Of a stretch of DNA of 64,000 nucleotides, positions 1 to 64,000 are shown one piece after another. How positions within the stretch are numbered: the stretch's first letter is position 1; each line of letters begins with the position of its first letter. Source of the DNA: a virus (Duplodnaviria > Heunggongvirae > Uroviricota > Caudoviricetes); IMG/VR virus record IMGVR_UViG_3300042484_000872, positions 48,338-112,337 of that record; one strand, written 5' to 3'. The notes below the pieces were generated by a model that worked only from the letters and a program-made list of their open reading frames with translations, was not told where the DNA came from and did not search any database. Both the position numbers and the translations under genes were made by a program.

Positions 1-1773
1 GCCCTTCTCTTTCATATGTATTTACATTTCTTAATATTCCTTTAGCAATAATAGATTTGTTTGTTCCTCTATCACCTCTAATTATTTTAAATCCTGCTAT
101 ATCAGCTTTTTGATCTGCTGTTAAATTTGATGAATTAACTAAACTACTAATTTGACTAATGTCTAGCTTTACACCAATTGGATATATAGCATCATTTTGC
201 ATTACTGGTTGAAAATTACCAGTGGTAGAATAAGTTGGAGTTTCAAATATAGGACTAACTAATACATCAGGAAACTTATGATGTCTAATTTTTTGATTAG
301 CAAGTTCTCCCCATACATCTAAGTTACAAGGATAAGTTTCATCTGATTCCCAATAAGCAAAGTTTCCATATTCATATGGTGTTGCATTTCCTATTTTAGC
401 ATCTGATGTAGCTGGTCCTATAACAGAAGCTGTATTATATATTTTCCAATAAGGACTATATCCAATTCCTCCTGATTCATAAGTTGGTGTTCCTACAAAA
501 TCTGCATTAGTATTAGGAACATCTGGAAAAGAAGCATCGTAAATAGAATATGCTCTTCCAGGAATATGAAACCCATCAGTTTGTTTTCCATTCTTTAATA
601 AGAATACTATTTCAAATGCATACACTTCATCTCTAAGATATCCTCTAAGATTTGTAGCATTTAATTCATCTGCATAGTTTTCACTTGATGGAATTCTATA
701 TGTTTCCCATTGAAGTGTAACTTGACTAGCAATAGATTGATAATTAATTCTATCAATAGATGTAAGATTATCCCATACAAGAATATCTTGTACAGCTGTT
801 ACATCTTGTGCAATTTCATAATAAGGATATTTTTCAAATATATCTTGTATGACAAGTCTTATTTGTGTTTGATTTTGTCCTGTATATGTAATGTTCTTAC
901 TTACATTATCAATAAAATATGTTCCAACTAATTCAACTGAAGGAATATTATTAACTGTTTTAATTACAGCTAAATTAAAATATTGAAACTGTCCTGATGA
1001 ATCTAAATTGCTAATATTTATTCTAATAGATTTACCCACCTCATAATTAAAATTAGGAGTGGTAACATTAATATCAGCAATAGGTGTAGGATTTGTTACA
1101 GAATAATATGATGTATAAGGATTACCAGATGCATCAGAATATTGTATAGCAAATTGATATGTACCTGAGATAAGACTTCCTCCTGTAATAACATCTGTTA
1201 TTGCTAAAGATGGTATATCAAAAATTGGTTGTAATTTTAATTGATTACAATCAACTTCATTTGTATATAAAGGATCACATAAATCTGTACCAGGTACTAT
1301 AATATAAGGGATACTATTAATATCTAAATATCTTCTTGGATTATATCCATCTGTCCAATATATCTCTGTTGTACAATTTGTAATTTTATGTACTACTTTA
1401 TGTATAGGATGATTGATATTAAAATTAAGACAAGGAGCATCTATAAGCGTATGATAAACACAATCATTATTATCCATATATCCAATCTGACATTCTAATG
1501 TTGTAGGATTAGTTATAAAGAATATGTGTTTATTTTTTTCTTGTATTAGGTGTGTTCCTATTAATACAAACTCATTAGGAAATGTTAAACATAATTCATT
1601 CCCTTGTTCATTTTGGTAATTAACAGAACTAGAATCAAAGTTTTCTACAGCAGCATTTAATGCATAAGTTAATGTACCTGGTTTAATCTGGTTCAAAGTT
1701 TGATCCATATTTAAACCAACCGTAGCATTATTATACTCCAATCTAATATTTCCTTGTTGTTGTTCTTCTGCCA
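1..1773 (-). CDS. large structural-module protein, N-terminal part (ATG at 1773; ORF runs off the left window edge)
   Basis: Reverse-strand ATG at 1771-1773 (MAEEQQQGNIRLEYNN...), apparently stop-free to the window edge by a partial hand translation. The ORF track shows no competing long ORF here. It continues the minus-strand structural operon. Confidence 0.5.
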
Positions 1774-1779
1774 TAATTA

Positions 1780-2751
1780 TTAATTGTTACGTCTTCTACC
1801 AGCTCTATTAGTGCGGTTAGGAAGTTCATACATATTAAATCTATTAAGATCATTCTTAATCCTTCTTTGCTTCTCCCAAGGAGTTTGTTTCTTTATCTCA
1901 ATACTAGCCATGATGAAAGCCTCTTCATAAGCTTGTTTATGATACATCAACTTCTGTTGTAACTGATTAAATGTTTCATCATTAGTTTGGTTAGTAAGCA
2001 TTTCAAATATCTTAAACTTAAGGAATGCTTCTACATATTCTCTTATACGATAATTATCAGGAATTAATTGATTTCCTATCTCATCATACTCTGTAGCATA
2101 AAATATTAAATGTACTACACCATTTCTGAAATTAGTTACAAACTTATTATCTCGTATATCAAATGAATCATAACTAGCAGAGCCAGGAGTGAATTCATGA
2201 ATAGGTGGAGCTTCTGAATAGAATTCCCAATTGTTTGTATATTCCACTCCACAGTTTTGTCTTGCAGAGATGTTTCCAGGCTTAAGTAAATAGTTATGAG
2301 CAAATCCTCTAGTTACACTATTATTTGTCTTATACACTGTTTGTATTAACTCAGGCATACAAGAACCATCACATCCAACATTTCCACAACAAGGACTAGG
2401 AATAGCACAATCAGTAGTGATAGGAGATACCTGAATAGTAGTTGCAGTGGCTGCTTGTGAATAAAATGAATTAGCTGATTGATATGGATATCCAGATACT
2501 TGTGTACTCATCCAAGCTTCTCTAACAGCATAAAAGTTATCAGGAAGTCTAGCTTGAAAATCTTCAATATAAAGAATCTCATCAGTAATTACATAAGTAG
2601 TTCTTCCTAACTTCTTTAGAGCTTTATCTAAATACGTAGGAAATAAAAGATCATCTACAGCACCTGTATCAAAATAAGACTTTAATTCTTCTTTAACAGT
2701 TGAGTAGACAGGTTCTGGACTTATAAAAGCATATTTATAATAGTAGCTCAT
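1780..2751 (-). CDS. hypothetical protein (structural/morphogenesis module)
   Basis: 323-aa ORF tightly packed in the minus-strand operon; no recognisable motif. Confidence 0.55.
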   Translation of the reverse strand: MSYYYKYAFISPEPVYSTVKEELKSYFDTGAVDDLLFPTYLDKALKKLGRTTYVITDEILYIEDFQARLPDNFYAVREAWMSTQVSGYPYQSANSFYSQAATATTIQVSPITTDCAIPSPCCGNVGCDGSCMPELIQTVYKTNNSVTRGFAHNYLLKPGNISARQNCGVEYTNNWEFYSEAPPIHEFTPGSASYDSFDIRDNKFVTNFRNGVVHLIFYATEYDEIGNQLIPDNYRIREYVEAFLKFKIFEMLTNQTNDETFNQLQQKLMYHKQAYEEAFIMASIEIKKQTPWEKQRRIKNDLNRFNMYELPNRTNRAGRRRNN

Positions 2752-2757
2752 AATTAT

Positions 2758-3237
2758 TTAATGTTTCCATTCATGGTATAGGTGTTGATACTTATCGTTG
2801 GTCTTTAAGTAATGTGATAAAAGTCTTGAGGTTAACCTAGAAGGTTTGAAATACCAAAGATCAGAATTCTTAAATCTTGCTGATTGCTTAAACCACATCC
2901 AACCAAAAAAATAACCTTCCGTATGATAATTAAAGTTATAAATAACTTTTCCTTTCTCTTTAGTTTTCTGCCAATCAATTGGTAAGTTGACAAACTCTTT
3001 ACCATCTATGTTATTTTTTAATCTTCTTCTTTTCTTTTTATTGATAGAGAATTCTCCAAAACCATATGGAAGCTTTGCTTTATCACCAGTCTCTAAAATA
3101 TATTCTTTAAATGATTCATTGTAGGTGTATAATATATTCCTCCACTCATCAAAAGTTAATTTTATAGTTGAGTTTTTTTTGCAAAACTGATTATAGTTAT
3201 CTTTGCTAGAGCTTCTCCAATCAATCTTTGTCCTCAT
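2758..3237 (-). CDS. hypothetical protein
   Basis: 159-aa ORF, operon context, start/stop abut neighbours. Confidence 0.5.
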   Translation of the reverse strand: MRTKIDWRSSSKDNYNQFCKKNSTIKLTFDEWRNILYTYNESFKEYILETGDKAKLPYGFGEFSINKKKRRRLKNNIDGKEFVNLPIDWQKTKEKGKVIYNFNYHTEGYFFGWMWFKQSARFKNSDLWYFKPSRLTSRLLSHYLKTNDKYQHLYHEWKH

Positions 3238-3965
3238 TAATTAGTTGGTTTTGAGTTAGGTGCTTGACCATCTATTCCTTCTGCACTAATGTCTGATTTC
3301 AAATTAAAATAAGTAGATAATAGTTTTTGTGAGGTAAGTTGTAACACTTGTTGTTCTAAGTATCCAGGAAGAGCAAATTCTTTATCTAAAGGATTCTTAC
3401 ATATCTCATCATTGGTGTATTGTGGAGATCCACATCCACATTCAGGATACATAATGTCATTAGTTACATCTTCTTCGAAGAATGCTACAAATCTAATTGC
3501 TTTAAGTAAAGGATTGTTCACATATAAATATCCATTAGTAATCCAGAAGTATTCTTCTTTTTTAATTACAGGAAGTTTAAGTAAGTTTAAATATCTATTA
3601 ATAGAGATTTCTTTTAACTTCTTCCCTTTACCACTCATGGCATTAATAGAATAAACTCCTTGAATAACATATTGGTAATTACCTTCTGATATACGTGGGA
3701 GTTTAAATTTAGTTCTAGCTATAGAACAAGGATCTACGTAGTTACAACATTCAGAAATAGATACCTCTATCATCTCTAGACAAGGGATAGTGGTAAATAA
3801 TGTATCAGTAGCCCAAAGCTTTCTAAGATTGGTTTCTCTCTTGATTAATAACAAGGAGTTGTTTCTTATCTCAGAAGCAATTGCTCTATCTGTAATAAGA
3901 CTATCTGTAGAAAGTATCTTGTGGACACTTCTAACATCTGATACTAATTTTCTTAATGTTGCCAT
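3237..3965 (-). CDS. hypothetical protein
   Basis: 242-aa ORF, 1-nt overlap with the downstream gene (translational coupling). Confidence 0.5.
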   Translation of the reverse strand: MATLRKLVSDVRSVHKILSTDSLITDRAIASEIRNNSLLLIKRETNLRKLWATDTLFTTIPCLEMIEVSISECCNYVDPCSIARTKFKLPRISEGNYQYVIQGVYSINAMSGKGKKLKEISINRYLNLLKLPVIKKEEYFWITNGYLYVNNPLLKAIRFVAFFEEDVTNDIMYPECGCGSPQYTNDEICKNPLDKEFALPGYLEQQVLQLTSQKLLSTYFNLKSDISAEGIDGQAPNSKPTN

Positions 3966-3967
3966 AA

Positions 3968-5200
3968 TTATATTCGGGTTTCGAACTCTGCTATTTTACC
4001 TAGCTTACTGTCATAAACTAGAGCAAGAGCTGCACGTACTGAGTGTACGAAGTTATTATCTAAGTGCCATCTATCAGTTCCTGAAAGACTAGGCATTTGT
4101 TGTATTCTTACACCTTTGACTTCTTTAGCCATATAGTGATGTTTATCTCCTGTGTGTATCTCTCTGTATTTAGCATTACCAAAGAAATGACTATATTCAG
4201 GATGTGTAGCAAACAATAAAGGAAGATCATCTAATTTACAATTACCATGGTGCCATCCAATAAATGTATTACCTAACACTTTAGCTTTGATAACTGAATG
4301 TTCTCTGATAAAATCTACATCCATAGCATCTTGAAAATATACATCTAATGCATGTGCTAAGTAGAAAGATTTAGTTCTATCATGATTACCCTGTACAAGT
4401 ACAACAGTTACATCACTAGCATACTGTCTCAGCATATTGATTGTATCTACAAGAACAGAGAATCCTAATTCATACTCTGAATGGTAATCCATTATAGTAT
4501 CTTGTGGTGTACCCTGTGTAGTTTGATGTTGGTAGTTATCAGTATGGAAGAAATCATTTGATATAGGAAGTACAACAGTGTTTATGTTGTAATTAGCTTT
4601 CACTTTACAGATCAAAGATTGAGCCACATTGAAATATCTTAAGGCTCTTGCTTTTGGATCATTGTCACCATCTACACATCTTTTAGCTAAATGGAAATCA
4701 GATAAAGATATTTCTACGTCTACATAATCTTTATCAGTAGTACGATCTTCTTTAATGATTGATACATTAGTTGGTTTGTAGTTTTCTAAAAACTTAGCAA
4801 AGTCTTCAGGAGAATAATCTTGTGGTTGTTTTCTTTTACTAAAGACTGAGGAAGTAAAACTTCCACTTGGTAACATCTTAGACCAATAATTGGTAATGAC
4901 GTATTTATCTAGGTTTATCTTATGTAGCTTAGCTAACTCAAGATCATCTTTAGGTTCAAATGCACTAGTGACAGTACTTTCTATTGTTCCTTTCTCAACA
5001 TTCACTTTTCTAGATTCTTCCATGAATTTAGTAGCAATTCCTACAAGCACATCATCAACATCATCTTTTTCTCTCAGCTCTTTTAGAAGATCATTCACTT
5101 CAAATTCACTTATTCCTAGTTTTTCTGCGTAGAACTTTTTACTTTTCTTTTGCCTTAATAATTCTTCTAATCTATGTAACAAGCTTTGATTTTCAGACAT
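3968..5200 (-). CDS. calcineurin-like metallophosphoesterase
   Basis: VVLVQGNHD (GNHD motif), GWHHGN and HTGDKHH motifs typical of the metallophosphatase fold. Confidence 0.5.
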   Translation of the reverse strand: MSENQSLLHRLEELLRQKKSKKFYAEKLGISEFEVNDLLKELREKDDVDDVLVGIATKFMEESRKVNVEKGTIESTVTSAFEPKDDLELAKLHKINLDKYVITNYWSKMLPSGSFTSSVFSKRKQPQDYSPEDFAKFLENYKPTNVSIIKEDRTTDKDYVDVEISLSDFHLAKRCVDGDNDPKARALRYFNVAQSLICKVKANYNINTVVLPISNDFFHTDNYQHQTTQGTPQDTIMDYHSEYELGFSVLVDTINMLRQYASDVTVVLVQGNHDRTKSFYLAHALDVYFQDAMDVDFIREHSVIKAKVLGNTFIGWHHGNCKLDDLPLLFATHPEYSHFFGNAKYREIHTGDKHHYMAKEVKGVRIQQMPSLSGTDRWHLDNNFVHSVRAALALVYDSKLGKIAEFETRI

Positions 5201-5285
5201 ATGTATTCATATTAGTTAAAAAATATCGTAAAGATAAACAATAGTTTTTATATATTCCAAATAATTTTAGTTAGAGCTGTAATTC

Positions 5286-5308
5286 TTTATAACTAAATTA
5301 GTTATAAA
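5286..5308. promoter_or_regulatory. perfect 11-bp-arm palindrome TTTATAACTAA-a-TTAGTTATAAA upstream of the phosphoesterase gene
   Basis: Read directly: the two arms are exact reverse complements. Lies ~85-108 nt upstream of the minus-strand start at 5200. Confidence 0.35.
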
Positions 5309-5340
5309 ACAAAAACTCCCCAGACAAATGCCTAGGGAGA

Positions 5341-5372
5341 AACCTTAGAAAACCAACAAACTAAGGTTTTTT
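5341..5372. terminator. stem-loop AACCTTAG-N12-CTAAGGTT followed by TTTTTT (A-run on opposite strand)
   Basis: 8-bp perfect stem immediately after the stop of the 5371..5664 minus-strand gene; possibly bidirectional. Confidence 0.35.
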
Positions 5373-5664
5373 AAATTGGTTCAATTGCAGTAGTAGTGGT
5401 AGTTGTAGTTGGTACAACTGTAGTAGTAGTAGTAGTTGTTGTCACTTCATCTAAAACTATATCAATATAATTTGTGCATGTACCAGTAGAAAGAACTCTT
5501 ACTACTGTTGTGTAATCAGGTACAAGAGAGGATGCATATCCTGCTTCTAAAGAAGCTTTAGCTACTCCCACTTCAAATGCTGATGTAAATCCATCAATAT
5601 TTGAATATAAGTTGAAAGGGCCTGAATCAGCCCCAGCTGTTGTTAATGTTAATAATACTGTCAT
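5371..5664 (-). CDS. tail-fibre-cassette paralog: N-domain (GPFNLYSNIDGF) plus poly-Thr linker only
   Basis: N-terminal ~75 aa homologous to the N-terminus of 7085..7999 (GDAGPFNLYSNIDGF...TNYIDV). Ends after the T-rich linker. Confidence 0.5.
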   Translation of the reverse strand: MTVLLTLTTAGADSGPFNLYSNIDGFTSAFEVGVAKASLEAGYASSLVPDYTTVVRVLSTGTCTNYIDIVLDEVTTTTTTTTVVPTTTTTTTAIEPI

Positions 5665-5681
5665 ATATATTTTGGTTTAAA

Positions 5682-7061
5682 TTAATCTTGTATCAATCTT
5701 ACTGATAACCCAACTTTTTTGCTATCAATAGTTAGTAAAGCCAATTCACTATTATAAAAAAGAGAAACTTTATCTGGATTAAGTGGTAGCGTATCAATTG
5801 TTGAAGTCCAGAATCCTGTTTTTTCACGAATAGATTCAAAATCTCCTGTACCACCATTTCTTTGACCTGCACCAAATGCTGTAAAACCACTTGTATCTGA
5901 AGCTCCTGTATTTGGACTATCCCAATGAGCAAGACCAACTTGTTTCATTTTTCCTCCTGCTACAATATCTTCTGCTAATGTATTTATATAACAAGCAAAT
6001 TCAGTTTTTGAAGGAACATGATAACCTACTGGTGCAAATCCACGAGGATCATTAACAGCGTACCAGTTATATAGTTTTCCATAATCTTCATTAAAAGGAT
6101 CATTATCGTACCAACACCATGCACCTGTTGTAAGAGATGACCAAGTAGTTGGATCTGTTACTTGAGGAATTGGATCTCCATTTTGATAGTCTGTTCCACC
6201 ATAATTAATTTTAACAAAACTAGCAATTACATCACATACAGTTGTTGTGGTAGTGGTTGTTGGAGGAACAGTTGTGGTAGTTGTAGTGGTAGGACAAGCT
6301 GCATCAATACAATCAGCTCCTATTGATATAATTACTAATGGATTATCTGCAATAGCACAACATCCACAAACTTTAAGTACTTCAGATGAAGTAATTATAG
6401 TGTCAATAACTTCACCAACACAATTGTTATATGAAATATTATGATCTACTGCACTATTATCTGTATTAGTAAATGTAATACATTGACAAGGAATATATAT
6501 TGTTGTTGTTGTACTTGTTGTTGAACTAGATGTTGTTGTTGTAGTATTACATGGACCTGTTGGTGTAGCATTAACTACTCCAGGAACAATAAGTTCACTA
6601 GCTGTTTCAATACAAACTGCTGTAATTCCTGGCAATAATACTACTGGTGTAGAAAGACCTGTTACACAATCAGTAACTGATATAATAACTGTATCTAAAG
6701 ATAAGTTATCTAAATTATATCCTTGACAAGGATATGCAGTTGATGTACTAGTAGTAGTGGTAGTTGAATCAATACAACCCCACACTGTTTCACAATCTAC
6801 AGAGTTATTAACTATTGTTGTAAATTGATTATATAAGTTAACATTATTAAGTATATTATTAATAATAGTTTCTACCATTCCAGGTCCACATATAAAAGAA
6901 TCAATTTTTATAAATGCTTCAGTGACAGTATCACAATTTGAAATACCTGTACATCCTAATTCAGGACCTACATACACCACTTCATCAGAAGAAGTTTTAC
7001 ATCCACAAGGATTTGGATTTCCACATCCACAAGTGTTAACAATATTATTTGAACAAGACAT
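5682..7061 (-). CDS. tail fibre / receptor-binding-like protein, Cys-rich N-domain, Thr-rich linkers, C-terminal FISUMP (Fib_succ_major-like) domain
   Basis: C-terminus has YGKLYNWYA, GYHVPSKTEF, GGKMKQVGLAHW, SGFTAFGAGQRNG and GLSVRLIQD, matching the Fibrobacter-succinogenes-major-paralogous-domain pattern. Starts MSCSNN. Confidence 0.6.
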   Translation of the reverse strand: MSCSNNIVNTCGCGNPNPCGCKTSSDEVVYVGPELGCTGISNCDTVTEAFIKIDSFICGPGMVETIINNILNNVNLYNQFTTIVNNSVDCETVWGCIDSTTTTTSTSTAYPCQGYNLDNLSLDTVIISVTDCVTGLSTPVVLLPGITAVCIETASELIVPGVVNATPTGPCNTTTTTSSSTTSTTTTIYIPCQCITFTNTDNSAVDHNISYNNCVGEVIDTIITSSEVLKVCGCCAIADNPLVIISIGADCIDAACPTTTTTTTVPPTTTTTTTVCDVIASFVKINYGGTDYQNGDPIPQVTDPTTWSSLTTGAWCWYDNDPFNEDYGKLYNWYAVNDPRGFAPVGYHVPSKTEFACYINTLAEDIVAGGKMKQVGLAHWDSPNTGASDTSGFTAFGAGQRNGGTGDFESIREKTGFWTSTIDTLPLNPDKVSLFYNSELALLTIDSKKVGLSVRLIQD

Positions 7062-7084
7062 ATTTTTTATTTTTAGTTTTTAAT

Positions 7085-7999
7085 TTAATCTGCAGCTACA
7101 CGTACTGTGTAACCTGTACTTTTTATTGTATCTGATGCATATAAAGTAGCATTATAATAATAAAGACCTCTATAATATGCATTAGTTGAATTTATTTCAC
7201 TAGCTGTCCAAAAAGTTGCAAAATCTCCAAACCCATAAAATGAACCAGTGACACCATTACGATTTCCTACAGGAAGTGCTGTAAATCCTGTACTATTTGT
7301 TGCACCTGTATTTGGACTAGCCCAGTTTGTAAGACCCACTTGTTTCATCTTACCACCAAGTGTGTTTGGAAAATTTATTGGGTTTACAGAATAATAGTAA
7401 CACCACCATTCATTATTAGTTGGTACATGATATCCTAATGGAGCTAAACCTCTTGGGTCATTAACAGCATACCAATTGTATATTTTACCATACAAAGCAT
7501 CGTTTGCTGGGTCATTATTATAGTGACACCATGCTCCAGTGGTTAAAGCTGCCCATCCAGCATTTGGTCCAGTACCTACACTTACATATTCAGGAATAGG
7601 ATCTCCATTTCTATATGTATCTACATTAAGATTTGTAGGTGCAAATACTGGAACTTTACAAGTGGTTGTAGTTGTAGTAGTTGGTCCAGGTACTGCAGTG
7701 GTTGTAGTGGTAGTGGTTGAACTTGTACTTGTGCTTGTAGTGGTTGTAGAAGATGTACTTGTTGTTGTAGTGGTAATTAAGTTAATTATTACATCAATAT
7801 AATTCGTACAAGGAGTAATAGATTTAATTCTAATCACTGTTGTTCCATTAGGAACTAATGAAGAAGTGTATCCAGCTTCTAAAGCTGCGGCAGATATATT
7901 TGTTTCAAATGGAGTGATGAATCCATCTATGTTTGAATAAAGATTGAATGGTCCTGCATCACCTCCTATTGGTATAACTATTGTTATTATTGTTGTCAT
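7085..7999 (-). CDS. tail fibre-like protein: N-domain + poly-Thr/Ser linker + FISUMP domain
   Basis: C-terminus YGKIYNWYAVNDPRG...GYHVPTNNEW...GGKMKQVGLTNW...TGFTALPVGNRNG...GYTVRVAAD. N-domain shared with 5371..5664. Confidence 0.6.
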   Translation of the reverse strand: MTTIITIVIPIGGDAGPFNLYSNIDGFITPFETNISAAALEAGYTSSLVPNGTTVIRIKSITPCTNYIDVIINLITTTTTSTSSTTTTSTSTSSTTTTTTTAVPGPTTTTTTTCKVPVFAPTNLNVDTYRNGDPIPEYVSVGTGPNAGWAALTTGAWCHYNNDPANDALYGKIYNWYAVNDPRGLAPLGYHVPTNNEWWCYYYSVNPINFPNTLGGKMKQVGLTNWASPNTGATNSTGFTALPVGNRNGVTGSFYGFGDFATFWTASEINSTNAYYRGLYYYNATLYASDTIKSTGYTVRVAAD

Positions 8000-8016
8000 A
8001 TTATTTTATTTATTAA

Positions 8017-9021
8017 CTAAACAGCATCTGGTAAAGGTGGTGACGGATTTGGAATATTACATTTTAATGTATCACCACACAACACTGTAGTAGAACCATA
8101 AATAAATGCATGCGGTGTAGTAAGATGAATAAGTTGTATTACACCACAATGTATTGTTGTATATCCTTCAGCTTCTCTAATATATTGTACTGTATTACCA
8201 ACTACAAATGTTTGTCCAGCTACTGGTGCATCATCATAAAATCCTTCACCACATTCTTGTATTAAATAACAATTTTGAGGAGGAGGTGGTAAAGTTGTAG
8301 TAGAAGTGGTAGTAGTAGATGTACTAGTACTAGTGCTACTAGATGTAGTTGTAGTGGTAGTAATCTCATCAGCATCTCCTGTGAATGAACAATCTAACAC
8401 TGTAGTAGTGGTGGTGGTTGTAGCACAAGCTGCTCCAGTTATAACTATTGCATTAACTAATGTAAGTGATGTATTTAAAATACAACCTGTATACACCGTA
8501 GTACCAGAACTTATTATAATTCCTCCAACTGGAACACCTTCACAATTTAATGCAATCCAACTAGCATCATTTAATATTGATTCTATTGTATAATTAACAC
8601 AAGCTAAAGCAACTGTTGTTGTAGTGGTAGTGGTTGAACTAGATGTAGAAGTAGTAGTTGATGTGCTTGTACTGGTAGAACTAGATGTTGTTGTTGTAGT
8701 TGATGGAGGTGGTGGTCCACATTGAATAATTGTTTCACAATTAATTGCACCATTTATTATTGCTATGAATTCAGAATACTCTTGAGGATTATCTTGAATC
8801 ATATCTAATATATGTTGTGTTAATTCTATTCCACATATGAAATAATCTAACTCTTGAAAAGCTACACTAATGTTATCTTGGTTATTAATTCCTGAACAAG
8901 ATAAATTTTCACCATCATAAACCAAATCATCTGTAGTTAAACCATCATGGTTACATACAGAAGAATTTGGATTAGTTGGAGTTTCATTGCAATTACAATC
9001 TGATGGTAAAAACTTCCACAT
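8017..9021 (-). CDS. tail fibre-like paralog (Cys-rich N-domain, two Thr/Ser linkers, distinct C-terminal domain)
   Basis: N-terminal domain resembles those of 5682..7061 and 9025..10104 (paired Cys motifs, ...FICG...). Long S/T tracts. Confidence 0.5.
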   Translation of the reverse strand: MWKFLPSDCNCNETPTNPNSSVCNHDGLTTDDLVYDGENLSCSGINNQDNISVAFQELDYFICGIELTQHILDMIQDNPQEYSEFIAIINGAINCETIIQCGPPPPSTTTTTSSSTSTSTSTTTSTSSSTTTTTTTVALACVNYTIESILNDASWIALNCEGVPVGGIIISSGTTVYTGCILNTSLTLVNAIVITGAACATTTTTTTVLDCSFTGDADEITTTTTTSSSTSTSTSTTTTSTTTLPPPPQNCYLIQECGEGFYDDAPVAGQTFVVGNTVQYIREAEGYTTIHCGVIQLIHLTTPHAFIYGSTTVLCGDTLKCNIPNPSPPLPDAV

Positions 9022-9024
9022 AAT

Positions 9025-10104
9025 TTAAGGAATATATATTATATAATAACAACCTCTACTTGGTTGAATATTTGAATGAGGTAATCCACCACCAATGTTA
9101 CCAGCAGTTGCAGTTACACCCACTGTAATATTTGTTACATTAGTTGTAGTATCTCCTACAACACCTTGTCCATTATCTACTTTAGGATGAAGATTTCCTG
9201 AAGCACCACCTTGAACATTATGAAAGTGTCCAGGATCAGTGACAGTAACATTAGTTGTTATAGGATGTGCATGTGAAGGCATTTGTGTAACACCTAATAC
9301 AACTTCATTAGTTCCAGTAATTGTAGTTACTGTATATGTTGGATTACCTCCACCAGGCTGAACTACAGGATCAAATGCAGCAGCACTCATTGTTGTAGCT
9401 CCAACTAAAGTTCTTCCTCTTAAATCAGGAACACCAGGGTTTTGACCATTACATAAAAATATCCTTGCATAATCTCCTAAACCAGCTCCAGATGCATCAA
9501 AATTACCTAAACTTCCAAAATATGGAACTGCTGTGTAAGGAACCATTCTAGAACTATATAATGTAAATGTAGGATCACTGTTTATATAAGCTTCTATATA
9601 ATTATCAATATTAGCAATTGTTACATACTGTGTATGCACTTCTAATATTAAAGCTGCTAACGTTGTATTAATAGCACATATTTTATCAATTGTAGCTTGT
9701 AGGACATTATGTGTACCACCAGAAGCTGTAACTCCTGTAACACATCCTAATGTATAATCAGCGTTTAAATCTTCTATATCAGCAACAATTAAATCAATTT
9801 GATCTTGGAGGTCACATGTAGCTTTAATAATAGCTGTAAGCACTTCATTTAATGTAAATCCTGTACACTGTGTGCAAGTTGGTAAATATTTACTTACTAC
9901 ATTACAAATAATGTTATTATCTATAATAGGTTTAATACCTGTTCCATTAAGTACAGGAACAAGAAAGTTAACTATTGCATTTTCAACAGACAATAAAGAA
10001 TCTCCGTGAAGAATACCTAACTCAGGAACATTTATTCCTGTATATTTAATGCACTGATCTGAAATAGTCTCAGCACATCCATTAAAACAATTTGAACAAC
10101 TCAT
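9025..10104 (-). CDS. tail fibre protein with phage tail-collar domain
   Basis: FLCNGQNPGVPDLRGRTLVG...GVTQMPSHAHP...GGGLPHSNIQPS matches tail-collar domain signatures. N-terminus MSCSNC is shared with the other paralogs. Confidence 0.65.
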   Translation of the reverse strand: MSCSNCFNGCAETISDQCIKYTGINVPELGILHGDSLLSVENAIVNFLVPVLNGTGIKPIIDNNIICNVVSKYLPTCTQCTGFTLNEVLTAIIKATCDLQDQIDLIVADIEDLNADYTLGCVTGVTASGGTHNVLQATIDKICAINTTLAALILEVHTQYVTIANIDNYIEAYINSDPTFTLYSSRMVPYTAVPYFGSLGNFDASGAGLGDYARIFLCNGQNPGVPDLRGRTLVGATTMSAAAFDPVVQPGGGNPTYTVTTITGTNEVVLGVTQMPSHAHPITTNVTVTDPGHFHNVQGGASGNLHPKVDNGQGVVGDTTTNVTNITVGVTATAGNIGGGLPHSNIQPSRGCYYIIYIP

Positions 10105-10370
10105 TATCTATATTTTAAAAGTTTGATTTTACTAGCTATCATATTCACAGAATATAAACCAGCGTAATTTGGATTACAAATTTTATATGAAAGAATTCTT
10201 CTGTAATTCAATAAAGAATTCATTGTATATGCATCAAAAGATTGATTTAACATAAATGAGATGTTATTATATAATGCATTACTCATGTCTGCTATTTTAC
10301 AATCTATCTCTAATATTAAAGAAGGAATGTTAGCACATTCTTTACAATTGGTTAATCTAGGTGATAGCAT
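10104..10370 (-). CDS. hypothetical protein (possibly fibre-associated)
   Basis: 88-aa ORF directly upstream of, and coupled to, the collar-domain fibre gene. Confidence 0.45.
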   Translation of the reverse strand: MLSPRLTNCKECANIPSLILEIDCKIADMSNALYNNISFMLNQSFDAYTMNSLLNYRRILSYKICNPNYAGLYSVNMIASKIKLLKYR

Positions 10371-10372
10371 AA

Positions 10373-10398
10373 TTTTATTTATTTATTTATTTATTTAC
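10373..10398. repeat. (TTTA)n microsatellite, ~6 units
   Basis: aattttatttatttatttatttatttac read directly. Sits between the start of 10104..10370 and the stop of the small Cys-rich ORF. Confidence 0.8.
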
Positions 10399-10482
10399 TT
10401 TAGAAGCACAGTGTGCACATAACCCATTGGTCAATTGACATCCACACCCCACTTTAGCTCCACATGCTGTACATTGTGCCAT
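10387..10482 (-). CDS. 31-aa Cys-rich peptide MAQCTACGAKVGCGCQLTNGLCAHCASKVNK
   Basis: Hand translation of the minus strand. 7 Cys in 31 aa. Below the ORF-track size cut-off. Its stop codon lies inside the TTTA repeat. Confidence 0.3.
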   Translation of the reverse strand: MAQCTACGAKVGCGCQLTNGLCAHCASKVNK

Positions 10483-10484
10483 GA

Positions 10485-11048
10485 TTAATAAAAGTTTATT
10501 TGATAATTATTCCCTGAACATCCACAGTTATTTTTTAAAAAACTGTTTAACATATTATCTGCTTGGTTATATAGTTTATATGCATCAGTCACTGCACAAT
10601 TATTTGCTGCAGCAATTGATCCTTGTATAAAGAAATATATTGAATTTAATGTTACACTAGATTGTGTTTTCAATGCTTGATCACATTCCATTAAATCGAG
10701 TTTCATAAATGCTCCATCAAACTTCTCTTGAAGTTTATCTACACGCATAATAGACTTTTCTACAAAGTTCTCATACGCAGGAGTGATAGAATATTTTAAA
10801 TAATAAACACCATCTGGTAAAGGTTGGTTAATTCCTGCTGGTGTTATCCCTAAGTTAGATGATGTAAAAATATTAAAATCATCCACTGTAAAAGGTATAA
10901 CAGCTACATCAAATCCTGGAGGTGTTATTTCAATAGTTGGAGAAGATACAATAGGAGGTGTACTAGTGTATGTCGATGCATCTGCAACACCAAGTGTTAA
11001 TGTATTATATGTAGGAATTACTAGTATATCTAATTGTAAGTTTGCCAT
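10485..11048 (-). CDS. hypothetical structural protein
   Basis: 187-aa ORF in the structural operon. Confidence 0.5.
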   Translation of the reverse strand: MANLQLDILVIPTYNTLTLGVADASTYTSTPPIVSSPTIEITPPGFDVAVIPFTVDDFNIFTSSNLGITPAGINQPLPDGVYYLKYSITPAYENFVEKSIMRVDKLQEKFDGAFMKLDLMECDQALKTQSSVTLNSIYFFIQGSIAAANNCAVTDAYKLYNQADNMLNSFLKNNCGCSGNNYQINFY

Positions 11049-11141
11049 GTTGTTTTTTTAATAAATATGCCAGAGGAATATGAGTGATATCCTCTTTCCC
11101 CTGGCATAGGTTATTTAATAATATTTTACTTCTGCTTATCC

Positions 11142-12335
11142 TTAAGGAATGTTAGTAGAAGTTGTAGTAGTAGTAGATGCAGGAGCACTAGATGTAGTAG
11201 TTGTAGTTGTAATACAAGCATTGTTATCTAATACAGTTCCTAAAGCAGCTTCTAATACAGTTTCAATTGCAGCAGCAATACCACTTGTTAAAGAGTTTGG
11301 AGCAGCAATGATTACAGTTGAATCTTCTTGAATGTAATCACCCCATTGGTATGCAGATTTATCATACTCATTAAATTTAATGTAGTATGTATCATATGTA
11401 GTACCACCAGATACCCAAGTCTCAAAGTTCTCGTTGTATCCATTCATTCTGTAAAGGTGTTTCAAATAACCAGCTTGGTAGCTATAGAAATTTTTCTCTA
11501 ATTGAGCAATTTCTGCAGATGTACCAGTAGCATAAGAAGCACGTTGAGTGATGATTGGTTGAGCAACAAAGTTACAAGCATCTGCAACAATAAAGTCAGC
11601 AGTAGTAGCTGGACCAGCATATACAAATGTTCTGAAAGACATTCTGTCATATTCAAAAGGGAACGCAGCAACATCACATGGTTGTCCATATACTGTTAAT
11701 GGTTTTCCTGTAATACGCAAGATAGTTCCACCTACATTTTCAAATGTATAGAATGTAGAGAATGAAATGTTATCAGGGTTGTTTCCTGGAGCTTTCAAAT
11801 TCAATTGATAAATCAACTCATCAATGATAGTAGATGTACTTACATCAGCACATGGATTAGCATCACAGTCACAACAAGGAGCTTGAATAGTTACTGATCT
11901 AGTGAAACCATTGAAATACAATGTATCAATATAAGAAGAGTGAGCACGCAAAGTTAATGTAATAACTTCTCCACATTGTACAGTGAAATTAGTTACATCA
12001 GTAATTTGGTTAGCAGCTGTTGGGCATCCTGTTACTTTATACCATTCTGTTACATTAGAACCAGAAGGTCTAATTGTTTGTACATTTCCTGTAAGAACTA
12101 CTCCACCACCTGCAATTCTATCAGATCTTTTAGATCCTTGCAAATAAGTATTTGTTCTACCTTGGGCAATGTAAAAATAAGGGAAGTTATTAATAGTTGA
12201 GCTAGTTACCGTAGCATACAAGTTATTAAAAATCCCAACTTGTCCTGCAGTCAAGTTTTGTGTTGAGCCAGAGCTAGGGAGTGCAGTTTGCCCTACTGGA
12301 ACCACAAATAATGTGGTTAATGAAAAATCAGCCAT
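11142..12335 (-). CDS. structural protein with Thr-rich C-terminus (possibly major tail or capsid-associated)
   Basis: 397-aa ORF ending ...TTTTTTSSAPASTTTTTSTNIP, resembling the linkers of the fibre paralogs. Confidence 0.5.
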   Translation of the reverse strand: MADFSLTTLFVVPVGQTALPSSGSTQNLTAGQVGIFNNLYATVTSSTINNFPYFYIAQGRTNTYLQGSKRSDRIAGGGVVLTGNVQTIRPSGSNVTEWYKVTGCPTAANQITDVTNFTVQCGEVITLTLRAHSSYIDTLYFNGFTRSVTIQAPCCDCDANPCADVSTSTIIDELIYQLNLKAPGNNPDNISFSTFYTFENVGGTILRITGKPLTVYGQPCDVAAFPFEYDRMSFRTFVYAGPATTADFIVADACNFVAQPIITQRASYATGTSAEIAQLEKNFYSYQAGYLKHLYRMNGYNENFETWVSGGTTYDTYYIKFNEYDKSAYQWGDYIQEDSTVIIAAPNSLTSGIAAAIETVLEAALGTVLDNNACITTTTTTSSAPASTTTTTSTNIP

Positions 12336-12359
12336 TGTTTATTTATTTAAATTAATAGT

Positions 12360-13091
12360 TTATTCGTTTGTTTGAATTCTGAATTGTGCACTTTGTACAG
12401 CTGCAGCATTTTCAGTATACATTGCTAAGTTTTGAACTGTAAGATCTAAAAGTTCATCTTCTAGATATGTTTCTAATTCACAATCAGCATCATATGATGG
12501 TTGTCCATCTAACATAATATATCCTGTCTTATTTATATACACTGGATATCTCATGTACATTATCTGTATATTCGTAGGTGTAAATGTACCATCGGTGAAT
12601 ATACTTATTTCATCTGATGCTAAGAAGTTAAATGTTTCTTGGTATTCAAATGAAGGTTTATAATGATCATTATTTAATATGAATTGAAGATCGCCATGTT
12701 TAGCAAGATCTCGGTTAATCCATATCTTTCTATCTTTACATCTTCCTTTATCAGCTAATGCGTAGCTGTCAACATAGAACATATACTTAGGTTCAAGTAG
12801 ATGAATATTAGCAGCCCATTGATTTAAATCAGCATCCTTTAATGTTAACTCTAATGGTTGGTGATTATAATTCATTACAAGACTCTGTAAGTCTTCATAA
12901 CGTTTTTTAAATGCATCCATTCCTAATCCACTGGTTACACTAATACCATCAACTTTTTGTTTTATCAACTTTATCTGAGCTTCATTCAAAGCTAAGATCT
13001 TGTCTTCTAATTGAATCTGTTGGTGCTCATTAGTTGATAGTTTATTTAGTTTCTGATCAATCTTATACAATAAACTATCTACTGGGATCAT
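12360..13091 (-). CDS. hypothetical protein
   Basis: 243-aa ORF, operon context. Confidence 0.5.
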   Translation of the reverse strand: MIPVDSLLYKIDQKLNKLSTNEHQQIQLEDKILALNEAQIKLIKQKVDGISVTSGLGMDAFKKRYEDLQSLVMNYNHQPLELTLKDADLNQWAANIHLLEPKYMFYVDSYALADKGRCKDRKIWINRDLAKHGDLQFILNNDHYKPSFEYQETFNFLASDEISIFTDGTFTPTNIQIMYMRYPVYINKTGYIMLDGQPSYDADCELETYLEDELLDLTVQNLAMYTENAAAVQSAQFRIQTNE

Positions 13092-13119
13092 ATGCTTTTA
13101 TATTTTTAAAACTAGCCTC

Positions 13120-14091
13120 TTATACAGAAGCTAGCTTTTTAGTTTTCAATTTACCTTCTAATACTAATAACTCATCTTGGTTATCATCATCAGCTAGGAA
13201 TCTAATTAAATCTTCCTCATCTTTAGCTATTTCAAATTCACCTTCATAAACCTTACCGTTTGGTTTGATTCTATACACTGAATGTGCTACAGCTTGTTTT
13301 ACTAAATCTTTTATATGGAGTAAGGCTTCTTTCATATCTGCAAATCTATTGAACACTTCAACTGGACTCAATCCTGAATATTTACCATTCTTGAATTCTG
13401 TTTGTTTCAATACATTATCTACTAAGTTATAAACCACTTCTTCTTTTGTTTCTTCTGTTACTGGAAGACCTAAAAGTCTTGCAACTTTTTTCTTCTTCTC
13501 AGGACTCATAGAATCAAACTTAACAATAGCTTTATTAATTAATTGTTTTTTCTTGAAGATCACTGCGTTCTCAATCTCATCATCTACAACATAAAATTGT
13601 GTATCTGCTGCAAATTCTCCTCTTTCCCAAGCTTGATATGAACTTGCAATTGTTGGATGAACTCTTAACCATGAAAAAGCTATTTCTTGAAAAGCATTTG
13701 ATAGATCAAAATAGTTATCACCATCTAATAGTTTAACTACTTGTACGTGTGTTTGATCATCTGTAGAAGTTGATAAACCATAGTTCCAGAATTGTGAACG
13801 AGGTCCTAAATCAATATCCCCTATCTCATTTTCAAGTTTTATTTTAAGAGCTCTCACTCTTTCAATCTCTAATTCTTTTTCTAAAGGATCTTGGATTCTT
13901 TTAATGTACGTAGCATTTTCATCTAATCCTGTTCTGTACTTTCCATCTAATTCTTTATAAGGATATTTGAATACTCCTGTTCCAGGGATTCTTGTCATTC
14001 CTTTTTGTGATAGTCCACTATCCATTGTTTGAAGTTGAGCACTATTTGTATAGTCTCTCTTAATAGTAGAAATTTTTCCTGTCTTACCCAT
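13120..14091 (-). CDS. hypothetical protein
   Basis: 323-aa ORF, operon context. Confidence 0.5.
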   Translation of the reverse strand: MGKTGKISTIKRDYTNSAQLQTMDSGLSQKGMTRIPGTGVFKYPYKELDGKYRTGLDENATYIKRIQDPLEKELEIERVRALKIKLENEIGDIDLGPRSQFWNYGLSTSTDDQTHVQVVKLLDGDNYFDLSNAFQEIAFSWLRVHPTIASSYQAWERGEFAADTQFYVVDDEIENAVIFKKKQLINKAIVKFDSMSPEKKKKVARLLGLPVTEETKEEVVYNLVDNVLKQTEFKNGKYSGLSPVEVFNRFADMKEALLHIKDLVKQAVAHSVYRIKPNGKVYEGEFEIAKDEEDLIRFLADDDNQDELLVLEGKLKTKKLASV

Positions 14092-14125
14092 AATGTAGTT
14101 AAATTTAATAATTGGTTTTAATTTG

Positions 14126-14200
14126 TTGCGTGGGTTGGACTCGAACCAACGACCTCTAGGTTATGAGCCTAGCGAGCTAACCAACTGCTACTACCACACG
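14126..14200 (-). tRNA. tRNA-Met (CAT), initiator-like
   Basis: Reverse complement CGTGTGGTAGTAGCAGTTGGTTAGCTCGCTAGGCTCATAACCTAGAGGTCGTTGGTTCGAGTCCAACCCACGCAA. Anticodon loop CTCATAA, T-arm GTTGG-TTCGAGT-CCAAC, C1/A72 mismatch and A11:U24 as in bacterial tRNA-fMet. Strongly resembles E. coli tRNA-fMet by eye. Acceptor stem by hand alignment; D-stem pairing imperfect; no encoded CCA. Needs tRNAscan-SE/ARAGORN. Confidence 0.6.
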
Positions 14201-14412
14201 ATTTAGTAGAGTGGTTCCACCGAAGGAACCTGAACATGGATACTATCCATTTCAACACTCTGACACTTAGTTACGTTGCTATGCAAGAGGCTTGACTAAG
14301 TATGTTTGAGAATCATCCCCTCTAGGAGGGAGAGGAGTTGAGGGGAATCATCTCGGAAAAAAGAGATGTATGCTGTTCTATAATGGGAAGCAGTACATCT
14401 TCAATTTCATTA

Positions 14413-15975
14413 TTAGAATTGTGGCATTTCCTCAATCAACACAGTTCTAGACAAATCTTCAATAAATACATCACATCTGTCTTTCATCCAGATTTCGTAT
14501 CCTGGGAATTTATTAGCAGAGCTCATACCTTGAGATTTAGCAAAACCTAAGTGATGACGAGTTCCATCAATATAACCCCAAGTCATAGAAGGAGCACCTT
14601 TCATACGTACTTCTCTAATGTTGTTTACCATTGAACCATCAGACATTGGAGAAACATCAAACACCATAAATACAGGCGTAGATTTTTTGTTTTGTCCAAA
14701 CTCTAAGTTAGATTGTGGTAAATCTAATTCTTTTAAGTGAATCAATTCAACTCTACCAGTCTCACGAGTTACCATTGCATCAAATGCAAAGTTGTAAGTG
14801 ATATGTTGTCCTTCACCTTGCATGTATCTGTTTCCAGAATCAGCCATGAAAGTAAGACCTGAATTTAATGCATCTGTTTTCAAAGCTTGTTGGAATACAT
14901 CGAATCCAGCTTCATTAGTATACATTTTTACACTTCTATCTTTCACATCCACTCTTCTGTAGAATAAATCTCCAAATACAGAACGGATTAAGTTAGCAGA
15001 GAATTCACCTCTGTTATATTGTACCAAGTTTCCATTGTTACGCATTCTGTGATATACACCAGCAGATGTTCTTTTCAATTCTTGTTTAGAACCTCCAGAT
15101 TTAACTGTACCTGGTTTAGCCCAGATCATACGTTTAACTTTCAATTCAATCATTGACTTACGCATCCAGAATTCAATAAACGGTTCCCATTTAACATCAT
15201 TACGTGTAAGTGGTAATTGGTTACGTCTTTGTGGAGCATATACCAAAATGTCTAATGGTTTACCAGAAGCATCTCTCATCATTTTGTCATCAGCCCATTC
15301 TGTGATTTTGTGCTCATATCCATATGCAGAACCTAATGATTCAAACATTGTGATTTGCTCACCTAATCTTGGAAGACCTAATAAATCTTGATCAAACTCA
15401 CCAATAGCTGCATCAACTAATTCTAGTTCTACACCATATTGTAAGAATACAGGATTAACAAAATCAACTTGTGGATTATCAGTTACTAATGTAAATGAAT
15501 ACAAGTATCCCATATTCCAAGGTAATGGATCTTTGATCACGTAGAAACGTGGACCATATTGACGTGTACCTACAGAGATGATAGCATTTTTAGAAAACTC
15601 ATTAGTATCTAATACTAATTGGAATTCTTGACCATCGATACCTGTTTTACCAAGATCAATTAAATCTTGTGTAGAAGAAGGAATGTCAATAATTTTTGGG
15701 AATTTGTAAGGAACTGCTACTTGCCATTTCCATGCATCACTATTATTATCAATATAATAAGGTGTGCTTTTGTTGATCATGTCTAAGAAGTCATTACTGT
15801 AAAGTGAGCTCTGTGTATAAAGACTGATGATTTTTTTATCATAGTCTGCAGGCTCAGTAGAGTGAAAACTCTCTAAGTGGTTAGAGTCTGTTAGTTTTCC
15901 TACTGCACGTTTGTCCATAGACGCTACACGAGCATAAGTAAAACCAGTTAACCCAGGAATTGTTTGAATTGCCAT
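14413..15975 (-). CDS. putative major capsid protein
   Basis: 520-aa ORF directly downstream of the scaffold-like gene in a portal-scaffold-capsid order. No motif-level confirmation. Confidence 0.4.
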   Translation of the reverse strand: MAIQTIPGLTGFTYARVASMDKRAVGKLTDSNHLESFHSTEPADYDKKIISLYTQSSLYSNDFLDMINKSTPYYIDNNSDAWKWQVAVPYKFPKIIDIPSSTQDLIDLGKTGIDGQEFQLVLDTNEFSKNAIISVGTRQYGPRFYVIKDPLPWNMGYLYSFTLVTDNPQVDFVNPVFLQYGVELELVDAAIGEFDQDLLGLPRLGEQITMFESLGSAYGYEHKITEWADDKMMRDASGKPLDILVYAPQRRNQLPLTRNDVKWEPFIEFWMRKSMIELKVKRMIWAKPGTVKSGGSKQELKRTSAGVYHRMRNNGNLVQYNRGEFSANLIRSVFGDLFYRRVDVKDRSVKMYTNEAGFDVFQQALKTDALNSGLTFMADSGNRYMQGEGQHITYNFAFDAMVTRETGRVELIHLKELDLPQSNLEFGQNKKSTPVFMVFDVSPMSDGSMVNNIREVRMKGAPSMTWGYIDGTRHHLGFAKSQGMSSANKFPGYEIWMKDRCDVFIEDLSRTVLIEEMPQF

Positions 15976-16008
15976 TGTTATTCGTTTTTATTAATTATTT
16001 ATTATTTG

Positions 16009-17280
16009 TTATAAGAACCATGATTTTGAATTAGCACCACCAGTAGTAGGTCCAGCTGTTTTAGCTTTTGATACTTGTCTTGCAACTTCTCCAAATAACT
16101 GATCAGATTTTTTTGTAACACCTGATCTTTGTATAGTTGATAATGTAGGATCTTTTTCTAACATTTTAAGAATAAGCCCCACCTTAACTTTTTGTGCATG
16201 ATTCTCTGGTCTTTTAAGATCTAAAATAGCACGATCAAAATCAGTTAGGGTTTCTCCTGAAGGAGTTTTCCATTTATCAACTAATAAGAAGTCTTGTAGT
16301 TCTGTTGCTAATTTTGGATTGATTGGAATACCATCAAACTCTTTTGCTTTCACCTTATCATTTAAGATGGTTTGCACATTGTTTATATATTGATTTCTGA
16401 TTTGAGCTTTTTGTTGTAACTCTTGTTCAGATTTAGCTTCTAAGTCTTGTAACTTAGCTGCTTCTTTTTTAACTAACACTTTGTGATGTTTTGTTGCAAC
16501 ACTTTCTAAATCACCGTAGTTTTTAAGTCTTTCGATTTCTGTTTCTACATCATCTGGCTCAAATCCTTGATTAGTTAATGCTTGCTTCATTATTCTTTCT
16601 TGATTGTTCTCATCAGAAAGATCCATCTCAGCAAATCCAACAACATTGTTATATGTAGTGAAGTAATCTTTTGGATCAACTCCTTTTACAAATATGGCAT
16701 CAAAAGCTTCTTGATAGTCTTCTCCAAATTGTCCAATGAAGTTTTGTACTATTTCACTAGCACCTTTTTTCTTCTCTTCATTAAATCTTTCTAGAAATTC
16801 TTCTGCAGTGTTTACTGGTTCTTGATTATCATCCTCAGATGTAAATACACCTAGTTTGTAAAGATCATTTGCAAGAGCAGTGAATTGTGTTCCTTCTGGA
16901 GCATCAGTATCACTACTATTATCTTCATCAGTATTATCAACACTTGTAGATTTTGCAGGTTTTGCTACTGGGGGAACATCATCATTATCTTCATCATCAT
17001 CATCACTAAAGAAATCAGCAATCAATGATTGCCCTTCTTGTTTTTCTTCATCTGTTTTACCATCAACACTCTTAGGAGGAACAATATCCTTTCCTTTAGG
17101 AGTTGCTGGTGTAGCAGGTGCAGCAGGAGATTCTGCATCTTTAATAATTGCAGTGACATCTTCTGGATTGCTAGAAGCAGTCTCAGGTTCAAATAATCCC
17201 TGAAGTAATTCTTGATTACCCATTCCCATTTCCATAGTATCTTGGATACTAAAGTTGCTTATATCTAAATTATCAGCCAT
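16009..17280 (-). CDS. scaffold-like protein (acidic, coiled-coil)
   Basis: Long acidic tracts (DDDDEDNDD) and K/E/Q-rich helical C-terminal half; sits between portal and capsid candidates. Confidence 0.4.
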   Translation of the reverse strand: MADNLDISNFSIQDTMEMGMGNQELLQGLFEPETASSNPEDVTAIIKDAESPAAPATPATPKGKDIVPPKSVDGKTDEEKQEGQSLIADFFSDDDDEDNDDVPPVAKPAKSTSVDNTDEDNSSDTDAPEGTQFTALANDLYKLGVFTSEDDNQEPVNTAEEFLERFNEEKKKGASEIVQNFIGQFGEDYQEAFDAIFVKGVDPKDYFTTYNNVVGFAEMDLSDENNQERIMKQALTNQGFEPDDVETEIERLKNYGDLESVATKHHKVLVKKEAAKLQDLEAKSEQELQQKAQIRNQYINNVQTILNDKVKAKEFDGIPINPKLATELQDFLLVDKWKTPSGETLTDFDRAILDLKRPENHAQKVKVGLILKMLEKDPTLSTIQRSGVTKKSDQLFGEVARQVSKAKTAGPTTGGANSKSWFL

Positions 17281-17398
17281 ATGTAGTTGTGTTTGTGTTT
17301 GGTTTATTTATGTAAAAGTATAATAAGAGTTTCTAATATCAAAGAGTTATGTGTCAATGTGATCCAATTTTCTTGATAATATAGCATTAATATAAAAT

Positions 17399-17424
17399 CC
17401 TCCTCCGAAGAGGAGAAGTTTTTT
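17399..17424. terminator. stem-loop CCTCCTC-cgaa-GAGGAG followed by TTTTTT; T-rich flank on the minus strand too
   Basis: Lies between the portal stop (17423) and the scaffold start (17280). Possible attenuator or bidirectional terminator. Confidence 0.3.
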
Positions 17425-20008
17425 AACCTTTTTTGTTATTTCTGCCTTTAGCGTTCTCTTTTGCAACAGCAAGATCGTTTGCCATATTCTCTCTAGCCAC
17501 TTGTAGTTTCTCTTTTTCTACAGACATTTTATCGCTAGCTTGTTTATTCTTAGATTGAATATCAGCCATCTTTAATCCATAATCTTTTGTAGCTGTATCT
17601 TGATCGTGAGCTAACCTACTCATTTCCATTACATCAGGAATAGCATTTGCATTTACATCTTCTGATTCAACATTACCAAATCCTGTAGCTTGTATAATAG
17701 CAATCTTCTCTTTAGATAGTCTATCAAGTTCTTTTTGGTAATCATCATGAGCCAATTGCTCTTGGTGTTGTTGGATGAGGAACTGTTGTTGAGCTTGTGC
17801 TTGTTGTTGTTGAGCTTCTTGCTGTTGTTGAGCAAGTTGTTGTTGTTGCTCTTGTTGAGCAATTTGTCTATCTCTAAGATCTTTAAATACCTTCTTAAGT
17901 TCTCTTTGAGACTTAGTAGAATACAATTCTATTACATCATAAAGCGTGCCACCATTTTGAATAATAGCTTGAGAAAGTTGTCTAAGTTCATTAAACATTT
18001 GTGTATCTTCTGGTCTGTTTGTTAAGAACACTTTTAAGTCACGAAATTTAAGATCTGACCCATTTACTTGTACAAATGCAGATTGTCCCTCAGAGGTCAC
18101 ATATGAAAGCGTAGACTGAGGTTTTGATGATTCTACATAAAGAGCAGCATCTATAATACTTTGATACAGCTGTCCAAGCACATACTCGTGAGCTACAAAA
18201 AGAGGCTCTGTTTGAGAGTAACTCTGCTGCATCGCAGTATTAGTTCCTGTTGCACTTTCAGAAGCAGATACACTTCCCATACGTTGTTTAGACATACCTA
18301 CAAGTTCCCAGCATTCAAGTTTCACTTGCTGAGCTAATGTATATCTAGATTGTATCTCCTGTGTACGTGTAAGATCAAGAGCTGTAAATTGATTAAATGA
18401 ACTAGGACTCTTTAGATTCTCAGGACTATCATCAATAAATACCACTCCTCTGTTACGTGCTTCCATTTCCCATATATCAAGAGCATCTTGTGCATCTCCA
18501 TCTTTAGGAATAGGAATGTGTCTTAATGACATAAGCTGAACCTTACCCACTTCTTTCTCAAGTAGTTTGTATAATTGGTTCATACATACATTATAAATTA
18601 CTTGGAAAGGTTTCATAAGATCCACTAAGCTTTTTGCTTCTGTATTCTTCACCTCAAATGTTGTACCTATAATAGGACAATAGTTTAATAACTTAAATGG
18701 TTTGATATGATAGATATCTGGACCAATCTTTGTTCCTTGATACCATTCATTAATCCATCCCCATTCTAATGATTGTTGTGTAGGTATAGTACCTGATTTA
18801 TATGATTCATCAACAAGTGTAGATTGCTCATTACCCATTTCATCTATATAAATTAACTTACCAATTTTCTTTTTAGATATCCAATAGCTTCTTACAACAA
18901 CATACTTATATCCAAATGAGCTTACATTATTAGTAAGACCTAAGAAATCTTTTAGTCCATCATTGTTTTCTTTCATCTCTGATTCAATGATCATACGTGT
19001 CTGTAGAACAAGTGGATCAAATGTATCATACATTACAGAGTCTTGTCCTGGAACAGCATCTGGATTACCAAGGTTTGATTCTCTAACATTAATCAATCCG
19101 TAATCTTGTAAAGATGATCTAAGGTGATCTATTTCTTCTTTTGTAAGATCTGGTATAGATTCAATAATCTCAGATAATTCCATAACTTGCACAGTACCAG
19201 CAGCATATGCTCCTTGAGCTCTACCTGTAGGATCTGATATGTATTTTCTATCTGGTGTACTTAAGAACCATGTGTTCTTTGGATTAGCTACTTCAACATT
19301 AAATCCAAGTTTAGAATTGTCTTCATATATATGATAGAATTCTCTAGCAGATATTAACATATCTCTAAATGCATCCTCACTCTTTTCTTTAATATTAAAC
19401 TCAGCTTTCTGACATGTAAGAACATGGTTGGCCCATTTCTCAGCTATAGATGTATAGCTATCTAACTCATCCTTAACCTGTTCCATTGTCATTTGTTGCA
19501 ATTGCTCTGGATCAATTTCTTCTCCTTGCATTGCAGCTTTTTCTGTCAACTGTTGTTTAACTTGATTGATTACATATTCTTGTAACGTATCTGTTTTGAA
19601 CTGAAGCTCTTCTGCTTTACTATCATCATCAAAAGCTTTCACTCTAAATGTATCAGGTCTCTTTGATATTTCACCAACGAGCTCATTAACAGGAGTGGTG
19701 ATGATTGAATACATCTTTACATAAGCAGGAAGAGCTAAGTCTCCTGTAAGTACATCTGTAAAGCTTCTTACCTCTGGTTCTTGATAGAAATCTTCCATAC
19801 GAAGAATTCCTTTCATAAGATCGTAATTAGGAACAAAGGTGTCTCTGTTCTTTATATACTCAGCATATGCTTTATTGGAGAAATAATCCATCGTATTTTT
19901 AATCCAACTCTCATCTTGTTTTTCCTTATCTGTTTTGAATTGATCAGGAAAGATGTTTAAGTATGCATACCTAATAGTAGCATCTTTTGTATATCTAATT
20001 ATTGCCAT
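17423..20008 (-). CDS. putative portal protein (Gln-rich coiled-coil C-terminus)
   Basis: 861-aa ORF immediately downstream of TerL. C-terminal QQEQQQQLAQQQQEAQQQQAQAQQQ tract. Assigned by gene order. Confidence 0.5.
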   Translation of the reverse strand: MAIIRYTKDATIRYAYLNIFPDQFKTDKEKQDESWIKNTMDYFSNKAYAEYIKNRDTFVPNYDLMKGILRMEDFYQEPEVRSFTDVLTGDLALPAYVKMYSIITTPVNELVGEISKRPDTFRVKAFDDDSKAEELQFKTDTLQEYVINQVKQQLTEKAAMQGEEIDPEQLQQMTMEQVKDELDSYTSIAEKWANHVLTCQKAEFNIKEKSEDAFRDMLISAREFYHIYEDNSKLGFNVEVANPKNTWFLSTPDRKYISDPTGRAQGAYAAGTVQVMELSEIIESIPDLTKEEIDHLRSSLQDYGLINVRESNLGNPDAVPGQDSVMYDTFDPLVLQTRMIIESEMKENNDGLKDFLGLTNNVSSFGYKYVVVRSYWISKKKIGKLIYIDEMGNEQSTLVDESYKSGTIPTQQSLEWGWINEWYQGTKIGPDIYHIKPFKLLNYCPIIGTTFEVKNTEAKSLVDLMKPFQVIYNVCMNQLYKLLEKEVGKVQLMSLRHIPIPKDGDAQDALDIWEMEARNRGVVFIDDSPENLKSPSSFNQFTALDLTRTQEIQSRYTLAQQVKLECWELVGMSKQRMGSVSASESATGTNTAMQQSYSQTEPLFVAHEYVLGQLYQSIIDAALYVESSKPQSTLSYVTSEGQSAFVQVNGSDLKFRDLKVFLTNRPEDTQMFNELRQLSQAIIQNGGTLYDVIELYSTKSQRELKKVFKDLRDRQIAQQEQQQQLAQQQQEAQQQQAQAQQQFLIQQHQEQLAHDDYQKELDRLSKEKIAIIQATGFGNVESEDVNANAIPDVMEMSRLAHDQDTATKDYGLKMADIQSKNKQASDKMSVEKEKLQVARENMANDLAVAKENAKGRNNKKG

Positions 20009-20009
20009 G

Positions 20010-22040
20010 TTATCTAAACAATTTATTTTTTGGTGTGTTAAACATTGATCTGCTTTCTGTAAACAGTCTATTCAGTTTGTTCTTTTTGAACATTGATTGT
20101 ATTCTTACATCTTGCTCTCCTCCTATTTTTCCCATGATGGGATCTAGTTTCATTGCTAAAGCTATTGCTAACTCAGCTGCAATGATTCTATCAAAGTTAC
20201 CTGATTCATTATATTGGATCATCTCTTCAAGAAGAACAGGATCAAATATCTTGGCCATACCTTTTGTCTCAGACTTAATGTTTCCATCTTCATCCTTCTC
20301 TGTATGTATCACTTCTTCTGTATACTTCTTAAGACATCCGTGTAAGAAGTCTCGTATTTTCTCAGAAGATCTATGTATTCCGTAATCCCTTCTTACTGTG
20401 GTGTTTGGAACAATCTCTTTCAACCAATCTGGTTGTCTCTCTAAATAATGTGCATCTCCTTTAGCTATCATGTAGTCAATAAAAGATATTTCATCATTCT
20501 CACATAGAGCTCTAGCATTATAATACTTGATTAAGTATCTAGCTTGTTCTTCCCATGTTTCTTTCTTCTCTGGTCTAGCACAATAACTAGCTACAAACAT
20601 ATCTTGATACTTCTCTCCTGATATAGCATGCATACGTTTGTATATGTATACAGATCCTAATGAACTTGAATATGCAGATTTACCTTGTCTATAAGGGTCA
20701 ATCCCTGCAACATATAATCCATATGGAGGAGATTCAACAGGGAACTCATATATCACTACAGGAGCTTCTTTGTTATCACTATTCTTAAGTGGGAAGTTTG
20801 ATATAGGCACCTTATCACTAAACTCATGTTTTACACCATCACCATCATCATATAAAACAACAGGTGTTCCTGTTCTTTCTTGTGCTAATAGTCTGGCTTT
20901 CTGACGTTTAGATGCTTCAATATCAAATATGTTCGTATCCTCATTTAAGAATATATCATCCACTTCTTGTGGGTAATACATCTTCTCTTTTAAATAAGCT
21001 AGTCTATCACCAGCTTTCTTTAATCTGTCAAGGTTATCATTTGTAATCTTATCTGCTTTCTCTTCATTAGATACTAACATCTTTACATTATGTAATTCTG
21101 ATTCTGCTGGTTGTTCAAGATAGGCTCCAAGTGTAGAGTCTTCCTTAGCTTCCATTCTATACTTATGTGAGATGAATAGTCCATGGATTCTTTGATCATC
21201 CTTTGCACTATTATATTCCAGGAAGTTGAAATTGGCTACATCAAACATTAAGCTTTTTGCATCCATGAAATTCTGCATATCTCCACCTGTACCTGTAAGT
21301 ATAGGCGAACATCCCCAACCAAATGGTGTGGTGAAACCTGGTGTAGCTGCTTGTAATCCTCTAAGGAAATTACCCTTACCTATCTCATCAATAATAAGCC
21401 TTCTAGGTTTTGTACCTGCAATAGCCTCTTCATTATTACCACCATCTAAGTTACGAATAAGGATCTGAGAAAAGGGGATTCTCTCTCCTGCTTTTGTCTT
21501 GATCCCTAATGTAACTTGGTTTTTCCAGTTGTCTTCCACCCTCTGCCATCTCCAGGCTTCAGGTAGGAAGTTTAATCCTTTGTCAATCTTATCTGTGATA
21601 AGCTTTATATCGGGAGCATTCAATCCTGCTATAATGTTTTGGGAATTCTCATCGAATGTTGCCCCATGACCTATGTAGGAACTCTCAATTACTGACTTAG
21701 CTAAACGACGAATGCCTAATATTACTAGGCCTTTCTTTTCGTTGTGTGCTCTATCTATTTCATTTGTTATAATCCACTCATTATCACGTAGATATGGATT
21801 AGCATATTTTTGATTAATCCTTCCACGATCATCTATAATATCCACCTCTGTATTCCAGAAGTTTAAATGCCAATATAGAAAAGGGTTAATATATACTCCT
21901 CCCATTGTACAGCCATCAATACATAGTTGTTTATGGAAAGCATAAAATGCTTTATACTCTTCTGAATCCTTTGATGGAACTCTCTTTTGATTGATAAACC
22001 AATCTCCGTATTCAATACTCTGTAAGCCATCGATCATCAT
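20010..22040 (-). CDS. terL: terminase large subunit
   Basis: Deviant Walker A LGIRRLAKS (gp17-like), Walker B LIIDEIG, C-terminal nuclease-like VAGIDPYRQG (catalytic Asp). 676 aa. Confidence 0.7.
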   Translation of the reverse strand: MMIDGLQSIEYGDWFINQKRVPSKDSEEYKAFYAFHKQLCIDGCTMGGVYINPFLYWHLNFWNTEVDIIDDRGRINQKYANPYLRDNEWIITNEIDRAHNEKKGLVILGIRRLAKSVIESSYIGHGATFDENSQNIIAGLNAPDIKLITDKIDKGLNFLPEAWRWQRVEDNWKNQVTLGIKTKAGERIPFSQILIRNLDGGNNEEAIAGTKPRRLIIDEIGKGNFLRGLQAATPGFTTPFGWGCSPILTGTGGDMQNFMDAKSLMFDVANFNFLEYNSAKDDQRIHGLFISHKYRMEAKEDSTLGAYLEQPAESELHNVKMLVSNEEKADKITNDNLDRLKKAGDRLAYLKEKMYYPQEVDDIFLNEDTNIFDIEASKRQKARLLAQERTGTPVVLYDDGDGVKHEFSDKVPISNFPLKNSDNKEAPVVIYEFPVESPPYGLYVAGIDPYRQGKSAYSSSLGSVYIYKRMHAISGEKYQDMFVASYCARPEKKETWEEQARYLIKYYNARALCENDEISFIDYMIAKGDAHYLERQPDWLKEIVPNTTVRRDYGIHRSSEKIRDFLHGCLKKYTEEVIHTEKDEDGNIKSETKGMAKIFDPVLLEEMIQYNESGNFDRIIAAELAIALAMKLDPIMGKIGGEQDVRIQSMFKKNKLNRLFTESRSMFNTPKNKLFR

Positions 22041-22372
22041 TATCTTCTACCTTTTAAGAAATCTTCTGCCATACTACCAAGCTCAACACCACCTCTTACA
22101 GGTACCACCTTTGCTTCTTCTTTTTCACGTAGCTTCTCAACTTGTTCAAGAAGGGCAAGATAGTTTTTCATTGTCTCTTGTACAAACTTACCTTGAGCTT
22201 CAATACTTGCAATCACCATAGGCATAGCACCACCAGCTTTGGTTTCCTTCCATTTGATTCTATCCTCTAATGTATGTAAGGGATTAGCATCAACGTATTG
22301 TTTCCAGCTTGATAATTGTTCTTCAGCCCAATCAAGTTCTGTATTTATATATGTAGTTTTCTTTATTGCCAT
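22040..22372 (-). CDS. hypothetical protein (candidate terminase small subunit by position)
   Basis: 110-aa ORF overlapping the TerL start by 1 nt; helical, K/E-rich. Confidence 0.45.
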   Translation of the reverse strand: MAIKKTTYINTELDWAEEQLSSWKQYVDANPLHTLEDRIKWKETKAGGAMPMVIASIEAQGKFVQETMKNYLALLEQVEKLREKEEAKVVPVRGGVELGSMAEDFLKGRR

Positions 22373-22665
22373 TGTATTGATATGTATTTTGCAAAAGCTG
22401 AATCAATTTCTTCTTTACAATTTTTAATTATTAACATATGTTCTTTTAGTTTAAACATAAGTTCTTGTATTCTATCTTCTTCGTATAGAATTGATCTTAA
22501 TGCATCTCTTTTGATTCTTAAATACTCATCATATGATCCATCTTCTTCTCCAAGTAAATCTTGTATTGTATTGCAATCATTTTCTGGATTACAAGCTGGT
22601 ATATTTCCAGGATTGTAAAACTTATTTTCTGTAGATTCTAATTCAATTTTTAAAATATCTTCCAT
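22363..22665 (-). CDS. hypothetical protein
   Basis: 100-aa ORF in the minus-strand operon; the overlapping plus-strand ORF 22316..22618 was rejected. Confidence 0.45.
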   Translation of the reverse strand: MEDILKIELESTENKFYNPGNIPACNPENDCNTIQDLLGEEDGSYDEYLRIKRDALRSILYEEDRIQELMFKLKEHMLIIKNCKEEIDSAFAKYISIQWQ

Positions 22666-22691
22666 AATGTAGTTGGTCTTTATTATTATTA

Positions 22692-22961
22692 TTAGTCTTC
22701 CTCTTCTTCGAATAATGTATTCTCCAAATTCATGCCATCTTTTATAATGGCTTCTATTTCTTCTTCATTATGATCAACATCCATATCAAGGCTTGTCTCA
22801 TATCTCTGTAAAGAAAGAAACAATTCTTTATCAGACACTCCCCATAATTCACTGCCATCAATAGCTGTAGAAATATGTCTTCCCATATTATATGTAGTGT
22901 GGGATTTTCTCAAACGTTTTAATGTCTGAATGATTTGGTTATAATAGTTTACTTCTGCCAT
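22692..22961 (-). CDS. hypothetical protein
   Basis: 89-aa ORF. Confidence 0.45.
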   Translation of the reverse strand: MAEVNYYNQIIQTLKRLRKSHTTYNMGRHISTAIDGSELWGVSDKELFLSLQRYETSLDMDVDHNEEEIEAIIKDGMNLENTLFEEEED

Positions 22962-23254
22962 TATATAAGATCGTTTATATCATCCTCAGATAACAAGCTC
23001 CTCTTATCAGTGCTTGGTATGTCATCATCAGAATAATCTAGTTCTATCTCTTGTGTAACATCGTCATTATCTTCTTCATCCCTTTCATCATGTAACATGT
23101 ATTCAGGTTTGATTGTAATCTGTATAGTGTCTTTTGGTGCCTCACCTTCTTCACTCTGCTCTCCTGACAAATCAATAAAATCTGCCCCACTCTCATATAG
23201 ATCTTGTAAGATTTCAATAAGGGGATGTAATGGTATTTTACGTAGTCTTAACAT
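22961..23254 (-). CDS. hypothetical acidic protein
   Basis: 97-aa ORF, Asp/Glu-rich (DERDEEDNDD, SDDDIPSTD). Confidence 0.45.
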   Translation of the reverse strand: MLRLRKIPLHPLIEILQDLYESGADFIDLSGEQSEEGEAPKDTIQITIKPEYMLHDERDEEDNDDVTQEIELDYSDDDIPSTDKRSLLSEDDINDLI

Positions 23255-23519
23255 CTTCTGTTGGCATTTCTGCGGATCCCCATTTCTTCAATGGACATTC
23301 ACACGTTAAACATTTAGTCTTTGCTGATAATGTACATCCACAATTTGTGCAATGTGCATCTATTCTTAATGACGTATATCCTTCTTTGTTAGAAGAATGT
23401 TCTTTACAATTATGACATACATCCATTCTTAACTGACTTGTATGTTCTATAAAAGCTTTTGTTCTCTCTTCAGGAAGAAGATGATTCTTCCACCCTTCTA
23501 TAATTTGGTTTATTTTCAT
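23238..23519 (-). CDS. Cys-rich zinc-ribbon protein
   Basis: CHNCKEH...CTNCGC...CLTCEC, four CxxC pairs. Start moved to Met-28 (23519) so it does not overlap the GIY-YIG gene. Confidence 0.45.
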   Translation of the reverse strand: MKINQIIEGWKNHLLPEERTKAFIEHTSQLRMDVCHNCKEHSSNKEGYTSLRIDAHCTNCGCTLSAKTKCLTCECPLKKWGSAEMPTEDVKTT

Positions 23520-23523
23520 AATA

Positions 23524-24102
23524 CTATTTATATCTAATATTAAACTTTTTACTTTTATTAACACCTCTACAATTTGATGATATATTACTTTGAGATACAT
23601 TTAAAAACTCTGCAGCTTTTAATGATGATTCAAACTCTTGTATTATATTATTACTATCATCTAACAAAAGTACAATTTTTTGTTTAGTTAAACCTAATTT
23701 TTTATTATGTTCACTACTTCTAATTACAGTTCTTCCTTTTAATGAGTTAGCTATTTTTAATCTAGTTTCTTTTTTAACTTCCCTTCCTAAACAATTTCCT
23801 GCAACTGGAGTAGCATTATACCCACTGCTATATGAGTTATATTTATCTATATAATACTGTTCTTGTAAAAGAATGTTTTCATTACTGCATGTTTCTACTA
23901 TTTCAAAAATAAAACTATCTTCTCCGTATTTATTCCAAGCTCTTTGTAACTTAATTGAATGATGTTTATTCTTTTTAAGATTAGTTATATGACATCTTTT
24001 TCGTTTAGTTAATCCATGAATAGATGATCCTATATATACTTTATCTGTAGATATATTTTTTATCATGTAAATAACTCCTTCATATATCTGACTTAGGCTC
24101 AT
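23524..24102 (-). CDS. GIY-YIG homing endonuclease
   Basis: GVIYMIKN...KVYIGSS (GIY...YIG), conserved R/H/N downstream, C-terminal basic DNA-binding region. Confidence 0.65.
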   Translation of the reverse strand: MSLSQIYEGVIYMIKNISTDKVYIGSSIHGLTKRKRCHITNLKKNKHHSIKLQRAWNKYGEDSFIFEIVETCSNENILLQEQYYIDKYNSYSSGYNATPVAGNCLGREVKKETRLKIANSLKGRTVIRSSEHNKKLGLTKQKIVLLLDDSNNIIQEFESSLKAAEFLNVSQSNISSNCRGVNKSKKFNIRYK

Positions 24103-24442
24103 TGATTTTTGGTTTTAATGTTTTGATACTTGTTTCTAGTATTTGTAATTTTAATGTTACAGCATTTCTTCTTACATCTGTTATAGATGGATCTGCTAAC
24201 ATATTCTCATAAGCTTTCTTAATAGCTAATAACTTATTATATTGTGTAAGAGCTTTCTTCTCATTGAAATAGAATTTACCAAATCCAGAAATCTCTACAC
24301 TCTTATTAACATTGAGAGCATCATTGGCAGAATCAAACTGATGATTAATCACTTGCTCAATAATCTTCTCAGATATAACAAGGTTAATTGACATCTTTTT
24401 GATGATCCACTCCTTCACTGACATTGATTGTGGTTTCTTCAT
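24080..24442 (-). CDS. hypothetical protein
   Basis: 120-aa ORF; true start may be an internal Met, reducing overlap with 24384..24782. Confidence 0.4.
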   Translation of the reverse strand: MKKPQSMSVKEWIIKKMSINLVISEKIIEQVINHQFDSANDALNVNKSVEISGFGKFYFNEKKALTQYNKLLAIKKAYENMLADPSITDVRRNAVTLKLQILETSIKTLKPKINEPKSDI

Positions 24443-24782
24443 GTACTAGTTTTATATCTAATGTTAAATCTTTTGTAAAATCTATAATGATGATGGGATT
24501 TACCTTCACCTTTCCATTCTCCTTAATGAATATACCAATTCTTTTAAGTTTACTGATGATGTTATTAATAGAAGGAGATGTACTATTATATGTTCTGCAG
24601 AATTCTTCTCTTACATTAGCATATGTAATGTTTCCTTTAATAGCTGTAAAAGATATCAATTGAATCTCTCTTTCTGTTAGATGAAGATTGTTAATAGCAG
24701 ATAGTATACTATAATACTTCTCAGCTAATTGAATGTCTGTAGAAACATCCTTCTTCAGTTTTTGTATAATCATTGGTTTCAT
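24384..24782 (-). CDS. hypothetical protein (first gene of leftward transcription unit)
   Basis: 132-aa ORF abutting the divergent switch region. Confidence 0.45.
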   Translation of the reverse strand: MKPMIIQKLKKDVSTDIQLAEKYYSILSAINNLHLTEREIQLISFTAIKGNITYANVREEFCRTYNSTSPSINNIISKLKRIGIFIKENGKVKVNPIIIIDFTKDLTLDIKLVHEETTINVSEGVDHQKDVN

Positions 24783-25083
24783 AATGTAGTTTTATCTAAT
24801 CATATGACAAAGATATACAATAAACACATACAATGTATACTTTTTTATTTACCAATGCTATATTATGAAGTTTTTCTATATAGCTGTACTAGATAACCTC
24901 GCCCAACCACCACCCCAAAGGTATAATATAATTCTTATATCTACCAAATTTTTTTTAAATTTTTTTTTTCAAAATTTAGAAAGGTGTTATATGTGTGGTT
25001 GTGTAGAGTACTTCCAATCAGCTACCCCACCTATGTTTGGGTGAGCGGGGTGCTCCCCCATTAACAATTAAAAAACAGAAATT
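24783..25083. promoter_or_regulatory. divergent intergenic switch region, probably holding promoters for both arms
   Basis: Every gene to the left is minus-strand and every gene to the right is plus-strand. Contains poly-T/A tracts, a TATGTTTG (TAnnTTTG-like) box at 25032-25039 and a GC-rich hairpin-capable patch ccccacc...gggtgagcggggtgctcccccat. Confidence 0.4.
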
Positions 25084-25437
25084 ATGGCTATTCAAACAGT
25101 GAATGCAAAAGACATCTTAGGGATTCAAACAATTAGTGCACCAATGCCTTATGCTAAGGGAACAAAAATGGAAGGACAATTCTATCGTAGATTTAACTAT
25201 GAAGGTAAAGTGTTTATCAGTAATGATGAATCATTCTTTAATGAATTAGAAGCAGGAGGAATTGAGAGCTTAAAGCTTGATACTAATGATGAAGGTAAAC
25301 TTGCTTTAGTTAGTTATGTTACCTTTAAGAAATTGATTGGATTAAAACGTAATGAAATTACGCTTGAATCTATGACTGTTGAGAACTTCAAGCCTACAGT
25401 TAAAGAAAGTGTAGAAGCATATGAAGACTTAGGTTAA
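25084..25437 (+). CDS. hypothetical early protein
   Basis: 117-aa ORF, first gene of the rightward arm, followed by a strong intrinsic terminator. Confidence 0.6.
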   Translation: MAIQTVNAKDILGIQTISAPMPYAKGTKMEGQFYRRFNYEGKVFISNDESFFNELEAGGIESLKLDTNDEGKLALVSYVTFKKLIGLKRNEITLESMTVENFKPTVKESVEAYEDLG

Positions 25438-25440
25438 TGA

Positions 25441-25464
25441 AAAGGCTCTAACGAGCCTTTTTTT
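25441..25464 (+). terminator. rho-independent terminator AAAGGCTC-taac-GAGCCTTT + T7
   Basis: 8-bp perfect stem and T-run read directly after the stop at 25437. Confidence 0.6.
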
Positions 25465-25467
25465 ACG

Positions 25468-25817
25468 TATATAAATATGTAATATATCCTACCTATATAT
25501 ATATAGGAGTAAAAAAGTTTATTTCTTCCTAGTGGAAAAGTTTATTATCTATATATATTATGGGTTTTAGGTAGTTATAACGTTGTATGTTGTAGCAAAC
25601 TATTGTAAAACATTACCTCAAGGTATATATAAGTAATAAAACTTTTTACGAGGGAGAAAAAAACTTTTATTTAGTTAAATGCTTGATAATCAGACATAAT
25701 TTATTTTTGTTTGATGTTTATTTGAGTGTTAAAAGGTGGACGTGGAGACATAGACACAATAATGAAGCATAAATCATAAGACAACAAATCATTAAATAAT
25801 CAAATATATATAGCATT
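25468..25817. promoter_or_regulatory. 350-bp AT-rich non-coding region with a 16-bp palindrome and iterated AAAAGTTTATT motifs (candidate origin or promoter cluster)
   Basis: CCTATATATATATAGG perfect palindrome at 25492-25507. AAAAGTTTATT direct repeats at 25513 and 25536, with inverted-orientation copies (aataaaactttt, aaacttttatt) near 25636-25660. TATTTTTG box near 25703. Confidence 0.4.
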
Positions 25818-26021
25818 ATGAAGACAATAGCAGAACAAGTGGTAGCATCAATGAACAATCAAGCAATAGATGTTCTATATAATAGATTAGAACTATTAGA
25901 AGATGATTTTATTAATGGTCTTATATCATATATAGATTATTCTTTTTCTAAAGATGATATTGTTAATGATATACATTGTATTCTTTCTGAATATTTATGT
26001 CCAATTGATTTATACATATAA
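25818..26021 (+). CDS. hypothetical protein
   Basis: 67-aa ORF. Confidence 0.45.
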   Translation: MKTIAEQVVASMNNQAIDVLYNRLELLEDDFINGLISYIDYSFSKDDIVNDIHCILSEYLCPIDLYI

Positions 26022-26070
26022 TTATAGGCTCTTCTTAGGGCCTTTTTAAAACTCCTTAATAACAAATAAA

Positions 26071-26382
26071 ATGAACAAACATTTAACAAATGAACAAATA
26101 GATAACAGACTTGGTGCTGTTATGAATGCATTTAAAGAAGAGAATGCTACAAGTGTAATGAATATGAACTCTGTAGCTAGTTTATTAACTTCTGGTACAT
26201 ATAGTATCAATGGTGATGCTGAGATTAATGAGCAAGTAGCTAAATCAATCAAGAGATTGACAAGCTTTGTTAATAGAATATCTGATATAGTGCATAAAGG
26301 CACTGAAGAATGTGATCTTGATTCTCAAATTGATGAGAATCGTAAATTTTGGGAAGAACTTAAATCAATATTAAATCCTTAA
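26071..26382 (+). CDS. hypothetical protein
   Basis: 103-aa ORF; TCCTTAATAAC motif 7 nt upstream of the ATG. Confidence 0.5.
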   Translation: MNKHLTNEQIDNRLGAVMNAFKEENATSVMNMNSVASLLTSGTYSINGDAEINEQVAKSIKRLTSFVNRISDIVHKGTEECDLDSQIDENRKFWEELKSILNP

Positions 26383-26387
26383 TAATT

Positions 26388-26594
26388 ATGAAATCAACAA
26401 AAATTATGTTAGCTTTTATAGCTACGCTTATCGCTACATGGACTCTATTTAGTCTTATTGGATATTTATTATCTGATATGTCATTAAAAGAATGTTACAC
26501 AAATGGTGGAACAATTGGTTGTATGGCTGTATTTGGTTGGATACCAAGTATTATTGTAGGTGCAGATATTAGTGATAAACTTAACAACTATTAA
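26388..26594 (+). CDS. small membrane protein
   Basis: 68 aa, two hydrophobic segments. Confidence 0.45.
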   Translation: MKSTKIMLAFIATLIATWTLFSLIGYLLSDMSLKECYTNGGTIGCMAVFGWIPSIIVGADISDKLNNY

Positions 26595-26596
26595 TA

Positions 26597-26959
26597 ATGG
26601 ATCATCCAATATTTAAAGCTGCTGTATTGATTGGAAGTCAAGAAGAATCTGATATAGCTAAAGATATATGTCTTAAATATTCTCTTCCTGTTTGGGAAGA
26701 GATTGATTTAGGATTTGATTGGGTAGATTATGGTGATGATGATGTTCCTACATATTTATATTATGATAGTGAAAGAGATGAATCTGAAAAATCTCGTGTA
26801 GGTTTTTTTGTTGATGATATGGATAATAAAAAGAATTATAACATTATGTCAATAGAAGAATTTGAAGCATTAGCTAACACTCTAAATCCAGAATACGATA
26901 GTATAGAAGACATATTGTCTAAACTAAAAGAAATAAATAACATCCTTAATAACAAATAA
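26597..26959 (+). CDS. hypothetical acidic protein
   Basis: 120-aa ORF. Confidence 0.5.
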   Translation: MDHPIFKAAVLIGSQEESDIAKDICLKYSLPVWEEIDLGFDWVDYGDDDVPTYLYYDSERDESEKSRVGFFVDDMDNKKNYNIMSIEEFEALANTLNPEYDSIEDILSKLKEINNILNNK

Positions 26960-26960
26960 C

Positions 26961-27101
26961 ATGAAAAAGAAACCTATTACATCAATAGTATCATTGTATA
27001 CTATTACAGCTATTCTATTAGTTATCATCTTCACTATGGAGAGCTGTGCATCAAGATGCAAACAACAAAGAAGATATTGGTCTAATCATAGAGCTGTATA
27101 A
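26961..27101 (+). CDS. 46-aa membrane peptide (MKKKPITSIVSLYTITAILLVIIF...)
   Basis: Hand-translated; below the ORF-track cut-off. TCCTTAATAAC motif 7 nt upstream; abuts neighbours on both sides. Confidence 0.3.
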   Translation: MKKKPITSIVSLYTITAILLVIIFTMESCASRCKQQRRYWSNHRAV

Positions 27102-27103
27102 TT

Positions 27104-27295
27104 ATGAGCACAGAACAAATTGAACAAAGGTTACAGACTATCAAGAATGAAATACATGCATTAGATAGTCTAAGAGATGCACATGATGATACAAACATAC
27201 ATGTGATTGAAGAGCAACAAGACATATTGTTTCACGAAAGACAACAACTAACATTCTTGTTAGAGAGTTGTTTTGATGATCTTATAGGATTATGA
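27104..27295 (+). CDS. hypothetical protein
   Basis: 63-aa helical ORF. Confidence 0.4.
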   Translation: MSTEQIEQRLQTIKNEIHALDSLRDAHDDTNIHVIEEQQDILFHERQQLTFLLESCFDDLIGL

Positions 27296-27453
27296 TAACA
27301 TTATATATTATTACATCATATCTAGTGATGCTAGGTGTGATGATAGAGAGTTACGAGAAATTAGATGATATGAAAGGTTATGCAATAGCATCATACATCT
27401 TTAGTCCAATAGTATTACCAGTTCTTATTGGTATGATGCTAGGAAAGAAATAA
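27292..27453 (+). CDS. 53-aa membrane peptide
   Basis: Hand-translated MITLYIITSYLVMLGVMIE...; ATGA overlap with the previous stop. A further 32-aa hydrophobic ORF follows at 27453-27551. Confidence 0.3.
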   Translation: MITLYIITSYLVMLGVMIESYEKLDDMKGYAIASYIFSPIVLPVLIGMMLGKK

Positions 27454-27565
27454 TGGGAGAGTTTATAGCAAAGGTAGTCATAAGCATAGTCTTGTGGCTA
27501 CTAGTTGCTAGAGTGTTCCTATACTTTGGCAAGAAAATATTTAAAGATTAATCAAATCAAACACA

Positions 27566-27805
27566 ATGACAAAACAAAAATACAACATTGAAGAAGCATT
27601 CCAACAAGTTCAAGAACTAGTAGATGCTCAAGAGAAAGCATTGAGAACAGCTGACACTCTATTACATCTAAAAGATTGTATCATAGAGATATTAGAAGAC
27701 CAAAAGAAAATTAATGAAAAAGAGAATAAGATTCTTAGAATCTGTCTGTATTCATTAGTAGCATTGTATTCAATAATATTTATTGCATCATATTTTGCGA
27801 AGTAG
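27566..27805 (+). CDS. hypothetical protein with C-terminal TM helix
   Basis: 79-aa ORF. Confidence 0.4.
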   Translation: MTKQKYNIEEAFQQVQELVDAQEKALRTADTLLHLKDCIIEILEDQKKINEKENKILRICLYSLVALYSIIFIASYFAK

Positions 27806-27970
27806 AATATCTAGAGGTACATTGGTAGCATCAACAGACAGATTTAGAGCAATCAAAGCTAAAAGGTTGATAGTAGAAGTGATATATAATTTCAGAAATG
27901 GAATTATAAAGGAGAAGACAATAGACATAAGACAAACAATAAACCAGTAATCAATTAATTCCTTAATAAC

Positions 27971-28468
27971 ATGAGCACACAAACATCAGGTGGAATATTC
28001 ACCTTTGACCATGGTCAAAAAAAACTTAACCTTGCAATTGGTGTATCACCAGAATATTTAGAGGATCTTGGTACACAAGTATCAAATCTATTGAAAGATT
28101 TTATTTTTGATGATGATAAAAATCTTAGAGAAGATACATCACCAAGTCAATTAGTAGAAATATGTGCTAATGAGTTTAGTTATTCTCAATTAGTAGTTTT
28201 AGCATCATTCTATCTACAAGATAGAGTAGATGGATTTGCTAAGAAATTAGAGGACAAATTGAAAAATATGAAATCATCAGCTAAAGCTATAAGATTAAAT
28301 AGTGATGATGTTCCAGATAACATCAAAGAGATGCTTGAAAATCTTACAGAAGGACGTAGTGAAGGTGATCCAATTGATGGTGATTCATTACCACAAGAGC
28401 TTAAAGACTTTCTTGATAAATTAGCTGAAGAGCAACAAAGACAAGAAGGAGATGGTGATGATGACTAA
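27971..28468 (+). CDS. hypothetical highly acidic protein
   Basis: 165 aa, ends EGDGDDD. TCCTTAATAAC directly abuts the ATG. Confidence 0.5.
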   Translation: MSTQTSGGIFTFDHGQKKLNLAIGVSPEYLEDLGTQVSNLLKDFIFDDDKNLREDTSPSQLVEICANEFSYSQLVVLASFYLQDRVDGFAKKLEDKLKNMKSSAKAIRLNSDDVPDNIKEMLENLTEGRSEGDPIDGDSLPQELKDFLDKLAEEQQRQEGDGDDD

Positions 28469-28730
28469 TCCAACAAGAAGAAATCTATCTGGTGTGTATA
28501 TATTTGATACTCTTCCAGGTGATAAGAGAAGACAACCTACAGTGTTTGAAGATTGTACACAAGAGAAGCAACAAGAATGGTTAGATAGTCTAACTACAGA
28601 AGCTCTCAAGAATCTTGCTAAACATTTAGGCACAAAACTTAGAGACTTAGGTGATATGTTTGATATCATGAGTGGATCTGAAGAAGATGATGATGATGAT
28701 GATTATCCAATTGACATCATTAATGAATAA
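28452..28730 (+). CDS. hypothetical acidic protein
   Basis: 92 aa, C-terminal SEEDDDDDDYPIDIINE. Confidence 0.45.
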   Translation: MVMMTNPTRRNLSGVYIFDTLPGDKRRQPTVFEDCTQEKQQEWLDSLTTEALKNLAKHLGTKLRDLGDMFDIMSGSEEDDDDDDYPIDIINE

Positions 28731-28736
28731 TTAATA

Positions 28737-28764
28737 AGAGAGCTGTAATGGCTCTCTTTTATAT
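28737..28764 (+). terminator. intrinsic terminator AGAGAGC-tgtaatg-GCTCTCT + TTTTAT
   Basis: 7-bp stem read directly; the track's ATG at 28748 lies inside the loop. Confidence 0.5.
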
Positions 28765-28771
28765 CAAAGCT

Positions 28772-30088
28772 ATGAGTAAATATAGATTTAAGACAGAACA
28801 AGAGTTTAAATATGATGATTTTTGGAATGATGAATATGAATGCCCAGATAACTGGTCTGAAGAAGGTGATATGAATGGTTATATGGGACAAGATGTTCCT
28901 GATAAATTCATTAAACTAATTGAGAAAGGTCATTCATTTACTTATGATAATTGGTTATTCCGAGCAAACAATTGTATCATCAAAGAAATAGAAGTAGTAA
29001 ACGTAGAAGAAGTATTAGAACAAATTAAATTAAATAATTCCTTAATAACAAAAGAAAAAATGAAAGCAACAACAGTAAAGAAATCAGCAAAAGCAAATCC
29101 AGTAGCAGAGAAGTTCGTATTTATGGACAAAACAGTTAACATTCTAAACGTAGGATTCCAAACATGTAAGAATGTTGTATTATATGGTCCAGGAGGACAT
29201 GGTAAATCAGAAATGACACTTGATTTTCTAAAAGCAAAAGGTATTGAACCTTATGTTATTACAATGGGTACAGGTATGACTACAGACAGATTGTTTGGTG
29301 GTCTTGATATACCTATGTTTGAAAAGACAGGTAAAATAGAATATCTTGTAGAGAATTCATTTATGAATCATCCTTTTGTTATATTCGAAGAGATGTTTGA
29401 TGCTCCTGATTTCATCTTAGAACAATTAAAGGATATATTATCAAGTGGTACATTCAGAAATGGCACACAGATATTTCCTATTGAAACTAAGTTCATCATT
29501 TGTTGTACAAATAGAACTCGTGATGAATTCTCAAAGAATATGTCTTTGAAAGCATTGATGGAGAGATTTCCTCTTGAATTGAATGTTATCTGGGATAACT
29601 ATACAGAGATCAGCTACAATAAATTACTAGAGAGTAAGTTTGGTGTAGATAATGTAGATCCAGTGATTCCATATTTGTTACAAGAGTATGCTAAGAATGG
29701 TATTACAATTAGTCCACGTGTTGCTGTAACAGCATATCAAGTGTATGACCAATGTGGACCAGAATCATTAAGCTTTATTGCTGAGTTCTCTAAGAAACCA
29801 TCATTGATAGCTGAAGCTATTAAGAAGTTTGAGGCTACAATTAAGTTTAGAGATTTATCTGCATCTCTTACATTCAGTATTGAAACTCTAACTCATTTAC
29901 CATTGGTATCTAGAGATGATGAGAAGATGTACAAAGATGCTATTGTTGATCTTAACAAGCAATTGACAGACATCAAAGGATTAGCAGTGAGTGATGATAT
30001 TGCACAAATACATTCACAATTAGTAAAAGCTGCTACACAAGCTAAAGAGAAGTTTACTAAGAACCTACAAATTGCTTCATTCATATAA
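28772..30088 (+). CDS. MoxR-like AAA+ ATPase
   Basis: Walker A GPGGHGKS, Walker B-like VIFEEMFDA, sensor-1 CCTNRT. Start moved from 28748 (inside a hairpin loop) to the ATG at 28772 (MSKYRF...). Confidence 0.6.
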   Translation: MSKYRFKTEQEFKYDDFWNDEYECPDNWSEEGDMNGYMGQDVPDKFIKLIEKGHSFTYDNWLFRANNCIIKEIEVVNVEEVLEQIKLNNSLITKEKMKATTVKKSAKANPVAEKFVFMDKTVNILNVGFQTCKNVVLYGPGGHGKSEMTLDFLKAKGIEPYVITMGTGMTTDRLFGGLDIPMFEKTGKIEYLVENSFMNHPFVIFEEMFDAPDFILEQLKDILSSGTFRNGTQIFPIETKFIICCTNRTRDEFSKNMSLKALMERFPLELNVIWDNYTEISYNKLLESKFGVDNVDPVIPYLLQEYAKNGITISPRVAVTAYQVYDQCGPESLSFIAEFSKKPSLIAEAIKKFEATIKFRDLSASLTFSIETLTHLPLVSRDDEKMYKDAIVDLNKQLTDIKGLAVSDDIAQIHSQLVKAATQAKEKFTKNLQIASFI

Positions 30089-31479
30089 TGGCAAGTTTAT
30101 GGGATAATGGGTATGATGATTACTACGGTGATTATTATGCCCCTTCCTATACTCCTAAAAAGAGTAGTGGAGGCTGGAAAAGTAAATATGGTGGTAGTGG
30201 ATGGTCCAAGAGTTCTTGGTCTAATTTCTCATATGTTGTATCATATGAGGATAATGATGAAGATCTATTTGTTAAAGATCCAGTTAACTATTTAACACCA
30301 AGTGCTAAAGACATCAAAGCTAAGGTGAGAGGTGTTAAGAAGCAAGAATCTATTGATTTGATCAAAGAGTTAGCACGTGTGTGTTATTTCAAGATGATTG
30401 ATGAAACAGAATATGTAGCTGATAAGTATAAAGATGTAGATAATTTATCTGATGAAGACAAAGGAGAATATGCAAAGAAGAAACCTTTGCTTGATGCTGT
30501 GTATCAACAATATGTTCCAGGATTTACACCTCTTGAACAAGCTATTGCTATCTATCTGAAGCTTAAAGAATCTCCTACTGGAGAAAGAAATGAAGATGAT
30601 GATGATGAAGAAACAGATACAAGTAAAGCATTTGATTTTGATAGAAGTCTTTATTCTGATCCAAATATCAATGAACAATTAGATCTAAATGAACTAAGCA
30701 AGGATAAGAAGATGGAGATTATGAATCACATATCTCTTGTTGGTAAGTTTGGTAGTGAGTTTAAAGTGGAGAAAGAGATATCTGAGAAGATAGTGGCTAA
30801 TTCTGATCAATATGCAACAATGATTATGAGAGATTATGCTCAAATACATATGATGCCATTATATCAGAAGATGTTTCCTAATTTCAGAACTAAATTCTTA
30901 ACTAAAGACTTAACAGTGAATGTTCCTGTTGATAGAAAAGAACAGATTCAGAAGATTATTATTCTATTAGATTATTCTGGTAGTATGTCAGAAGAACAGA
31001 AACAAATTTGGGTAAATGCTATATTAATAGACAGATTCAAGTATGTTATGAGAGGTGAAGCTGAAGTGTTCTTTAGTTATTTTGTACATGATCCAGAGAA
31101 ATTAGACTTCCAACATATAAAGAATAGAGAAGATGTAATTGCATTTTGGCAAACATTCTCTAATAGTCCTAATGGTGGAGGAACAGAAGTTGGTGATATG
31201 GTTGAATATGTAGCTAATGAAATATCTAGTGGTAAATTATGTAATCTAGATGTTAATCTATTAGAAGAGAAGCCAGAGATATTAATTATCAATGATGGTC
31301 AGGATTCTATAAATAGTGAGAAGTTTCCTTATAAAGTGAATGCCATATCATTAATGCAATTTAGTGATGAGTTGAAAGATCTTTGTCTTGATACAGATGG
31401 TAAACAGATTAAGGTGACAGAAGACTTGGAAGTGTTCAGCTATGCTAAAGGTGTAGGTGAACAACAAATTAAATTATAA
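30088..31479 (+). CDS. von Willebrand factor A (VWA) domain protein
   Basis: MIDAS motif LLDYSGSMSEE; Gly/Tyr/Ser-rich N-terminus. Start codon overlaps the AAA+ gene's stop. Confidence 0.6.
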   Translation: MASLWDNGYDDYYGDYYAPSYTPKKSSGGWKSKYGGSGWSKSSWSNFSYVVSYEDNDEDLFVKDPVNYLTPSAKDIKAKVRGVKKQESIDLIKELARVCYFKMIDETEYVADKYKDVDNLSDEDKGEYAKKKPLLDAVYQQYVPGFTPLEQAIAIYLKLKESPTGERNEDDDDEETDTSKAFDFDRSLYSDPNINEQLDLNELSKDKKMEIMNHISLVGKFGSEFKVEKEISEKIVANSDQYATMIMRDYAQIHMMPLYQKMFPNFRTKFLTKDLTVNVPVDRKEQIQKIIILLDYSGSMSEEQKQIWVNAILIDRFKYVMRGEAEVFFSYFVHDPEKLDFQHIKNREDVIAFWQTFSNSPNGGGTEVGDMVEYVANEISSGKLCNLDVNLLEEKPEILIINDGQDSINSEKFPYKVNAISLMQFSDELKDLCLDTDGKQIKVTEDLEVFSYAKGVGEQQIKL

Positions 31480-31713
31480 TTTGATTAATTATTTGGTTTG
31501 TTACTCCCTGTAGATTATATTTGCAGGGATATTGTATAATCACTGGGGACTATAAACGCCACATAGCAGTTTAAATAGTCAATGTATGTGCTGCGTATCA
31601 TTGAACTTACCTATATTATGCATATTATGAGTTTAGAACTCACTAGAGTGATACAAAAAGAATAGGGAAGCTGAAAACTATATAGAGTAGGTACAAAATT
31701 AAACCAATGAACA

Positions 31714-31896
31714 ATGAAGTATCTAATAAGTATAGTCTTTACGTTCTTATCTGTATTAGCCTTTATGAAACTATTGTTTCTATTGAATAAGGGCAATACT
31801 GTTGCAAATGTTTTTGCTATAGTAGGTATATTCTTATTGGGATATATAATTGCAAGAACAAAGTTATTTACACAATTAAAATCAAAGAAAAAATGA
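31714..31896 (+). CDS. small membrane protein
   Basis: 60 aa, hydrophobic, overlaps the lipoprotein start by 4 nt. Confidence 0.3.
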   Translation: MKYLISIVFTFLSVLAFMKLLFLLNKGNTVANVFAIVGIFLLGYIIARTKLFTQLKSKKK

Positions 31897-32738
31897 AAAA
31901 AGTAGTATTATTAGGAGCATTAGTTGCTATGTTTGCAACATCATGTACAACAGCTGACTCAAGTGAAGTGGCATTAGTGGTAGATCAAATTGGAAATGAT
32001 AAGGGAATTCCAAACATTCAAATGGAATCAGGATTCATATTCTATTTCCCACCAACACAAGATGTATACACCTATCCAACATCTGTACAACATAAAGTGT
32101 GGAGTGCAGACAATCAAGAAGGATCAGAAACAGATGAGCACATTGATGTAACATCATCAGATGGAGCTACATTTGGTCTTGATGTATCTATAAACTTACA
32201 ATTACAAAGAGCTAAGGCATCAGAGTTGTTTATAAAATACAGAGTGGACATGGATGAGTTGATACATACAAGAGTAAGAACTATTGTTAGAAAAGAATTA
32301 TTAGATAATGCTGTTAACTTTGCATCAGATAGTCTTTTACAACATAGAAATATATATGAGGCCAATGTAACTAAGACATTAACATTATCATTAGAGAAAG
32401 AAGGATTCACATTGAATAACATTGCTGTATTAAAGATGGCATTACCATCATCATACAAGAAAGCTATTGAAAGAAAGATTGCTGTGTTACAAGAAACAGC
32501 AACTATCATCTCTCAGACTAAACAAGCTGAACAAACAGCATTGAAGAAAGTGGCATTAGCTAAGGGTAATTACGAAGCAGCACAATATGATGCTAAGACA
32601 AAAGAAATCTTATCACAACCTAAGCTTCTTGAATTATACAGAGCAGAAACAGAAAGAGTATGGGCAAATAAAGGCAGATCTCCATATGGTTCTAATAATG
32701 TATTTGGTTCTGCATCTGGAATTCTTTTAAATAGATAA
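31893..32738 (+). CDS. lipoprotein, SPFH/band-7-like
   Basis: Signal peptide with lipobox MKKVVLLGALVAMFATSC. The rest has prohibitin/HflC-like helical segments (weak, by eye). Confidence 0.5.
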   Translation: MKKVVLLGALVAMFATSCTTADSSEVALVVDQIGNDKGIPNIQMESGFIFYFPPTQDVYTYPTSVQHKVWSADNQEGSETDEHIDVTSSDGATFGLDVSINLQLQRAKASELFIKYRVDMDELIHTRVRTIVRKELLDNAVNFASDSLLQHRNIYEANVTKTLTLSLEKEGFTLNNIAVLKMALPSSYKKAIERKIAVLQETATIISQTKQAEQTALKKVALAKGNYEAAQYDAKTKEILSQPKLLELYRAETERVWANKGRSPYGSNNVFGSASGILLNR

Positions 32739-33048
32739 TTGCACAGTGGTCCTACATCCACACACATTAAACTTGTAGGATTGGTCTCTGATGTTAGGGA
32801 ACACTTGTGAGTTGCAATGATAAAACTCTCAAACAGGCTAAACATTGAACCAGATAGTGCATGAGGCCCATGCTACGAGTAACTATCAAAGATACTATCA
32901 GTAATGGTAGTTGGATGTTATGATGAATGGTGCTCTCTATGACAATTTGCACATAGGAGCACACATTTATCTAATTCAATTTTAAGATTATTAATATAAA
33001 TGCTTGGTACTAATCATTTTTATTTGTACATTTGTAAAAAATATTATT

Positions 33049-33534
33049 ATGTGGAAACAAATAGAAGACTATGATTATGAAATAAATCCTGAAGGAATAG
33101 TAATGAGAATTTCAACTAAAAGAATTAAAAAATCTTTTAAAAGACCTGATGGATACATTGGTATTCAATTGTACAAATCTAAAACAGAGATTAAAAACTT
33201 TCAGTTACATAGATTAATAGCAATTGCATTTATTAATAATCCTGAAAACAAAGACATTATTAACCATAAAGATTCAAATAGAGAAAACAATTCTTTAAAT
33301 AATCTTGAATGGGTAACAAAAAAAGAAAATGACAAACATGCTTATGAATTTGGTAATGCTTCAAACAAAGGTTCTAAAAATGGTTTTTCTGTATTAACAG
33401 AAGAACAAGTATTGAAAATAAGAAAAAAAAGAGCAGAAAATAAACTAACTTATCAAAAATTAGCAGAGTTGTATAATGTTTCTTACGGTTGTATTGCAGG
33501 TATAATACAAAGAACAAATTGGAAACATATTTAA
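33049..33534 (+). CDS. HNH homing endonuclease (HNH_3 / NUMOD4-type)
   Basis: MWKQIEDYDYEINPEGIV... start context, HRLIAIAF, INHKDSNRENNSLNNLEWVTKKEN. Start moved to Met-16 of the track ORF. Confidence 0.6.
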   Translation: MWKQIEDYDYEINPEGIVMRISTKRIKKSFKRPDGYIGIQLYKSKTEIKNFQLHRLIAIAFINNPENKDIINHKDSNRENNSLNNLEWVTKKENDKHAYEFGNASNKGSKNGFSVLTEEQVLKIRKKRAENKLTYQKLAELYNVSYGCIAGIIQRTNWKHI

Positions 33535-34169
33535 AATAATCTAAACCCTGACAGAAACTGTATAGTAATATATAGAATGGATATAGCTGTATGAGATATG
33601 CTATTATGTACCATTGGGAGTTCTCAGCAAGTAGTTAATCAGGTGTGAGTTCAGTAATCCTCCCAATTACACATCGAAAGGAGGTAATTAACTACGTGAC
33701 CCTACTCTTATATCTAACAATCGTAATTGATTTGCAGAAACAATAGTACATAAGAACAGACTATAAGAAAGAGGGTGCTAAACAATATTTAAAGCTCGAG
33801 GCTCAATCATTTGATTTGAGCACGCTACCTCGGACTATGATAAGTGTCCTCACATGAGGAATTTGGGCTCGACTGGAATTGACTGGTTATTATAGATTAT
33901 ACAATTCAGCCAGAGAGATAACTGTAAACTAAGGTGAATTATTTTAAATGGCAAAAACACAAGTCGTGTAGTGGCTCTAGGAGCAAACGCACAAATCGAA
34001 GCTAATATGAACAAAGTATTCTCATTATTAAATGAGGATGTAATCGTTGGTTTAGCAGCCTAAATTACCTCAAGATTTCTCTATTAGATTAAATAGAGTG
34101 GTGGGAACGTTAAGCCTAGCTTGACCCTAAATAAGCTGTATAAAATTGTATTTTTGAAGTAAGCAACAC

Positions 34170-34194
34170 GAGGGTTCGAATCCCTCCGAGTCCA
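34170..34194 (+). other. orphan tRNA 3' fragment (T-arm GAGGG-TTCGAAT-CCCTC + acceptor 3' strand CGAGTCC-A)
   Basis: Canonical T-arm read directly. No complementary 5' acceptor strand (GGACTCG) anywhere upstream. Confidence 0.35.
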
Positions 34195-34215
34195 CTGATT
34201 ACCAGTTAGTTAAAT

Positions 34216-34326
34216 GATTGAGTGGCGGAATTGGTAGACGTTATGTTATGTACAGATACTAAGCAGAAGTGAGATTGCTGTACTAAGCTCACATCCTGAA
34301 TACAGGTTCGAATCCTGTCTCAATCA
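34216..34326 (+). tRNA. tRNA-like gene, class-II-type D-arm, ~20 nt longer than a canonical tRNA; anticodon not assignable by eye
   Basis: 5' GATTGAG pairs perfectly with 3' CTCAATC. D-arm TGGCGGAATTGGTAGACG, T-arm ACAGG-TTCGAAT-CCTGT, discriminator A. The middle 60 nt contains a duplicated ACTAAGC and stems GTACAG/CTGTAC and GTGAG/CTCAC. Confidence 0.4.
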
Positions 34327-34547
34327 CAGCAGTTACTTGACGCAAATAGCACAGTAACAGACATTGGATAGTTTGCACATCACGAATGTTAAGTCCTTTC
34401 CACGCAGAGAAGGAGTTGAGTACTTATAGGGAAGAAATGTTCCTAATCTCAACAATTGACATCTCCCAAGGGAGAAGGTCCTATTAAAGCCTCTATTAAC
34501 ATAGGGGCTTTTCTTATTATGTATTAATCCTTAATAACTAAATAACA

Positions 34548-35330
34548 ATGAAAGAAAAGTTTATACCTTATACAAAGAAAAAGTATTCTATTACATCTGA
34601 TGGATTAGTTTATTCTAACTATAAAAATACTAACATTGGTGGAAAGTTTTATGAAAAGAAACTTATCAGCAAATATCTACAACAAAATTGTGCTGTTCTT
34701 AATTTACAATTTGGTAAATGGTCCAAAACCAATAAATCAACAACTGTTTTTATGAATACATTAATGAAAGATATATTTAAATTAAAAAAACCAGATACAT
34801 TTCATATGTATGATTTAAGACCTAAGAATGGTAATGTGTTCGATAGTTCATTAGATAATCTAGAATGGAGAATTAGATCCACTTCTGATTTCAATTTCTA
34901 TCCTCAACCATATTATGATAAAAAAGGCAATATAACATCTAAACGTTGCTCACATTGTGGAGAGATACATGATATTAATCGATATGTATTACAGAGGCCT
35001 AAGAGACCAGATGAGAATAATACATATAAGAACAAATGTAAATCTTGTAGACATGATCAAGAATGGAAACTTATAAATTCAGATGATAAAAAACTTGCTA
35101 GATATAAAGAACAACAAAAAAGATATACAAATTCTGAAAAAGGAAAAGCTTATCATAGAGAATATGGAATAGTTTGGTCTAAAAAAGATTATGATAGAAT
35201 AGGTGATCATTATATAAGTAATTGCTTAAAAGTAACAAGAAAAGAATTAACACCAGAATTACGAGAAATATTTAAAAAGAAAATAACCTTAAAACGAAAA
35301 TTAGAAAATCATGGCAACAAAGAAAATTAA
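34548..35330 (+). CDS. HNH-like endonuclease with Zn-finger (HNH_3-like LDNLEW motif)
   Basis: EKFIPYTKKKYSITSDGLVYSNY (NUMOD4-like), FHMYDLRPKNGN...LDNLEWRI, CSHCGE...CKSC zinc finger. TCCTTAATAAC 9 nt upstream. Confidence 0.45.
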   Translation: MKEKFIPYTKKKYSITSDGLVYSNYKNTNIGGKFYEKKLISKYLQQNCAVLNLQFGKWSKTNKSTTVFMNTLMKDIFKLKKPDTFHMYDLRPKNGNVFDSSLDNLEWRIRSTSDFNFYPQPYYDKKGNITSKRCSHCGEIHDINRYVLQRPKRPDENNTYKNKCKSCRHDQEWKLINSDDKKLARYKEQQKRYTNSEKGKAYHREYGIVWSKKDYDRIGDHYISNCLKVTRKELTPELREIFKKKITLKRKLENHGNKEN

Positions 35331-35529
35331 AACAATGAATGTTACAGATGTAATCAAAGTAACACAAGAGATCGGTGATGTACTATCAAGTCAATATCAC
35401 ACATCAAAAGATTTAAAAGTGGCTCAAGGAGCTTTATCAGCTTATAAAACTGCAATTGGTGCAGCAAAAGCTCAATTGATTTATAAGAAACTAACTGGTA
35501 CACCAACTAGTATAGAATTCTTTCAATAG
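35311..35529 (+). CDS. hypothetical protein
   Basis: 72-aa ORF. Confidence 0.4.
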   Translation: MATKKIKTMNVTDVIKVTQEIGDVLSSQYHTSKDLKVAQGALSAYKTAIGAAKAQLIYKKLTGTPTSIEFFQ

Positions 35530-35555
35530 ATTATTAATCCTTAATAACAATAGAA

Positions 35556-35702
35556 ATGAAAACAATCACAATGAAACCAACTGAGTTTTATCAGTTTAGA
35601 CAATTAGCATTCGCAATGAGTATAGCGTTTGCATGTACAATAGCACATGGTGTGTATATTGTAGAAGCCAATATAAACCAGCTAGAACAGTTGGGTTATT
35701 AA
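35556..35702 (+). CDS. 48-aa hydrophobic peptide
   Basis: Hand-translated MKTITMKPTEFYQFRQLAFAMSIAFACTIAHGVYIV.... TCCTTAATAAC 7 nt upstream. Confidence 0.3.
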   Translation: MKTITMKPTEFYQFRQLAFAMSIAFACTIAHGVYIVEANINQLEQLGY

Positions 35703-35769
35703 GGAGGGCAAAAGGGCTCTTGTGTAATAGCAGGAGCCTAATTGTTTAATCATTAATAGAAGAAATACT

Positions 35770-35997
35770 ATGGATAATATAACAGATAAAATTATTATTA
35801 GACCAATGTACAAAACAGATCTTAAATATATTAAGGGAATGAATGTAGCAATACTTGAGTCTACAGGAGAAATAATTAAAAGACATTTTGACAATGTTGG
35901 ACAGTATATACCAAAACAATATAGTAATGTGCCAGTGGAATTGTTATCTTATAATGATATAGATTGGGAACTTGCAGAATATAAAATTAAAAAATAA
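35770..35997 (+). CDS. hypothetical protein
   Basis: 75-aa ORF; variant motif TCATTAATAG upstream. Confidence 0.4.
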   Translation: MDNITDKIIIRPMYKTDLKYIKGMNVAILESTGEIIKRHFDNVGQYIPKQYSNVPVELLSYNDIDWELAEYKIKK

Positions 35998-36007
35998 ATT
36001 AGATAGT

Positions 36008-36127
36008 ATGAATAAATTTGAATGTAGTGAGTGTGGTACAAAATACAGCTCACCAGAAACAACACCACCTCCAGGAATCAAATGGAGTGATGGACATGTG
36101 TGTACACCTAAATCTGTAAACAAATAG
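36008..36127 (+). CDS. 39-aa Zn-ribbon peptide (CSECG...HVCTP)
   Basis: Hand-translated MNKFECSECGTKYSSPETTPPPGIKWSDGHVCTPKSVNK. Confidence 0.3.
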   Translation: MNKFECSECGTKYSSPETTPPPGIKWSDGHVCTPKSVNK

Positions 36128-36130
36128 AAT

Positions 36131-36472
36131 ATGGAACCTATACATAAGTTTAACAACGGTAGAGGAGCTATGATCTGCATAAAATGTAGAACTATTATAT
36201 CTACAGGTCCTGCAACTAAAGAGTTGTATTGTGAAAAATGTAAACCTAAACAAGAAACTACTCTTGAAGAAGCTGCTAATAATTATGCTAATCAAAAAGG
36301 GAATATTCCTACAACAGAATTAGAAGATGCTATTTTCAAACAAGGATTTTTAGATGGTGCTAAATGGCAACAAGAACAGATAGGTAAGTCAGAATTTCTA
36401 CAAAAATTAAGAGCAACTTTATCTGATGCAGAAGCAAGAAGATTAATATTTGAAACATTTAAAAACAAATAA
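36131..36472 (+). CDS. Zn-ribbon protein
   Basis: CIKCRT...CEKCKPK, 113 aa. Confidence 0.5.
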   Translation: MEPIHKFNNGRGAMICIKCRTIISTGPATKELYCEKCKPKQETTLEEAANNYANQKGNIPTTELEDAIFKQGFLDGAKWQQEQIGKSEFLQKLRATLSDAEARRLIFETFKNK

Positions 36473-36475
36473 GAT

Positions 36476-36685
36476 ATGAAACCTTCAGATGTAAAATCAA
36501 GACAACTTGATATAAAAGTATCTCCAAATGAAATAGAAAGATTTGGAGGTGTAGACAACATCAAGAAACTATTAAGAGCTGTTATACGTGATGTATCTGT
36601 TGAAACAAATGTGAAAATGGAATATGTTAAACGTTATGAGATACAAAAAGAGAATCAAAAATGGTATAATTTAAAAAACAAATGA
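36476..36685 (+). CDS. hypothetical protein
   Basis: 69-aa ORF. Confidence 0.4.
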   Translation: MKPSDVKSRQLDIKVSPNEIERFGGVDNIKKLLRAVIRDVSVETNVKMEYVKRYEIQKENQKWYNLKNK

Positions 36686-36921
36686 GTAAAGAAATAGAAA
36701 TAGGTATCACCGTAGGTGGTGTATATGTAACAGTGAGTGGTACATATCATCCAGAAGAACCAAGAGAAATGTATGATGGTAACATGGAAGGTTATCCAGG
36801 AAGTTATGCTGAGTTTGAATTAGAATCAGTACAAGTAGATGGCAATGAAATCATTGATTTGATTAGTGATGCCATATATGATGAAATTATAGAGAAAGTA
36901 TTAGAAAATCAAAAAGACTAA
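36682..36921 (+). CDS. hypothetical protein
   Basis: 79-aa ORF, 4-nt overlap with the previous gene. Confidence 0.4.
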   Translation: MSKEIEIGITVGGVYVTVSGTYHPEEPREMYDGNMEGYPGSYAEFELESVQVDGNEIIDLISDAIYDEIIEKVLENQKD

Positions 36922-36926
36922 AAATT

Positions 36927-37160
36927 ATGAAAATAGAAAATGGAAAGTGGGTAGACCAATATGGTGACCCTGTAACAGTATTTAATTATGATAAGATAAA
37001 AGAGATTGGAAGTAATCTTGTAAACTTATATGGTGAAGACATCACCTACAGTAGAATCAATTTGATCTCTACAATCAAAACTCTTACACCTAAACAAGAA
37101 TCAGATCTTGCTTATGTATTGAGTAATGAAGGTGCCATATCTAAATTAGCAGGATATTAA
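36927..37160 (+). CDS. hypothetical protein
   Basis: 77-aa ORF. Confidence 0.4.
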   Translation: MKIENGKWVDQYGDPVTVFNYDKIKEIGSNLVNLYGEDITYSRINLISTIKTLTPKQESDLAYVLSNEGAISKLAGY

Positions 37161-37162
37161 TT

Positions 37163-37459
37163 ATGGAAGCTAAAGATATAATCGGTAAAGAGATAGAATG
37201 TTTTGAGTTTAAAAGTGAAAACTTACTATCATACTCAAATCAACATAAACAATTATGTGGTAAAAAAGCTATTGTTCTAAACATAAATGAGTCTTATCCA
37301 CAATTTACTCTTGTAGAAATCACTTTACCAATTGGTAAAAAAGAGTCAAATCATTATCCTACAGCAGGTATCATTGAGCAATTAGAAGCAAAAGAGCTTG
37401 AGAATTTAACAATAGAAGAAATTCTAAACAACATGAAGATGCTAACGTCAAAAATATAA
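37163..37459 (+). CDS. hypothetical protein (paralog of 37463..37729)
   Basis: Shared ...GKE(I/M)..F(E/K)F...LT(I)E(E/Q)ILNN(M/I)K(M/K)LTS(K/E) C-terminus with the next gene. Confidence 0.5.
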   Translation: MEAKDIIGKEIECFEFKSENLLSYSNQHKQLCGKKAIVLNINESYPQFTLVEITLPIGKKESNHYPTAGIIEQLEAKELENLTIEEILNNMKMLTSKI

Positions 37460-37462
37460 ATC

Positions 37463-37729
37463 ATGGAAGATAAAGATTCACTTATAGGAAAAGAAATGAA
37501 AGGCTTTAAGTTTAGTGGTTATCCAACTTATATACCTCATATGCAACCATATGAAGGTGTTGTTGGAAAAATAACATTTCAAGATCATAATGTAACTCAA
37601 ATAAGATTTCCTAATGGTAGAAGTTATAATTATCCATATCCTGAATCACTTAATCATCTAGTAGTAGAAGAAGAATTAACAATTGAACAAATCCTTAATA
37701 ACATTAAAAAATTAACATCAGAATTATGA
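37463..37729 (+). CDS. hypothetical protein (paralog of 37163..37459)
   Basis: Tandem paralog; see previous entry. Confidence 0.5.
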   Translation: MEDKDSLIGKEMKGFKFSGYPTYIPHMQPYEGVVGKITFQDHNVTQIRFPNGRSYNYPYPESLNHLVVEEELTIEQILNNIKKLTSEL

Positions 37730-38031
37730 ATCCAGAACAACAACAAGAAATAGTCAGAGCAGTGGTTTCTGACTATTTTGACAAATATGCAATACAATAT
37801 GTTCCATACACAATGATGAACATTGAAAGAGAACATATAATTGATACAGGAACTAGTATAATGTGTGATAAATGGCATGTTGGTTATCCTCCAGGAAGTT
37901 TTGCAAAAGCTGTAGTAGATAATGATCTTTCTCAAGCATTTGGTAGAGCAGATGATATCACTATTCATTGTATAAGATTTTATGTAATGTTAATGTATAA
38001 CGTAGGAGCACCTACATCTTTATTTCAATAA
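37726..38031 (+). CDS. hypothetical protein
   Basis: 101-aa ORF. Confidence 0.45.
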   Translation: MNPEQQQEIVRAVVSDYFDKYAIQYVPYTMMNIEREHIIDTGTSIMCDKWHVGYPPGSFAKAVVDNDLSQAFGRADDITIHCIRFYVMLMYNVGAPTSLFQ

Positions 38032-38033
38032 TT

Positions 38034-38330
38034 ATGGGAAGATGGTATATATTAAAAAGAGGAAGACCTGTAAAAGCTAAAAGTATTAAGCATTATCATT
38101 ATTGGAGTTTAAATTCAAAATATAAAGCTGTTAAACAAGAACATATTGGTGATATATATGTATCAACAGTTTTTCTTGGTCTTGATCATGCTTTGAACAG
38201 TAATATTCCTGTATTATGGGAAACTATGATATTTGGAGGAGAACACGATCAGTATATGGATAGATATACATCTTATGAAGATGCTCTTGAAGGACATCAA
38301 ATAGCGTTAAACTTAGTAAACAAACAATAA
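38034..38330 (+). CDS. hypothetical protein
   Basis: 98-aa ORF. Confidence 0.45.
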   Translation: MGRWYILKRGRPVKAKSIKHYHYWSLNSKYKAVKQEHIGDIYVSTVFLGLDHALNSNIPVLWETMIFGGEHDQYMDRYTSYEDALEGHQIALNLVNKQ

Positions 38331-38707
38331 TGGAAAAAGAATTTGCACCTTATCAACCAAGTTTTAATATGAAAGAATTAGGATTTGATGAACCTTGTTT
38401 TGGTTATTATACTGGAGATAAAAAACATCTTGTACTAAGACCAAATATGGGTAGGAGAAATGAAGATTTGAATGATATAGTTTGTACAGCACCACTTTAC
38501 CAACAAGCATTTAGATGGTTTAGAGAGAAGTATAATTTAGATAAAGTAATCTACCCAACATTAGGAAGTGAAGGAAATTACTATATAAATATTTTTCAAA
38601 ATTATAATAGTGATAATTCTTTGTATTGGAATTGCTCCTATGAAACATTAGAAGAAGCAGAACTTGAATGTCTTAAAAAATTAATATCAATTGTAAAAGA
38701 GAAATAA
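38330..38707 (+). CDS. hypothetical protein
   Basis: 125-aa ORF. Confidence 0.45.
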   Translation: MEKEFAPYQPSFNMKELGFDEPCFGYYTGDKKHLVLRPNMGRRNEDLNDIVCTAPLYQQAFRWFREKYNLDKVIYPTLGSEGNYYINIFQNYNSDNSLYWNCSYETLEEAELECLKKLISIVKEK

Positions 38708-38708
38708 C

Positions 38709-39065
38709 ATGGCAACATTAAAGAAAGAAATACAAGATGTAATTGATAACACAAGTGATTTGTTATACAGAGAAGAAATCTATATCAATGGTAAACATGA
38801 ATATGATTATCATAAACTAGATGCTACACCACAAGCTACAGTTCATACACTATATTTTAGTGATGACTTTGAATGGAGTGAACATATTAGAAAAACAGTT
38901 GCTATGCAGCTAGTAGATACAGGTAGTGGTATAGAGCTAATTGGTATTAACTCAAAAAAAGAGATAAACTATTTAGAAGCTGAACAGCTTCACATTCTTT
39001 TAAGACTATCTAGTTCACATAGTGTATATCAAATTACAGAACCAGCACCTAAGAGAGAGTTCTAA
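38709..39065 (+). CDS. hypothetical protein
   Basis: 118-aa ORF. Confidence 0.45.
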   Translation: MATLKKEIQDVIDNTSDLLYREEIYINGKHEYDYHKLDATPQATVHTLYFSDDFEWSEHIRKTVAMQLVDTGSGIELIGINSKKEINYLEAEQLHILLRLSSSHSVYQITEPAPKREF

Positions 39066-39514
39066 TGTGGTATCCAGCAGAAATTGTATTAAAAAGCTAC
39101 CTTCCTCTTGAATTAGAGGAGGGTATGCTCTTTGTCAACAGAATATCTGTAGGTGTAATTGAACCATATGTTGAACTATGGGAGCTTGAAGAAGTTCCTG
39201 AAGATATGGATGAGTTCATGGCTAAACATGGTGCACCTGTAGAACTATTCATCATTGATGAAAATGAGAACATTCTTGCTACACATGATGAAATAGCTTG
39301 GTGGGATGAAGGAGAGCATACAGATGAGCTAAGAGAAATTACACTAGATGATATTAACTATCTATTAAGAGAACTTGATGGATATGTTGATATAGATATA
39401 GATGAAGATTATGGACCAACTATTTACGAAGGTAAAGTGGTACTAGGATTAGAACCAGAAGATGATCTAGAAGATTGGGATGTAACATTAAACGATGGAT
39501 TAGAAGAAATTTAA
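39065..39514 (+). CDS. hypothetical acidic protein
   Basis: 149 aa, Glu/Asp-rich. Confidence 0.45.
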   Translation: MWYPAEIVLKSYLPLELEEGMLFVNRISVGVIEPYVELWELEEVPEDMDEFMAKHGAPVELFIIDENENILATHDEIAWWDEGEHTDELREITLDDINYLLRELDGYVDIDIDEDYGPTIYEGKVVLGLEPEDDLEDWDVTLNDGLEEI

Positions 39515-39516
39515 AT

Positions 39517-39765
39517 ATGGAATTATCAGTAGCAAATAAACACACACACGAAAGAAAGGTAGCAGATTTTATAATTAAAAAAGTAAAATCACAAGCTATT
39601 ATTATTAAATCAGAGAATCCAAGTCATAAGAATGGTATAATGTATTCAATCAATAAGACTGAATATGAAAACCTTATAAACTATGAATTTGAAGCTAAAA
39701 GAGTTCCTCATGTAACCAGAATGGTTGTAAGAGAATTCATCAATCGTAAATTAAAATCAGTCTAA
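39517..39765 (+). CDS. hypothetical protein
   Basis: Start moved to the ATG at 39517 (MELSVANKH...), just after the previous stop, rather than the overlapping upstream start of the track. Confidence 0.4.
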   Translation: MELSVANKHTHERKVADFIIKKVKSQAIIIKSENPSHKNGIMYSINKTEYENLINYEFEAKRVPHVTRMVVREFINRKLKSV

Positions 39766-39812
39766 TTAAAATTGTTAGAATAATATAACATTTTTAATTA
39801 TCTTTGTAGGCT

Positions 39813-40010
39813 ATGAAATTTATAAATTATTTAGTTAGGTGGATATCGAATAATCTTGCTATGCCTTTTTGGGTAGTAGGACATATTCATCTATCTATTA
39901 ACATCTATGAAGACATAGCAGAAATTCTTGCATCATTTGGTATGAATATCATTGTAGGAATAGGATTTTGGTTAGATTGGAGAGATCATAAAAAAACAAC
40001 AAGACAATGA
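39813..40010 (+). CDS. small membrane protein
   Basis: 65 aa, hydrophobic. Confidence 0.35.
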   Translation: MKFINYLVRWISNNLAMPFWVVGHIHLSINIYEDIAEILASFGMNIIVGIGFWLDWRDHKKTTRQ

Positions 40011-41968
40011 AAGAAGAAGTAATAATATATGACATAGAAACCATGCAAGAACTATTCTTAGTTGTATGTATGGTGCCTGGTAAAGCTGGTAAGAGCTTTC
40101 AAGTGTCTAAATGGAAGAATCAATTAGATAAATTCGTTAGATATACAGAAGAACATACTGATGCTTATTGGGTAGGATATAATAATCTACGCTTTGACAG
40201 TCAAGTTGTTGAATGGATCTTGAGAAACTACGATAAGTGGCATGAGTTAAGCAATTTAGAAATATGTGCAAGAATAGCACAGAAAGCTGCTGATGTTATA
40301 CATGATGCTAACTATGATGTATTCCCTGAGTACAGAGAGCATGAATTAAGCCTCAAACAATTAGATCTGTTCAAGATAAGCCATTTCGACAATAAAAATC
40401 GAATGGTGAGTCTTAAAAGACTAGAGTTTGAGATGGATCTTGAGAATATAGAAGAAATGCCTATACATCATACTAAAACTAATATGACAAAAGAAGAAGT
40501 GGAGATGACCATTGACTATTGTTATAATGATGTAGATGCAACTTATGAATTCTACAAGATAACTATGGGTGATACAGATCATCCACTGTATAAAGGGAAT
40601 AATCAAATAGAGCTGAGACAAGATATTGAAGCTGAATTTGGTATCCCTTGTATGAACTATTCAGACTCTAAGATAGGGGATGAAATGATTAAGAAGTATT
40701 ATTGTTCAGAGAAAGGAATTACATACAGAGAACTTCCTAAGAAAGGATATTTCAGAAAGAGCATTGATGTAAAGAATTGCATTGCTAAGTATGTAACATT
40801 TGAAACTCCACAACTAAAAGACTTCTTAAAGAAGATTAATAAAATGCAGCTTGGTCTGCAAGATGATTTCAAAGAGCATATAGATTTCTATGGAAATGTG
40901 TATTCTTTTATGAAAGGTGGTCTTCACACAGAGAATGGTCCTAAGATCTTCGAAGCTGATGAAGACTATGAGATAATCGATTGGGATGTGTCTAGTTATT
41001 ATCCTGCCATCATTATCAACAATGGTAAGTTTCCTGCCCATTTAGGTAAGGAATTCCTTCGGGGATACAAACAGATGTTTGATAAAAGATTGGAGCTTAA
41101 ACCCTTTGCAAAGAAGGATAAGAAGATTAAAGGAATTGTTGGAGCACTTAAACTTGCAGTTAACTCTGTATACGGTAAGTCATCTGATATGCAGAATTGG
41201 ATATATGATAGGCAGTTAACTATGTTCACCACAATTACTGGTGAGCTTAGCTTGATGATGCTTATTGAAAAATATGAAACCAATGGCATACATGTGATCT
41301 CTGCTAATACGGATGGTGTAACCATCAAGATTAAGAAAGACATGATTCCTTTGATGCATGAAATCAATGCATGGTGGTGTGACATTACTCAATATGAGTT
41401 GGAGAGAACAGACTATTCCAAGATTATCTTTAGTACAGTGAATGACTATTTAGCAATTATGACCAATGGAGAGATTAAGAAAAAAGGTGATTTCCTTACT
41501 GATTTTGAATTGCACAAGAACAAGTCAGCTAGAATTGTTCCCATTGCTCTTGAGCAGTATTTTGTTTATGGTGTGCCTGTGGAGCATACAATTCGTGCTC
41601 ACACTAATCTTTATGACTTCTGTTTAAGACAGAAAGCTAGTAGGAGTTTTCACTATGAAGGAACTAACAGATCCACAGGTAAGAAGACAGTGTATGATAA
41701 ACTCATACGGTATTATGTATCCAACGAAGGAGATAAGATCTTTAAGATTAAGAATCCAGAGTGTCAAACCAGAGCTGCTGCAATCAGTCAAGTAGAAGCT
41801 GGTGAGTGGGTATGTAAAGTTTGTAATTTCTTACCAAAAGGTAGTAAAGTTGATAATGTCAATTATGATTACTACATTGAAAAAGCTAACAGATTAGTCT
41901 TAAAGATTAAAACTGAAGGCAGAAGAGTAAAAACGGTATTTATACCTAATCAATTAAATTTATTTTAA
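40007..41968 (+). CDS. family-B DNA polymerase, compact (653 aa), with 3'-5' exonuclease motifs
   Basis: Exo I IYDIET, Exo II YNNLRFDS, Exo III YCYNDVDATY. Motif A DVSSYYPAII, motif B KLAVNSVYGKSS. Motif C is ISANTDGV, i.e. NTD in place of the canonical DTD. Motifs A and B resemble phi29-type polymerases. Confidence 0.65.
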   Translation: MKEEVIIYDIETMQELFLVVCMVPGKAGKSFQVSKWKNQLDKFVRYTEEHTDAYWVGYNNLRFDSQVVEWILRNYDKWHELSNLEICARIAQKAADVIHDANYDVFPEYREHELSLKQLDLFKISHFDNKNRMVSLKRLEFEMDLENIEEMPIHHTKTNMTKEEVEMTIDYCYNDVDATYEFYKITMGDTDHPLYKGNNQIELRQDIEAEFGIPCMNYSDSKIGDEMIKKYYCSEKGITYRELPKKGYFRKSIDVKNCIAKYVTFETPQLKDFLKKINKMQLGLQDDFKEHIDFYGNVYSFMKGGLHTENGPKIFEADEDYEIIDWDVSSYYPAIIINNGKFPAHLGKEFLRGYKQMFDKRLELKPFAKKDKKIKGIVGALKLAVNSVYGKSSDMQNWIYDRQLTMFTTITGELSLMMLIEKYETNGIHVISANTDGVTIKIKKDMIPLMHEINAWWCDITQYELERTDYSKIIFSTVNDYLAIMTNGEIKKKGDFLTDFELHKNKSARIVPIALEQYFVYGVPVEHTIRAHTNLYDFCLRQKASRSFHYEGTNRSTGKKTVYDKLIRYYVSNEGDKIFKIKNPECQTRAAAISQVEAGEWVCKVCNFLPKGSKVDNVNYDYYIEKANRLVLKIKTEGRRVKTVFIPNQLNLF

Positions 41969-42225
41969 TGAAAGCTAAAATTAATCGTAAGAACATCTCC
42001 AAACATTTAGTTGAATACCAATTGAATATGGTTGGTAAGACCCTAGAGGACACACTATCTGATGATATGTGGTTCTTTAACTGGACAATGACTCCAGCTG
42101 AGCATGAGGAATTCAAAGCATATGCTATTCCTTTATTAAAAAAAACATTTAAATTTAACAAAGGAATTGCTGAAAAAACATTTGGGTGGTTCAATTTGCA
42201 GTTTGGTTTGAGAATTAAATCTTAA
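41968..42225 (+). CDS. hypothetical protein
   Basis: 85-aa ORF. Confidence 0.4.
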   Translation: MKAKINRKNISKHLVEYQLNMVGKTLEDTLSDDMWFFNWTMTPAEHEEFKAYAIPLLKKTFKFNKGIAEKTFGWFNLQFGLRIKS

Positions 42226-42249
42226 CATTAACAATTAAAATTAGAAATT

Positions 42250-42546
42250 ATGAATTTATCAAATGACACTTTATTCTACAGTATTGTAGGAATTGCTGTA
42301 TTAGCAGCAGCAAGATTGTATTATGTAGCATACAGAGATGCACATGAAATTAAAGAAGAACCTAAACAACCACATCAGGTTAGAAAGGTTACAGATTTTT
42401 CTAAAGGAACAATTGGTACAGATCCAATTGAGAAACCTAAGAAGAAAAAGAAGAAGTATTATAATAAGAAGAAAGCAACTCTTGCAGAATCTGCAACACC
42501 TGTTGCTAAAAGACCTGTTGGAAGACCAAGAAAAACTATTGAATAA
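42250..42546 (+). CDS. membrane-anchored basic protein with AT-hook-like GRPRK
   Basis: N-terminal TM helix, KKKKKYYNKKK and PVGRPRKT. Confidence 0.45.
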   Translation: MNLSNDTLFYSIVGIAVLAAARLYYVAYRDAHEIKEEPKQPHQVRKVTDFSKGTIGTDPIEKPKKKKKKYYNKKKATLAESATPVAKRPVGRPRKTIE

Positions 42547-42752
42547 TGAATTGGTCTGAGGATTATGAGTATCCCAATGATCACATATATGCTATGGAAA
42601 GAGAAAAAGATATAGTTGATTCATGGCATAAATGGGAAGCAGAACATAAAGCCAAGAGTAGAAAGCCTGCAATAATTAAAGTGGTAAAACCAAAAGATGA
42701 AAATAAACATAGAACCTCAACAATTCGAGGAGCTCATCAAGAGAGGTTATAA
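42546..42752 (+). CDS. hypothetical protein
   Basis: 68-aa ORF. Confidence 0.35.
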   Translation: MNWSEDYEYPNDHIYAMEREKDIVDSWHKWEAEHKAKSRKPAIIKVVKPKDENKHRTSTIRGAHQERL

Positions 42753-43326
42753 TCTAGATGTTATATTCTTATTAAAGTTGATAGACGAACAATATGATAT
42801 TTCTCCATTATGTGAGGGAAGTATGAAGATTGATTCTGTCTATCAATCTTTAGTAAGAAAAGGGCTTATAACAAAAGATGATGAAAAGCTCACGTTAATA
42901 GGCAAAGATTTATTAGAATTTGTAGATGCTAAGAGCACTGCAAAGATAATAAGAAGAAAACCTGCTACAACAGACTTTGAAGAATGGTGGAAGACTTATC
43001 CAGGTACTGATTCATTTGAGTATAAGAATAAGAAGTTTACAGGTACTAGATCTATTAGGAAGGGTAAAGATGAATGTAGACTGAAATTTGATAAGATATT
43101 ATTAGAAGGAGAATATACAGCTGCACAGCTGATAGGTGCTCTTAATTATGAACTCTTACAGAAGAAAGAATCTTCTATTGATACCAACAGTAATAGGATG
43201 ACATTCATGCAAAATAGTGTCACCTATCTAAACCAAAGAGCTTTTGAAGCTTATATTGAATTAATTAATGATGGATCTGCAGTGAATGTAGCACCACAAA
43301 AACCACAAGGAGGTACAGACATATGA
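42697..43326 (+). CDS. hypothetical protein (position suggests helicase-associated)
   Basis: 209-aa ORF upstream of the DnaB-like helicase; its start may be downstream of the track's. Confidence 0.45.
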   Translation: MKINIEPQQFEELIKRGYNLDVIFLLKLIDEQYDISPLCEGSMKIDSVYQSLVRKGLITKDDEKLTLIGKDLLEFVDAKSTAKIIRRKPATTDFEEWWKTYPGTDSFEYKNKKFTGTRSIRKGKDECRLKFDKILLEGEYTAAQLIGALNYELLQKKESSIDTNSNRMTFMQNSVTYLNQRAFEAYIELINDGSAVNVAPQKPQGGTDI

Positions 43327-43423
43327 AAGAATTTTTTGAAGCAATTAACGAATACCCATGGACAACATTTTTTGTTTTCATAATGATATTATCTATTACT
43401 GGATCTTTAAGAAATAATAACAA

Positions 43424-44488
43424 ATGAGTTTTGAACTATTAAATGCAGAAGTTAACAAAGGCCTAGGTGATTTCAATAGAGGTATACCAATGGGCTTTGA
43501 TAGGCTTACTAGATATGTAGGTATTCGTAAGGGAATGTATTATTTGATAGGTGGTAACACAGGTTCAGGTAAGACATCTTTTATTGATGATGCATTTGTT
43601 CTTAATCCTGTTGATTGGGCTATGTCCAAAGAAGGAATAGCTTCAGGTATAAAGGTGAAGGTGTGGTATAGGTCCATGGAGAGAAGTAGAACATACAAGA
43701 TGGCCAAATGGGTATCTCGTAAAATATTTCTAGACCAGGGTATAATTATTCCTGTAGGTAAATTACTTGGCTGGAATGAGAAGATGACTAAAGATGAGCA
43801 TGATCTATTTTTATATTATAAAGATTATGTAGAACAGCTCAGTGAGATAGTCACCATCATAGATGGTCCAGAGAATCCTGTAGGTATAGCAAAAGAACTT
43901 AAAGCTTATGCTGAAGAGAATGGTGAGATACAGCAATTGGACAAATGGAATAAAATATATGTTCCTAATGATCCAACACAAATTACCATGGTTGTAGTAG
44001 ATCACATTGGTCTATTAAAAACAACAACAGCTCAACCAACTAAAAAGGATGCTATTGATAAGATGTCTGATGAACTCAGATATGCTAGAGATTTCTATGG
44101 CTACAGTCCTGTAGTGGTAAGTCAGTTCAACAGAAGCATTTCTAATCCATCTAGGATAAAGAATGGTGATGTAGAACCTCAGTTAGAAGATTTTGCAGAT
44201 AGCTCAAGCACACAGAATGATGCTGATGTAGTTATGGCCTTATTTGATCCTATGAGATATAAAGTGGCAGATCCTAGTGGATATGACCTAGATAAATTAA
44301 AAGATCAATTTGGTGCTAAGTATTTCAGAAGTGTAAGACTAATCAAGAATTCATACGGTGAAGATGATGTGAGAATTGGACTAGCATTCCTAGGTGAACT
44401 TGGTTTATTCAAGGAGCTACCTAGAAAGAAAGATATCACAGAAGCAGATTATGAATCAATTACAAATAAGAGTTTCTTTCTTAGATAA
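43424..44488 (+). CDS. DnaB-family (SF4) replicative helicase, C-terminal RecA-like domain only
   Basis: H1 GGNTGSGKTSFIDDAFVLN, H2 VVVDHIGLL, H3 VVVSQFNRS, H4 QNDADVVMALFD. Lacks the DnaB N-terminal domain (354 aa). Confidence 0.65.
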   Translation: MSFELLNAEVNKGLGDFNRGIPMGFDRLTRYVGIRKGMYYLIGGNTGSGKTSFIDDAFVLNPVDWAMSKEGIASGIKVKVWYRSMERSRTYKMAKWVSRKIFLDQGIIIPVGKLLGWNEKMTKDEHDLFLYYKDYVEQLSEIVTIIDGPENPVGIAKELKAYAEENGEIQQLDKWNKIYVPNDPTQITMVVVDHIGLLKTTTAQPTKKDAIDKMSDELRYARDFYGYSPVVVSQFNRSISNPSRIKNGDVEPQLEDFADSSSTQNDADVVMALFDPMRYKVADPSGYDLDKLKDQFGAKYFRSVRLIKNSYGEDDVRIGLAFLGELGLFKELPRKKDITEADYESITNKSFFLR

Positions 44489-44526
44489 ACAATTAAAATC
44501 AATTAAATCAATTAAAATCAATTAAA
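44489..44526. repeat. 4x tandem CAATTAAA(A)T array ending at the ATG of the ParB-like gene
   Basis: caattaaaat caattaaat caattaaaat caattaaac ATG read directly. Confidence 0.7.
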
Positions 44527-44527
44527 C

Positions 44528-45211
44528 ATGAAAACAACAAATTATTCAAAATTCCTATTCTCTAAAGAAAACAGAGAAATTAAAACAAAAACAGTCTTAG
44601 CAATTAAAGACTCAATGACTAAATTTGGATTTATTCCAGGTAGACCAGTATTAATTACAAAAGAATGGGTGATCATTGATGGTCAACACAGATTCTTAGC
44701 AGCTAAAGAACTTGGTATCTCAGTAGAGTTTGAAATTGTAGAAGGAAATTACATTGACAAAATGATTCTTTTAAATTCTACACAATCAAATTGGACTTTA
44801 GAAGATTACGTAAATTCATATGCACAACAGAATGTTGATTGCTACAGAAAGCTTTTGAAATTCAAAGATAAATATGAATTAAATCTTTCTTGCTCAATCG
44901 TTCTTTTATTTGGTTCAGGTGTAAAAACTGCTGATATTAGAAAAGGAGAAGTTCTTAAACAAAATCCTAATGCAGATCGAATGGCAGAATATGTTTTAAA
45001 CTGTAGTACAATATCTTACAACAAAGATCAAAAGTTTGTTAGAGCAATTGCAGCAGTGTATGATAAGTTAACAAGACCTCAATTGATAAAATTAAGATCA
45101 AGATTGATCGTTGTTCCAGCTTTATCTAATACAACTGACTTTGTTATAGCCTTTGAAAACATTATCAATAAAGGTAAAAGAGGAGATTACAAAGTGAAAT
45201 TAAGTAGATAA
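44528..45211 (+). CDS. ParB-like nuclease domain protein
   Basis: VIIDGQHRFLAAKELG matches the ParB/sulfiredoxin DGxHR motif. Confidence 0.6.
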   Translation: MKTTNYSKFLFSKENREIKTKTVLAIKDSMTKFGFIPGRPVLITKEWVIIDGQHRFLAAKELGISVEFEIVEGNYIDKMILLNSTQSNWTLEDYVNSYAQQNVDCYRKLLKFKDKYELNLSCSIVLLFGSGVKTADIRKGEVLKQNPNADRMAEYVLNCSTISYNKDQKFVRAIAAVYDKLTRPQLIKLRSRLIVVPALSNTTDFVIAFENIINKGKRGDYKVKLSR

Positions 45212-45213
45212 AT

Positions 45214-45315
45214 ATGAGTATAAGAGACCTCAGACAGAAAGAGTTTGCTGATGTATGGTTAAAAGAAAAGCATGGTATACTCAATCTATGTCCAAGGTTG
45301 TTAATAACTTTTTAA
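45214..45315 (+). pseudogene. diverged duplicate of the 5' end of the SF2 helicase gene (33 codons then stop)
   Basis: MSIRDLRQKEFADVWLKEKHGILNLCPRLLITF* aligns with the helicase N-terminus MSKSLRDIRQAEFAKAWIDKGKKGIIYACPRFGK (RDxRQxEFAxxWxxxxxGIxxxCPR). Confidence 0.5.
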
Positions 45316-45340
45316 ATTAAAATTTGTATATTAAAAAGGA

Positions 45341-46153
45341 ATGTTATATCTTTGTCATATGAAAATAGATATAGCCCTTAGAAAAGTGACTGGTATATAT
45401 AAAATTACCAACACTATAAACAATAAATCATATGTAGGAAGTTCTGTTGATGTATATCAAAGAGGATGTATGTATAAGCACTTAATCAAAAGAAAGAAGT
45501 TACATAACAAACATTTACAGTCAGCTGTAGAGAAGTATGGATATGATAATTTTACATTTGAAGTCTTAGATAAGTGTGAAGAAGGTACATCTGTTTTTGA
45601 TTTGCATCAATTAGAACAATCTTACATAAACAAAATTAATCCTGAGTACAATAAAAGAACTGTTGTAGACACAAATCATTTACTTTCACATTCTCAAGAA
45701 ACTAAAGATAAAATATCTAATAGTTTGAAAGAATCTTTTAAGAATGGTAGTAAAGTTATCAATCGTATACAAGAACATAATATAAAAGTTAGTCTATTTG
45801 ATCTATCTGGAAATCATATTCAAGATTTTCCAGGATTAGCTCATTGTGCTGATTTTGTAGGAGTGAAGTATCAGAGCGTAACTTTTGCTATAAACAGTGA
45901 AAGAAGAAGAGTTAAGAATTACATAGTGCTACGTACAGAGGAATCTAATTTGGTAAAAGATTTTCTAAACATACCTAAATTAAATTATGCTAAAAAAGTT
46001 ACAGTTCTAGATATAATTACAAATGAGACATTACAATTTATTAATTGTAAACTGTGTGCAGAATTTATAAATTGTAAACCAACAACTGTAAAAAAATGTT
46101 ATGAGAATGGTAAAATTTGGAAAAACAAATACAAAATAATAAACTATGAGTAA
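45341..46153 (+). CDS. GIY-YIG homing endonuclease
   Basis: GIYKITNTINNKSYVGSS...R...KHLQSAVEKYG...FEVL...E. Alternative start at 45359. Inserted between the helicase fragment and the intact helicase gene. Confidence 0.65.
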   Translation: MLYLCHMKIDIALRKVTGIYKITNTINNKSYVGSSVDVYQRGCMYKHLIKRKKLHNKHLQSAVEKYGYDNFTFEVLDKCEEGTSVFDLHQLEQSYINKINPEYNKRTVVDTNHLLSHSQETKDKISNSLKESFKNGSKVINRIQEHNIKVSLFDLSGNHIQDFPGLAHCADFVGVKYQSVTFAINSERRRVKNYIVLRTEESNLVKDFLNIPKLNYAKKVTVLDIITNETLQFINCKLCAEFINCKPTTVKKCYENGKIWKNKYKIINYE

Positions 46154-47261
46154 AAGTTTAAGAGATATTAGACAAGCAGAATTTGCAAAAGCTTGGATAG
46201 ATAAAGGAAAGAAGGGTATAATTTACGCTTGTCCAAGGTTTGGCAAGATAAGAACTAGTATATTAATATTAAAACAACTTCCTAAAAAAAGTCTTAGTTA
46301 TACGAATGCAACAGTTTATCCTTCAGTATTGATTGCTTACCCAGATAATAAGATTAAAGAATCTTGGCAATCTGATTTTGATGATCTTGGATATGATGAT
46401 AGCAATGTCACATACACAACACATTTATCATTAAAGAAGTTAGTAGACAATGAGTATGATATTATTATTATAGATGAGATACATCTACTGAGTGAAGCTC
46501 AGATAGAAGCATGTCAAGATCTATTTAGTAACAATGCTTGTATACTAGGTCTCACTGGTACATTAGCCAGTGATACAGAAAGAACTCTCGAAGAGGAACT
46601 TGATTTACATGTTGTAGCTCACTATCCAATTGAAAAAGCGATTGAAGAAGGTGTTATTGTAGATTATGAGATACATGTTATTAAAGTGCCCCTTGACAAT
46701 CTTGTACACAATGATTATAAAGGAAAACTTAAAACAGAGAAGAAACACTATGATGGATTATCTTGGGTAATCAATAAACTTCAGAATAGTGGATCAGACA
46801 CTATGTTCATGCGTCTTGCAAGAATGAGACTTATTCAATCATCTTTAGCTAAAACTAATGCTACGAAAAAGCTATTAGCTAAACATAAAGATGAGAGAGT
46901 GTTAGTATTCTGTGGCACCACTGCTGTAGCAGATAGTCTTGGTATTCCTTCCTATCATAATAAGTCTAAAGAAAAGAGTATCTTTGAAGACTTTGCTGAA
47001 GGAGAAGGTAATCACCTAGCTGTTGTAAAGATTGGTAATACAGGAGTTACATATAAGCCTCTAGACAAAGTGATTATTAATTATTTCGATAGTAATGCAG
47101 AGAATCTCGCACAAAAAATAAATCGATGTATGGCTATGGAATATAACACTCCTGATAAGAAAGCCCACATATACATAGTGAGTTCTAATGAACCTGTAGA
47201 ATTGAAATGGTTACAGAAAGCTTTAGAATTCTTCGATAAAACCAAAATAAAATACATATAA
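46146..47261 (+). CDS. SF2 DExH-type helicase/ATPase
   Basis: Motif I-like ACPRFGKIRT, motif II IIIDEIH, motif III LTGTLASD. Confidence 0.5.
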   Translation: MSKSLRDIRQAEFAKAWIDKGKKGIIYACPRFGKIRTSILILKQLPKKSLSYTNATVYPSVLIAYPDNKIKESWQSDFDDLGYDDSNVTYTTHLSLKKLVDNEYDIIIIDEIHLLSEAQIEACQDLFSNNACILGLTGTLASDTERTLEEELDLHVVAHYPIEKAIEEGVIVDYEIHVIKVPLDNLVHNDYKGKLKTEKKHYDGLSWVINKLQNSGSDTMFMRLARMRLIQSSLAKTNATKKLLAKHKDERVLVFCGTTAVADSLGIPSYHNKSKEKSIFEDFAEGEGNHLAVVKIGNTGVTYKPLDKVIINYFDSNAENLAQKINRCMAMEYNTPDKKAHIYIVSSNEPVELKWLQKALEFFDKTKIKYI

Positions 47262-47325
47262 CACTTGATTTTATTAAATATTATTCGTATATTTATAGAA
47301 TAAATTAACTAAATAAATTAAAACA

Positions 47326-48000
47326 ATGGCAAGTAAATTAGTTGGGATTGTTGGTGCAACTGGTACTGGAAAGAGTACAGCAATTAAGCACCTAAATCCA
47401 GAAGAAACGTACATTATCAATGTTGCAAAGAAAGAGCTTCCTTTCAAGGGAAGTGAAAAGCTTTACAATGCTGAAAACAAAAATTACAAGGAAATTGAAG
47501 ATGCAAATGAAATATCTCGTCAGTTGAGAATTCTTTCAGACAAAGCTCCTCATATTAAGAACATCATCATTGAAGACTCTAATTACATTATGGGATTCAA
47601 TATGGTGGCTAAAGCTACAGAAGTAGGATTTACCAAGTTTAGTATTATGGCTAAAGACATGGTGGATCTATTTAGAACTGCTAGACAATTGAGAGAAGAC
47701 ATCACTGTATTCTATCTTACACATCCAGAAGAAGTGATGGATGGTCAAGATGTAATAGGATATAAAATCAAAACTGCAGGTAAGCTTATTGATAACCAAG
47801 TGTTATTAGAAGGATTGCTAACTGTATGTCTCTACACTCTTGTAGAAGAGAACAAAGATGGAACAGCTAATTATCAATTTGTAACTAATCGTTATAGAAA
47901 GTATCCAGCTAAGAGTCCTGATGGAATGTTCCAAGAATTAAAAATACCAAATAACCTGCAAATAGTAGCAGAAAGTTTAACAGATTATTATAACGCTTAA
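47326..48000 (+). CDS. P-loop NTPase
   Basis: Walker A GIVGATGTGKST near the N-terminus; 224 aa. Confidence 0.5.
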   Translation: MASKLVGIVGATGTGKSTAIKHLNPEETYIINVAKKELPFKGSEKLYNAENKNYKEIEDANEISRQLRILSDKAPHIKNIIIEDSNYIMGFNMVAKATEVGFTKFSIMAKDMVDLFRTARQLREDITVFYLTHPEEVMDGQDVIGYKIKTAGKLIDNQVLLEGLLTVCLYTLVEENKDGTANYQFVTNRYRKYPAKSPDGMFQELKIPNNLQIVAESLTDYYNA

Positions 48001-48013
48001 TTAAATAGAAATT

Positions 48014-48886
48014 ATGAGTAGTATCGGAGGAAAGAAAAGAGAGAACACAGGAAGTGGTGATTCAGTAAAGAAAGTAGGATTGTTCGAAGCAAACATTATT
48101 GCTATCAATCCAACAATTGAAGAGTATAAAGACAAGCTTGGTATTGATCTTAAAGAAGACAGCAAAGCTGCTGAGTATTTAGGTGAGACTAAAGATGGGA
48201 ACAGTTATGTTCGTTTAGATTTTTGGTTACAGAAAGTTAATACTACAGATAATTATAAAGTTAGCTTTTTCTTAGAAGATAAAGAACGTGAGAACAAAGA
48301 TGGAACTAAGAAACAATATATCAATTCTATTGGTATGTGTTCTTGGGCAGGAGATGAAAATGATCTAGCTGAATGGTTCACAAAAGGAAGAGATTTCAGA
48401 GTGGCGTATACAGGAGAAGAAGATCTTTACAACTTCATGAGAACATGGTTAGCTGATCTTGATTATCGTGATGCAGAAACTGTTCTACAATTAGAATGGA
48501 AGAAGTTGATGAGAGGTAATATAAAAGACATTAAAGACCAAATTGGTGGAGAATGGGCTAAATCTGTTATTGCTCTTGCTACTGTTATTGTTAAAGAAAG
48601 AGATGGAGATTCTAAAGAGTATCAAGGTATCTATAATAAAGCCTTCTTAGGTGGATATGCATTGAAACAATTTAGACTTGTTGATTATGGAGACAGAAGA
48701 GTACAAGAGGGTCTTAAAAACAAGAAACCAAAAGATTTGAAAGCACACGAGAAATTCGTAGTGAATGTTATAGGTGAATATGGTTGTAAAGACTATTATA
48801 CACTAAAGGACCTACAGGATTATAATGCAGATGACAATTTAGTTGCTTCTGATGCATATATTTCTGAAGATGGTGACGATTATTAA
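48014..48886 (+). CDS. hypothetical protein with acidic C-terminal tail (SSB-like?)
   Basis: Ends SEDGDDY, i.e. acidic tail with a terminal aromatic as in phage ssDNA-binding proteins; sits between ATPase and primase genes. Weak. Confidence 0.3.
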   Translation: MSSIGGKKRENTGSGDSVKKVGLFEANIIAINPTIEEYKDKLGIDLKEDSKAAEYLGETKDGNSYVRLDFWLQKVNTTDNYKVSFFLEDKERENKDGTKKQYINSIGMCSWAGDENDLAEWFTKGRDFRVAYTGEEDLYNFMRTWLADLDYRDAETVLQLEWKKLMRGNIKDIKDQIGGEWAKSVIALATVIVKERDGDSKEYQGIYNKAFLGGYALKQFRLVDYGDRRVQEGLKNKKPKDLKAHEKFVVNVIGEYGCKDYYTLKDLQDYNADDNLVASDAYISEDGDDY

Positions 48887-48908
48887 TTCAATTGATTGTT
48901 AATGAAAG

Positions 48909-48940
48909 CCTCTATCAGAAATGATAGAGGTTTTTTATTT
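48909..48940 (+). terminator. intrinsic terminator CCTCTATCA-gaaa-TGATAGAGG + TTTTTTATTTT
   Basis: 9-bp perfect stem read directly; the track ATG 48921 lies in the loop. Confidence 0.5.
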
Positions 48941-48947
48941 TAAAGCT

Positions 48948-49952
48948 ATGAGTATACAAGGGAAAAAGAAAATAAATTTAACACCTGATAGCATACTGGA
49001 AAAGATATCTGAATATGATATCTATAAGATGTATATGCCACATCAGAACTGGAAGATTAATGTTGTTACTTATTCAGCCTTCAGAGATGAAAAACATCCA
49101 TCATTCATTATAGGATATAGAGGAGGAGCATTGAGATTTTATGATTTTACAGACTCTAGTAAAAAAGGTGGCTGTTTTGATTTTGTAATGATGCTATTCA
49201 ATATATCATTGCGTGAAGCATTATTGATGCTTGATAGAGATTTTGATTTAGGGATTGTTAATGCATCCTCTACAAGGAATTATGAGAGGATTGTTTCTGA
49301 TTATGCACAACCAACAGCTACATCTAAACGTGAATTCTTTATTCAAGTGAAGACAAGAAAGTTCACACATGAAGAACTAGCATATTGGAATATGTATTAT
49401 CAAGACATAGATGATCTTAGAGCTAATAATGTGTATTCAATAGACACTGTATATCTAAATAAAAAGAAGTTTCCTATATTGGATTCAGAATTGAGATTTG
49501 GTTATCTATATGAAGGACATTGGAAGATTTATAGACCATTTGCAGACAAGAAGAATAAGTGGATGCCAAATAATGTGCCTATTACTATGATGGATGGATT
49601 AGAAGACATCAAAGATTGTGATGTAGCATTCATTAATAAGAGTAAGAAGGATTACATGGTGATGAAAAAGATTTACCCATGTTGCTGTGCAGTGCAGAAT
49701 GAAGGTATGGGATGTTTCTCAGAAGAGAATGTAGAATACCTAAAAGATAATTCTGATAGACAAATCTTAAGCTTCGATAGTGATGAGACTGGTGTAAAGA
49801 ATTCTCAATTGATAACTGATAAGTTTGATTTTGAGTATTGTAATGTACCAAAGCTCTATCTAGGAGAAGGGATAAAAGATTGGGCTGATCTTGCCAGAAT
49901 ACATGGATTAAAAGTTATAGAAGAATATTTAACACAAAGAGAAATTATATGA
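48948..49952 (+). CDS. DNA primase (TOPRIM domain)
   Basis: EG motif (CAVQNEGMG) and DxD motif (SFDSDETG) of TOPRIM. Start moved to the ATG at 48948 (MSIQGKKK). Confidence 0.55.
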   Translation: MSIQGKKKINLTPDSILEKISEYDIYKMYMPHQNWKINVVTYSAFRDEKHPSFIIGYRGGALRFYDFTDSSKKGGCFDFVMMLFNISLREALLMLDRDFDLGIVNASSTRNYERIVSDYAQPTATSKREFFIQVKTRKFTHEELAYWNMYYQDIDDLRANNVYSIDTVYLNKKKFPILDSELRFGYLYEGHWKIYRPFADKKNKWMPNNVPITMMDGLEDIKDCDVAFINKSKKDYMVMKKIYPCCCAVQNEGMGCFSEENVEYLKDNSDRQILSFDSDETGVKNSQLITDKFDFEYCNVPKLYLGEGIKDWADLARIHGLKVIEEYLTQREII

Positions 49953-50344
49953 AATTAACATCAGAACAATTAAGTGATGTAGTGATAGAAAGCTTAGCAT
50001 TATCTGTTACACTACTAGAGAGATTTGAGACAATGGACCAGAATGGTTTATTTACAATGAGAGCTAAACAATCTTTAAGACAAACTCTTCCACACATCGA
50101 AGCTTATGTAAGTAAACTAATTACTGTCACTGCAGAAGATGAGGTGGAACATTTTAAGAAAGGAGCTACAGTGATAACAGAACTATCAAATAGAATAGAA
50201 AGATCTCTTAAAGCTGAACATATATTAGATATATCAACCAGAAAGAAATATTTGAAAGAAATGATAGAACTAACAGCATTGTTCCCAACACAGAAAGAAG
50301 AACTTTATGAAGGTATTAGAGATTCAGGAATTTTAAATTATTAA
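49949..50344 (+). CDS. hypothetical protein
   Basis: 131-aa ORF, 4-nt overlap with the primase gene. Confidence 0.45.
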   Translation: MKLTSEQLSDVVIESLALSVTLLERFETMDQNGLFTMRAKQSLRQTLPHIEAYVSKLITVTAEDEVEHFKKGATVITELSNRIERSLKAEHILDISTRKKYLKEMIELTALFPTQKEELYEGIRDSGILNY

Positions 50345-50346
50345 TC

Positions 50347-50550
50347 ATGACATTAAAAGAAAGATTTAAACAATGGTTAGATACTGATCCAAGAGAACAA
50401 ATCAGAGAAGTTCCATTAGAAATTATAGCAGAAGACTTTGCTATTGGGTTTGCAGATTGGATTAGAGTGTGTAAACTCAAAGAGAGAAGTTATGATTTTG
50501 ATAACATAGAAGAATTATTAAAAACTTATAAAGAAGAAAAAGGGCTATGA
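50347..50550 (+). CDS. hypothetical protein (tandem paralog 1)
   Basis: MTLKERF...AEDFAIGFADWI...ELLKTYKEEKGL. Confidence 0.45.
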   Translation: MTLKERFKQWLDTDPREQIREVPLEIIAEDFAIGFADWIRVCKLKERSYDFDNIEELLKTYKEEKGL

Positions 50551-50726
50551 CACTAAAAGACAAGTTTATAGGAGCAGATAGATATTCAATTAGAAAAACA
50601 ACTCTTGCTGATAGATGCGAACAAATAGCAGATGAATTTGCTATTGGTTTTGCAGAGTGGATAACCCAAGCAGAATTGCCTTTAGAAGAACTATTAAAAA
50701 CCTATAAAAAAGAGAAAGGATTATGA
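50547..50726 (+). CDS. hypothetical protein (tandem paralog 2, 59 aa)
   Basis: Hand-translated MTLKDKF...ADEFAIGFAEWI...ELLKTYKKEKGL; ATGA overlap with paralog 1. Confidence 0.4.
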   Translation: MTLKDKFIGADRYSIRKTTLADRCEQIADEFAIGFAEWITQAELPLEELLKTYKKEKGL

Positions 50727-50880
50727 GATGTTCAGACAATGAGCTAGAGATGCTCGAAGAAGAGATTAAAGAGAATATTGAGTGGTTAATGGCTGGAAGA
50801 AACGATGTAGAATGTATTAGTGTAGAAAACTTAGAAGCTATACTTACGAGATTCTTTCACAGAAAAATATCATTATCATT

Positions 50881-51600
50881 ATGAATTTTCAGAATTTTAA
50901 ACATCAAATGCATCCAAGTTGGTATTCCAAACTTAGACCATTTATAGAGAGTGAAGAGTGTGATAAGATATATGCATATCTAAAATCAGAGAGTAAGAGA
51001 GGCAAAAGAGTTGCTCCTCTCTCTATGCATGTTTGGAGATGTTTCTTTGAGACACCATTAGACAATTTAAAAGTGGTGATGGTGGGCCTATGTCCATATC
51101 ATACACTTAGAGATGATGCTCCTGTAGCAGATGGATTACTTATGGGATGTTCTATTACAGGTAAATTACAACCTACATTAGAACAATTCTATACAGGTCT
51201 AGAGAAAGAATTCTATGATGGATTAAACTTAAACTATGTACCAGATCCAGAAGTACACTATCTAGCAAACCAAGGCGTTCTTATGTTAAACGCAGCTCTT
51301 ACAACAGAGATTAATAAAGCAGGAAGTCACCTAGAGATATGGGAACCATTTATTAAATATCTGTTTGAAGAAGTGATTAATCATTTAGGAGTTCCTATTA
51401 TATTCCTAGGTAAAGATGCAGCTAAGTATAAAAAATACACAGGCATATTTGCACATGTGTTTGAGCTTAGTCATCCAGCATCTGCAGCTTATAAGGGATC
51501 AGAGTGGGATACAGAAGGAGTGTTCAGTAAAGTAGATATATTATTAGAAGAAAACAATGGGTTCACAGTGCAATGGTTGCCTGTAGATATGCCTTTTTGA
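50881..51600 (+). CDS. uracil-DNA glycosylase family-1 homolog with catalytic Asp replaced by Cys
   Basis: LKVVMVGLCPYH aligns with UDG motif A VKVVILGQDPYH (Q->L, D->C). YLANQGVLMLNAALT aligns with GVLLLNTVLT. HPASAAY aligns with HPSPLSA. C-terminus QWLPVDMPF aligns with IDWMPVLP. Confidence 0.6.
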   Translation: MNFQNFKHQMHPSWYSKLRPFIESEECDKIYAYLKSESKRGKRVAPLSMHVWRCFFETPLDNLKVVMVGLCPYHTLRDDAPVADGLLMGCSITGKLQPTLEQFYTGLEKEFYDGLNLNYVPDPEVHYLANQGVLMLNAALTTEINKAGSHLEIWEPFIKYLFEEVINHLGVPIIFLGKDAAKYKKYTGIFAHVFELSHPASAAYKGSEWDTEGVFSKVDILLEENNGFTVQWLPVDMPF

Positions 51601-51635
51601 TGTAACAATCAAATAATTAAAAATAATGAAAGATA

Positions 51636-51944
51636 ATGAAAGATAACAAATTGATTGCAGAGTTTATGGGATTTACCTATGAAAAAAATATAGGTTGGTA
51701 TGATAATGACATGAATATGCCACAAATAGTATATGATGTTCAAAATGGTAATTGTTTTAATGAATTATTATTTGATCAATCTTGGGACTGGTTAATGCCT
51801 GTAGTAGAAAAATGCTACAACACAAATGCAGACTATTCTTTACATAAAAAAATTGAGGATACTTTTATGTGCATCACATGTAATAGAATAAAATTAGTTT
51901 ATGACGCAGTAGTAGACTATATAAAAGAACAATTAAACAATTAG
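51636..51944 (+). CDS. hypothetical protein
   Basis: 102-aa ORF. Confidence 0.45.
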   Translation: MKDNKLIAEFMGFTYEKNIGWYDNDMNMPQIVYDVQNGNCFNELLFDQSWDWLMPVVEKCYNTNADYSLHKKIEDTFMCITCNRIKLVYDAVVDYIKEQLNN

Positions 51945-51949
51945 AAATT

Positions 51950-52207
51950 ATGGAAAATCAAATTATTAAAGTTGACAACCTAGTTGTAGGTGATGAAGTT
52001 ATTTATGGATGTGGTAGTGATCTTAGAAGAATAAAAATTATAAGACCTCTTGTAGTAGCTAAGAGTAGAGGTTGGGGTGGACATTATAGTAATACTAAAG
52101 TGGAAGTCTTAAATGCACATGATTTAAATGACAATACAGTGGTAAGAACAATATACCTAGATCTTAATTATAGAGGTCTTTGGTTGATAAAAAGAACAGC
52201 AATTTAA
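51950..52207 (+). CDS. hypothetical protein
   Basis: 85-aa ORF. Confidence 0.45.
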   Translation: MENQIIKVDNLVVGDEVIYGCGSDLRRIKIIRPLVVAKSRGWGGHYSNTKVEVLNAHDLNDNTVVRTIYLDLNYRGLWLIKRTAI

Positions 52208-52218
52208 AATTATAAAAA

Positions 52219-54516
52219 ATGATATTAGAAAAACAGAAAGAAGCAAATGTCCTAGAAGAAGGACAATCACAAGAATCAATTGGAATGTCCCTAGACTTAG
52301 ATTCTGCTCAGATATTGATGCAGATGTTAAGTAAGAATTTATATTCTGATGATATAGGCTCTGCTATCAGAGAATGTGCAAGTAATGCATTAGATAGCCA
52401 TAGAAGAGCTGGAGTGGACACTCCTATAATTGTTTCATTTAAAGCATCTGCAGCTAACAACTATGAGTTTTGTGTAGAAGATTTTGGTATAGGCTTAGAT
52501 GCTGATGATGTAAGAAACATTATTAGTAAATATGGTAAATCTACCAAGAGAAATTCTACAACAGAATTAGGTATGATGGGTCTTGGTTTCAAGGCTCCTC
52601 TAGCATATTCTAGTAGTTTCTATTTTGTATGTAGAAAAGATGGAATGGAACGCAAGTATATGATGTATGAAGGGGAAGATGCTAATACGATTGATCTTTT
52701 ATATGAAAAAGAAACAACAGAAGCTAATGGTGTAAAAATCATTATTCCTGTTAAGTATGCTGATAGATGGCAGTTTCACAAAAAGATTAAAGAACAACTA
52801 TGTTATTTCGAAAGTGTATACTTTGATGTACCAGAAGATTCTAAGATTACTAATGATTTTGTAATCTCTAGACATCCACACTTTCAATTCTCTGAAATGT
52901 CTACAGATCAAAACTTACACATCTGTTTAGACAATGTGTATTATCCTTTAGATTTTGAGAAGCTTGGTATTGGTAGAATTCAATTTCCTATAGGTCTTAG
53001 ATTTTCATTGAGTGATGGAATTTATCCTACACCAAATAGAGAATCTTTAAGATATACACAAGAGGCTAAGCAGATCATTATGGATAAACTTGGTCAAGTG
53101 GGAGATTATTTTGTTACTAAGTATAACGAAGCTATCACTGAGGGAAGTGACATTAAATCTATGGTGAATCACCTTGAGAAGAATGGACATTTTGTTGAAA
53201 TGGGTAATGGTACTAAATCTAAGATTGATGAGTTCATTAAATTCTCCACTGTAAAACCTATTGTTCCAGAATTAGAAGGAGTAGAACTATTGAACTTTCC
53301 TTCTTTGTACAAAACCTATAAGCAAAACATTCTTGTAGATCCATTTCCTGTTAGATATTCATTGAAATATAAAAGAATGTCTGATGCAGATAAAGGTTAT
53401 GTATGGGGATACAACTTAGAGAGTGTGTGTAATGGAGAATGTAATGTTTGGGTGTACACTGATAGAATTCCTCAAATCAAGAAAGATTTCCTAAGAGCTA
53501 CATGTAAAGAAACTCAAAGTAATTTTCTTGTTAAGAGAGGTACACCTATGAAATTAGGAATTCCTGCTAAGTTTGATCTTAAAACTTATTATCATTTATT
53601 GAAACTTGATAGATTTCCAAAAGAACAATGGAGAGATGCTATTAAAGAGTATCAACACATTATGTCTATGATTGAAGAAAACTTCACAGACCTTGATGAG
53701 TTAGAAGTTCCTCAAGATTTCATTGATAGCAAGAAGAAAGCAAAAATTAGTAAAGCTGGCTTAGCTAGTACTAAAAGACTGAAGCTGCAGGGAGAAATAG
53801 TTTGCAAGAAAGGTGTTGACTTGATGAGATGGAATGATGGAAGAAAGTGTAAATTTGATTCTCAAATCTATAAGTTAGAAGATCTTCATAAGGGTAAAGG
53901 ATTAAAGGTGTATACTCATCATGAGGACTTCTTGAAACTTGATCCTTTATATGGAATGATGGGAAAACAAAAGATGGAAGTGATTACATTCTCTAGTAGA
54001 GAACTAAAGATTGTAGAACAACTAAACATACACAATTTAATATCTTACGAGAAGTTTATGGAAGGTAAAACAGCACCATTCAAAAGAATGATTACATCAA
54101 TATTGATTCATGAGATGATAAGTACTTATAGAAGTACATTTGATCATGCAGATGCTTTGAAATATGTATCTACTGACTTATTTAATAAATTAGATAGATT
54201 AGCTACATACAGAAAAGACAATTATGTAGAAACAAATGATACATTAAGAAAAGCTATGTTAGAAGTGGCAACAGAACATAAATTGTTTGATCCACAAATC
54301 TATACAGAGTATTTAGAGATGTTAGACATATTTGAGAAGCTTACATTCTTGAATCCTGTATGTGCAAGATTAGGTTACACTCGTGAAGATGATCCAATGA
54401 TCCCAGTAATGACTGATTTGTTCAAATATTACAAGCATAGAGTAGATTTAAAGCACTATAATATCAAAATCAATGATGAAGTACTTACAGAAGAAACAAT
54501 AGATCAATTAACATAA
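52219..54516 (+). CDS. GHKL-family ATPase (Bergerat fold; Hsp90/MORC/MutL-like N-terminus), 765 aa
   Basis: N-box IRECASNALDS (ExxxNAxD), G1 VEDFGIGLD, G2 GMMGLGFKA. No TOPRIM motif seen downstream. Confidence 0.5.
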   Translation: MILEKQKEANVLEEGQSQESIGMSLDLDSAQILMQMLSKNLYSDDIGSAIRECASNALDSHRRAGVDTPIIVSFKASAANNYEFCVEDFGIGLDADDVRNIISKYGKSTKRNSTTELGMMGLGFKAPLAYSSSFYFVCRKDGMERKYMMYEGEDANTIDLLYEKETTEANGVKIIIPVKYADRWQFHKKIKEQLCYFESVYFDVPEDSKITNDFVISRHPHFQFSEMSTDQNLHICLDNVYYPLDFEKLGIGRIQFPIGLRFSLSDGIYPTPNRESLRYTQEAKQIIMDKLGQVGDYFVTKYNEAITEGSDIKSMVNHLEKNGHFVEMGNGTKSKIDEFIKFSTVKPIVPELEGVELLNFPSLYKTYKQNILVDPFPVRYSLKYKRMSDADKGYVWGYNLESVCNGECNVWVYTDRIPQIKKDFLRATCKETQSNFLVKRGTPMKLGIPAKFDLKTYYHLLKLDRFPKEQWRDAIKEYQHIMSMIEENFTDLDELEVPQDFIDSKKKAKISKAGLASTKRLKLQGEIVCKKGVDLMRWNDGRKCKFDSQIYKLEDLHKGKGLKVYTHHEDFLKLDPLYGMMGKQKMEVITFSSRELKIVEQLNIHNLISYEKFMEGKTAPFKRMITSILIHEMISTYRSTFDHADALKYVSTDLFNKLDRLATYRKDNYVETNDTLRKAMLEVATEHKLFDPQIYTEYLEMLDIFEKLTFLNPVCARLGYTREDDPMIPVMTDLFKYYKHRVDLKHYNIKINDEVLTEETIDQLT

Positions 54517-54521
54517 TTAAC

Positions 54522-54548
54522 AGGGGGACATTCGTGTCCCTCTCTTTA
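54522..54548 (+). terminator. stem-loop AGGGGGACA-ttcg-TGTCCCTCT followed by a T-rich tract
   Basis: Read directly, after the stop at 54516. Confidence 0.45.
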
Positions 54549-54574
54549 ACAATTAACAATTAAATTAAATCAAA

Positions 54575-56122
54575 ATGGAACACAAATTTTTAAGTCTTGA
54601 CTGGTTCAAGCAAACAGCAGAATCTGCAATTACTAAAGTGGTGGCTAACAAGTTAGAGAACTTGATGGAACAAGAAATTCCTGTAGAACAACAATGTCAT
54701 GCTAAACATGAGAAACCATATTTTGCTATTAAATTGGTAAATGACACACTTACAGTGGTGTTAACAGATGGAACTATTATCAGTAAGCCTGGTGCAACTG
54801 AGAATGATTATCATGCTGTTCAAGCAGCAAGAGATATATATGAAATACATGCTATTGTAAGTTCTCAAGAAGTGAAACAAGATGTAGCAGATATGAAAGC
54901 TGAAGCAGCAAGAATACAAGCTCTTCAACAAGGAGTAGAACTACTTGGAAAACTTCCTGATTTTGTTGTAAAAGGTAATTCAGTTTATCTTTCAGATACA
55001 ACTAGAAGTATGCCTCAATTGCTTGTGGAGAAATTCATTGAGATAGTTGATAGAGTGGGAGAAGAACCACAAACAGATGGTAGATCTTTTCATGAAGCTC
55101 TTAACGAGAATGATGATTATTTAGCTCATAAGAACTTCTTCATGTGGTGTTGTTTAAATCCAAGAGCTGAAGTGGCTAATGAACTATATAGATTCTTAAC
55201 AGAGAATAGTTTCAAAATCACTAAACAAGGATTCTTTGTAGCTCTTAGAAATGTTGTAACATTGCATGGATCTCCAGAACTGGTTCACTTCGTAAGTAAT
55301 GCTTACAACAAGGTGAAAGCTGTATGGAAGAAGAATCCAGATAACTACACTATTTTCTTAGAAAATGGAGAATACAAACTTGTACATGATGATAAGTTGT
55401 TTGAAGATATAATTGTTGAGTCTACAATATGTCCAGATTGTGTTGGTGAGGGTGGATACTATGAATCTTCAGAACACATGCATTATGATGATAATTGGTT
55501 TGATTGTGATACTTGTGGTGGATCAGGAGAAGTGGAAGAGTATGAATGGGAAGAAACAGTTCCTGTAGACCATGGTCAAAAGATTGGTGGATTAACAGCA
55601 TTGTATTTAGATCTTCCTAATAGAGAAGAGAATAGATTCACTGATAACTGGAGTAAAACATTTGATATCCGTATAGGACAAGTGGTAAGTATGCCTAAAG
55701 AAGAATGTAACTGGAGTACACAAGATTGTGCTACAGCAGGTCTTCACTTTGCTGGTTACACAGCTCCTTATGTTCTTTGTGGTGATACTACAGTTATGAC
55801 TCTTCATAATCCTATGAAGGTTGTAGGTATTGGTGCAGTGAAAGGTAGATGTTGGGAATATCTTCCATTCATGTTGACTACTGTTGCTGAAGCAGATCAA
55901 ATTATGAATGATAGAAGCTTTGACTTCTTACAATTAGATGAGCAATATGCTATCCGTGAATTAGAATCTCTTGCAGAGAAAGCTAAAGAAGGATTTGCAG
56001 CTGAGTCTAGAAAGTATGAATTCAACATGCCATCTATATCAGCTCATGAAATTAATGCTATTGTTGGTAGTCTTAGTGAAATGAAAGCCAAAATAACTAA
56101 TCGTGTGATTACGATTAATTAA
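54575..56122 (+). CDS. hypothetical protein with internal Cys cluster (CPDCVGEG...CDTCGGSG)
   Basis: 515-aa ORF immediately downstream of the GHKL ATPase. Confidence 0.55.
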   Translation: MEHKFLSLDWFKQTAESAITKVVANKLENLMEQEIPVEQQCHAKHEKPYFAIKLVNDTLTVVLTDGTIISKPGATENDYHAVQAARDIYEIHAIVSSQEVKQDVADMKAEAARIQALQQGVELLGKLPDFVVKGNSVYLSDTTRSMPQLLVEKFIEIVDRVGEEPQTDGRSFHEALNENDDYLAHKNFFMWCCLNPRAEVANELYRFLTENSFKITKQGFFVALRNVVTLHGSPELVHFVSNAYNKVKAVWKKNPDNYTIFLENGEYKLVHDDKLFEDIIVESTICPDCVGEGGYYESSEHMHYDDNWFDCDTCGGSGEVEEYEWEETVPVDHGQKIGGLTALYLDLPNREENRFTDNWSKTFDIRIGQVVSMPKEECNWSTQDCATAGLHFAGYTAPYVLCGDTTVMTLHNPMKVVGIGAVKGRCWEYLPFMLTTVAEADQIMNDRSFDFLQLDEQYAIRELESLAEKAKEGFAAESRKYEFNMPSISAHEINAIVGSLSEMKAKITNRVITIN

Positions 56123-56183
56123 TTTAATTATAGTTTTGTCCCAAATTTATTATATCTTTGGGACGAAACTTAATTATAAACAT

Positions 56184-56573
56184 ATGGCAAAGAGAGTGTT
56201 AGTCCCAAAGACAAGATGTGCAGGCACCATGAGTGAAGCTGCATTTTGGAGCTTCATAAGAAGTGCTTTGAGACAAAAGAGCAGATGGTGGAAACCTATA
56301 TCAGTATGTAAATTAAATGCACGTAGAGATTACAAAGGAACTAGTAAAAGACAAAAATACGAATACCAATGTAAGAAGTGCAAAACTTGGACTACTGAAA
56401 AGAATATTAATGTAGATCATATTATACCAGCAGGTTCATTGAATTGTGCACAAGACTTACCACTATTTGTGGAGAGACTATTCTGTGAACAAGATAACTT
56501 ACAGGTATTATGTACTACATGTCATGATAAGAAAACGCTTAAAGAGAAACAAGCTAAAAAGAAAACACTATGA
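56184..56573 (+). CDS. HNH endonuclease
   Basis: CKKCKTW...NVDHIIP...LQVLCTTCHDKKT. The track start at 56136 is a TTG inside a hairpin; the ATG at 56184 (MAKRVL...) is preferred. Confidence 0.6.
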   Translation: MAKRVLVPKTRCAGTMSEAAFWSFIRSALRQKSRWWKPISVCKLNARRDYKGTSKRQKYEYQCKKCKTWTTEKNINVDHIIPAGSLNCAQDLPLFVERLFCEQDNLQVLCTTCHDKKTLKEKQAKKKTL

Positions 56574-56848
56574 TAAAAGAACTTATAAGTAGACTCACTA
56601 TGATAAAAACAGATAAAGCATCTACATATGACTTAATCAGTGGTAGAAGACTTAGTTATTATCAAGATTATTATTTCCAAATATTCTTAGCAGAATCAAG
56701 ATGGGGATGTAGAATGAGAGTCAAATGAGCAGAACTATCAAAAAGAAGTTGACTGGAGCTAAAGCTGTTAGTCATCAGTGTAGAAACAATGGTACATGTC
56801 CTGTATGTTTTGGAAATAGAATGTATAAAAATTTAAAAAGAATGTTCA

Positions 56849-57256
56849 ATGGAAATACAAATAATACTGAACAGGATTCAGTGTAAAGGCTGTGGAGAAG
56901 TTTTAACATCATATAACAGACATGATTATAAAACATGTGGATGTGAGAATGAAACAATGATAGATGGTGGTACAGATTATCAACGCTATGGAGGAAAAGA
57001 TCTTTCATTAGTAGATAGTAGTTCTACTATATATCTATCAGATGATCATATGATGAATAGAAGTGCTGCACATTGGGGCAATAGAGGTAAAGATGGTAGA
57101 AGTCCTCTATCATATAAATCTATAGCAGATATGTCAAATGATCACATCATTAATATTCTTTTAGATATGGGAGGTAAAATAGCTCCATGGATGGAAAGAA
57201 TTATGAATGATGAAATATTATATCGTATAAAAAATAAAGTAACAATAGATGACTAA
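56849..57256 (+). CDS. Zn-ribbon protein
   Basis: CKGCGE...CGCEN; 135 aa. Confidence 0.45.
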   Translation: MEIQIILNRIQCKGCGEVLTSYNRHDYKTCGCENETMIDGGTDYQRYGGKDLSLVDSSSTIYLSDDHMMNRSAAHWGNRGKDGRSPLSYKSIADMSNDHIINILLDMGGKIAPWMERIMNDEILYRIKNKVTIDD

Positions 57257-57479
57257 CGCAATTACAATTAACAAAACACCTGCTTTTAATGAAATTCACT
57301 ATGAAGGACATGTTGAGCATGAAGGAAGATATCATTATTTTTGGCTAGTCTATCCTCAAGGATTAGATGTAAATGGTCATGGTTATGAAATTGAAATTCG
57401 ATGGTTTTTCAGTAGAGTACCAAGGGAGATACGAGCTTTGTATCCACAAATTATAGAAGCATTTAAACAAACTTTATGA
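57249..57479 (+). CDS. hypothetical protein
   Basis: 76-aa ORF. Confidence 0.4.
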   Translation: MTNAITINKTPAFNEIHYEGHVEHEGRYHYFWLVYPQGLDVNGHGYEIEIRWFFSRVPREIRALYPQIIEAFKQTL

Positions 57480-57856
57480 ACATATTTAAAGTGATACCAC
57501 TAGATGTATATGGACATGATATAGTTGTATCTATAGGACAATCAGATGATGATCTTTATGAACACATTCAAGAGAATATACCTAGAAAACAGTTTGATAA
57601 ACATATGGCTAATCAAAAATCTATAGCAACTACTCACAAACTAAAAACTGGAGCTATTCTTATAAGATTTAAAGATGACATAGATGATCCAGGGATTGTA
57701 GCTCATGAAGCTTTACATGCTGTTGTATTCTTATTTAAGAAAATAGGGATAGATTTTGCATATGAATCAGAAGAAGCTTATGCTTACACATTAGAATATT
57801 TAACTAATCAAATTTTAAAAATCAAAAAAGATGAAAACATGGATATGGGAGAATGA
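57476..57856 (+). CDS. small HExxH zinc-metallopeptidase-like protein
   Basis: VAHEALHAVVF (HExxH) with Glu residues ~20 aa downstream (ESEEAY); 126 aa. Confidence 0.4.
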   Translation: MNIFKVIPLDVYGHDIVVSIGQSDDDLYEHIQENIPRKQFDKHMANQKSIATTHKLKTGAILIRFKDDIDDPGIVAHEALHAVVFLFKKIGIDFAYESEEAYAYTLEYLTNQILKIKKDENMDMGE

Positions 57857-58285
57857 ACATCTATTTGTAATAAATAGAGAGTTACAGAAATTAATAGATG
57901 ATAAGATAGTTAAGACTGTTGTATCAATGTCTTTAGTAGCTACAGAAGATCCAAAAGGATCATTGTCATTATATAGTGCAATATTAATCTATAAATGATA
58001 TGACACATACAGTGATCCAAGGGAATGAATGTTATATCTATATGAATGGAAGACTTATTCATAAGACTAGAACAGACAATTCAGAATCAGGCGTAACATT
58101 TGATGTAATGGCCTATAGAAAGAATGACACATTAAAATCAATTAAATTATGAAAGAATATACTGTATGGGTAGGAGGAGTAGAAGTTAATGACTACCATC
58201 TTACAAAAGAAGAAGCTGAGAATTTAGCTTTTGAATATGAAAATGATGGACATGATGATGTAATAATTGAAAAAATAAATAAACA

Positions 58286-59338
58286 ATGATAAAAGGAACA
58301 GCAAAAACAGAAGCTCAATATAGAGCAACACCAATGGATTCATCGAGTTCATTGAAGGATTTCTCAACAGATAGAAAGAAGTATTATAAAAAGTTTTTTC
58401 TTGGAGAGAAAGTAGAAGATAAAGATAGCTCAGCAGCTAATATGGGTAGAATAGTTGAAACCCTACTTATGGAACCACATCTATTTGATGATAAGTTCTA
58501 TATGTCATCTTGTATATCTACACCAACAGGACTTATGTTAGATTTTGTTGAAGCATTATATCGTGTAACAAGAGATGCTACAGATGAGAAAGGTAAGATT
58601 ACTAGAAACTTTTCAGATATATCATTAGAAGCTTATGAGAAATCAGGATTTAAGATTAAATACGAAGCTGTAATAGGTAAATTTCAAGGAAGTGATGCAG
58701 AACTATATTATAATGAAATTAGAATGGTTAGAAGTAAGAATCTAACTGTTGTGAATACATTAGAAATAACTATTGCTGAGAAGATTGTAGAACAACTTAA
58801 GACTAATAGTACAACAGCTCCAATTGTTAATCTTGTAAATAGCTCTAGATATGAAATCATAGATCAGATGCAAGTAGAAGGATACACAATTGATGGACAT
58901 TTGTTCAAGAGTATGTTAGATAAAGTGGTGATTGATCATGAGAAGAAGACTATACAACCATATGATCTTAAGTGCACATGGTCTGTAGAGAACTTCTATG
59001 AAGAATATTACTTGTACAGAAGAGCGTACATCCAAGCGTACTTATATTTTCATGCAATGCTACATCTTGTAAGAGATGAAGAAAGTCCATATTATCAGTA
59101 TCAAGTAGAATATCTGAAATTCATTGTGTGTGATAGCACAAATTATTATCAACCATTGATATACACTCTTGATCTATTTGATATGAATGATGCATATGAA
59201 GGATTTGTACACAAAGGAAGAACTTATCCTGGTGTAAAAGATTTGATAGCAGCATTAACTTGGTGTAGAGAAACAAATACATGGAACATAAGCCACAAAA
59301 ACTATTTATCTAACGGAATTGTAAATATCAAGGGATAG
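58286..59338 (+). CDS. hypothetical protein, possible PD-(D/E)xK nuclease
   Basis: VVIDHEKK...PYDLKCTW resembles D...(D/E)xK; weak. Confidence 0.3.
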   Translation: MIKGTAKTEAQYRATPMDSSSSLKDFSTDRKKYYKKFFLGEKVEDKDSSAANMGRIVETLLMEPHLFDDKFYMSSCISTPTGLMLDFVEALYRVTRDATDEKGKITRNFSDISLEAYEKSGFKIKYEAVIGKFQGSDAELYYNEIRMVRSKNLTVVNTLEITIAEKIVEQLKTNSTTAPIVNLVNSSRYEIIDQMQVEGYTIDGHLFKSMLDKVVIDHEKKTIQPYDLKCTWSVENFYEEYYLYRRAYIQAYLYFHAMLHLVRDEESPYYQYQVEYLKFIVCDSTNYYQPLIYTLDLFDMNDAYEGFVHKGRTYPGVKDLIAALTWCRETNTWNISHKNYLSNGIVNIKG

Positions 59339-59343
59339 ACAAT

Positions 59344-59910
59344 ATGACAATAAAGAAAACAATAACCAGCATCTTTATGGTGCCAACATTAAAATTTCCT
59401 AAAGATGCTCTAAAGAGTAATGGATTTATTAATGGATATGTAAAAGATGATAGAAAAGATGCACAGTATGAAAATGCTGTGTATATTCTATTCAAACCAG
59501 ATGATCTAGATAAGTTTAGAGAGTTTCTAGACAATGAATATGAAAGAACCAAAAACATAATAGAAGATTATGATTATGAAGATGGTTATGTCGTAGTGGT
59601 GTATCAGCTTAATGAGAAATTCAAAAAAGATTATGCACTTATTAGAGATGGTAAATATTCTCAGACATCAAAAGCATTTCAAAATGAATTTCCAAAATCT
59701 GTAAAGATTATAAAATCAGGACTCAGTAAAGATGAACTAAGTTTGCAGAGCAGAGTTTTTGCAAAGAGTAAGGATCTTATAGAATTCTGGGAAGAGAAGC
59801 TTGGTATTACATTTGAAGATGAGTATGAAGTGTGGGAAGGATTCGATGAATCAAAAGAAATTTTAGAACTTGATAAAATAAAAGAAGTATGTGCAACAGA
59901 GATATCTTAG
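59344..59910 (+). CDS. hypothetical protein
   Basis: 188-aa ORF. Confidence 0.45.
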   Translation: MTIKKTITSIFMVPTLKFPKDALKSNGFINGYVKDDRKDAQYENAVYILFKPDDLDKFREFLDNEYERTKNIIEDYDYEDGYVVVVYQLNEKFKKDYALIRDGKYSQTSKAFQNEFPKSVKIIKSGLSKDELSLQSRVFAKSKDLIEFWEEKLGITFEDEYEVWEGFDESKEILELDKIKEVCATEIS

Positions 59911-60092
59911 AAGCGATTATAGAAGAAGTAGGAAGTGATAAAGCTGCAGAGTTTTGTCATTTAGCTAGCTTGATGTATGATATTAAATATCAAGCATCAA
60001 AAACTAAAGATCCACTAACAGAATATGATTTTGAAAGAGTGTGGTGGTTAGACGCAGGAATAGCATTAAACAAACAATTAACAATAGATTAG
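59889..60092 (+). CDS. hypothetical protein
   Basis: 67-aa ORF. Confidence 0.35.
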   Translation: MCNRDILEAIIEEVGSDKAAEFCHLASLMYDIKYQASKTKDPLTEYDFERVWWLDAGIALNKQLTID

Positions 60093-60093
60093 T

Positions 60094-60489
60094 ATGAAAG
60101 GATTAGAATTGATAGAAAAGTATCCAGCAGCAGGTAAAATAGTAAAAGAGTGGTTTTTTAAATCAATGCTTGAATCATTTAAAGATGATACAGTGCCTGA
60201 TGAGTTTAAAGAATACATGCTTGAGCAAGGAATAGAAGATGATAAGATAGGTGTATTAATAGATGTTAATCCTAGAATGTTATTTGATGTATTTGATGAG
60301 AATGATGTTATTATTCAAATTATTCCAATCAAAGAAGATAAAGTCAAATATCTTTCAAGAGTTAATCAATTTGAAACTCCTTATGATTTTAGAAGACCTT
60401 ATTTTACTAGAAAAGAAGCAGAATTAGCTGCTATAGAAGCTGCATTTGAAATCTTAGAGAATAACTTATCTCCAAAAGTAGAAGAATAA
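60094..60489 (+). CDS. hypothetical protein
   Basis: 131-aa ORF. Confidence 0.45.
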   Translation: MKGLELIEKYPAAGKIVKEWFFKSMLESFKDDTVPDEFKEYMLEQGIEDDKIGVLIDVNPRMLFDVFDENDVIIQIIPIKEDKVKYLSRVNQFETPYDFRRPYFTRKEAELAAIEAAFEILENNLSPKVEE

Positions 60490-60541
60490 TTAGGAATAAC
60501 CAGGGAGATGATGTATATTTGTCTCCCTTAATTTAAAAAAT

Positions 60542-60880
60542 ATGAGAACAAATAAAGAATTTAATGATAAGTACGATGCTTATTTAGAAAAAGATCATGG
60601 AGGTATGCAAATACAAGTTCCAGCAGTGTTAAGTTATATTGATCAAATCTTTAATGACCTTACAGAGATTCCTGGTTTTCAATATCAACAAATCAAAACT
60701 AAATTTGGTTTAGCTAGAGTGCATACAAATCTTGAAGAAATTATGCCATTCGTAGGAAGAGTGATAAATCAAGAAATTGAAGAGAAGATTAACTTTATTC
60801 TTAAAGTGGAATACGAGGTAGAGAATAGATTAAGAAGTTTAAATCTAGACAAAGATGGAAAGACTATTCAACCAGTATAA
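60542..60880 (+). CDS. hypothetical protein
   Basis: 112-aa ORF. Confidence 0.45.
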   Translation: MRTNKEFNDKYDAYLEKDHGGMQIQVPAVLSYIDQIFNDLTEIPGFQYQQIKTKFGLARVHTNLEEIMPFVGRVINQEIEEKINFILKVEYEVENRLRSLNLDKDGKTIQPV

Positions 60881-61115
60881 GAACATGTTAATTGTACATC
60901 CAGGATATCAAGGATATGTTTGTGGATACAATGATGCTCACATCATCTTAGCTGTAGAAACTAAAGATGATAAGAACTTCTGGAGAAAGCTACAAAATCC
61001 ATACATCATGGAAGAGTATAAAGATACTAAGTATAGATATGTCTTTGAAGATGAAAGAGAACTTGTAAAACAATTTACAAATGGCACAAATAAGAAAGTT
61101 GACATTAAAGACTAA
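60855..61115 (+). CDS. hypothetical protein
   Basis: 86-aa ORF. Confidence 0.4.
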   Translation: MERLFNQYKNMLIVHPGYQGYVCGYNDAHIILAVETKDDKNFWRKLQNPYIMEEYKDTKYRYVFEDERELVKQFTNGTNKKVDIKD

Positions 61116-61258
61116 ACTCTTACTGTATGAGTATAAAGAAATGTATCCTGAGTTATCAGCAGAGTTCATAGCAGATTTATTTCATATAGAACTTCCAAGT
61201 GTAAAAAAGTTATTTGAAGAAGGAGAGATTGATGTTCCATCTAAAATGAATAAATAAT

Positions 61259-61435
61259 ATGGATGATAAAAAAGAATTTATACTAGGAGTAGATTATTAC
61301 TTAGAGGATGGAAGAATTCATTTCACTAAAGAGTATCTATTAAAGACTAAGAAACAATGCTGTGGTAATGATTGCAGACATTGTTGTTTTGATAAGCGTG
61401 AAAAAGGAAATACATCACTTAGAACAAGTGAATAA
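61259..61435 (+). CDS. 58-aa Cys-cluster peptide (CCGNDCRHCCF)
   Basis: Hand-translated MDDKKEFILGVDYYLEDGRIHFTKEYLLKTKKQCCGNDCRHCCFDKREKG.... Preceded by a 38-aa ORF at 61142-61258. Confidence 0.3.
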   Translation: MDDKKEFILGVDYYLEDGRIHFTKEYLLKTKKQCCGNDCRHCCFDKREKGNTSLRTSE

Positions 61436-61466
61436 AAAGTTCTGTTCTGTTTTTTAATTGTTGAGA

Positions 61467-61494
61467 AGGCCCTAGAGAAATCTGGGGCTTTTTT
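61467..61494 (+). terminator. stem-loop AGGCCC-N12-GGGCTT + T6
   Basis: Read directly; a second hairpin AACCCCA-attta-TGGGGT follows at 61585-61605. Confidence 0.4.
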
Positions 61495-61540
61495 ATCCTC
61501 AACCCATTTTTCCCAAAAACAGATCAGAAATACCTATTTT

Positions 61541-61660
61541 GTCACAAATGTATTCTAAATTTGTTACAAATCGTGGATAGATAAACCCCAATTTATGGGG
61601 TCTTTCTTACCACAAAAGGTCAAGTAAATGAAGTCGGAAACTTGACATTTTACTTGGAAA
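61541..61660. promoter_or_regulatory. operator-like nested palindromes upstream of recA
   Basis: ACAAAT-N9-ATTTGTtACAAAT (61544-61571) and GTCAAGT-N14-ACTTGAC (61619-61646), overlapping AAGTAAATG / CATTTTACTT. Confidence 0.4.
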
Positions 61661-61705
61661 AAACACAAAAATTAACTATCTTTAAACAATTAAAACAATT
61701 AAATA

Positions 61706-62761
61706 ATGGCAAAAAAAGCAGTGGCTAAAGAAACTAATAACAAGTTTCAAGAAGCAATGGACAAATTGAACAAGACTTATGGTGTTGGTTCAATATTAGC
61801 GTTAGATTCTAAAGCAGGAGGAGATTATGATGTAATCAGTACAGGTAGTATTGGTTTTGATCACATCACTCTTGGTGTAGGAGGATTTGTAAAGGGAAAA
61901 CTCTATGAACTTATGGGCTGGGAGGGCACAGGTAAATCTACAATATGTGGACATGCTGCAGCTGAATGCCAGAAGAAAGGTGGAACTGTTCTATATATCG
62001 ATGGTGAGCATGCTGTTGATAAGAGCTATTTCAAGAAATTAGGTGTAGATACTACTAAGATGTTAATCTCTCAACCATCTTGTGGTGAGGAAGGATTCAA
62101 CATTGCAATGGAAATGATCAACACTGGAGAGATAGATCTTGTAATCATAGATTCAGATTCATCTCTTATACCTAAGAAGATGCTTGATGGTGATGTAGGA
62201 GACTCTACAATCGGTAGAAAAGCTTTATTGAATAGTAATGCCTATCCAAAGCTTAAAGGTGCTCTATCACAACATAATGTATGTGTAATTGTAATCTCTC
62301 AATACAGAGAGAAGATTGGTGTTATGTTTGGTAATCCTACTACTACACAAGGTGGTCATGCTCTTAAATTCTACAGTGATGTAAGAATAGAAGTGTCTAG
62401 AAGTTTAGCTAAAGATGGTGATGTAACTTATGGTAATATCACTAAGCTAAAAGCTATCAAGAACAAAATGTCTCCTCCATATAGAAAATCAGAGTTTGAA
62501 ATTGTTTATGGATTAGGTATAGACAAACTTGATGAGATGATGAGTCTTCTTAATGAGTTTGAACTAGGACGTAAGTATGGTAAAACTATGACTGTAGATG
62601 GAACTAAGTATGACTTAGAAGAATTCAAACAGTTAGTAATAGATAATCCAGAGTTCTATGATGAACTAAAAGAGAAGATTGTAGCTGCAATTAATCAAAC
62701 TGATCTTCCTATAGAGGAAGTAGAAGTTGAAGAGGATGTTGTTGTTCCAGTATCAAGTTAA
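61706..62761 (+). CDS. recA: RecA-family recombinase
   Basis: GKLYELMGWEGTGKSTICGHAAAE...LYIDGEHAVDKSYFKKLGVD...LVIIDSDSSL parallels RecA GRIVEIYGPESSGKTT...FIDAEHALD...LGVD...VVDSVAAL. Confidence 0.75.
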   Translation: MAKKAVAKETNNKFQEAMDKLNKTYGVGSILALDSKAGGDYDVISTGSIGFDHITLGVGGFVKGKLYELMGWEGTGKSTICGHAAAECQKKGGTVLYIDGEHAVDKSYFKKLGVDTTKMLISQPSCGEEGFNIAMEMINTGEIDLVIIDSDSSLIPKKMLDGDVGDSTIGRKALLNSNAYPKLKGALSQHNVCVIVISQYREKIGVMFGNPTTTQGGHALKFYSDVRIEVSRSLAKDGDVTYGNITKLKAIKNKMSPPYRKSEFEIVYGLGIDKLDEMMSLLNEFELGRKYGKTMTVDGTKYDLEEFKQLVIDNPEFYDELKEKIVAAINQTDLPIEEVEVEEDVVVPVSS

Positions 62762-62784
62762 CTTATTTAATACAGAATTATAAA

Positions 62785-63099
62785 ATGACAGAACAAGATT
62801 TTGATATCTTAGTGCAACAGCGTGTGCAGAAGATACAACAAACATTAATTGAAAAAGGTAAGGAGTATAGAAGAGGGAATGACCCTCTTCACAACTTCAA
62901 TGTAGCAGCTAGATTAGGTAACACTACTAGAGAAAAAGCTTTATGGGGATTTGCTCTTAAGCATTATGTATCTTTTATGGATATGCTAAATGATGTAGAG
63001 AAAGGAAGTTTTCCTAAAGAAGAACATATTGACGAAAAAATAGGAGATTTAATTAATTACTTGATTCTATGTGAAGCAAGTTTAAAAGATAGATTATGA
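62785..63099 (+). CDS. hypothetical protein
   Basis: 104-aa ORF. Confidence 0.45.
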   Translation: MTEQDFDILVQQRVQKIQQTLIEKGKEYRRGNDPLHNFNVAARLGNTTREKALWGFALKHYVSFMDMLNDVEKGSFPKEEHIDEKIGDLINYLILCEASLKDRL

Positions 63100-63368
63100 C
63101 ATTAGGAGAAAAACTAAGTCCAATATTATCTGAGATAGAAGGTACATTGTTAGATAATTATGAAACTAAACCTGGATTCGATGATGAAGGGTTTAGAGCT
63201 TCAATCTTTATTTTTCAAAGTGCATTATTAGATAAAATGTGGGAGCTTCAAGAAAAAGAAAACCTTCCAATTGAAACAAGAGCAGATATGGCAACAAAGT
63301 GTGGTGAAGCCATTAGAAGTTTAGTTAAAACTTTTACAGATATAGACACACATAATCTTTATAAATAA
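63096..63368 (+). CDS. hypothetical protein
   Basis: 90-aa ORF. Confidence 0.45.
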   Translation: MTLGEKLSPILSEIEGTLLDNYETKPGFDDEGFRASIFIFQSALLDKMWELQEKENLPIETRADMATKCGEAIRSLVKTFTDIDTHNLYK

Positions 63369-63374
63369 TATAAT

Positions 63375-63683
63375 ATGAAAAGTTACAATGAATTAGAAGC
63401 TCTTGTTATAGCATGGGCAACACAGAAAGGTATATTTGAAAATGGTACCTTTAGAGCACAAGCAATTAAAACACTTGAAGAATCAAATGAACTTTATGAA
63501 GCTATTGTTAATGATGATAGAGAAGAAGTAATTGATGCTCTGGGTGATATACTAGTTACAATCATTATACAAGCAGAGATGCAAGGATTAAGCTTAACAG
63601 AGTGTTTAGAAAGTGCTTACAATGTAATCTCTAAACGTACAGGTAAGATGGTAGATGGTCAATTTGTAAAAGATGCAAAATAA
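63375..63683 (+). CDS. MazG-like nucleotide pyrophosphohydrolase
   Basis: LEESNELYEA...EEVIDALGDILVTIII matches the MazG EExxE...E..GD motif pattern. Confidence 0.5.
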   Translation: MKSYNELEALVIAWATQKGIFENGTFRAQAIKTLEESNELYEAIVNDDREEVIDALGDILVTIIIQAEMQGLSLTECLESAYNVISKRTGKMVDGQFVKDAK

Positions 63684-63897
63684 GCTATTCTTTACATCGA
63701 TAAATGATATATGTAAGAAATGTGGGGGGTATAGATTTGCCCCCTACAATTCTAATACATCAGCTACAGTGAGACTTTGTCATTGTACACAGATATCAAA
63801 AGAAGAACTTATAATGAAAGCAATGAAAACAGTATTTTTTAATGATCCACCAGGAGATAGATCAAGTAGTCATAAAATAGATGATGATGAAGTGTAA
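63673..63897 (+). CDS. Zn-ribbon protein
   Basis: CKKCGG...CHC; 74 aa. Confidence 0.4.
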   Translation: MQNKLFFTSINDICKKCGGYRFAPYNSNTSATVRLCHCTQISKEELIMKAMKTVFFNDPPGDRSSSHKIDDDEV

Positions 63898-64000
63898 AAC
63901 ATGTGGAAAGAATTCTGATGGAGAATATTGTTTTCAACATAAAGCTAGAAAGCCCTTATCAACTGGTAAGGGTTTTTCTACTAAAATGTCTGGTATTTTA
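63887..64000 (+). CDS. Cys-containing protein, 5' part (runs off the right window edge)
   Basis: ATG at 63887, MKCKTCGKNSDGEYCFQHK..., no stop before the window end. Confidence 0.3.
   Translation, partial: MKCKTCGKNSDGEYCFQHKARKPLSTGKGFSTKMSGIL

Follow-up and report, generated by a model that had tools for sequence, protein, structure and literature searches.

A hairpin-bounded phage gene cassette pairs a MoxR-type AAA+ ATPase with a VWA/MIDAS protein

In an uncultured phage of ~112 kb, two overlapping + strand ORFs code for a MoxR-type AAA+ ATPase and a VWA/MIDAS protein. The DNA that we analyzed, hereafter the window, is a 64,000-nt stretch of record IMGVR_UViG_3300042484_000872 (Caudoviricetes), positions 48,338-112,337; all coordinates are window positions, and the features described below lie on the + strand unless stated otherwise. 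An earlier note on this DNA had reported a coupled MoxR-VWA pair of this kind, and both ORFs are present where it had placed them: gene 1, encoding 438 aa in its long form, at 28772-30088 and gene 2, encoding 463 aa, at 30088-31479. Its central claim is supported by family profiles, predicted fold, conservation of the MIDAS and comparison of related loci, and we hold the identity of both proteins with high confidence. It is likely that the two products work together as ATPase and MIDAS adaptor, and there is a similarly good case that the cassette encodes a catalytically competent enzyme and its adaptor, which would remodel a target protein.

In the phage, the cassette lies where the non-structural arm begins. 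Structural genes (terminase, portal, major head and tail) occupy the - strand from 1-24 kb. The pair sits 4.7 kb into the + strand arm, surrounded by small ORFs without assigned function, and genes for DNA polymerase, helicase and primase follow downstream. This gene order suggests that the cassette is expressed early. Searches of 50,697 GenBank phage records found no match to the gene 1 or gene 2 protein by tblastn and none to the DNA of the locus by megablast.

The MoxR-type ATPase and its VWA partner

The top-scoring Pfam model for gene 1 was bpMoxR (PF20030; 48 bits, cut-off 27, E = 1.1e-12). The earlier note had suggested two other AAA+ models as a check, of which AAA_5 (PF07728) scored above its cut-off (35.3 bits, cut-off 22, E = 1.4e-8) but AAA_3 (PF07726; the MRP subfamily, MoxR proper) gave no match at E <= 1. 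Homologues of gene 1 form 791 clusters in metagenomes, and precomputed assignments to bpMoxR and AAA_5 accompany all 120 homologues among the matches listed. The sole PDB match of the family profile, over the AAA+ core, was RavA (E = 1.5e-11; E = 7e-6 with the single sequence), which is the only sequence relative of gene 1 with a solved structure. NCBIfam likewise returned RavA only, below threshold (24.6 bits, cut-off 681).

With residues numbered from the ATG at 28772, the three motifs first noticed in gene 1, GPGGHGKS, EEMFDA and TNRT, are all present. The Walker A motif or P-loop, GPGGHGKS, occupies residues 139-146 (29186-29209), with G139, G142 and K145 invariant. The Walker B region VIFEEMFDA (residues 203-211; 29378-29404), in which V203, E206, E207, D210 and A211 are invariant, aligns to RavA VFLDEIWKA and carries Glu-Glu, then Asp-Ala, in place of the Asp-Glu of most AAA+ proteins. 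Sensor 1, TNRT with Asn247 (residues 246-249; 29507-29518; C245, T246 and N247 invariant), aligns to RavA AASNEL. The segment MERF (29558-29569), aligned to RavA YDRM, has invariant R265 and F266, and from what is known of AAA+ proteins we take Arg265 to be a candidate arginine finger; in the lid domain, the Arg316 of an invariant S-P-R triplet (S314, P315, R316; 29711-29719) is presumably sensor 2, as in the MoxR family. Counted over 39 homologues with identities down to 30%, GPGGHGKS, FEE(M/L)FDA, CTN, R265 and S-P-R316 are invariant or nearly so. The ORF caller had started gene 1 at an ATG at 28748, which we rejected in favor of 28772 because it falls inside the loop of a conserved hairpin (28736-28758).

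Assignment of gene 2 to the VWA proteins needed structure and distant homologues, because a direct Pfam search with gene 2 gave no VWA model above threshold. The two profiles suggested for this check, PF00092 and PF13519, did not match directly, and the best model, VWA_CoxE, reached E = 0.21 over ~20 residues (11.5 bits against a threshold of 26.4). A direct search of PHROGs with gene 2 also gave no match. Homologues of gene 2 comprise 616 clusters at 90% identity and 406 representatives at 50% identity (E <= 1e-3), and among 105 homologues Pfam matched VWA_2 in 51, VWA_CoxE in 25 and VWA in 14 (E <= 0.01). In the AF2 model (mean pLDDT 53), residues 1-285 are largely unmodelled and residues 291-460 have pLDDT 61-83 and an alternating beta-alpha topology, which places the VWA domain at about residues 283-463 (30934-31476), at the C-terminus. 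Foldseek gave 72 PDB matches to this model at E <= 1e-3 (best E = 2.5e-6). Almost all of those listed are recognizable VWA-domain proteins or complexes that contain such proteins, the top matches being ITIH1, TFIIH p44/Ssl1, integrin I domains, CMG2 and CLCA1. Consistent with these matches, the family profile A2 matched the PDB sequences of the VWA protein ArnB and of the CLCA1 VWA domain. This deeper profile was needed, as the matches of the shallow profile A1 to Rpn10 in PDB were non-significant; a weak A1 match to a GH110 glycosidase (E 0.018) was taken as spurious.

The MIDAS is complete. The DYSGSMS that had been read as its core is found at residues 295-301 (30970-30990), where D295-Y-S297-G-S299-M-S forms the DxSxS signature, and it is joined by a threonine, T366 in NGGGT (31183-31185), and an aspartate, D403 in INDGQD (31294-31296). 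D295, S297, S299, M300, T366 and D403 are all invariant in the 105 homologues, which extend down to about 20% identity. The part of gene 2 ahead of the VWA domain comprises a helical N-terminal half and an acidic linker. The low-complexity N-terminus that had been described as G/Y/S-rich is 58% G/Y/S/W across residues 1-55 (30088-30252) and is predicted to be disordered (pLDDT 25-31); its composition and several W/Y/G/K positions are kept in the close clade and in the 61-68 kb clade. A short conserved motif, DLFVKDPVNYLTP, with acidic residues before it (30262-30300; L60, V62, K63, Y68, T70 and P71 invariant in A1), can be recognized in distant clades, for example as DLFVKNPENYVTP and SLVVKEPENYSTP. 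The disordered linker in the N-terminal half includes the stretch EDDDDEETD (30592-30618), which is acidic but variable in all homologues.

A two-gene cassette bounded by hairpins

The MoxR and VWA genes form a fixed two-gene cassette bounded by hairpins, and every clade has a hairpin at either side of it. The stop of gene 1 and the start of gene 2 overlap, as the earlier note had observed, in a TAATG at 30086-30090. The same TAATG joins the genes in most relatives, and in the others the MoxR-VWA gap is 0-20 nt, save at two loci with an apparent larger overlap. Co-occurrence in related phages, another check that had been suggested, proved strict: the MoxR gene lies directly 5' of the VWA gene in 41 of 41 IMG/VR loci with upstream DNA. 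The order recurs in three distant phage-like contigs, in which the VWA protein is ~20-25% identical to gene 2 and the MoxR neighbors are bpMoxR/AAA_5 genes.

The upstream hairpin, AAGAGAGC-TGTAATG-GCTCTCTT, followed by a T-rich run, stands at 28736-28758, 13 nt 5' of the gene 1 start. Relatives keep it, with stem substitutions that compensate one another (AGGAGAGC/GCTCTCCT; GGAGCAT/ATGCTCC), and loci L011 and L025 have unrelated hairpins in its place. The same hairpin was also listed as terminator-like in the - strand direction. It either terminates the preceding unit or forms a stem-loop at the 5' end of the cassette mRNA. At the other end, a terminator-like hairpin, TCCCTGTAGAT-TAT-ATTTGCAGGGA (31505-31529), lies 26 nt 3' of the gene 2 stop. 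Nearly all relatives have a strong hairpin 3' of the VWA stop, often with a T-run, and the sequences of these hairpins are unrelated between clades.

Among the related loci compared, no neighbor is conserved across all clades, and the neighbors have Band_7 and HNH domains only, or no domain. The gene upstream of the cassette (27971-28468), which is preceded by a sequence motif discussed below, encodes a 165-aa protein with an acidic C-terminus that has no assigned family and showed a faint DdrA-like match (E = 0.003). This neighbor is found upstream in 30 of 51 loci. We rejected it as an obligatory third subunit because neither the 61-68 kb clade nor the distant contigs have it. A downstream Band_7 lipoprotein was also rejected as a partner: it has a full-length match beside the closest relatives only (the match in L027/L028 is short and partial), and the terminator hairpin stands between the cassette and its gene.

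The gene family occurs in several uncultured phage lineages, on contigs of about 65, 112 and 165 kb. When the phage records were searched by tblastn, the distant family member P0344 found no match and a distant MoxR found weak partial matches only. No relative turned up when 185,579 GTDB genomes of bacteria and archaea were scanned with a pattern seed, an approach that reaches close relatives only. The gene 2 family is apparently a large virus-only branch of MoxR-VWA couples.

The N-terminal domain and a candidate internal start

Gene 1 begins with an N-terminal accessory domain of 96 aa (28772-29059), residues 1-70 of which are predicted to adopt a compact alpha/beta fold with no recognizable relative. 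An internal copy of the motif TCCTTAATAAC (29039-29049) is followed by an in-frame ATG (29060-29062; Met97), a candidate start for a short form of 342 aa. In the window, TCCTTAATAAC had 9 matches at <=1 mismatch versus 2.7 expected, a count that none of 100 shuffles attained. Eight of the copies are on the + strand, in the 26-38 kb region, and each is followed by an ATG 10-33 nt further on. Besides the internal gene 1 copy, the motif precedes seven other starts; in the 61-68 kb clade it is also found between the MoxR and VWA genes. TCCTTAATAAC may be a promoter, a translational signal or a processing site. We rejected it as a Shine-Dalgarno site, as it has the same sense as the 3' tail of 16S rRNA and lacks complementarity to it.

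The proposal in the earlier note that this motif marks a candidate internal start gains support from comparison of related genes. The motif and Met97 are kept in all long-form homologues although indels alter the surrounding residues and spacing. The Ser codon within the motif is TCC in 25 of 25 genes, versus 9 of 686 Ser codons (about 1.3%) elsewhere in them. Furthermore, the gene starts at the homologous ATG in L027, L032, L034, L035, L043, L046 and other loci, and in L027/L028 the N-domain and the ATPase are separate genes. As judged from these alignments, gene 1 is a fusion of the 96-residue accessory domain to the ATPase, with an ancestral start signal and ATG kept at the junction, and it probably gives two products, one of 438 aa with the accessory domain and one of 342 aa that lacks it.

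We give the internal start an even chance of being used. The competing explanation, which we rate at somewhat under half, is that the motif and ATG are a mere relic of the gene fusion and that the 438-aa protein is the sole product. The region is after all a linker between domains that are separate genes in L027/L028, the fixed TCC codon could reflect the common descent of the 25 genes and not selection, and one further Ser column is likewise fixed in them. Against a relic stand the scarcity of TCC elsewhere in the same genes, the retention of the Met while neighboring residues and spacing shift, and the recurrence of the motif before the seven other starts and in the spacer of the 61-68 kb clade.

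Known MoxR-VWA pairs and the role of the cassette

The CbbQ-CbbO and NorQ-NorD systems (CGN subfamily) provide a working model for the pair. In these systems, a hexameric MoxR protein reportedly works together with a VWA adaptor, which contacts an acidic residue of the client through its MIDAS. By analogy, the gene 1 ATPase most likely forms a hexameric ring onto which the VWA protein would dock; the MIDAS would grip a target protein by one of its acidic residues, and ATP hydrolysis would then remodel, release or mature that target. The phage pair differs from its models in that a Pfam match to CbbQ_C or a related family is absent and there is no Rubisco or nitric oxide reductase context. RavA-ViaA, a MoxR AAA+ ATPase of E. 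coli and its VWA partner, is alike in gene order, ATPase then VWA; there is close coupling between ravA and viaA, and in ViaA, too, a VWA domain at the C-terminus follows a long N-terminal half that is not VWA. However, the gene 1 match spans RavA residues 37-196 only, the LARA domain and triple-helix region were not detected in the phage protein, which bears an N-domain of its own and, at the C-terminus, a helical tail, and gene 2 gave no match to ViaA.

What the pair acts on is suggested by its setting. Because the cassette stands among small ORFs where the non-structural arm begins, and because several uncultured phage lineages that are unrelated have the family in comparable places, we put at about even the prospect that the target is a non-structural host or phage complex present during infection, and not a part of the virion.

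The best-surviving alternative to this reading is a virion-assembly chaperone that helps fold, assemble or process head or tail proteins. MoxR-VWA pairs are already known from viruses (PMC7159879, PMC7824862, PMC2147016), and the present pair is the same kind of system: p618/p892 of Acidianus two-tailed virus (ATV), the pair of group 2.2 jumbo phages and orf66/orf63 of Bacillus phage 0305phi8-36 each combine a virus-encoded MoxR with a nearby VWA co-chaperone. These precedents point to assembly, with such a role proposed for p618/p892 and for the jumbo-phage pair (PMC7159879, citing Scheele et al. 2011; PMC7824862), and a structural client would be compatible with the sequence. By contrast, our cassette belongs to the non-structural arm, on the strand opposite the structural genes named above and among small ORFs 5' of the replication genes, and the distant contigs show the same setting. 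In addition, tblastn of the gene 1 and gene 2 proteins found no similarity in the 50,697 phage records, and the jumbo-phage vWA is part of a fusion with a metallopeptidase, which is absent from the present pair. An assembly role is therefore unlikely, if credible.

Slightly less likely is the idea that the pair forms the regulatory core of a phage-borne conflict system, which could serve to exclude superinfecting phages or, by copying or disturbing the MoxR-vWA 'ternary' immunity systems of the host, to counter its defence. Ternary systems contain bpMoxR-vWA couples, relatives of CoxD-CoxE (Kaur et al. 2020, PMC7159879), and the bpMoxR model that best fits gene 1 was built from their MoxR-vWA-beta-propeller members (PMC7159879). 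The two kinds of locus share an adjacent ATPase-VWA couple, VWA_CoxE, matched by 25 of the 105 VWA homologues, is said to be the ancestral lineage of the ternary systems, and the cassette region is typical of host-takeover genes; the faint match of the upstream neighbor is to an anti-restriction protein. However, the bacterial systems sit in defence islands and ours in a phage region of presumed early genes. Moreover, no third component or effector accompanies either protein: beta-propeller, VMAP, iSTAND, FtsH and effector domains were not found in neighbors, fusions or the three distant contigs, and PADLOC gave no meaningful match and no defence system at the locus.

A more elaborate form of the remodelling hypothesis is a long shot. 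It holds that the cassette encodes a three-module remodelling machine specific to phages. Internal initiation would yield MoxR isoforms with and without the orphan-fold N-domain, which would assemble in mixed hexamers, much as two ClpB isoforms co-assemble in mixed hexamers. The adaptor, with its MIDAS and a conserved Tyr/Gly/Ser-rich prion-like tail, would concentrate the machine on a host complex that must be taken apart early, for host takeover or counter-defence, and TCCTTAATAAC would be a lineage-specific expression signal of a subset of early genes.

Least probable, and in our view very unlikely, is a chelatase-type auxiliary metabolic pair that, like CobS/CobT, NorQ/NorD or CoxD/CoxE, would insert metal to mature a host metalloenzyme: CobS-CobT, also found in marine phages, does combine an AAA_5-type ATPase with a VWA protein bearing an acidic linker, the layout of gene 2 presumably resembles that of CobT and BchD, some gene 2 homologues match VWA_CoxE, and gene 1 weakly matches the CobS-like PHROG 'porphyrin biosynthesis' (phrog_249, E = 3e-4), but a different PHROG ATPase family scores higher, CobS_N, CobT, CobT_C and CbbQ_C are unmatched by gene 1, gene 2 and the 105 homologues, and the window has no metalloenzyme gene and no CobN-sized ORF (its largest ORF is the 861-aa portal). 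As regards CoxD-CoxE, VWA_CoxE matches 25 of the 105 homologues at E <= 0.01 and gene 2 itself at E = 0.21, and the context is that of a phage, with no cox genes.

MoxR-VWA couples are widespread, and few have a known client. Pfam VWA models miss the gene 2 family, and annotation pipelines will therefore label gene 2 'hypothetical'. The fusion and fission of the N-domain, together with the retained internal start, offer a concrete case of possible isoform production by a phage AAA+ protein. Finally, the strict conservation of the cassette in the non-structural arm suggests that these phages share a common infection step in which a specific protein would undergo ATP-driven remodelling.

The two proteins of the cassette

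The earlier note had described a MoxR-type AAA+ ATPase coupled to a VWA/MIDAS protein, and all of the motifs that it quoted for both genes were found where expected in the sequence. The two ORFs lie on the plus strand at 28748/28772-30088 (gene 1) and 30088-31479 (gene 2). The ATG at 28748 selected by ORF callers falls within the loop of a hairpin (28736-28758) that is followed by a T-run and is kept in relatives with compensatory stem changes, two loci having unrelated hairpins instead. Because this ATG sits in a conserved hairpin loop, the start at 28772 given by the note is preferable. Pfam searches with the gene 1 product returned bpMoxR (E = 1.1e-12, 48 bits, cut-off 27) and AAA_5 (E = 1.4e-8, 35 bits, cut-off 22), in agreement with the proposed AAA+ assignment; AAA_3, also put forward, gave no match. 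The sole solved relative of gene 1 by sequence was RavA (E = 7e-6 with the single sequence and 1.5e-11 with the family profile), the match being limited to the AAA+ core. Across 39 homologues, with identity as low as 30%, there is no or almost no variation in the P-loop, the Glu-Glu-x-x-Asp-Ala of the Walker B region, the Asn of sensor 1, Arg265 and an S-P-R316 motif. Judging by the conservation of its ATPase motifs, the gene 1 enzyme looks active. In two closely related viral loci, L003 (4148-5105) and L030 (same position), the MoxR gene is split within its P-loop codons, between YGPG and GHGKS, by an insert of ~1 kb encoding a 210-aa GIY-YIG-like ORF. This insert is either a self-splicing intron or a free-standing homing endonuclease, and Rfam identified no group I intron in it at gathering score.

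The identification of gene 2 as a VWA/MIDAS protein held, whereas the direct Pfam match expected to PF00092 or PF13519 did not appear: the best hit was to VWA_CoxE (E = 0.21, ~20 residues), and PHROGs, NCBIfam and PADLOC yielded nothing useful. Its identity rests instead on an invariant MIDAS, a VWA fold in the structural model and homologues that match Pfam VWA models. A family-profile search of 1.84 billion representative proteins recovered 406 relatives at E <= 1e-3, and in an alignment of 105 of these, down to ~20% identity, the sole invariant residues are D295, S297, S299, M300, T366 and D403, which fit the DxSxS...T...D MIDAS pattern. Pfam matches among the 105 homologues were to VWA_2 (51/105), VWA_CoxE (25/105) and VWA (14/105). 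Taken as a whole, the AlphaFold model is of poor quality (mean pLDDT 53), but residues 291-460 have pLDDT values of 61-83 and display beta-alpha alternation. Foldseek comparison of the model with the PDB gave 72 matches at E <= 1e-3, the best being VWA domains (ITIH1, TFIIH p44/Ssl1, integrin I domains, CMG2 and CLCA1). A deeper family profile of gene 2 homologues matches by sequence the VWA domain of CLCA1 and ArnB (8s05), which is a VWA protein (PMC12852372). The VWA domain of the gene 2 family is one that escapes Pfam models. The low-complexity N-terminus noted earlier is also present, G, Y, S and W making up 58% of the first 55 residues. No relative was found for the N-terminal half, residues 1-285, which contains a disordered tail rich in Y, G, S and W, the conserved motif DLFVKDPxNYxTP, helices and an acidic linker.

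The start/stop overlap reported between the genes is TAATG. Among 44 IMG/VR loci with a gene 2 relative, 41 have upstream DNA, and in 41/41 a MoxR gene lies directly upstream on the same strand. The junction is TAATG in most loci and otherwise a gap of 0-20 nt, with an apparent larger overlap in two. The MoxR-then-VWA order, with a bpMoxR/AAA_5 gene, recurs in three distant contigs (64, 13 and 165 kb) whose VWA proteins have only ~20-25% identity to gene 2 and which, like phage early regions, are dense with small ORFs of no known function. Nearly all loci carry a strong hairpin 3' of the VWA stop, clade-specific in sequence and often ending in a T-run. Gene 1 and gene 2 are a fixed cassette, and its MoxR-VWA identity is supported by profiles, conserved motifs, the VWA fold and conservation of the cassette itself.

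A candidate start signal within gene 1

The early-region motif of the earlier note, TCCTTAATAAC, has eight plus-strand copies, all at 26-38 kb (26053-37702) and each 10-33 nt 5' of an ATG. Allowing <=1 mismatch, there were 9 matches compared with 2.7 expected, a number reached in 0/100 shuffles. Some copies overlap the last part of the ORF before them, and two different frames are involved. TCCTTAATAAC is not complementary to the 16S rRNA 3' tail, and its candidate roles are promoter, translational operator and processing site. A similar sequence, AACCTTAAATAAC, occurs in the MoxR-VWA spacer of three related loci (L034, L039 and L041), and L045 has a close variant of it.

The candidate internal start in gene 1 has support from comparison: a plus-strand copy at 29039-29049 is followed by an in-frame ATG at 29060 (Met97), just before the AAA+ core, and both are conserved. 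Motif and Met are retained in all homologues that have the first 96 residues (the N-domain), while the linker around them differs through both substitutions and indels. For the Ser in the motif, 25/25 non-identical genes use TCC; elsewhere in those genes TCC accounts for 9/686 Ser codons. In a clade of 61-68 kb contigs and in others, the MoxR ORF (~345 aa) starts at the homologous ATG, and in loci L027/L028 the N-domain, an orphan with a fusion/fission history, has an ORF of its own directly 5' of the MoxR ORF (HMM E = 1.6e-27). These arrangements show that gene 1 of the window is a fusion retaining the ancestral start signal. We put the chance that the signal at Met97 is still in use at about even.

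Genome setting

The window is part of a ~112 kb uncultured phage genome, and a 112,245-bp JGI contig encodes a protein identical to gene 2 in the same gene order. Terminase, portal, major head and tail genes occupy 1-24 kb on the minus strand. From ~24 kb the plus strand carries many small ORFs of no known function and, after them, DNA polymerase, helicases, primase, a UvsX-like recombinase and, in this replication arm, an rIIA/rIIB-like gene pair (52219-56122, +). The gene order suggests that the cassette lies in the "early arm". The closest GenBank terminase is that of Leptolyngbya phage Lbo-JY46 (40% identity), followed by those of Cellulophaga phages (31%) and then crAss-like phages (26-31%).

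No other neighbour is kept in all cassette loci. Just upstream, 27971-28468 and 28452-28730 (both +) encode two small proteins whose C-termini are strongly acidic. The product of the former, a 165-aa protein, has a faint DdrA-like anti-restriction match (E = 0.003); it is a conserved neighbour in 30/51 loci but is absent from the 61-68 kb clade and the distant contigs. Downstream, a DUF805b RNA motif (31661-31693, +; Rfam RF02914, 36.7 bits, gathering score 35.6) sits between the cassette terminator and a 60-aa membrane ORF (31714-31896). A Band_7/SPFH lipoprotein gene follows (31893-32738), with full-length matches only in the closest relatives and a short partial match in L027/L028.

The phage also appears to encode a tmRNA (33865-34197, +; Rfam RF00023, 49.9 bits, gathering score 47). 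RF00023 scores 69-75 bits in L003 (7650-8038) and L030 (9870-10205), and ARAGORN also calls a tmRNA, whose tag peptide ends in LAA. Directly 3' lies a 111-nt tRNA-like stretch (34216-34326, +; 36.9 bits over the full tRNA model), which ARAGORN did not call as a tRNA; it could be a tRNA that contains an intron or is unusual in some other way. L003 has a similar match of 144 nt (8039-8182). The strand switch and the tmRNA region are flanked by three homing-endonuclease-type genes, one GIY-YIG and two HNH (23524-24102, -; 33004-33534, +; 34548-35330, +).

Proposed function and relation to known systems

By analogy with the characterised MoxR-VWA couples RavA-ViaA, CbbQ-CbbO, NorQ-NorD, Rea1/midasin and ATV p618/p892 (PMC7159879), the gene 1 ATPase would form a ring on which the gene 2 VWA protein would dock. 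The MIDAS of gene 2 would grip an acidic residue of a client protein, to be remodelled or released through ATP hydrolysis, and the cassette would perform ATP-driven remodelling via a MIDAS adaptor. Where the cassette lies, and the fact that several phage lineages carry it in a similar setting, lead us to favour, though weakly, a client that is handled in the course of infection rather than one that is part of the virion.

Gene 1 belongs to the broad MoxR superfamily and gene 2 to the broad VWA superfamily, but the pair departs from RavA-ViaA, CobS-CobT and ternary conflict systems in the defining features tested for each. A role as a virion assembly chaperone is unlikely, and one as the core of a conflict system somewhat more so; the extra components that define either are not present. 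A chelatase-type auxiliary gene pair, whose own defining components are equally missing, is very improbable. Virus-encoded MoxR-VWA pairs have already been described from ATV, group 2.2 jumbo phages and Bacillus phage 0305phi8-36; single MoxR genes have been described in cyanophages. Such pairs are a known kind, of which the gene 1/gene 2 family is a new member. Neither protein had similarity by tblastn to 50,697 GenBank phage records, and no relative turned up among 185,579 bacterial and archaeal genomes in a pattern-seeded scan, a method that detects only close relatives. A phage MoxR-VWA pair as such will not surprise a specialist; it is the size of the family, its phage-exclusive distribution and the conserved internal start that make the cassette merit follow-up.

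Follow-up and report, generated by a model that had tools for sequence, protein, structure and literature searches.

In E. coli, the 3' trailer of a tRNA precursor gives rise to a functional small RNA, 3'ETS-leuZ, which ends at the terminator of the operon. The mascRNA of MALAT1 is a tRNA-like structure that serves as a processing signal for RNase P and RNase Z. The tags encoded by bacterial tmRNAs usually have about 10 amino acids. Plant-mitochondrial t-elements are non-decoding tRNA-shaped modules located at the boundary of another RNA (PMC1920247). Complete ssrA genes are also found on phage genomes, as in the mycobacteriophages of the Bxz1 group and Bacillus phage G, and they are annotated in Cellulophaga phage Calle and Maribacter phage Panino; the phage tmRNAs have a tRNA-like domain (TLD) with a G3.U70 pair, and their ORF, which is preceded by a pseudoknot, encodes a tag with AA at its end (PMC4131195; PMC8776804; PMC11590407). 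Mycobacteriophage DS6A encodes a mini-tmRNA reduced to the TLD, which was suggested to titrate SmpB, a tRNA/tmRNA-binding factor (PMC4131195). Phage T4 encodes and makes, with its tRNA genes, two small stable RNAs, RNAC and RNAD, whose roles are unknown (PMC3014915; PMC9697503).

The window analysed here, a stretch of 64,000 nt from a virus of the Caudoviricetes, likewise carries a complete ssrA gene. This gene lies in the longest stretch of the window without any ORF of at least 60 aa, which a six-frame scan places at 33535-34547 (1013 nt; the runners-up are 932-1779, then 1-709) and where all ORFs have at most 54 aa. An earlier note on this DNA had described this kilobase as unique in the window and bordered by two HNH endonuclease genes, and the scan confirms it as the longest such stretch. 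Both flanking genes are also recovered, the left ORF (33004-33534) by a strong match (Pfam HNH_3, 4.6e-9; phrog_59, 7.9e-42) and the right one (34548-35330) by a weak match to phrog_959 (8.2e-7), with none in Pfam. The genes around the region are all on the + strand from 26.6 kb onward.

If its reading were wrong, the earlier note expected clean canonical tRNAs or nothing from the search tools, joined to poor conservation. What was found is a region with a conservation far above chance, parts of which reappear in dozens of contigs from viruses and metagenomes (the relatives, designated below by L and a number). In the cultured phages of INPHARED, searched at blastn sensitivity, relatives exist for the tmRNA part only, and none for U2', the tRNA-like gene or D. 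Small RNA genes, one of the four options considered in the earlier note, turned out to be the right one, as the region consists of RNA genes on the + strand. The order along it is U2', hairpin leader, tmRNA, tRNA-shaped RNA, D and terminator (Table 1). The ORF-free kilobase is probably the main part of a phage non-coding RNA island (32740-34521, + strand), which would be polycistronic and cut by the tRNA-processing enzymes of the host.

Table 1. Features of the RNA island and their positions in the window
Feature	Position	Strand	Remarks
U1	32740-32844	+	conserved, putatively structured RNA module of ~100 nt; outside the ORF-free region, within the same RNA island
U2, leftover canonical 5' fragment	32845-32914	+	contains GGCTAAACATTGAA and the H1 hairpin GATACTATCAGTAATGGTAG; ends after GGTAG
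HNH homing-endonuclease cassette	32915-33549	+	carries ORF 33004-33534; absent from L004
U2'	33550-33782	+	complete structured RNA of the U2 family (~230 nt)
U2' H1'	33558-33575	+	CUGUAUA-GUAA-UAUAUAG
U2' var1'	33576-33615	+	closed by AAUGG/CCAUU
U2' junction	33616-33628	+	GGGAGUUCUCAGC
U2' var2 stem	GACCCUA at 33698-33704	+	GUAGUUAAU/AUUAACUAC, then GACCCUA
U2' var3 stem	GGGUGCUAA at 33773-33781	+	followed by GGGUGCUAA
Leader	33797-33860	+	two hairpins just 5' of the tmRNA
Leader hairpin 1	33797-33832 (GCTCAA...TTGAGC 33801-33821)	+	CGAGG[GCUCAA..UUGAGC]..CCUCG
Leader hairpin 2	33847-33860 (CCTCA..TGAGG 33848-33859)	+	UCCUCACAUGAGGA
Phage tmRNA	33865-34194	+	acceptor GGGCUCG/CGAGUCC; T-arm 34170-34186; discriminator A34194; CCA unencoded
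tmRNA tag reading frame	33950-34063	+	GKNTSRVVALGANAQIEANMNKVFSLLNEDVIVGLAA* if resumption at GGC 33950
Anticodon-less tRNA-shaped RNA	34216-34326	+	111 nt; acceptor GAUUGAG/CUCAAUC and A73
D and T arms of the tRNA-shaped RNA	within 34216-34326	+	D arm GCG-GAAUUGGUAGA-CGU (tRNA-Leu type); T arm ACAGG-UUCGAAU-CCUGU
Centre of the tRNA-shaped RNA	34241-34301	+	61 nt, unique to the window
D RNA	34327-34460	+	~134 nt, four helices; starts with CAGCAG right behind the discriminator base
Intrinsic terminator	34486-34521	+	11-bp stem AAAGCCUCUAU/AUAGGGGCUUU and U-rich tail (terminator scan)

The T-arm and 3' acceptor at 34170-34194, which had been noticed as a canonical tRNA 3' half devoid of any 5' half, are real. 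However, their partner GGGCTCG exists at 33865, 330 nt upstream, because this half is the end of a tmRNA, which removes the apparent half-tRNA anomaly. ARAGORN calls a tmRNA at 33865-34195 and the RF00023 model aligns over its full length (model positions 1-374; E 1.1e-16) with 49.9 bits, 2.9 bits above its gathering threshold of 47; in a separate Rfam scan of the loci of 16 relatives, 13 reach gathering, with 52.6-87.2 bits. The acceptor strand 33865-33871 pairs with 34187-34193 and includes G3.U70, the T arm reads GAGGG-UUCGAAU-CCCUC and there is no anticodon arm. The acceptor covaries between the window and L004 (GGGGGUG/CACCUCC) while G3.U is retained. PK1 and helix 2 align to the RF00023 model with several non-canonical pairs; the region following the stop codon (PK2-4) is shorter than the model and poorly aligned (posterior 0.2-0.5). 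The segment 33865-34194 is a complete phage-encoded tmRNA.

An nhmmer nucleotide profile search retrieved 22 other unique homologous sequences, that is, a lineage of at least 23. FpV4-like Flavobacterium phages have an unannotated locus that shares 80.6% identity with the window tmRNA; it also matches a homologue already annotated as tmRNA in Cellulophaga phage Calle_1, which has the tag core AQIEANM in common with it. The lineage comprises tmRNAs of Flavobacteriia phages. It differs from the known phage tmRNAs by an unusually long conserved tag, predicted to have 27-45 aa depending on the member, by the reduction of PK2-4 (in the window) and by a putative operon including other structured RNAs. 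No promoter was identified for the island: a sigma-70 scan gave fewer hits than shuffles, the sigma-70 model being inapplicable to Bacteroidota, and no TAnnTTTG motif was found by eye before the tmRNA.

The tag of the window would have up to 37 aa and ends in ..GLAA-UAA (LAA end); the Bacteroides string GETNYALAA occurs in a preprint. The tag ORF is internal, with neither a start codon nor a Shine-Dalgarno site, and its C-terminus is hydrophobic. The shorter tag called by ARAGORN begins at GCA 33983, and the resume codon would be located either there or at 33950. Of 23 relatives, 22 preserve the frame and its core motif NAQ[IV]xANMxxV[FH]..; indels in the tag always come in multiples of three, and differences at codon positions 1, 2 and 3 number 2021, 2173 and 3336, with an excess at the third position. 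Furthermore, an A/U-rich run (mostly AAAU or AAUU) precedes a codon starting with G in every sequence whose upstream end is present. The tag frame is conserved, translatable and under purifying constraint in 22 lineages. The literature search found no discussion of this tag conservation or of the long phage tag.

Phages commonly integrate at tRNA or tmRNA genes. The tmRNA and the tRNA-like sequences could be attP remnants of a temperate phage targeting ssrA or a tRNA gene, an explanation given for the phage copies of a Maribacter phage (PMC11590407) and related to the att-like core envisaged in the earlier note. For this locus, it is hardly credible. The tmRNA is full length and not restricted to a 3' portion, and its tag frame is constrained in 22 lineages. 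The exact 3' 25-mer of the tRNA-like gene was not found in a scan of 185,579 bacterial and archaeal species, each represented by one genome (an exact pattern misses diverged copies). Moreover, there is no integrase among the 26 ORFs scanned.

Three hairpins quoted in the earlier note are all present in the sequence but do not have the same status. GCTCAA/TTGAGC and CCTCA/TGAGG, which belong to the leader, are conserved in L029, with compensatory changes in both leader hairpins (A-T to G-C, T-A to C-G). Elsewhere, this leader module is located directly 5' of the tRNA-like gene (L029) or of a tRNA-Ile (L025/L026), and the hairpin CCYCACAUGRGG also stands 4-6 nt before the tmRNA start in L037, L150, L036, L144 and L092. 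By contrast, TTGGGAG...CTCCCAA (33609-33668) is unconserved: its complement is missing from L004 and L030, and it rivals a CCTCC/GGAGG pairing within the var2 stem of U2' that is found in the window, L004 and L195.

The upstream part of the island contains two other types of RNAs. U1 aligns with L004 from 6848 onward (nhmmer, 2.9e-48) and the module stands alone after module D in L033, L102, L172 and L182; its stem TCCTACA/TGTAGGA has ATTAC/GTAAT as counterpart in L033 (read by eye). U2 is present as a fragment and as a complete copy, U2'. A 23-mer of the fragment gives a one-mismatch match for a chance expectation of 0. At GGTAG, L004 is contiguous whereas the window diverges thereafter, and L195 diverges at the same base with an identical inserted sequence. 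The 5' end of the HNH cassette is identical to that of the insertion in L195, although the ORF of the latter differs (HNH motif, CANCHREHH, opposite strand). The 5' part of U2' is 95.7% identical to L030, where this RNA stands alone behind a Band_7 gene, and its 3' part is 96.7% identical to L004. Splitting and inactivation of U2 by the HNH gene was considered and dropped, as 33550-33617 is a divergent yet complete 5' part, as in L030. The HNH ORF is part of a mobile cassette that landed in the U2 gene and truncated an older U2 copy, with the truncated fragment upstream and the complete U2' downstream. This is a clear example of a homing-endonuclease cassette settled within a non-coding RNA gene.

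Anchor-based parsing of the U2 relatives reveals a core common to 11 intact copies (138-263 nt), with three variable domains whose closing helices differ in sequence and covary. The Rfam 15 families gave no match to U2' (33550-33782) or to D (34327-34460) at E up to 5 with permissive filters, for the window as well as for the contiguous L004 copy. Endonuclease activity did remodel the locus just upstream of the ORF-free region (U2 copy, HNH cassette).

The over-long tRNA-like gene with intact acceptor, D and T arms that had been seen at 34216-34326 is also real. RF00005 gives 36.9 bits for a gathering threshold of 29, and its acceptor, G18G19 D arm, UUCGAAU T arm and discriminator are aligned at a posterior near 1, with 54 nt where the model has a 17-nt anticodon arm. 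The anticodon arm of a canonical tRNA (5-bp stem, 7-nt loop, for a total of about 70-95 nt) is thus lacking, and ARAGORN in default mode makes no call on 34216-34326. The D arm resembles that of bacterial tRNA-Leu.

Searches with exact patterns from the conserved ends retrieved a family of 38 unique members, whose centres fall into 27 unrelated classes; since retrieval relied on exact patterns, the apparent conservation of the GATTGAG-type 3' end is inflated. In a hand-assembled alignment, 98.2% of the 12-bp acceptor/T stack is paired and 9 of its 12 pairs show compensatory changes over four acceptor types, slid controls reaching 32-48%. In the same way, the D-stems of the family covary (GCG/CGU, ACC/GGU, GGUAG/CUAUC; read by eye). 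Compensatory changes preserve the three arms, while the decoding parts are lacking. The element is absent from L004 and replaced by a different member in L036, while the flanks of both are 96-99% identical to the window. The family, for which no description was found in the literature search, has so far been found on phage contigs only.

Like the DS6A mini-tmRNA, the window element is an anticodon-less tRNA-shaped small RNA encoded by a phage. However, it has U3-A70 and not G3.U70, its D arm has a genuine stem and G18G19, its centre is large, and it resembles a type II (Leu-like) tRNA, unlike the tmRNA-type tRNA-like domain of DS6A. The identity of a TLD-only mini-tmRNA was ruled out on the basis of U3-A70 and of the 3-bp D stem with its GAAUUGGUAGA loop. 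The permuted tmRNA model RF04321 gives 13.6 bits at 34170-34235 for a gathering threshold of 47.

A working decoding tRNA, whose short intron or extreme variable arm would be removed or tolerated, agrees with the RF00005 score above gathering and with the ARAGORN intron option, which forces a tRNA-Ala (tgc) with a 25-nt intron on the window element. Applied to the whole family, however, this option returns 12 amino-acid identities as well as stop and undetermined calls, with non-canonical intron positions, and leaves 16 of the 38 members uncalled; since these identities are inconsistent among members having the same arms, an intron-bearing tRNA is rejected. Examined by eye, the centre of the window cannot be drawn as a 5-bp stem closing a 7-nt loop that has U33; several centres end in tetraloops and a T-arm is nested in some (L185, L208). 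Introns of bacterial tRNAs belong to group I, and RF00028 has no match in the 34216-34326 region. In agreement with the earlier note, the Rfam search finds no group I intron in the window at gathering, nor at E up to 5 in 33400-34700; the same search detects group I introns of ~95 bits in the tmRNA genes (T-arm) of L036 and L112. A decoding function is thus very improbable. The tRNA with a small insertion or a permuted structure, another option of the earlier note, is likewise unsupported given the lack of an anticodon arm, the inconsistent intron-mode calls and the RF04321 score.

The tRNA-like gene could also have no function of its own and be a phage tRNA-Leu gene in decay or the trace left by homing-endonuclease repair, its centre having drifted or been filled in. 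The region lies between HNH genes, and 700 nt upstream an HNH cassette has reshaped the U2 gene; L004 does without the element, whose D arm is of the tRNA-Leu kind. Furthermore, the centre of the window is a singleton class and is no more stable than shuffles (z +0.28), as is the whole gene (z -0.16, from a single sequence). However, decay would be expected everywhere, whereas the three arms are intact in 38 members with unrelated centres and compensatory changes preserve the helices. Such changes also occur within two classes of centres (L163 vs L189; L041/L195/L043/L174), and the centres taken together slightly exceed shuffles in stability (mean z -0.64). This origin is therefore judged quite unlikely. 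Tracing both tRNA-like features to tRNA genes disrupted or duplicated by endonucleases, one of the possibilities listed in the earlier note, is wrong for each: the supposed half is the undamaged 3' end of the full tmRNA and the over-long gene is one member of a conserved family.

An active role of the centres has also to be considered. The tRNA-shaped RNA could be a scaffold with exchangeable cargo, for example a decoy or inhibitor of host defence nucleases that target tRNAs or of other tRNA-binding factors, its cassettes being exchanged during an arms race. A constant frame indeed bears 27 unrelated classes of centres, the element is present, absent or swapped between near-identical backbones, and an identical D arm and centre are found on two acceptor/T frames (L036 and the second element of L172). 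Hairpin insertions in the D-loop, nested minihelices in some centres and the absence of the family from the bacterial genomes searched point in the same direction. However, the best complement of the window's centre within the window is a 12-mer at chance level (E 0.16), no target was identified, this centre shows no fold signal, no defence or anti-defence gene is linked, and neutrality could equally produce the turnover. This reading is rated as unlikely.

D follows. Among 24 aligned relatives, 99.2% of the cells are paired and 8 pairs are compensatory (36-51% paired in slid controls), with about 60 invariant positions. In 29 of 35 unique contexts, its first base is exactly the one next to the discriminator at a tRNA-shaped 3' end; this junction, discriminator A followed by CAGCAG, is fixed and holds whichever tRNA-shaped element precedes. 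In L004 and like relatives, D is directly behind the tmRNA, which implies that the tRNA-like RNA is not required for the processing of its neighbours. An exact D pattern with 22 specified bases, which misses diverged copies, likewise had no hit in the scan of 185,579 bacterial and archaeal species (one genome per species). A 33-aa ORF overlapping D (34386-34487) was judged non-coding: changes in the helices are compensatory, and indels in P4 do not come in multiples of three. Self-cleavage at the 5' end of D by an HDV-like or hatchet ribozyme seems unlikely too, as no Rfam ribozyme matches at E up to 5; furthermore, the four covarying helices are sequential hairpins and do not form a nested double pseudoknot. 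After D, the relatives have a different hairpin and a T-run at the site of the terminator. D and U2' are predicted structured RNAs with covariation that match no Rfam family.

D occupies a position equivalent to that of 3'ETS-leuZ, but it is larger, has four helices, is encoded by a phage and lies behind a tmRNA or a tRNA-like RNA. As for RNAC and RNAD of T4, the hosts differ (Escherichia versus, probably, Flavobacteriia) and no sequence relation to the RNAs of the window is expected.

In the proposed mechanism, the genes of the island would be transcribed as one or few precursors. Host RNase P would process the tmRNA and the tRNA-like RNA at their 5' ends, and a tRNase Z-type enzyme would cut past the discriminator A, which would free the 3' ends of both and create the 5' end of D. 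CCA, which none of the genes encodes, would then be added to the freed 3' ends. The tmRNA would be charged with alanine through G3.U70, rescue stalled ribosomes with host SmpB during infection and add a phage-specific tag of 26-37 aa with an LAA end. The tRNA-shaped RNA would be a stable, precisely processed small RNA with a centre free for exchange, because only the parts recognised by tRNA-processing or tRNA-binding enzymes are kept. Like t-elements and mascRNA, it lies without decoding function exactly at the boundary of another RNA, whose end would be set by tRNA-processing enzymes, but these are eukaryotic or organellar whereas the window element is bacterial-viral and has a full D arm and elbow. 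Unlike them, its family carries an exchangeable centre of 20-160 nt and the element is not strictly needed, the tRNA-like end of the tmRNA being able to substitute for it (L004).

Beyond processing, it is possible, although doubtful, that the whole island acts as an RNA toolkit against the translation and tRNA machinery of the host. The tRNA-shaped RNAs would be scaffolds with diversifying cargo, such as decoys against tRNA-directed defences, D and U2 (and U1) would be new classes of functional RNAs, and the tag would do more than degradation, for example redirecting host proteins.

Phages of Flavobacteriia seem to carry a compact operon of predicted stable RNAs, which annotation pipelines mostly overlook; the tmRNA homologue of the FpV4-like phages is for instance unannotated. 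At least two of these structured RNAs, with good covariation, fall outside the Rfam families. The tRNA-shaped RNAs keep just the parts that tRNA-processing enzymes see, while their centres turn over between near-identical genomes. Lastly, because the long tag of this tmRNA lineage is conserved in amino-acid sequence, the reason for which a lytic phage carries its own ribosome-rescue RNA becomes open to testing.

The region between the two HNH-type ORFs (33535-34547, 1013 nt) is the longest stretch of the window without an ORF of at least 60 aa in a six-frame scan, as the earlier note had proposed. Next in length are 932-1779 and then 1-709, which give no Rfam family at the gathering threshold; its own ORFs are all of 54 aa or less. 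The sequence features quoted in that note are all found in the sequence. Of the two HNH genes said to flank the region, the left one is clear and the right one gives a weak match. D, U1 and U2 are our names for the uncatalogued structured RNAs found in and next to the region.

Coordinates of genes, RNA modules and signals in the window and, where indicated, in related loci
Feature	Position	Strand	Evidence or remark
HNH endonuclease, left neighbour (clear)	33004-33534		Pfam HNH_3 4.6e-9; phrog_59 7.9e-42
Right neighbour (weak HNH family match)	34548-35330		phrog_959 8.2e-7; no Pfam match
U1, conserved module of ~100 nt	32740-32844		upstream of HNH gene
Canonical U2, truncated 5' part	32845-32914		upstream of HNH gene; ends abruptly after GGTAG
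Intrinsic terminator	34486-34511	+	after D; terminator scan
Group I intron RF00028	L036 3998-4221	-	94.8 bits
Group I intron RF00028	L112 2766-2989	-	96.4 bits
DUF805b RNA motif	31661-31693	+	Rfam, 36.7 bits (gathering score 35.6)
SPFH/Band_7 gene	31893-32738		
tRNA-Met (CAT)	14125-14200	-	sole canonical tRNA of the window
DnaB-like helicase gene	43424-44488		
ORF	44528-45211		
GIY-YIG/NUMOD1 homing-endonuclease ORF	45341-46153	+	
Helicase-type gene	46146-47261		ResIII/Helicase_C

The region encodes a tmRNA, called by ARAGORN at 33865-34195 and matched by the whole RF00023 model at 33865-34197 (49.9 bits for an Rfam gathering score of 47). The T-arm and 3' acceptor strand at 34170-34194, previously taken for an orphan tRNA 3' half without 5' partner, are actually the 3' end of this tmRNA and pair with GGGCUCG at 33865-33871. 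The acceptor includes G3.U70, the alanine identity pair, its discriminator is A34194 and the CCA is not encoded. The tmRNA part shares 80.6% identity with a locus that carries no annotation in FpV4-like Flavobacterium psychrophilum phages and is more distantly related to the annotated tmRNA of Cellulophaga phage Calle_1. The window as a whole has no close relative among cultured phages, and its host probably belongs to the Flavobacteriia. The tmRNA stretch 34072-34104 (33 nt, past the tag stop codon) is also identical in the human-gut crAss-like phage cr128_1, and 33906-33954 has a 92% identical counterpart in Cellulophaga phage phi14:2, also crAss-like, where it is covered by a CDS labelled "hypothetical protein"; related tmRNAs that escaped annotation are probably present in both phages. 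Earlier examples of phage tmRNAs come from mycobacteriophages and Bacillus phage G (PMC4131195), and flavobacterial ones are listed without comment (PMC8776804; PMC11590407). The tmRNA of the window is a new example of them.

Relatives of the window loci were drawn from IMG/VR and metagenomes. An nhmmer nucleotide profile search of the fetched relatives gave 23 unique tmRNA sequences, and 13 of 16 relatives' loci reached the RF00023 gathering score (52.6-87.2 bits) in a separate Rfam scan. In two close relatives, L036 and L112, a group I intron splits the tmRNA T-arm, and a gap of ~760 nt separates the two tmRNA pieces of L036; unlike these, the tmRNA of the window has no intron.

All 23 tmRNA sequences keep one open tag frame. 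The core NAQ[IV]xANMxxV[FH][SN][LI][LI] is shared by 22 of them, with an AA ending (GV in Calle_1), and an A/U-rich run (mostly AAAU or AAUU) precedes a codon starting with G wherever the upstream end is present. The predicted tags have 27-45 aa, bacterial tmRNA tags being mostly of about 10 aa. Differences in frame length are all multiples of three, and codon-position differences are more numerous at third (3336) than at first (2021) or second positions (2173), an excess that would fit a constraint at the peptide level. The putative resume codon of the window is either GGC 33950, which would give the tag GKNTSRVVALGANAQIEANMNKVFSLLNEDVIVGLAA, or ARAGORN's later start at 33983, which would give 26 aa. 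A literature search found no paper discussing this long phage tag.

The tmRNA is followed by an anticodon-less tRNA-like gene (34216-34326), whose acceptor, D and T arms are aligned by RF00005 with high confidence while 54 nt are skipped in place of the 17-nt anticodon arm. ARAGORN makes no tRNA call there in default mode. The over-long tRNA-like gene of the earlier note is confirmed in its three arms. Intron-mode ARAGORN is inconsistent across the family: its calls spread over 12 amino-acid identities, besides stop and undetermined ones, and are missing in 16/38 members. A decoding tRNA with an intron is therefore very unlikely.

These 38 unique relatives, of 69-189 nt, were retrieved with the 3' 25-mer, the 5' 25-mer and a degenerate 3' pattern, and such exact-pattern retrieval skews the apparent conservation of the families. 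They share the 5' end GAUUGAG-UG-(D arm with GG)- and the 3' end -ACAGG-UUCGAAU-CCUGU-CUCAAUC-A. Kindred elements with acceptors AGUCAGG, GAUAAAG or GAUCUGA occupy the same kinds of position. In a hand-assembled alignment across acceptor types, 98.2% of the cells of the 12-bp acceptor/T stack are paired (slid controls 32-48%), and 9 of its 12 pairs change on both sides. The D stem also appears to covary on inspection of the printed sequences. Beside such a stack, a pseudogene or endonuclease scar seems improbable. An att remnant is scarcely credible; a scan of 185,579 bacterial/archaeal species, represented by one genome each, gave no exact copy of the 3' 25-mer.

The variable centres replacing the anticodon arm fall into 27 classes without detectable mutual similarity, that of the window being a singleton. 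Some members (L166, L189, L209) have hairpin insertions in the D loop, and others (L185, L208) harbour a further T-arm, or an entire acceptor/T minihelix, nested in their centre. Furthermore, L037 carries two tandem tRNA-shaped elements ahead of module D (3055-3291). Compensatory changes occur within two centre classes (L163 versus L189; L041/L195/L043/L174), and, taken together, the centres fold with slightly greater stability than shuffles (mean z -0.64). This is not so for the element of the window (whole z -0.16, centre z +0.28). On inspection of the printed sequence, its interleaved stems GUACAG/CUGUAC and GUGAG/CUCAC might make up a pseudoknot of H type. The duplicated ACTAAGC noticed earlier is present in the window and is not a feature of the family. 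A cargo scaffold or decoy with such diverse centres is conceivable, though unlikely. L004, which is the nearest to the window of all relatives (flanks 96.7-99.1% identical), lacks exactly the spacer and the tRNA-like gene, and in L036 (flanks 96-98% identical) another member, of 69 nt, takes that site.

As a candidate for known classes, the tRNA-shaped RNA was rejected as canonical tRNA, intron-containing tRNA, permuted tmRNA and TLD. In its working it would most resemble mascRNA or the t-elements known from plant mitochondria, and it recalls RNAC/RNAD of phage T4 (PMC3014915) and the TLD-only RNA of phage DS6A (PMC4131195).

Conservation of the D RNA (34327-34460) extends over at least 24 distinct sequences. 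RNAalifold predicts four helices, in which 99.2% of cells pair (slid controls 36-51%) and 8 pairs show compensatory changes. No Rfam family matches D at E up to 5, and its pattern of 22 specified bases was not found in bacterial genomes. In 29/35 unique contexts it starts, as CAGCRG, exactly one base past the discriminator of a tRNA-shaped 3' end. The element ahead is of GAUUGAG type in 18 of them, the tmRNA directly in 4, another tRNA-like element in 5, an intron-split tmRNA exon in one (L112) and a T-arm variant in one (L037). That tRNA 3'-end processing makes the 5' end of D is argued chiefly from this fixed junction. D sits where a 3'-trailer sRNA would. In relatives, other terminator hairpins occupy the equivalent site after D.

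The RNA island begins directly 3' of the Band_7 gene. U1, which may be structured judging from the printed sequences, stands alone after module D in L033, L102, L172 and L182. In relatives, the U2 core precedes the tmRNA as AGAUACUAUCAGUAAUGGUAGA-[var1]-AAUGAGUUCUCAGC-[var2]-GACCCUA-[var3]-GGGUGCUAA. In its 11 intact members (138-263 nt), a closing helix bounds each variable domain, with a sequence that changes from one member to another. Var1 holds a hairpin with the conserved loop CUUGAGAAA on a covarying stem, and complementarity of the junction UCUC to GAGA of this loop suggests, on inspection, a pseudoknot. Searching the whole window with the U region gave matches restricted to 32740-33797. 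Downstream of the HNH ORF, 33550-33617 is a divergent and complete equivalent of the missing U2 5' part (hairpin CUGUAUA-GUAA-UAUAUAG, stem AAUGG/CCAUU, loop with UGAGAU). L030, in which this RNA follows the Band_7 gene on its own, matches it at 95.7% identity. Therefore, 33550-33782 is an intact U2-type RNA (U2') and the upstream fragment a remnant. The TTGGGAG/CTCCCAA hairpin reported earlier is present, bridging the new 5' part and var2, and is not kept in L004 or L030. L195 has an insertion (3576-4189) at the base where the U2 of the window breaks, its first 80 nt being the same as the window's; the HNH-motif ORF that it carries (171 aa) is a different one and lies on the opposite strand. 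This insertion ends in a GUAA-tetraloop hairpin just upstream of var1, as if the cassette restored the hairpin that it displaces. Two small hairpins (33797-33860) lie between U2' and the tmRNA; they are found again ahead of genes for tmRNA, tRNA-like RNA or tRNA, with covariation in L029. U2 has no Rfam family, the contiguous L004 copy included, and U2', D and U1 are without Rfam 15 family. Apart from the tmRNA, the region has no relatives in cultured phage genomes at blastn sensitivity.

Other features were observed around the island. The DUF805b motif lies ~200 nt upstream of the Band_7 gene, and the tRNA-Met is far from the island, on the opposite strand. The GIY-YIG/NUMOD1 ORF, separated by one unassigned ORF from the DnaB-like helicase gene, overlaps the helicase-type gene just downstream by 8 nt, an arrangement that fits the helicase fragment noticed earlier near 45214. 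The motif TTAATCCTTAATAAC has exact + strand copies at 34524-34538 and 35534-35548, ending 7-9 nt upstream of the start codons 34548 and 35556, and variants at 26372, 26939, 27956, 29035 and 37688; a copy with 2 mismatches abuts the start codon at 27971. It is also kept ahead of differing downstream genes in L036, L039, L040 and L168, and may serve as a promoter of the phage or as a signal for translation initiation. Its overall count exceeds that in shuffles only marginally (13 versus 8.3).

The RNA cluster is made of distinct parts that are conserved, structured and fixed in their boundaries. All genes from 26.6 kb on are rightward, and the cluster would be read in the same direction, stopping at the terminator. 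Host RNase P would cleave at G33865 and G34216 and a tRNase Z-type activity past A34194 and A34326, as is established for bacterial tRNA genes that do not encode CCA, and CCA would then be added. As the tRNA-shaped RNA retains the acceptor/T minihelix and the D/T elbow read by these enzymes, it would be a stable, exactly trimmed RNA. Since L004 does without it, processing of its neighbours would not be its mere purpose. The tmRNA would be alanylated and would partner host SmpB.

Follow-up and report, generated by a model that had tools for sequence, protein, structure and literature searches.

The 653-amino-acid (aa) protein encoded at positions 40007 to 41968 of the window (the whole 64,000-nucleotide stretch of viral DNA analyzed here) is very probably the replicative, proofreading family B DNA polymerase (PolB) of a marine crAss-like tailed phage, from the group of polymerases that carry N-T-D-G in motif C. 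The polymerase is a new addition to this already known NTDG group. The N-T-D that stands in place of D-T-D is a known hallmark of a very large group of phage polymerases, not a peculiar mutation.

The gene, its motifs, and its family

The ATG of the polymerase open reading frame (ORF) overlaps the stop codon of the upstream ORF (ATGA). The AF2 model of the product (pLDDT, 96.1; pTM, 0.93) has the three-dimensional PolB fold, with exonuclease, palm, fingers, and thumb, and the best matches of the protein in BFVD are phage and crAss-like DNA polymerases. The original prediction of a compact PolB with an intact exonuclease is borne out: exonuclease motifs I to III (Exo I to III) and polymerase motifs A, B, and C were all located in the translated ORF, and the DEDD motifs are at least 98% conserved. 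Conservation was counted among 126 diverse full-length relatives, the representatives referred to below, which share 30 to 58% identity with the 653-aa polymerase.

40007..41968, plus strand: gene of the family B DNA polymerase, crAss-like/"PolIIphages" NTDG group, 653 aa
40031..40039, plus strand: Exo I, D9-I-E11 (D9 and E11 each in 125/126 representatives)
40181..40198, plus strand: Exo II, N59-NLRF-D64 (N59, 124/126; D64, 126/126), opposite NGDNFD of archaeal PolB
40517..40531, plus strand: Exo III, Y171-CYN-D175 (Y171, 126/126; D175, 125/126)
40571..40579, plus strand: decoy D-T-D, residues 189 to 191, in a variable loop whose columns are gapped in 77/126 representatives
40985..41017, plus strand: motif A, D327-VSSYYPAIII, with the predicted metal-ligand Asp D327 and the conserved Y332
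41150..41185, plus strand: motif B, K382-LAVNSVYGKSS, in the fingers (K382, 126/126; N386, 122/126; G390, 126/126)
41297..41320, plus strand: motif C, I431-SANTDGV (N434, 126/126; T435, 124/126; D436, 126/126; G437, 124/126)
41438..41449, plus strand: V478-N479-D-Y481, which stands in for the PolB KxY (V, 117/126; N, 120/126; Y, 126/126)
41477..41488, plus strand: K491-K-K493-G494, conserved basic motif where the palm and thumb meet (K491, 123/126; K493, 125/126; G494, 123/126)

Exo III of the polymerase reads Y171..D175-V-D177, which is the Y..D.D pattern. Motif A (DxxSLYPS type; DVSSYYPA at residue 327) is followed by motif B (KxxxNSxYG; KLAVNSVYG at residue 382) in the order and spacing of PolBs. 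In motif A, D327 is present in 126/126 representatives, Y332 in 124/126, and P333 in 122/126, and profile alignments set the motif opposite LDFRSLYPSIII in archaeal PolB and LDYKSLYPSII in E. coli Pol II. Motif B, found in the ORF on the plus strand as KLAVNSVYGKSS starting with K382, aligns with KILANSFYG (archaeal PolB) and KIIMNAFYG (Pol II). Farther downstream, VNDY (residues 478 to 481) lies opposite tKKkY of archaeal PolB, and KKKG (residues 491 to 494) lies opposite ITTRG.

The family comprises 4,598 representatives at 50% clustering (E ≤ 1e-3), and a tblastn search identified homologs in 918 phage records, the majority of them annotated as DNA polymerase. Named homologs include those of Salmonella phage 9NA, the Rheinheimera Barba phages, JenP1/2, Vid5, PaMx42, and the crAss-like phages cr272_1 and cr107_1; in tblastn comparisons with 9NA and cr272_1, 96 to 97% of the query was covered (E values, 1e-57 to 1e-61). 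The group was described as "PolIIphages" (Kazlauskas and Venclovas 2011, PMC3201878) and corresponds to the "crAss-like" group of the EpsilonN-like clade (Kazlauskas et al. 2020, PMC7544198). Salmonella phage 9NA gp65, crAss-like cr272_1 gp11, and the polymerases of the Rheinheimera Barba phages share with the 653-aa polymerase the NTDG motif C, VNxY for KxY, the same PHROG, full-length homology (28 to 36% identity over >90% of the length), and a neighborhood with helicase and recombination genes. The divergence of KxY by which the group has been distinguished (PMC7544198) is thus also found here, as V478-N479-D-Y481. In samples from the ocean and the gut, the NTDG clade is very abundant, and its biochemistry appears to be uncharacterized.

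Within this group, the 653-aa polymerase is set apart by its distance from the enzymes of isolated phages (35% identity at most, by tblastn) and by an 11-residue loop (residues 187 to 197) that most NTDG relatives lack; the nearest representative at 50% clustering shares 58% identity. The phage belongs to an uncultured marine lineage with contigs of ∼117 kb, and a megablast search of phage genomes with the 10 kb surrounding the gene returned no match, so it has no close cultured relative. The window was assigned to a crAss-like phage on the basis of its portal protein, whose best matches are Crassvirales.

The asparagine in motif C

The codons of motif C are gct aat acg gat ggt, where aat acg gat occupies positions 41306 to 41314, with N434 encoded by aat (41306 to 41308) and D436 by gat (41312 to 41314). 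The reading originally proposed, ISANTDGV with Asn for the first Asp, is thereby confirmed at the codon level, and of the two Asp residues of D-T-D, only the second, D436, is kept. A single base change (GAT to AAT) could have created the Asn through an assembly or sequencing error or through a mutation private to one genome. Such an origin is so improbable as to be negligible, and N434 is not a sequencing error, because each of the 120 close metagenomic relatives, drawn from independent ENA, JGI, NCBI, Logan, and Tara assemblies, has Asn (NTDG in 119 and NTHG in 1), as do all 126 diverse representatives. The same residue is found in Salmonella phage 9NA, a crAss-like phage, and a Vibrio phage, and NTDG is kept throughout the four-way alignment of the query, 9NA, cr272_1, and the Vibrio phage.

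The notion that the true motif C lies elsewhere as a canonical DTD, which had been named as the point on which the N-T-D reading could fail, was checked and found not to hold. Both profile and profile-profile alignments place motif C at residues 434 to 437, opposite the DTDG or DTDS of solved PolBs; specifically, aNTDG of the family lies opposite aDTDG of 9degN and KOD and gDTDS of Pol II. The sole literal D-T-D in the protein (residues 189 to 191) was rejected: it sits in the poorly conserved 11-residue loop, where residue 189 is D, E, Q, or K even among close relatives.

In the RB69 polymerase, the metal ions are held by D411 and D623 (PMC3564110). D327 and D436 align with these two ligands, and both are invariant among the representatives. 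Judging from the alignments, N434 stands where DTD has its first Asp, a residue that is not a ligand in RB69, and both predicted metal-ligand positions are intact. Published work concurs: in 2011, the "PolIIphages," a subgroup of the RNA-primed PolBs, were reported to be characterized by NTDG, so that the deviation in motif C marks a subgroup and does not exclude its members from family B (PMC3201878); in 2020, profound differences in both motif C and KxY were described for the "crAss-like" PolB group (PMC7544198). The original concern that N-T-D casts doubt on the activity or metal use of the enzyme is therefore not sustained, given that the motif is a published group hallmark, that N434 is present in 126/126 representatives, and that D327 and D436 are invariant. 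We infer that the Asn is a fixed, selected trait of the whole NTDG group and not a defect.

Conceivably, the Asn could still betray an inactive or crippled polymerase, that is, a pseudoenzyme, a replisome subunit with a structural role, comparable to the C-terminal half of Pol epsilon, or, as with archaeal PolB2, a weak translesion enzyme. Most PolBs do have two Asp residues in motif C, and the one-Asp archaeal B2 enzymes, long held to be inactive, turned out to be weak polymerases at best (PMC7544198). This reading is nevertheless very unlikely for an enzyme in which all other catalytic residues of both active sites are invariant or nearly so across 30 to 58% identity and the residues matching the RB69 metal ligands are kept, whereas inactivated paralogs usually drop several residues, with Exo I and Exo III, for example, missing from B2 (PMC7544198). 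Furthermore, NTDG enzymes are the annotated polymerases of many lytic phages (9NA, Barba, and crAss-like), PolBs of this type and PolA replace one another in situ in the role of replicase (PMC11348598), and piPolBs, from which the first Asp of motif C is absent, polymerize efficiently and are highly active (PMC7544198). Searches of the literature and the PDB turned up neither biochemistry nor a structure for any polymerase of the NTDG group, and for this reason the activity, the primer type, and the role of the Asn are given here as what we infer. In the paper on the related HelPrimPolB replicase GP55, nothing was found on motif C or the catalytic residues.

Distant homologs and replication neighbors

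The polymerase had originally been likened to phi29-type enzymes, with a proposal to check for the TPR1 and TPR2 insertions. The spacing of the motifs leaves room for neither: motifs A and B are separated by 55 residues and motifs B and C by 52, compared with about 74 and 52 in E. coli Pol II and with 134 and 73 in phi29, where TPR1 and TPR2 are included. When the family profile was compared by hhalign, Pol II aligned over the palm and fingers with a probability of 96.6%, versus 5.9% for phi29, in the exonuclease region only, and none of 67 family members matched Pfam DNA_pol_B_2. In profile and fold searches, archaeal PolB, RB69, Pol epsilon, and E. coli Pol II all ranked above phi29, and the profile search of the PDB reached archaeal PolB at an E value of about 6e-17. 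The family is remote from the textbook PolBs, as indicated by the mere 4 of 67 relatives that reach PF00136 (E ≤ 0.01) and by the lack of any Pfam match for the single sequence at E ≤ 1. A PDB search with the single sequence likewise gave nothing useful, the family being reachable by profiles only, and NCBIfam returned a faint match to Pol II (15 bits versus a cutoff of 570).

The domain that precedes the exonuclease in other PolBs is absent. Exo I begins at residue 9, compared with D156 in Pol II, and profile position 38 pairs with residue 183 of archaeal PolB, so that about 130 to 145 N-terminal residues have no counterpart. The position of Exo I, the sole phi29-like trait, thus results from the missing N-terminal domain.

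E. coli Pol II (a PolB; PDB 3K57/3K59) shares the palm and fingers alignment, the B-to-C spacing, and a terminal QLxLF pentapeptide with the 653-aa polymerase but has its own DTDS, KxY, and a ∼150-residue N-terminal domain that brings its Exo I Asp to D156 (D9 here); Pol II serves the cell in repair and restart, whereas the NTDG polymerase would be a phage replicase. The six classical motifs also align with those of the archaeal PolBs (9degN, KOD, Tgo, Pfu, and Pyrobaculum) and RB69 gp43, at 12 to 17% identity in structural alignments. These enzymes, however, possess DTD, KxY, and an N-terminal domain (with a uracil-sensing pocket in archaea) and use PCNA- or gp45-type clamps via other C-terminal motifs.

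The genes surrounding the polymerase include two replication partners.

43424..44488, plus strand: DnaB-like replicative helicase (Pfam DnaB_C, E = 2e-15; PHROG 19)
48921..49952, plus strand: DNA primase, which would supply primers (PHROG 12622 "DNA primase", E = 2e-34)

The DnaB_C and primase PHROG matches substantiate the earlier call of a primase and a DnaB-like helicase in this genome, and both genes lie on the same strand as the polymerase, together with those for a Sak4-like ATPase, an SF2 helicase, and RecA. Their co-occurrence with an RNA-primed yet phi29-like PolB had been considered unusual. No such anomaly exists, since the enzyme is not of the phi29 type and belongs to a class of PolBs that is RNA primed, for which a primase and helicase alongside are the expected arrangement.

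Two other roles for the gene were weighed against that of an RNA-primed replicase. A protein-primed, phi29-type PolB in a genome that just happens to hold a primase and a helicase is extremely unlikely. Shared with phi29 are the exonuclease at the extreme N terminus, with Exo I at residue 9, the small size (653 aa versus 572 aa), and the universal PolB motifs; against these stand the short motif spacing, the weak profile similarity, the 0/67 result for DNA_pol_B_2, a lower structural score, the nearby primase and helicase, and the classification of the NTDG group as RNA primed (PMC3201878). Nor was a terminal-protein-like gene identified among the larger neighboring ORFs that were scanned in the window, which does not reach the genome ends. 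An accessory, Pol II-like repair polymerase, with another polymerase replicating the genome, is improbable too. Pol II is the nearest named bacterial enzyme by profile and shares the clamp motif at the C terminus, the window leaves about 53 kb of the genome uncovered, where a second polymerase or a clamp of the phage itself might be encoded, and Barbaviruses hold an extra, divergent PolA besides the NTDG-type PolB (PMC11348598). Conversely, the gene is located within a core replication module of helicase, primase, and recombination genes; Crassvirales and other clades use an NTDG-type PolB or PolA as the sole replicase (PMC11348598); and the ORFs scanned in the 64-kb window of this roughly 117-kb genome included no second polymerase.

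Proposed working and the C-terminal clamp motif

As the replicase of the phage, the polymerase would elongate the primers that the phage primase synthesizes once the DnaB-like helicase has opened the DNA. Catalysis would employ two metal ions, liganded by D327 of motif A and by D436 at the second acidic site of motif C, while N434, at the first Asp position of DTD, would stand outside the pair that binds metal in RB69. The incoming dNTP would be bound in the fingers by the motif B residues K382, N386, and Y389, and errors would be excised by the N-terminal DEDD exonuclease (D9, E11, D64, Y171, and D175), all without the N-terminal domain of cellular PolBs. Processivity may come from the C terminus.

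41951..41965, plus strand: candidate beta-sliding-clamp-binding motif, Q649-LNLF653, at the C terminus (tail ...FIPNQLNLF, then stop)

E. coli Pol II ends in the same pattern (...TGQLGLF, then stop), and QLxLF is the highest-affinity clamp consensus, the Pol II peptide being known to bind beta (PMC11139829). The pentapeptide QLNLF conforms to the pattern of clamp clients (Q-phi-x-[L/M]-[F/L], ideally QLxLF, at a disordered terminus); in the AF2 model, the pLDDT of the tail is 55 to 59. The likeness to Pol II suggests that the polymerase uses the beta clamp of the host through this candidate tail, which is flexible and probably tethers the enzyme to the clamp. All close relatives and 54 of 128 representatives end in a QLxLF-type pattern; in about half of the representatives, no terminal QLxLF can be recognized, so that clamp use, if real, is not family-wide. 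No earlier report of QLxLF in phage PolBs was found in open-access texts, which is a weak negative.

Taken as a whole, the appropriate annotation for the gene is replicative PolB of the phage, of the crAss-like/NTDG group, and its N-T-D should not be read as a flag for inactivity, pseudogenization, or sequencing error. For a large group in which no structure or enzymology was found, what the Asn does and whether the host beta clamp is used are reasonable, if modest, experimental questions. A more far-reaching but doubtful possibility is that the conserved Asn, together with NxY in place of KxY, represents a clade-wide rewiring of the active site and that these polymerases, having no N-terminal domain, may need the host clamp via QLxLF. 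If so, the rewiring may alter how a third or "A-site" metal is handled, confer tolerance of Mn2+, or shift the selectivity for sugar or base, and the NTDG polymerases would constitute a compact, clamp-parasitic class of replicases, distinct from both the T4-type and the phi29-type phage PolBs.

Motif C and the identity of the polymerase

The polymerase ORF starts with an ATG that overlaps the stop codon of the upstream ORF (ATGA). Every motif quoted in the original prediction was found in its 653-aa translation:

Features of the polymerase (residues of the protein except for the ORF)
40007..41968, plus strand: polymerase ORF, 653 aa
D9-I-E11: Exo I
N59..F63-D64: Exo II
Y171..D175: Exo III
D327-VSSYYPAII: motif A
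K382-LAVNSVYGKSS: motif B
I431-SANTDGV: motif C

The N-T-D of motif C, in place of D-T-D, is borne out by the codons (gct aat acg gat ggt, with N434 at 41306-41308). A canonical D-T-D was sought elsewhere as the real motif C. The single literal D-T-D occupies residues 189-191, within a loop of 11 residues that aligns to a gap in 77/126 relatives and in which residue 189 is D, E, Q, or K among close relatives. The family profile, built from 126 sequences with 30 to 58% identity to the query, places aNTDG opposite aDTDG of the 9degN and KOD polymerases and, by hhalign, opposite gDTDS of Escherichia coli Pol II. The D-T-D in the loop is thus ruled out as motif C, and the N-T-D observation is confirmed.

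The asparagine is fixed throughout the family. N434 and D436 are present in 126/126 diverse full-length representatives, and T435 and G437 in 124/126 each, with Ser replacing T435 in the other two; all four residues are identical across the query, 9NA gp65, cr272_1 gp11, and Vibrio phage 1.084.O. The Asn is also kept in 120/120 close relatives. One singleton among the metagenomic relatives (P0035, 91% identical) reads ISANTHGV, retaining the Asn and replacing the catalytic second Asp with His, a reading that probably reflects either faulty sequencing or a defective genome.

N-T-D is the already published signature of the NTDG group, described as the "PolIIphages" subgroup of RNA-primed family-B polymerases (PolBs) (Kazlauskas & Venclovas 2011, PMC3201878) and as the "crAss-like" group, which diverges within the EpsilonN-like clade and whose motif C and KxY show "profound" differences (Kazlauskas et al. 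2020, PMC7544198). The KxY difference is present here too: V478-N479-x-Y481 (V in 117/126, N in 120/126, and Y in 126/126 sequences) aligns opposite KKKY of archaeal enzymes. The original sequence observation was therefore correct, and its interpretation only partly so: the polymerase is an RNA/DNA-primed-type PolB of the NTDG group from a crAss-like marine phage and adds a new metagenomic member to an already known kind.

Relatives and comparison with phi29

The single sequence had no Pfam match at E≤1 and yielded nothing useful in a PDB sequence search; it matched PHROG 1252, "DNA polymerase" (E=7e-142). By tblastn, 918 phage records contain relatives, almost always annotated as DNA polymerase; among them are Salmonella phage 9NA, Rheinheimera Barba phages, JenP1/JenP2, Pantoea Vid5, Pseudomonas PaMx42, Vibrio and Flavobacterium phages, and crAss-like phages cr272_1 and cr107_1. 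A search that used no word index recovered 4,598 related cluster representatives at 50% identity, the nearest 58% identical. Many metagenome assemblies, marine and other, contain close relatives (87 to 95% identity), the longest contigs reaching ~117 kb; identity to any isolate-phage polymerase is at most 35%. PolBs of Barbavirus, Nonanavirus, Casjensviridae, and Crassvirales are regarded as phage replicases that swap in situ with PolA (Yutin et al. 2024, PMC11348598). For Cellulophaga phage phi14:2, which is crAss-like, BFVD lists the homologous polymerase as two proteins of 316 and 252 aa (S0A384 and R9ZZZ9); the gene may be split or interrupted there.

The assignment to phi29-type polymerases did not hold. 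Motifs A and B are separated by 55 residues and motifs B and C by 52, versus 134 and 73 in phi29, where these intervals hold the TPR1 and TPR2 insertions; the corresponding distances in Pol II are about 74 and 52, with motif B positioned by the hhalign alignment. The family profile matched Pol II across the palm and fingers with 96.6% probability (E=5e-10), versus 5.9% for phi29, in the exonuclease region only. Pfam DNA_pol_B_2 was matched by 0/67 family members, DNA_pol_B by 4/67, and DNA_pol_B_exo2 by 11/67. An AlphaFold2 model from the 126-sequence alignment (mean pLDDT 96.1, pTM 0.93) retrieved only family-B polymerases as top Foldseek matches in PDB (archaeal PolBs, Pol alpha, and E. coli Pol II; E 1e-17 to 1e-14), and phage and crAss-like DNA polymerases as best matches in the viral structure library BFVD. 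The single real likeness to phi29 is the exonuclease domain starting at residue 9. The enzyme is indeed compact because the ~130- to 150-residue N-terminal domain of cellular and T4-type PolBs has no counterpart at its start (40007-40030).

Replication neighborhood and phage affiliation

Neighbors of the polymerase and other genes of the window
14413-15975, minus strand: major head protein
17423..20008, minus strand: portal (P22-like)
28748-30088: MoxR-type AAA+ ATPase
31893-32738: SPFH/Band-7 protein
33004-33534 and 34548-35330: HNH endonuclease ORFs
43424..44488: DnaB-like helicase
44528-45211: ParB-like nuclease or partition-domain protein (PHROG 12305)
45341-46153: GIY-YIG/NUMOD1 homing-endonuclease-like ORF
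46146-47261: SF2 helicase
48921..49952: primase
52219-56122: T4 rIIA (765 aa, GHKL ATPase domain) and rIIB (515 aa) homologues

The primase and DnaB-like helicase are both present nearby, as predicted; their company, originally called unusual, is the expected one for an NTDG-group PolB. Together with the SF2 helicase, a Sak4-like ATPase, and RecA, they suit a primer-extending replicase. The GIY-YIG/NUMOD1 ORF, which lies after the ParB-like gene and runs into the beginning of the SF2 helicase gene directly downstream, and the two HNH ORFs further upstream resemble mobile endonucleases lodged in the replication region.

The portal and major head protein best match Crassvirales and Flavobacterium, Cellulophaga, and Bacteroides phages (25 to 27% identity), and the window therefore derives from a marine crAss-like phage. 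The rIIA and rIIB homologues are unexpected beside a crAss-like replication module. The MoxR-type and SPFH genes, with a matchless 463-aa ORF between them, form a trio unusual in phages that could be a host-takeover or anti-defense module. Structural genes on the minus strand give way to replication and early genes on the plus strand at ~24 kb (about 22000-26000), where GC and AT skew also flip sign, a layout that fits divergent transcription units and may also mark a replication origin.

Predicted activity and a candidate clamp motif

The motif C substitution had been taken to raise questions of activity or metal usage; a doubt about activity is not sustained by the conservation pattern. RB69 gp43 binds its two catalytic metals through D411 of motif A and D623, the latter being the second Asp of DTDS (residues 621-624) (PMC3564110). 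Their counterparts, D327 and D436, are invariant in the 126-sequence alignment, and D9, E11, D64, Y171, D175, Y332, K382, N386, and G390 are all invariant or nearly so. Judging from sequence conservation, Asn at the first position of motif C need not impair catalysis. Conservation of this kind does not match an inactivated paralogue; by comparison, the archaeal B2 group, which has one Asp, lacks Exo III and does not conserve Exo I. Because PDB and literature searches yielded neither an enzymological study nor a structure of an NTDG-group polymerase, the activity of the polymerase is a prediction.

The polymerase ends in FIPNQLNLF, and QLNLF (residues 649-653; 41951-41965) forms its extreme C terminus just as QLGLF does in E. 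coli Pol II, which ends in TGQLGLF. This Pol II peptide has micromolar affinity for the beta clamp, and the two have been cocrystallized; QLxLF is the clamp-binding consensus of highest affinity (PMC11139829). QL[N/D/T]LF is found in 120/120 close relatives, and the exact terminal pattern Q-[LIVMF]-x-[LIVMF]-[FLWY] in 54/128 diverse representatives, with 7 more carrying it within the last 15 residues. In the model, the last ~15 residues have pLDDT 55-59, as expected of a flexible tail. No sliding clamp was found among the scanned ORFs of the window, and in the literature, incompletely covered, we found no statement of host beta-clamp recruitment by phage PolBs. The presence of this candidate motif in all close and about half of the diverse relatives suggests that the phage replicase works with the sliding clamp of its host, and we infer that the polymerase likely recruits host beta clamp through it. 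The remaining interest of the NTDG group lies in the role of its fixed Asn and in the likely use of the host clamp.
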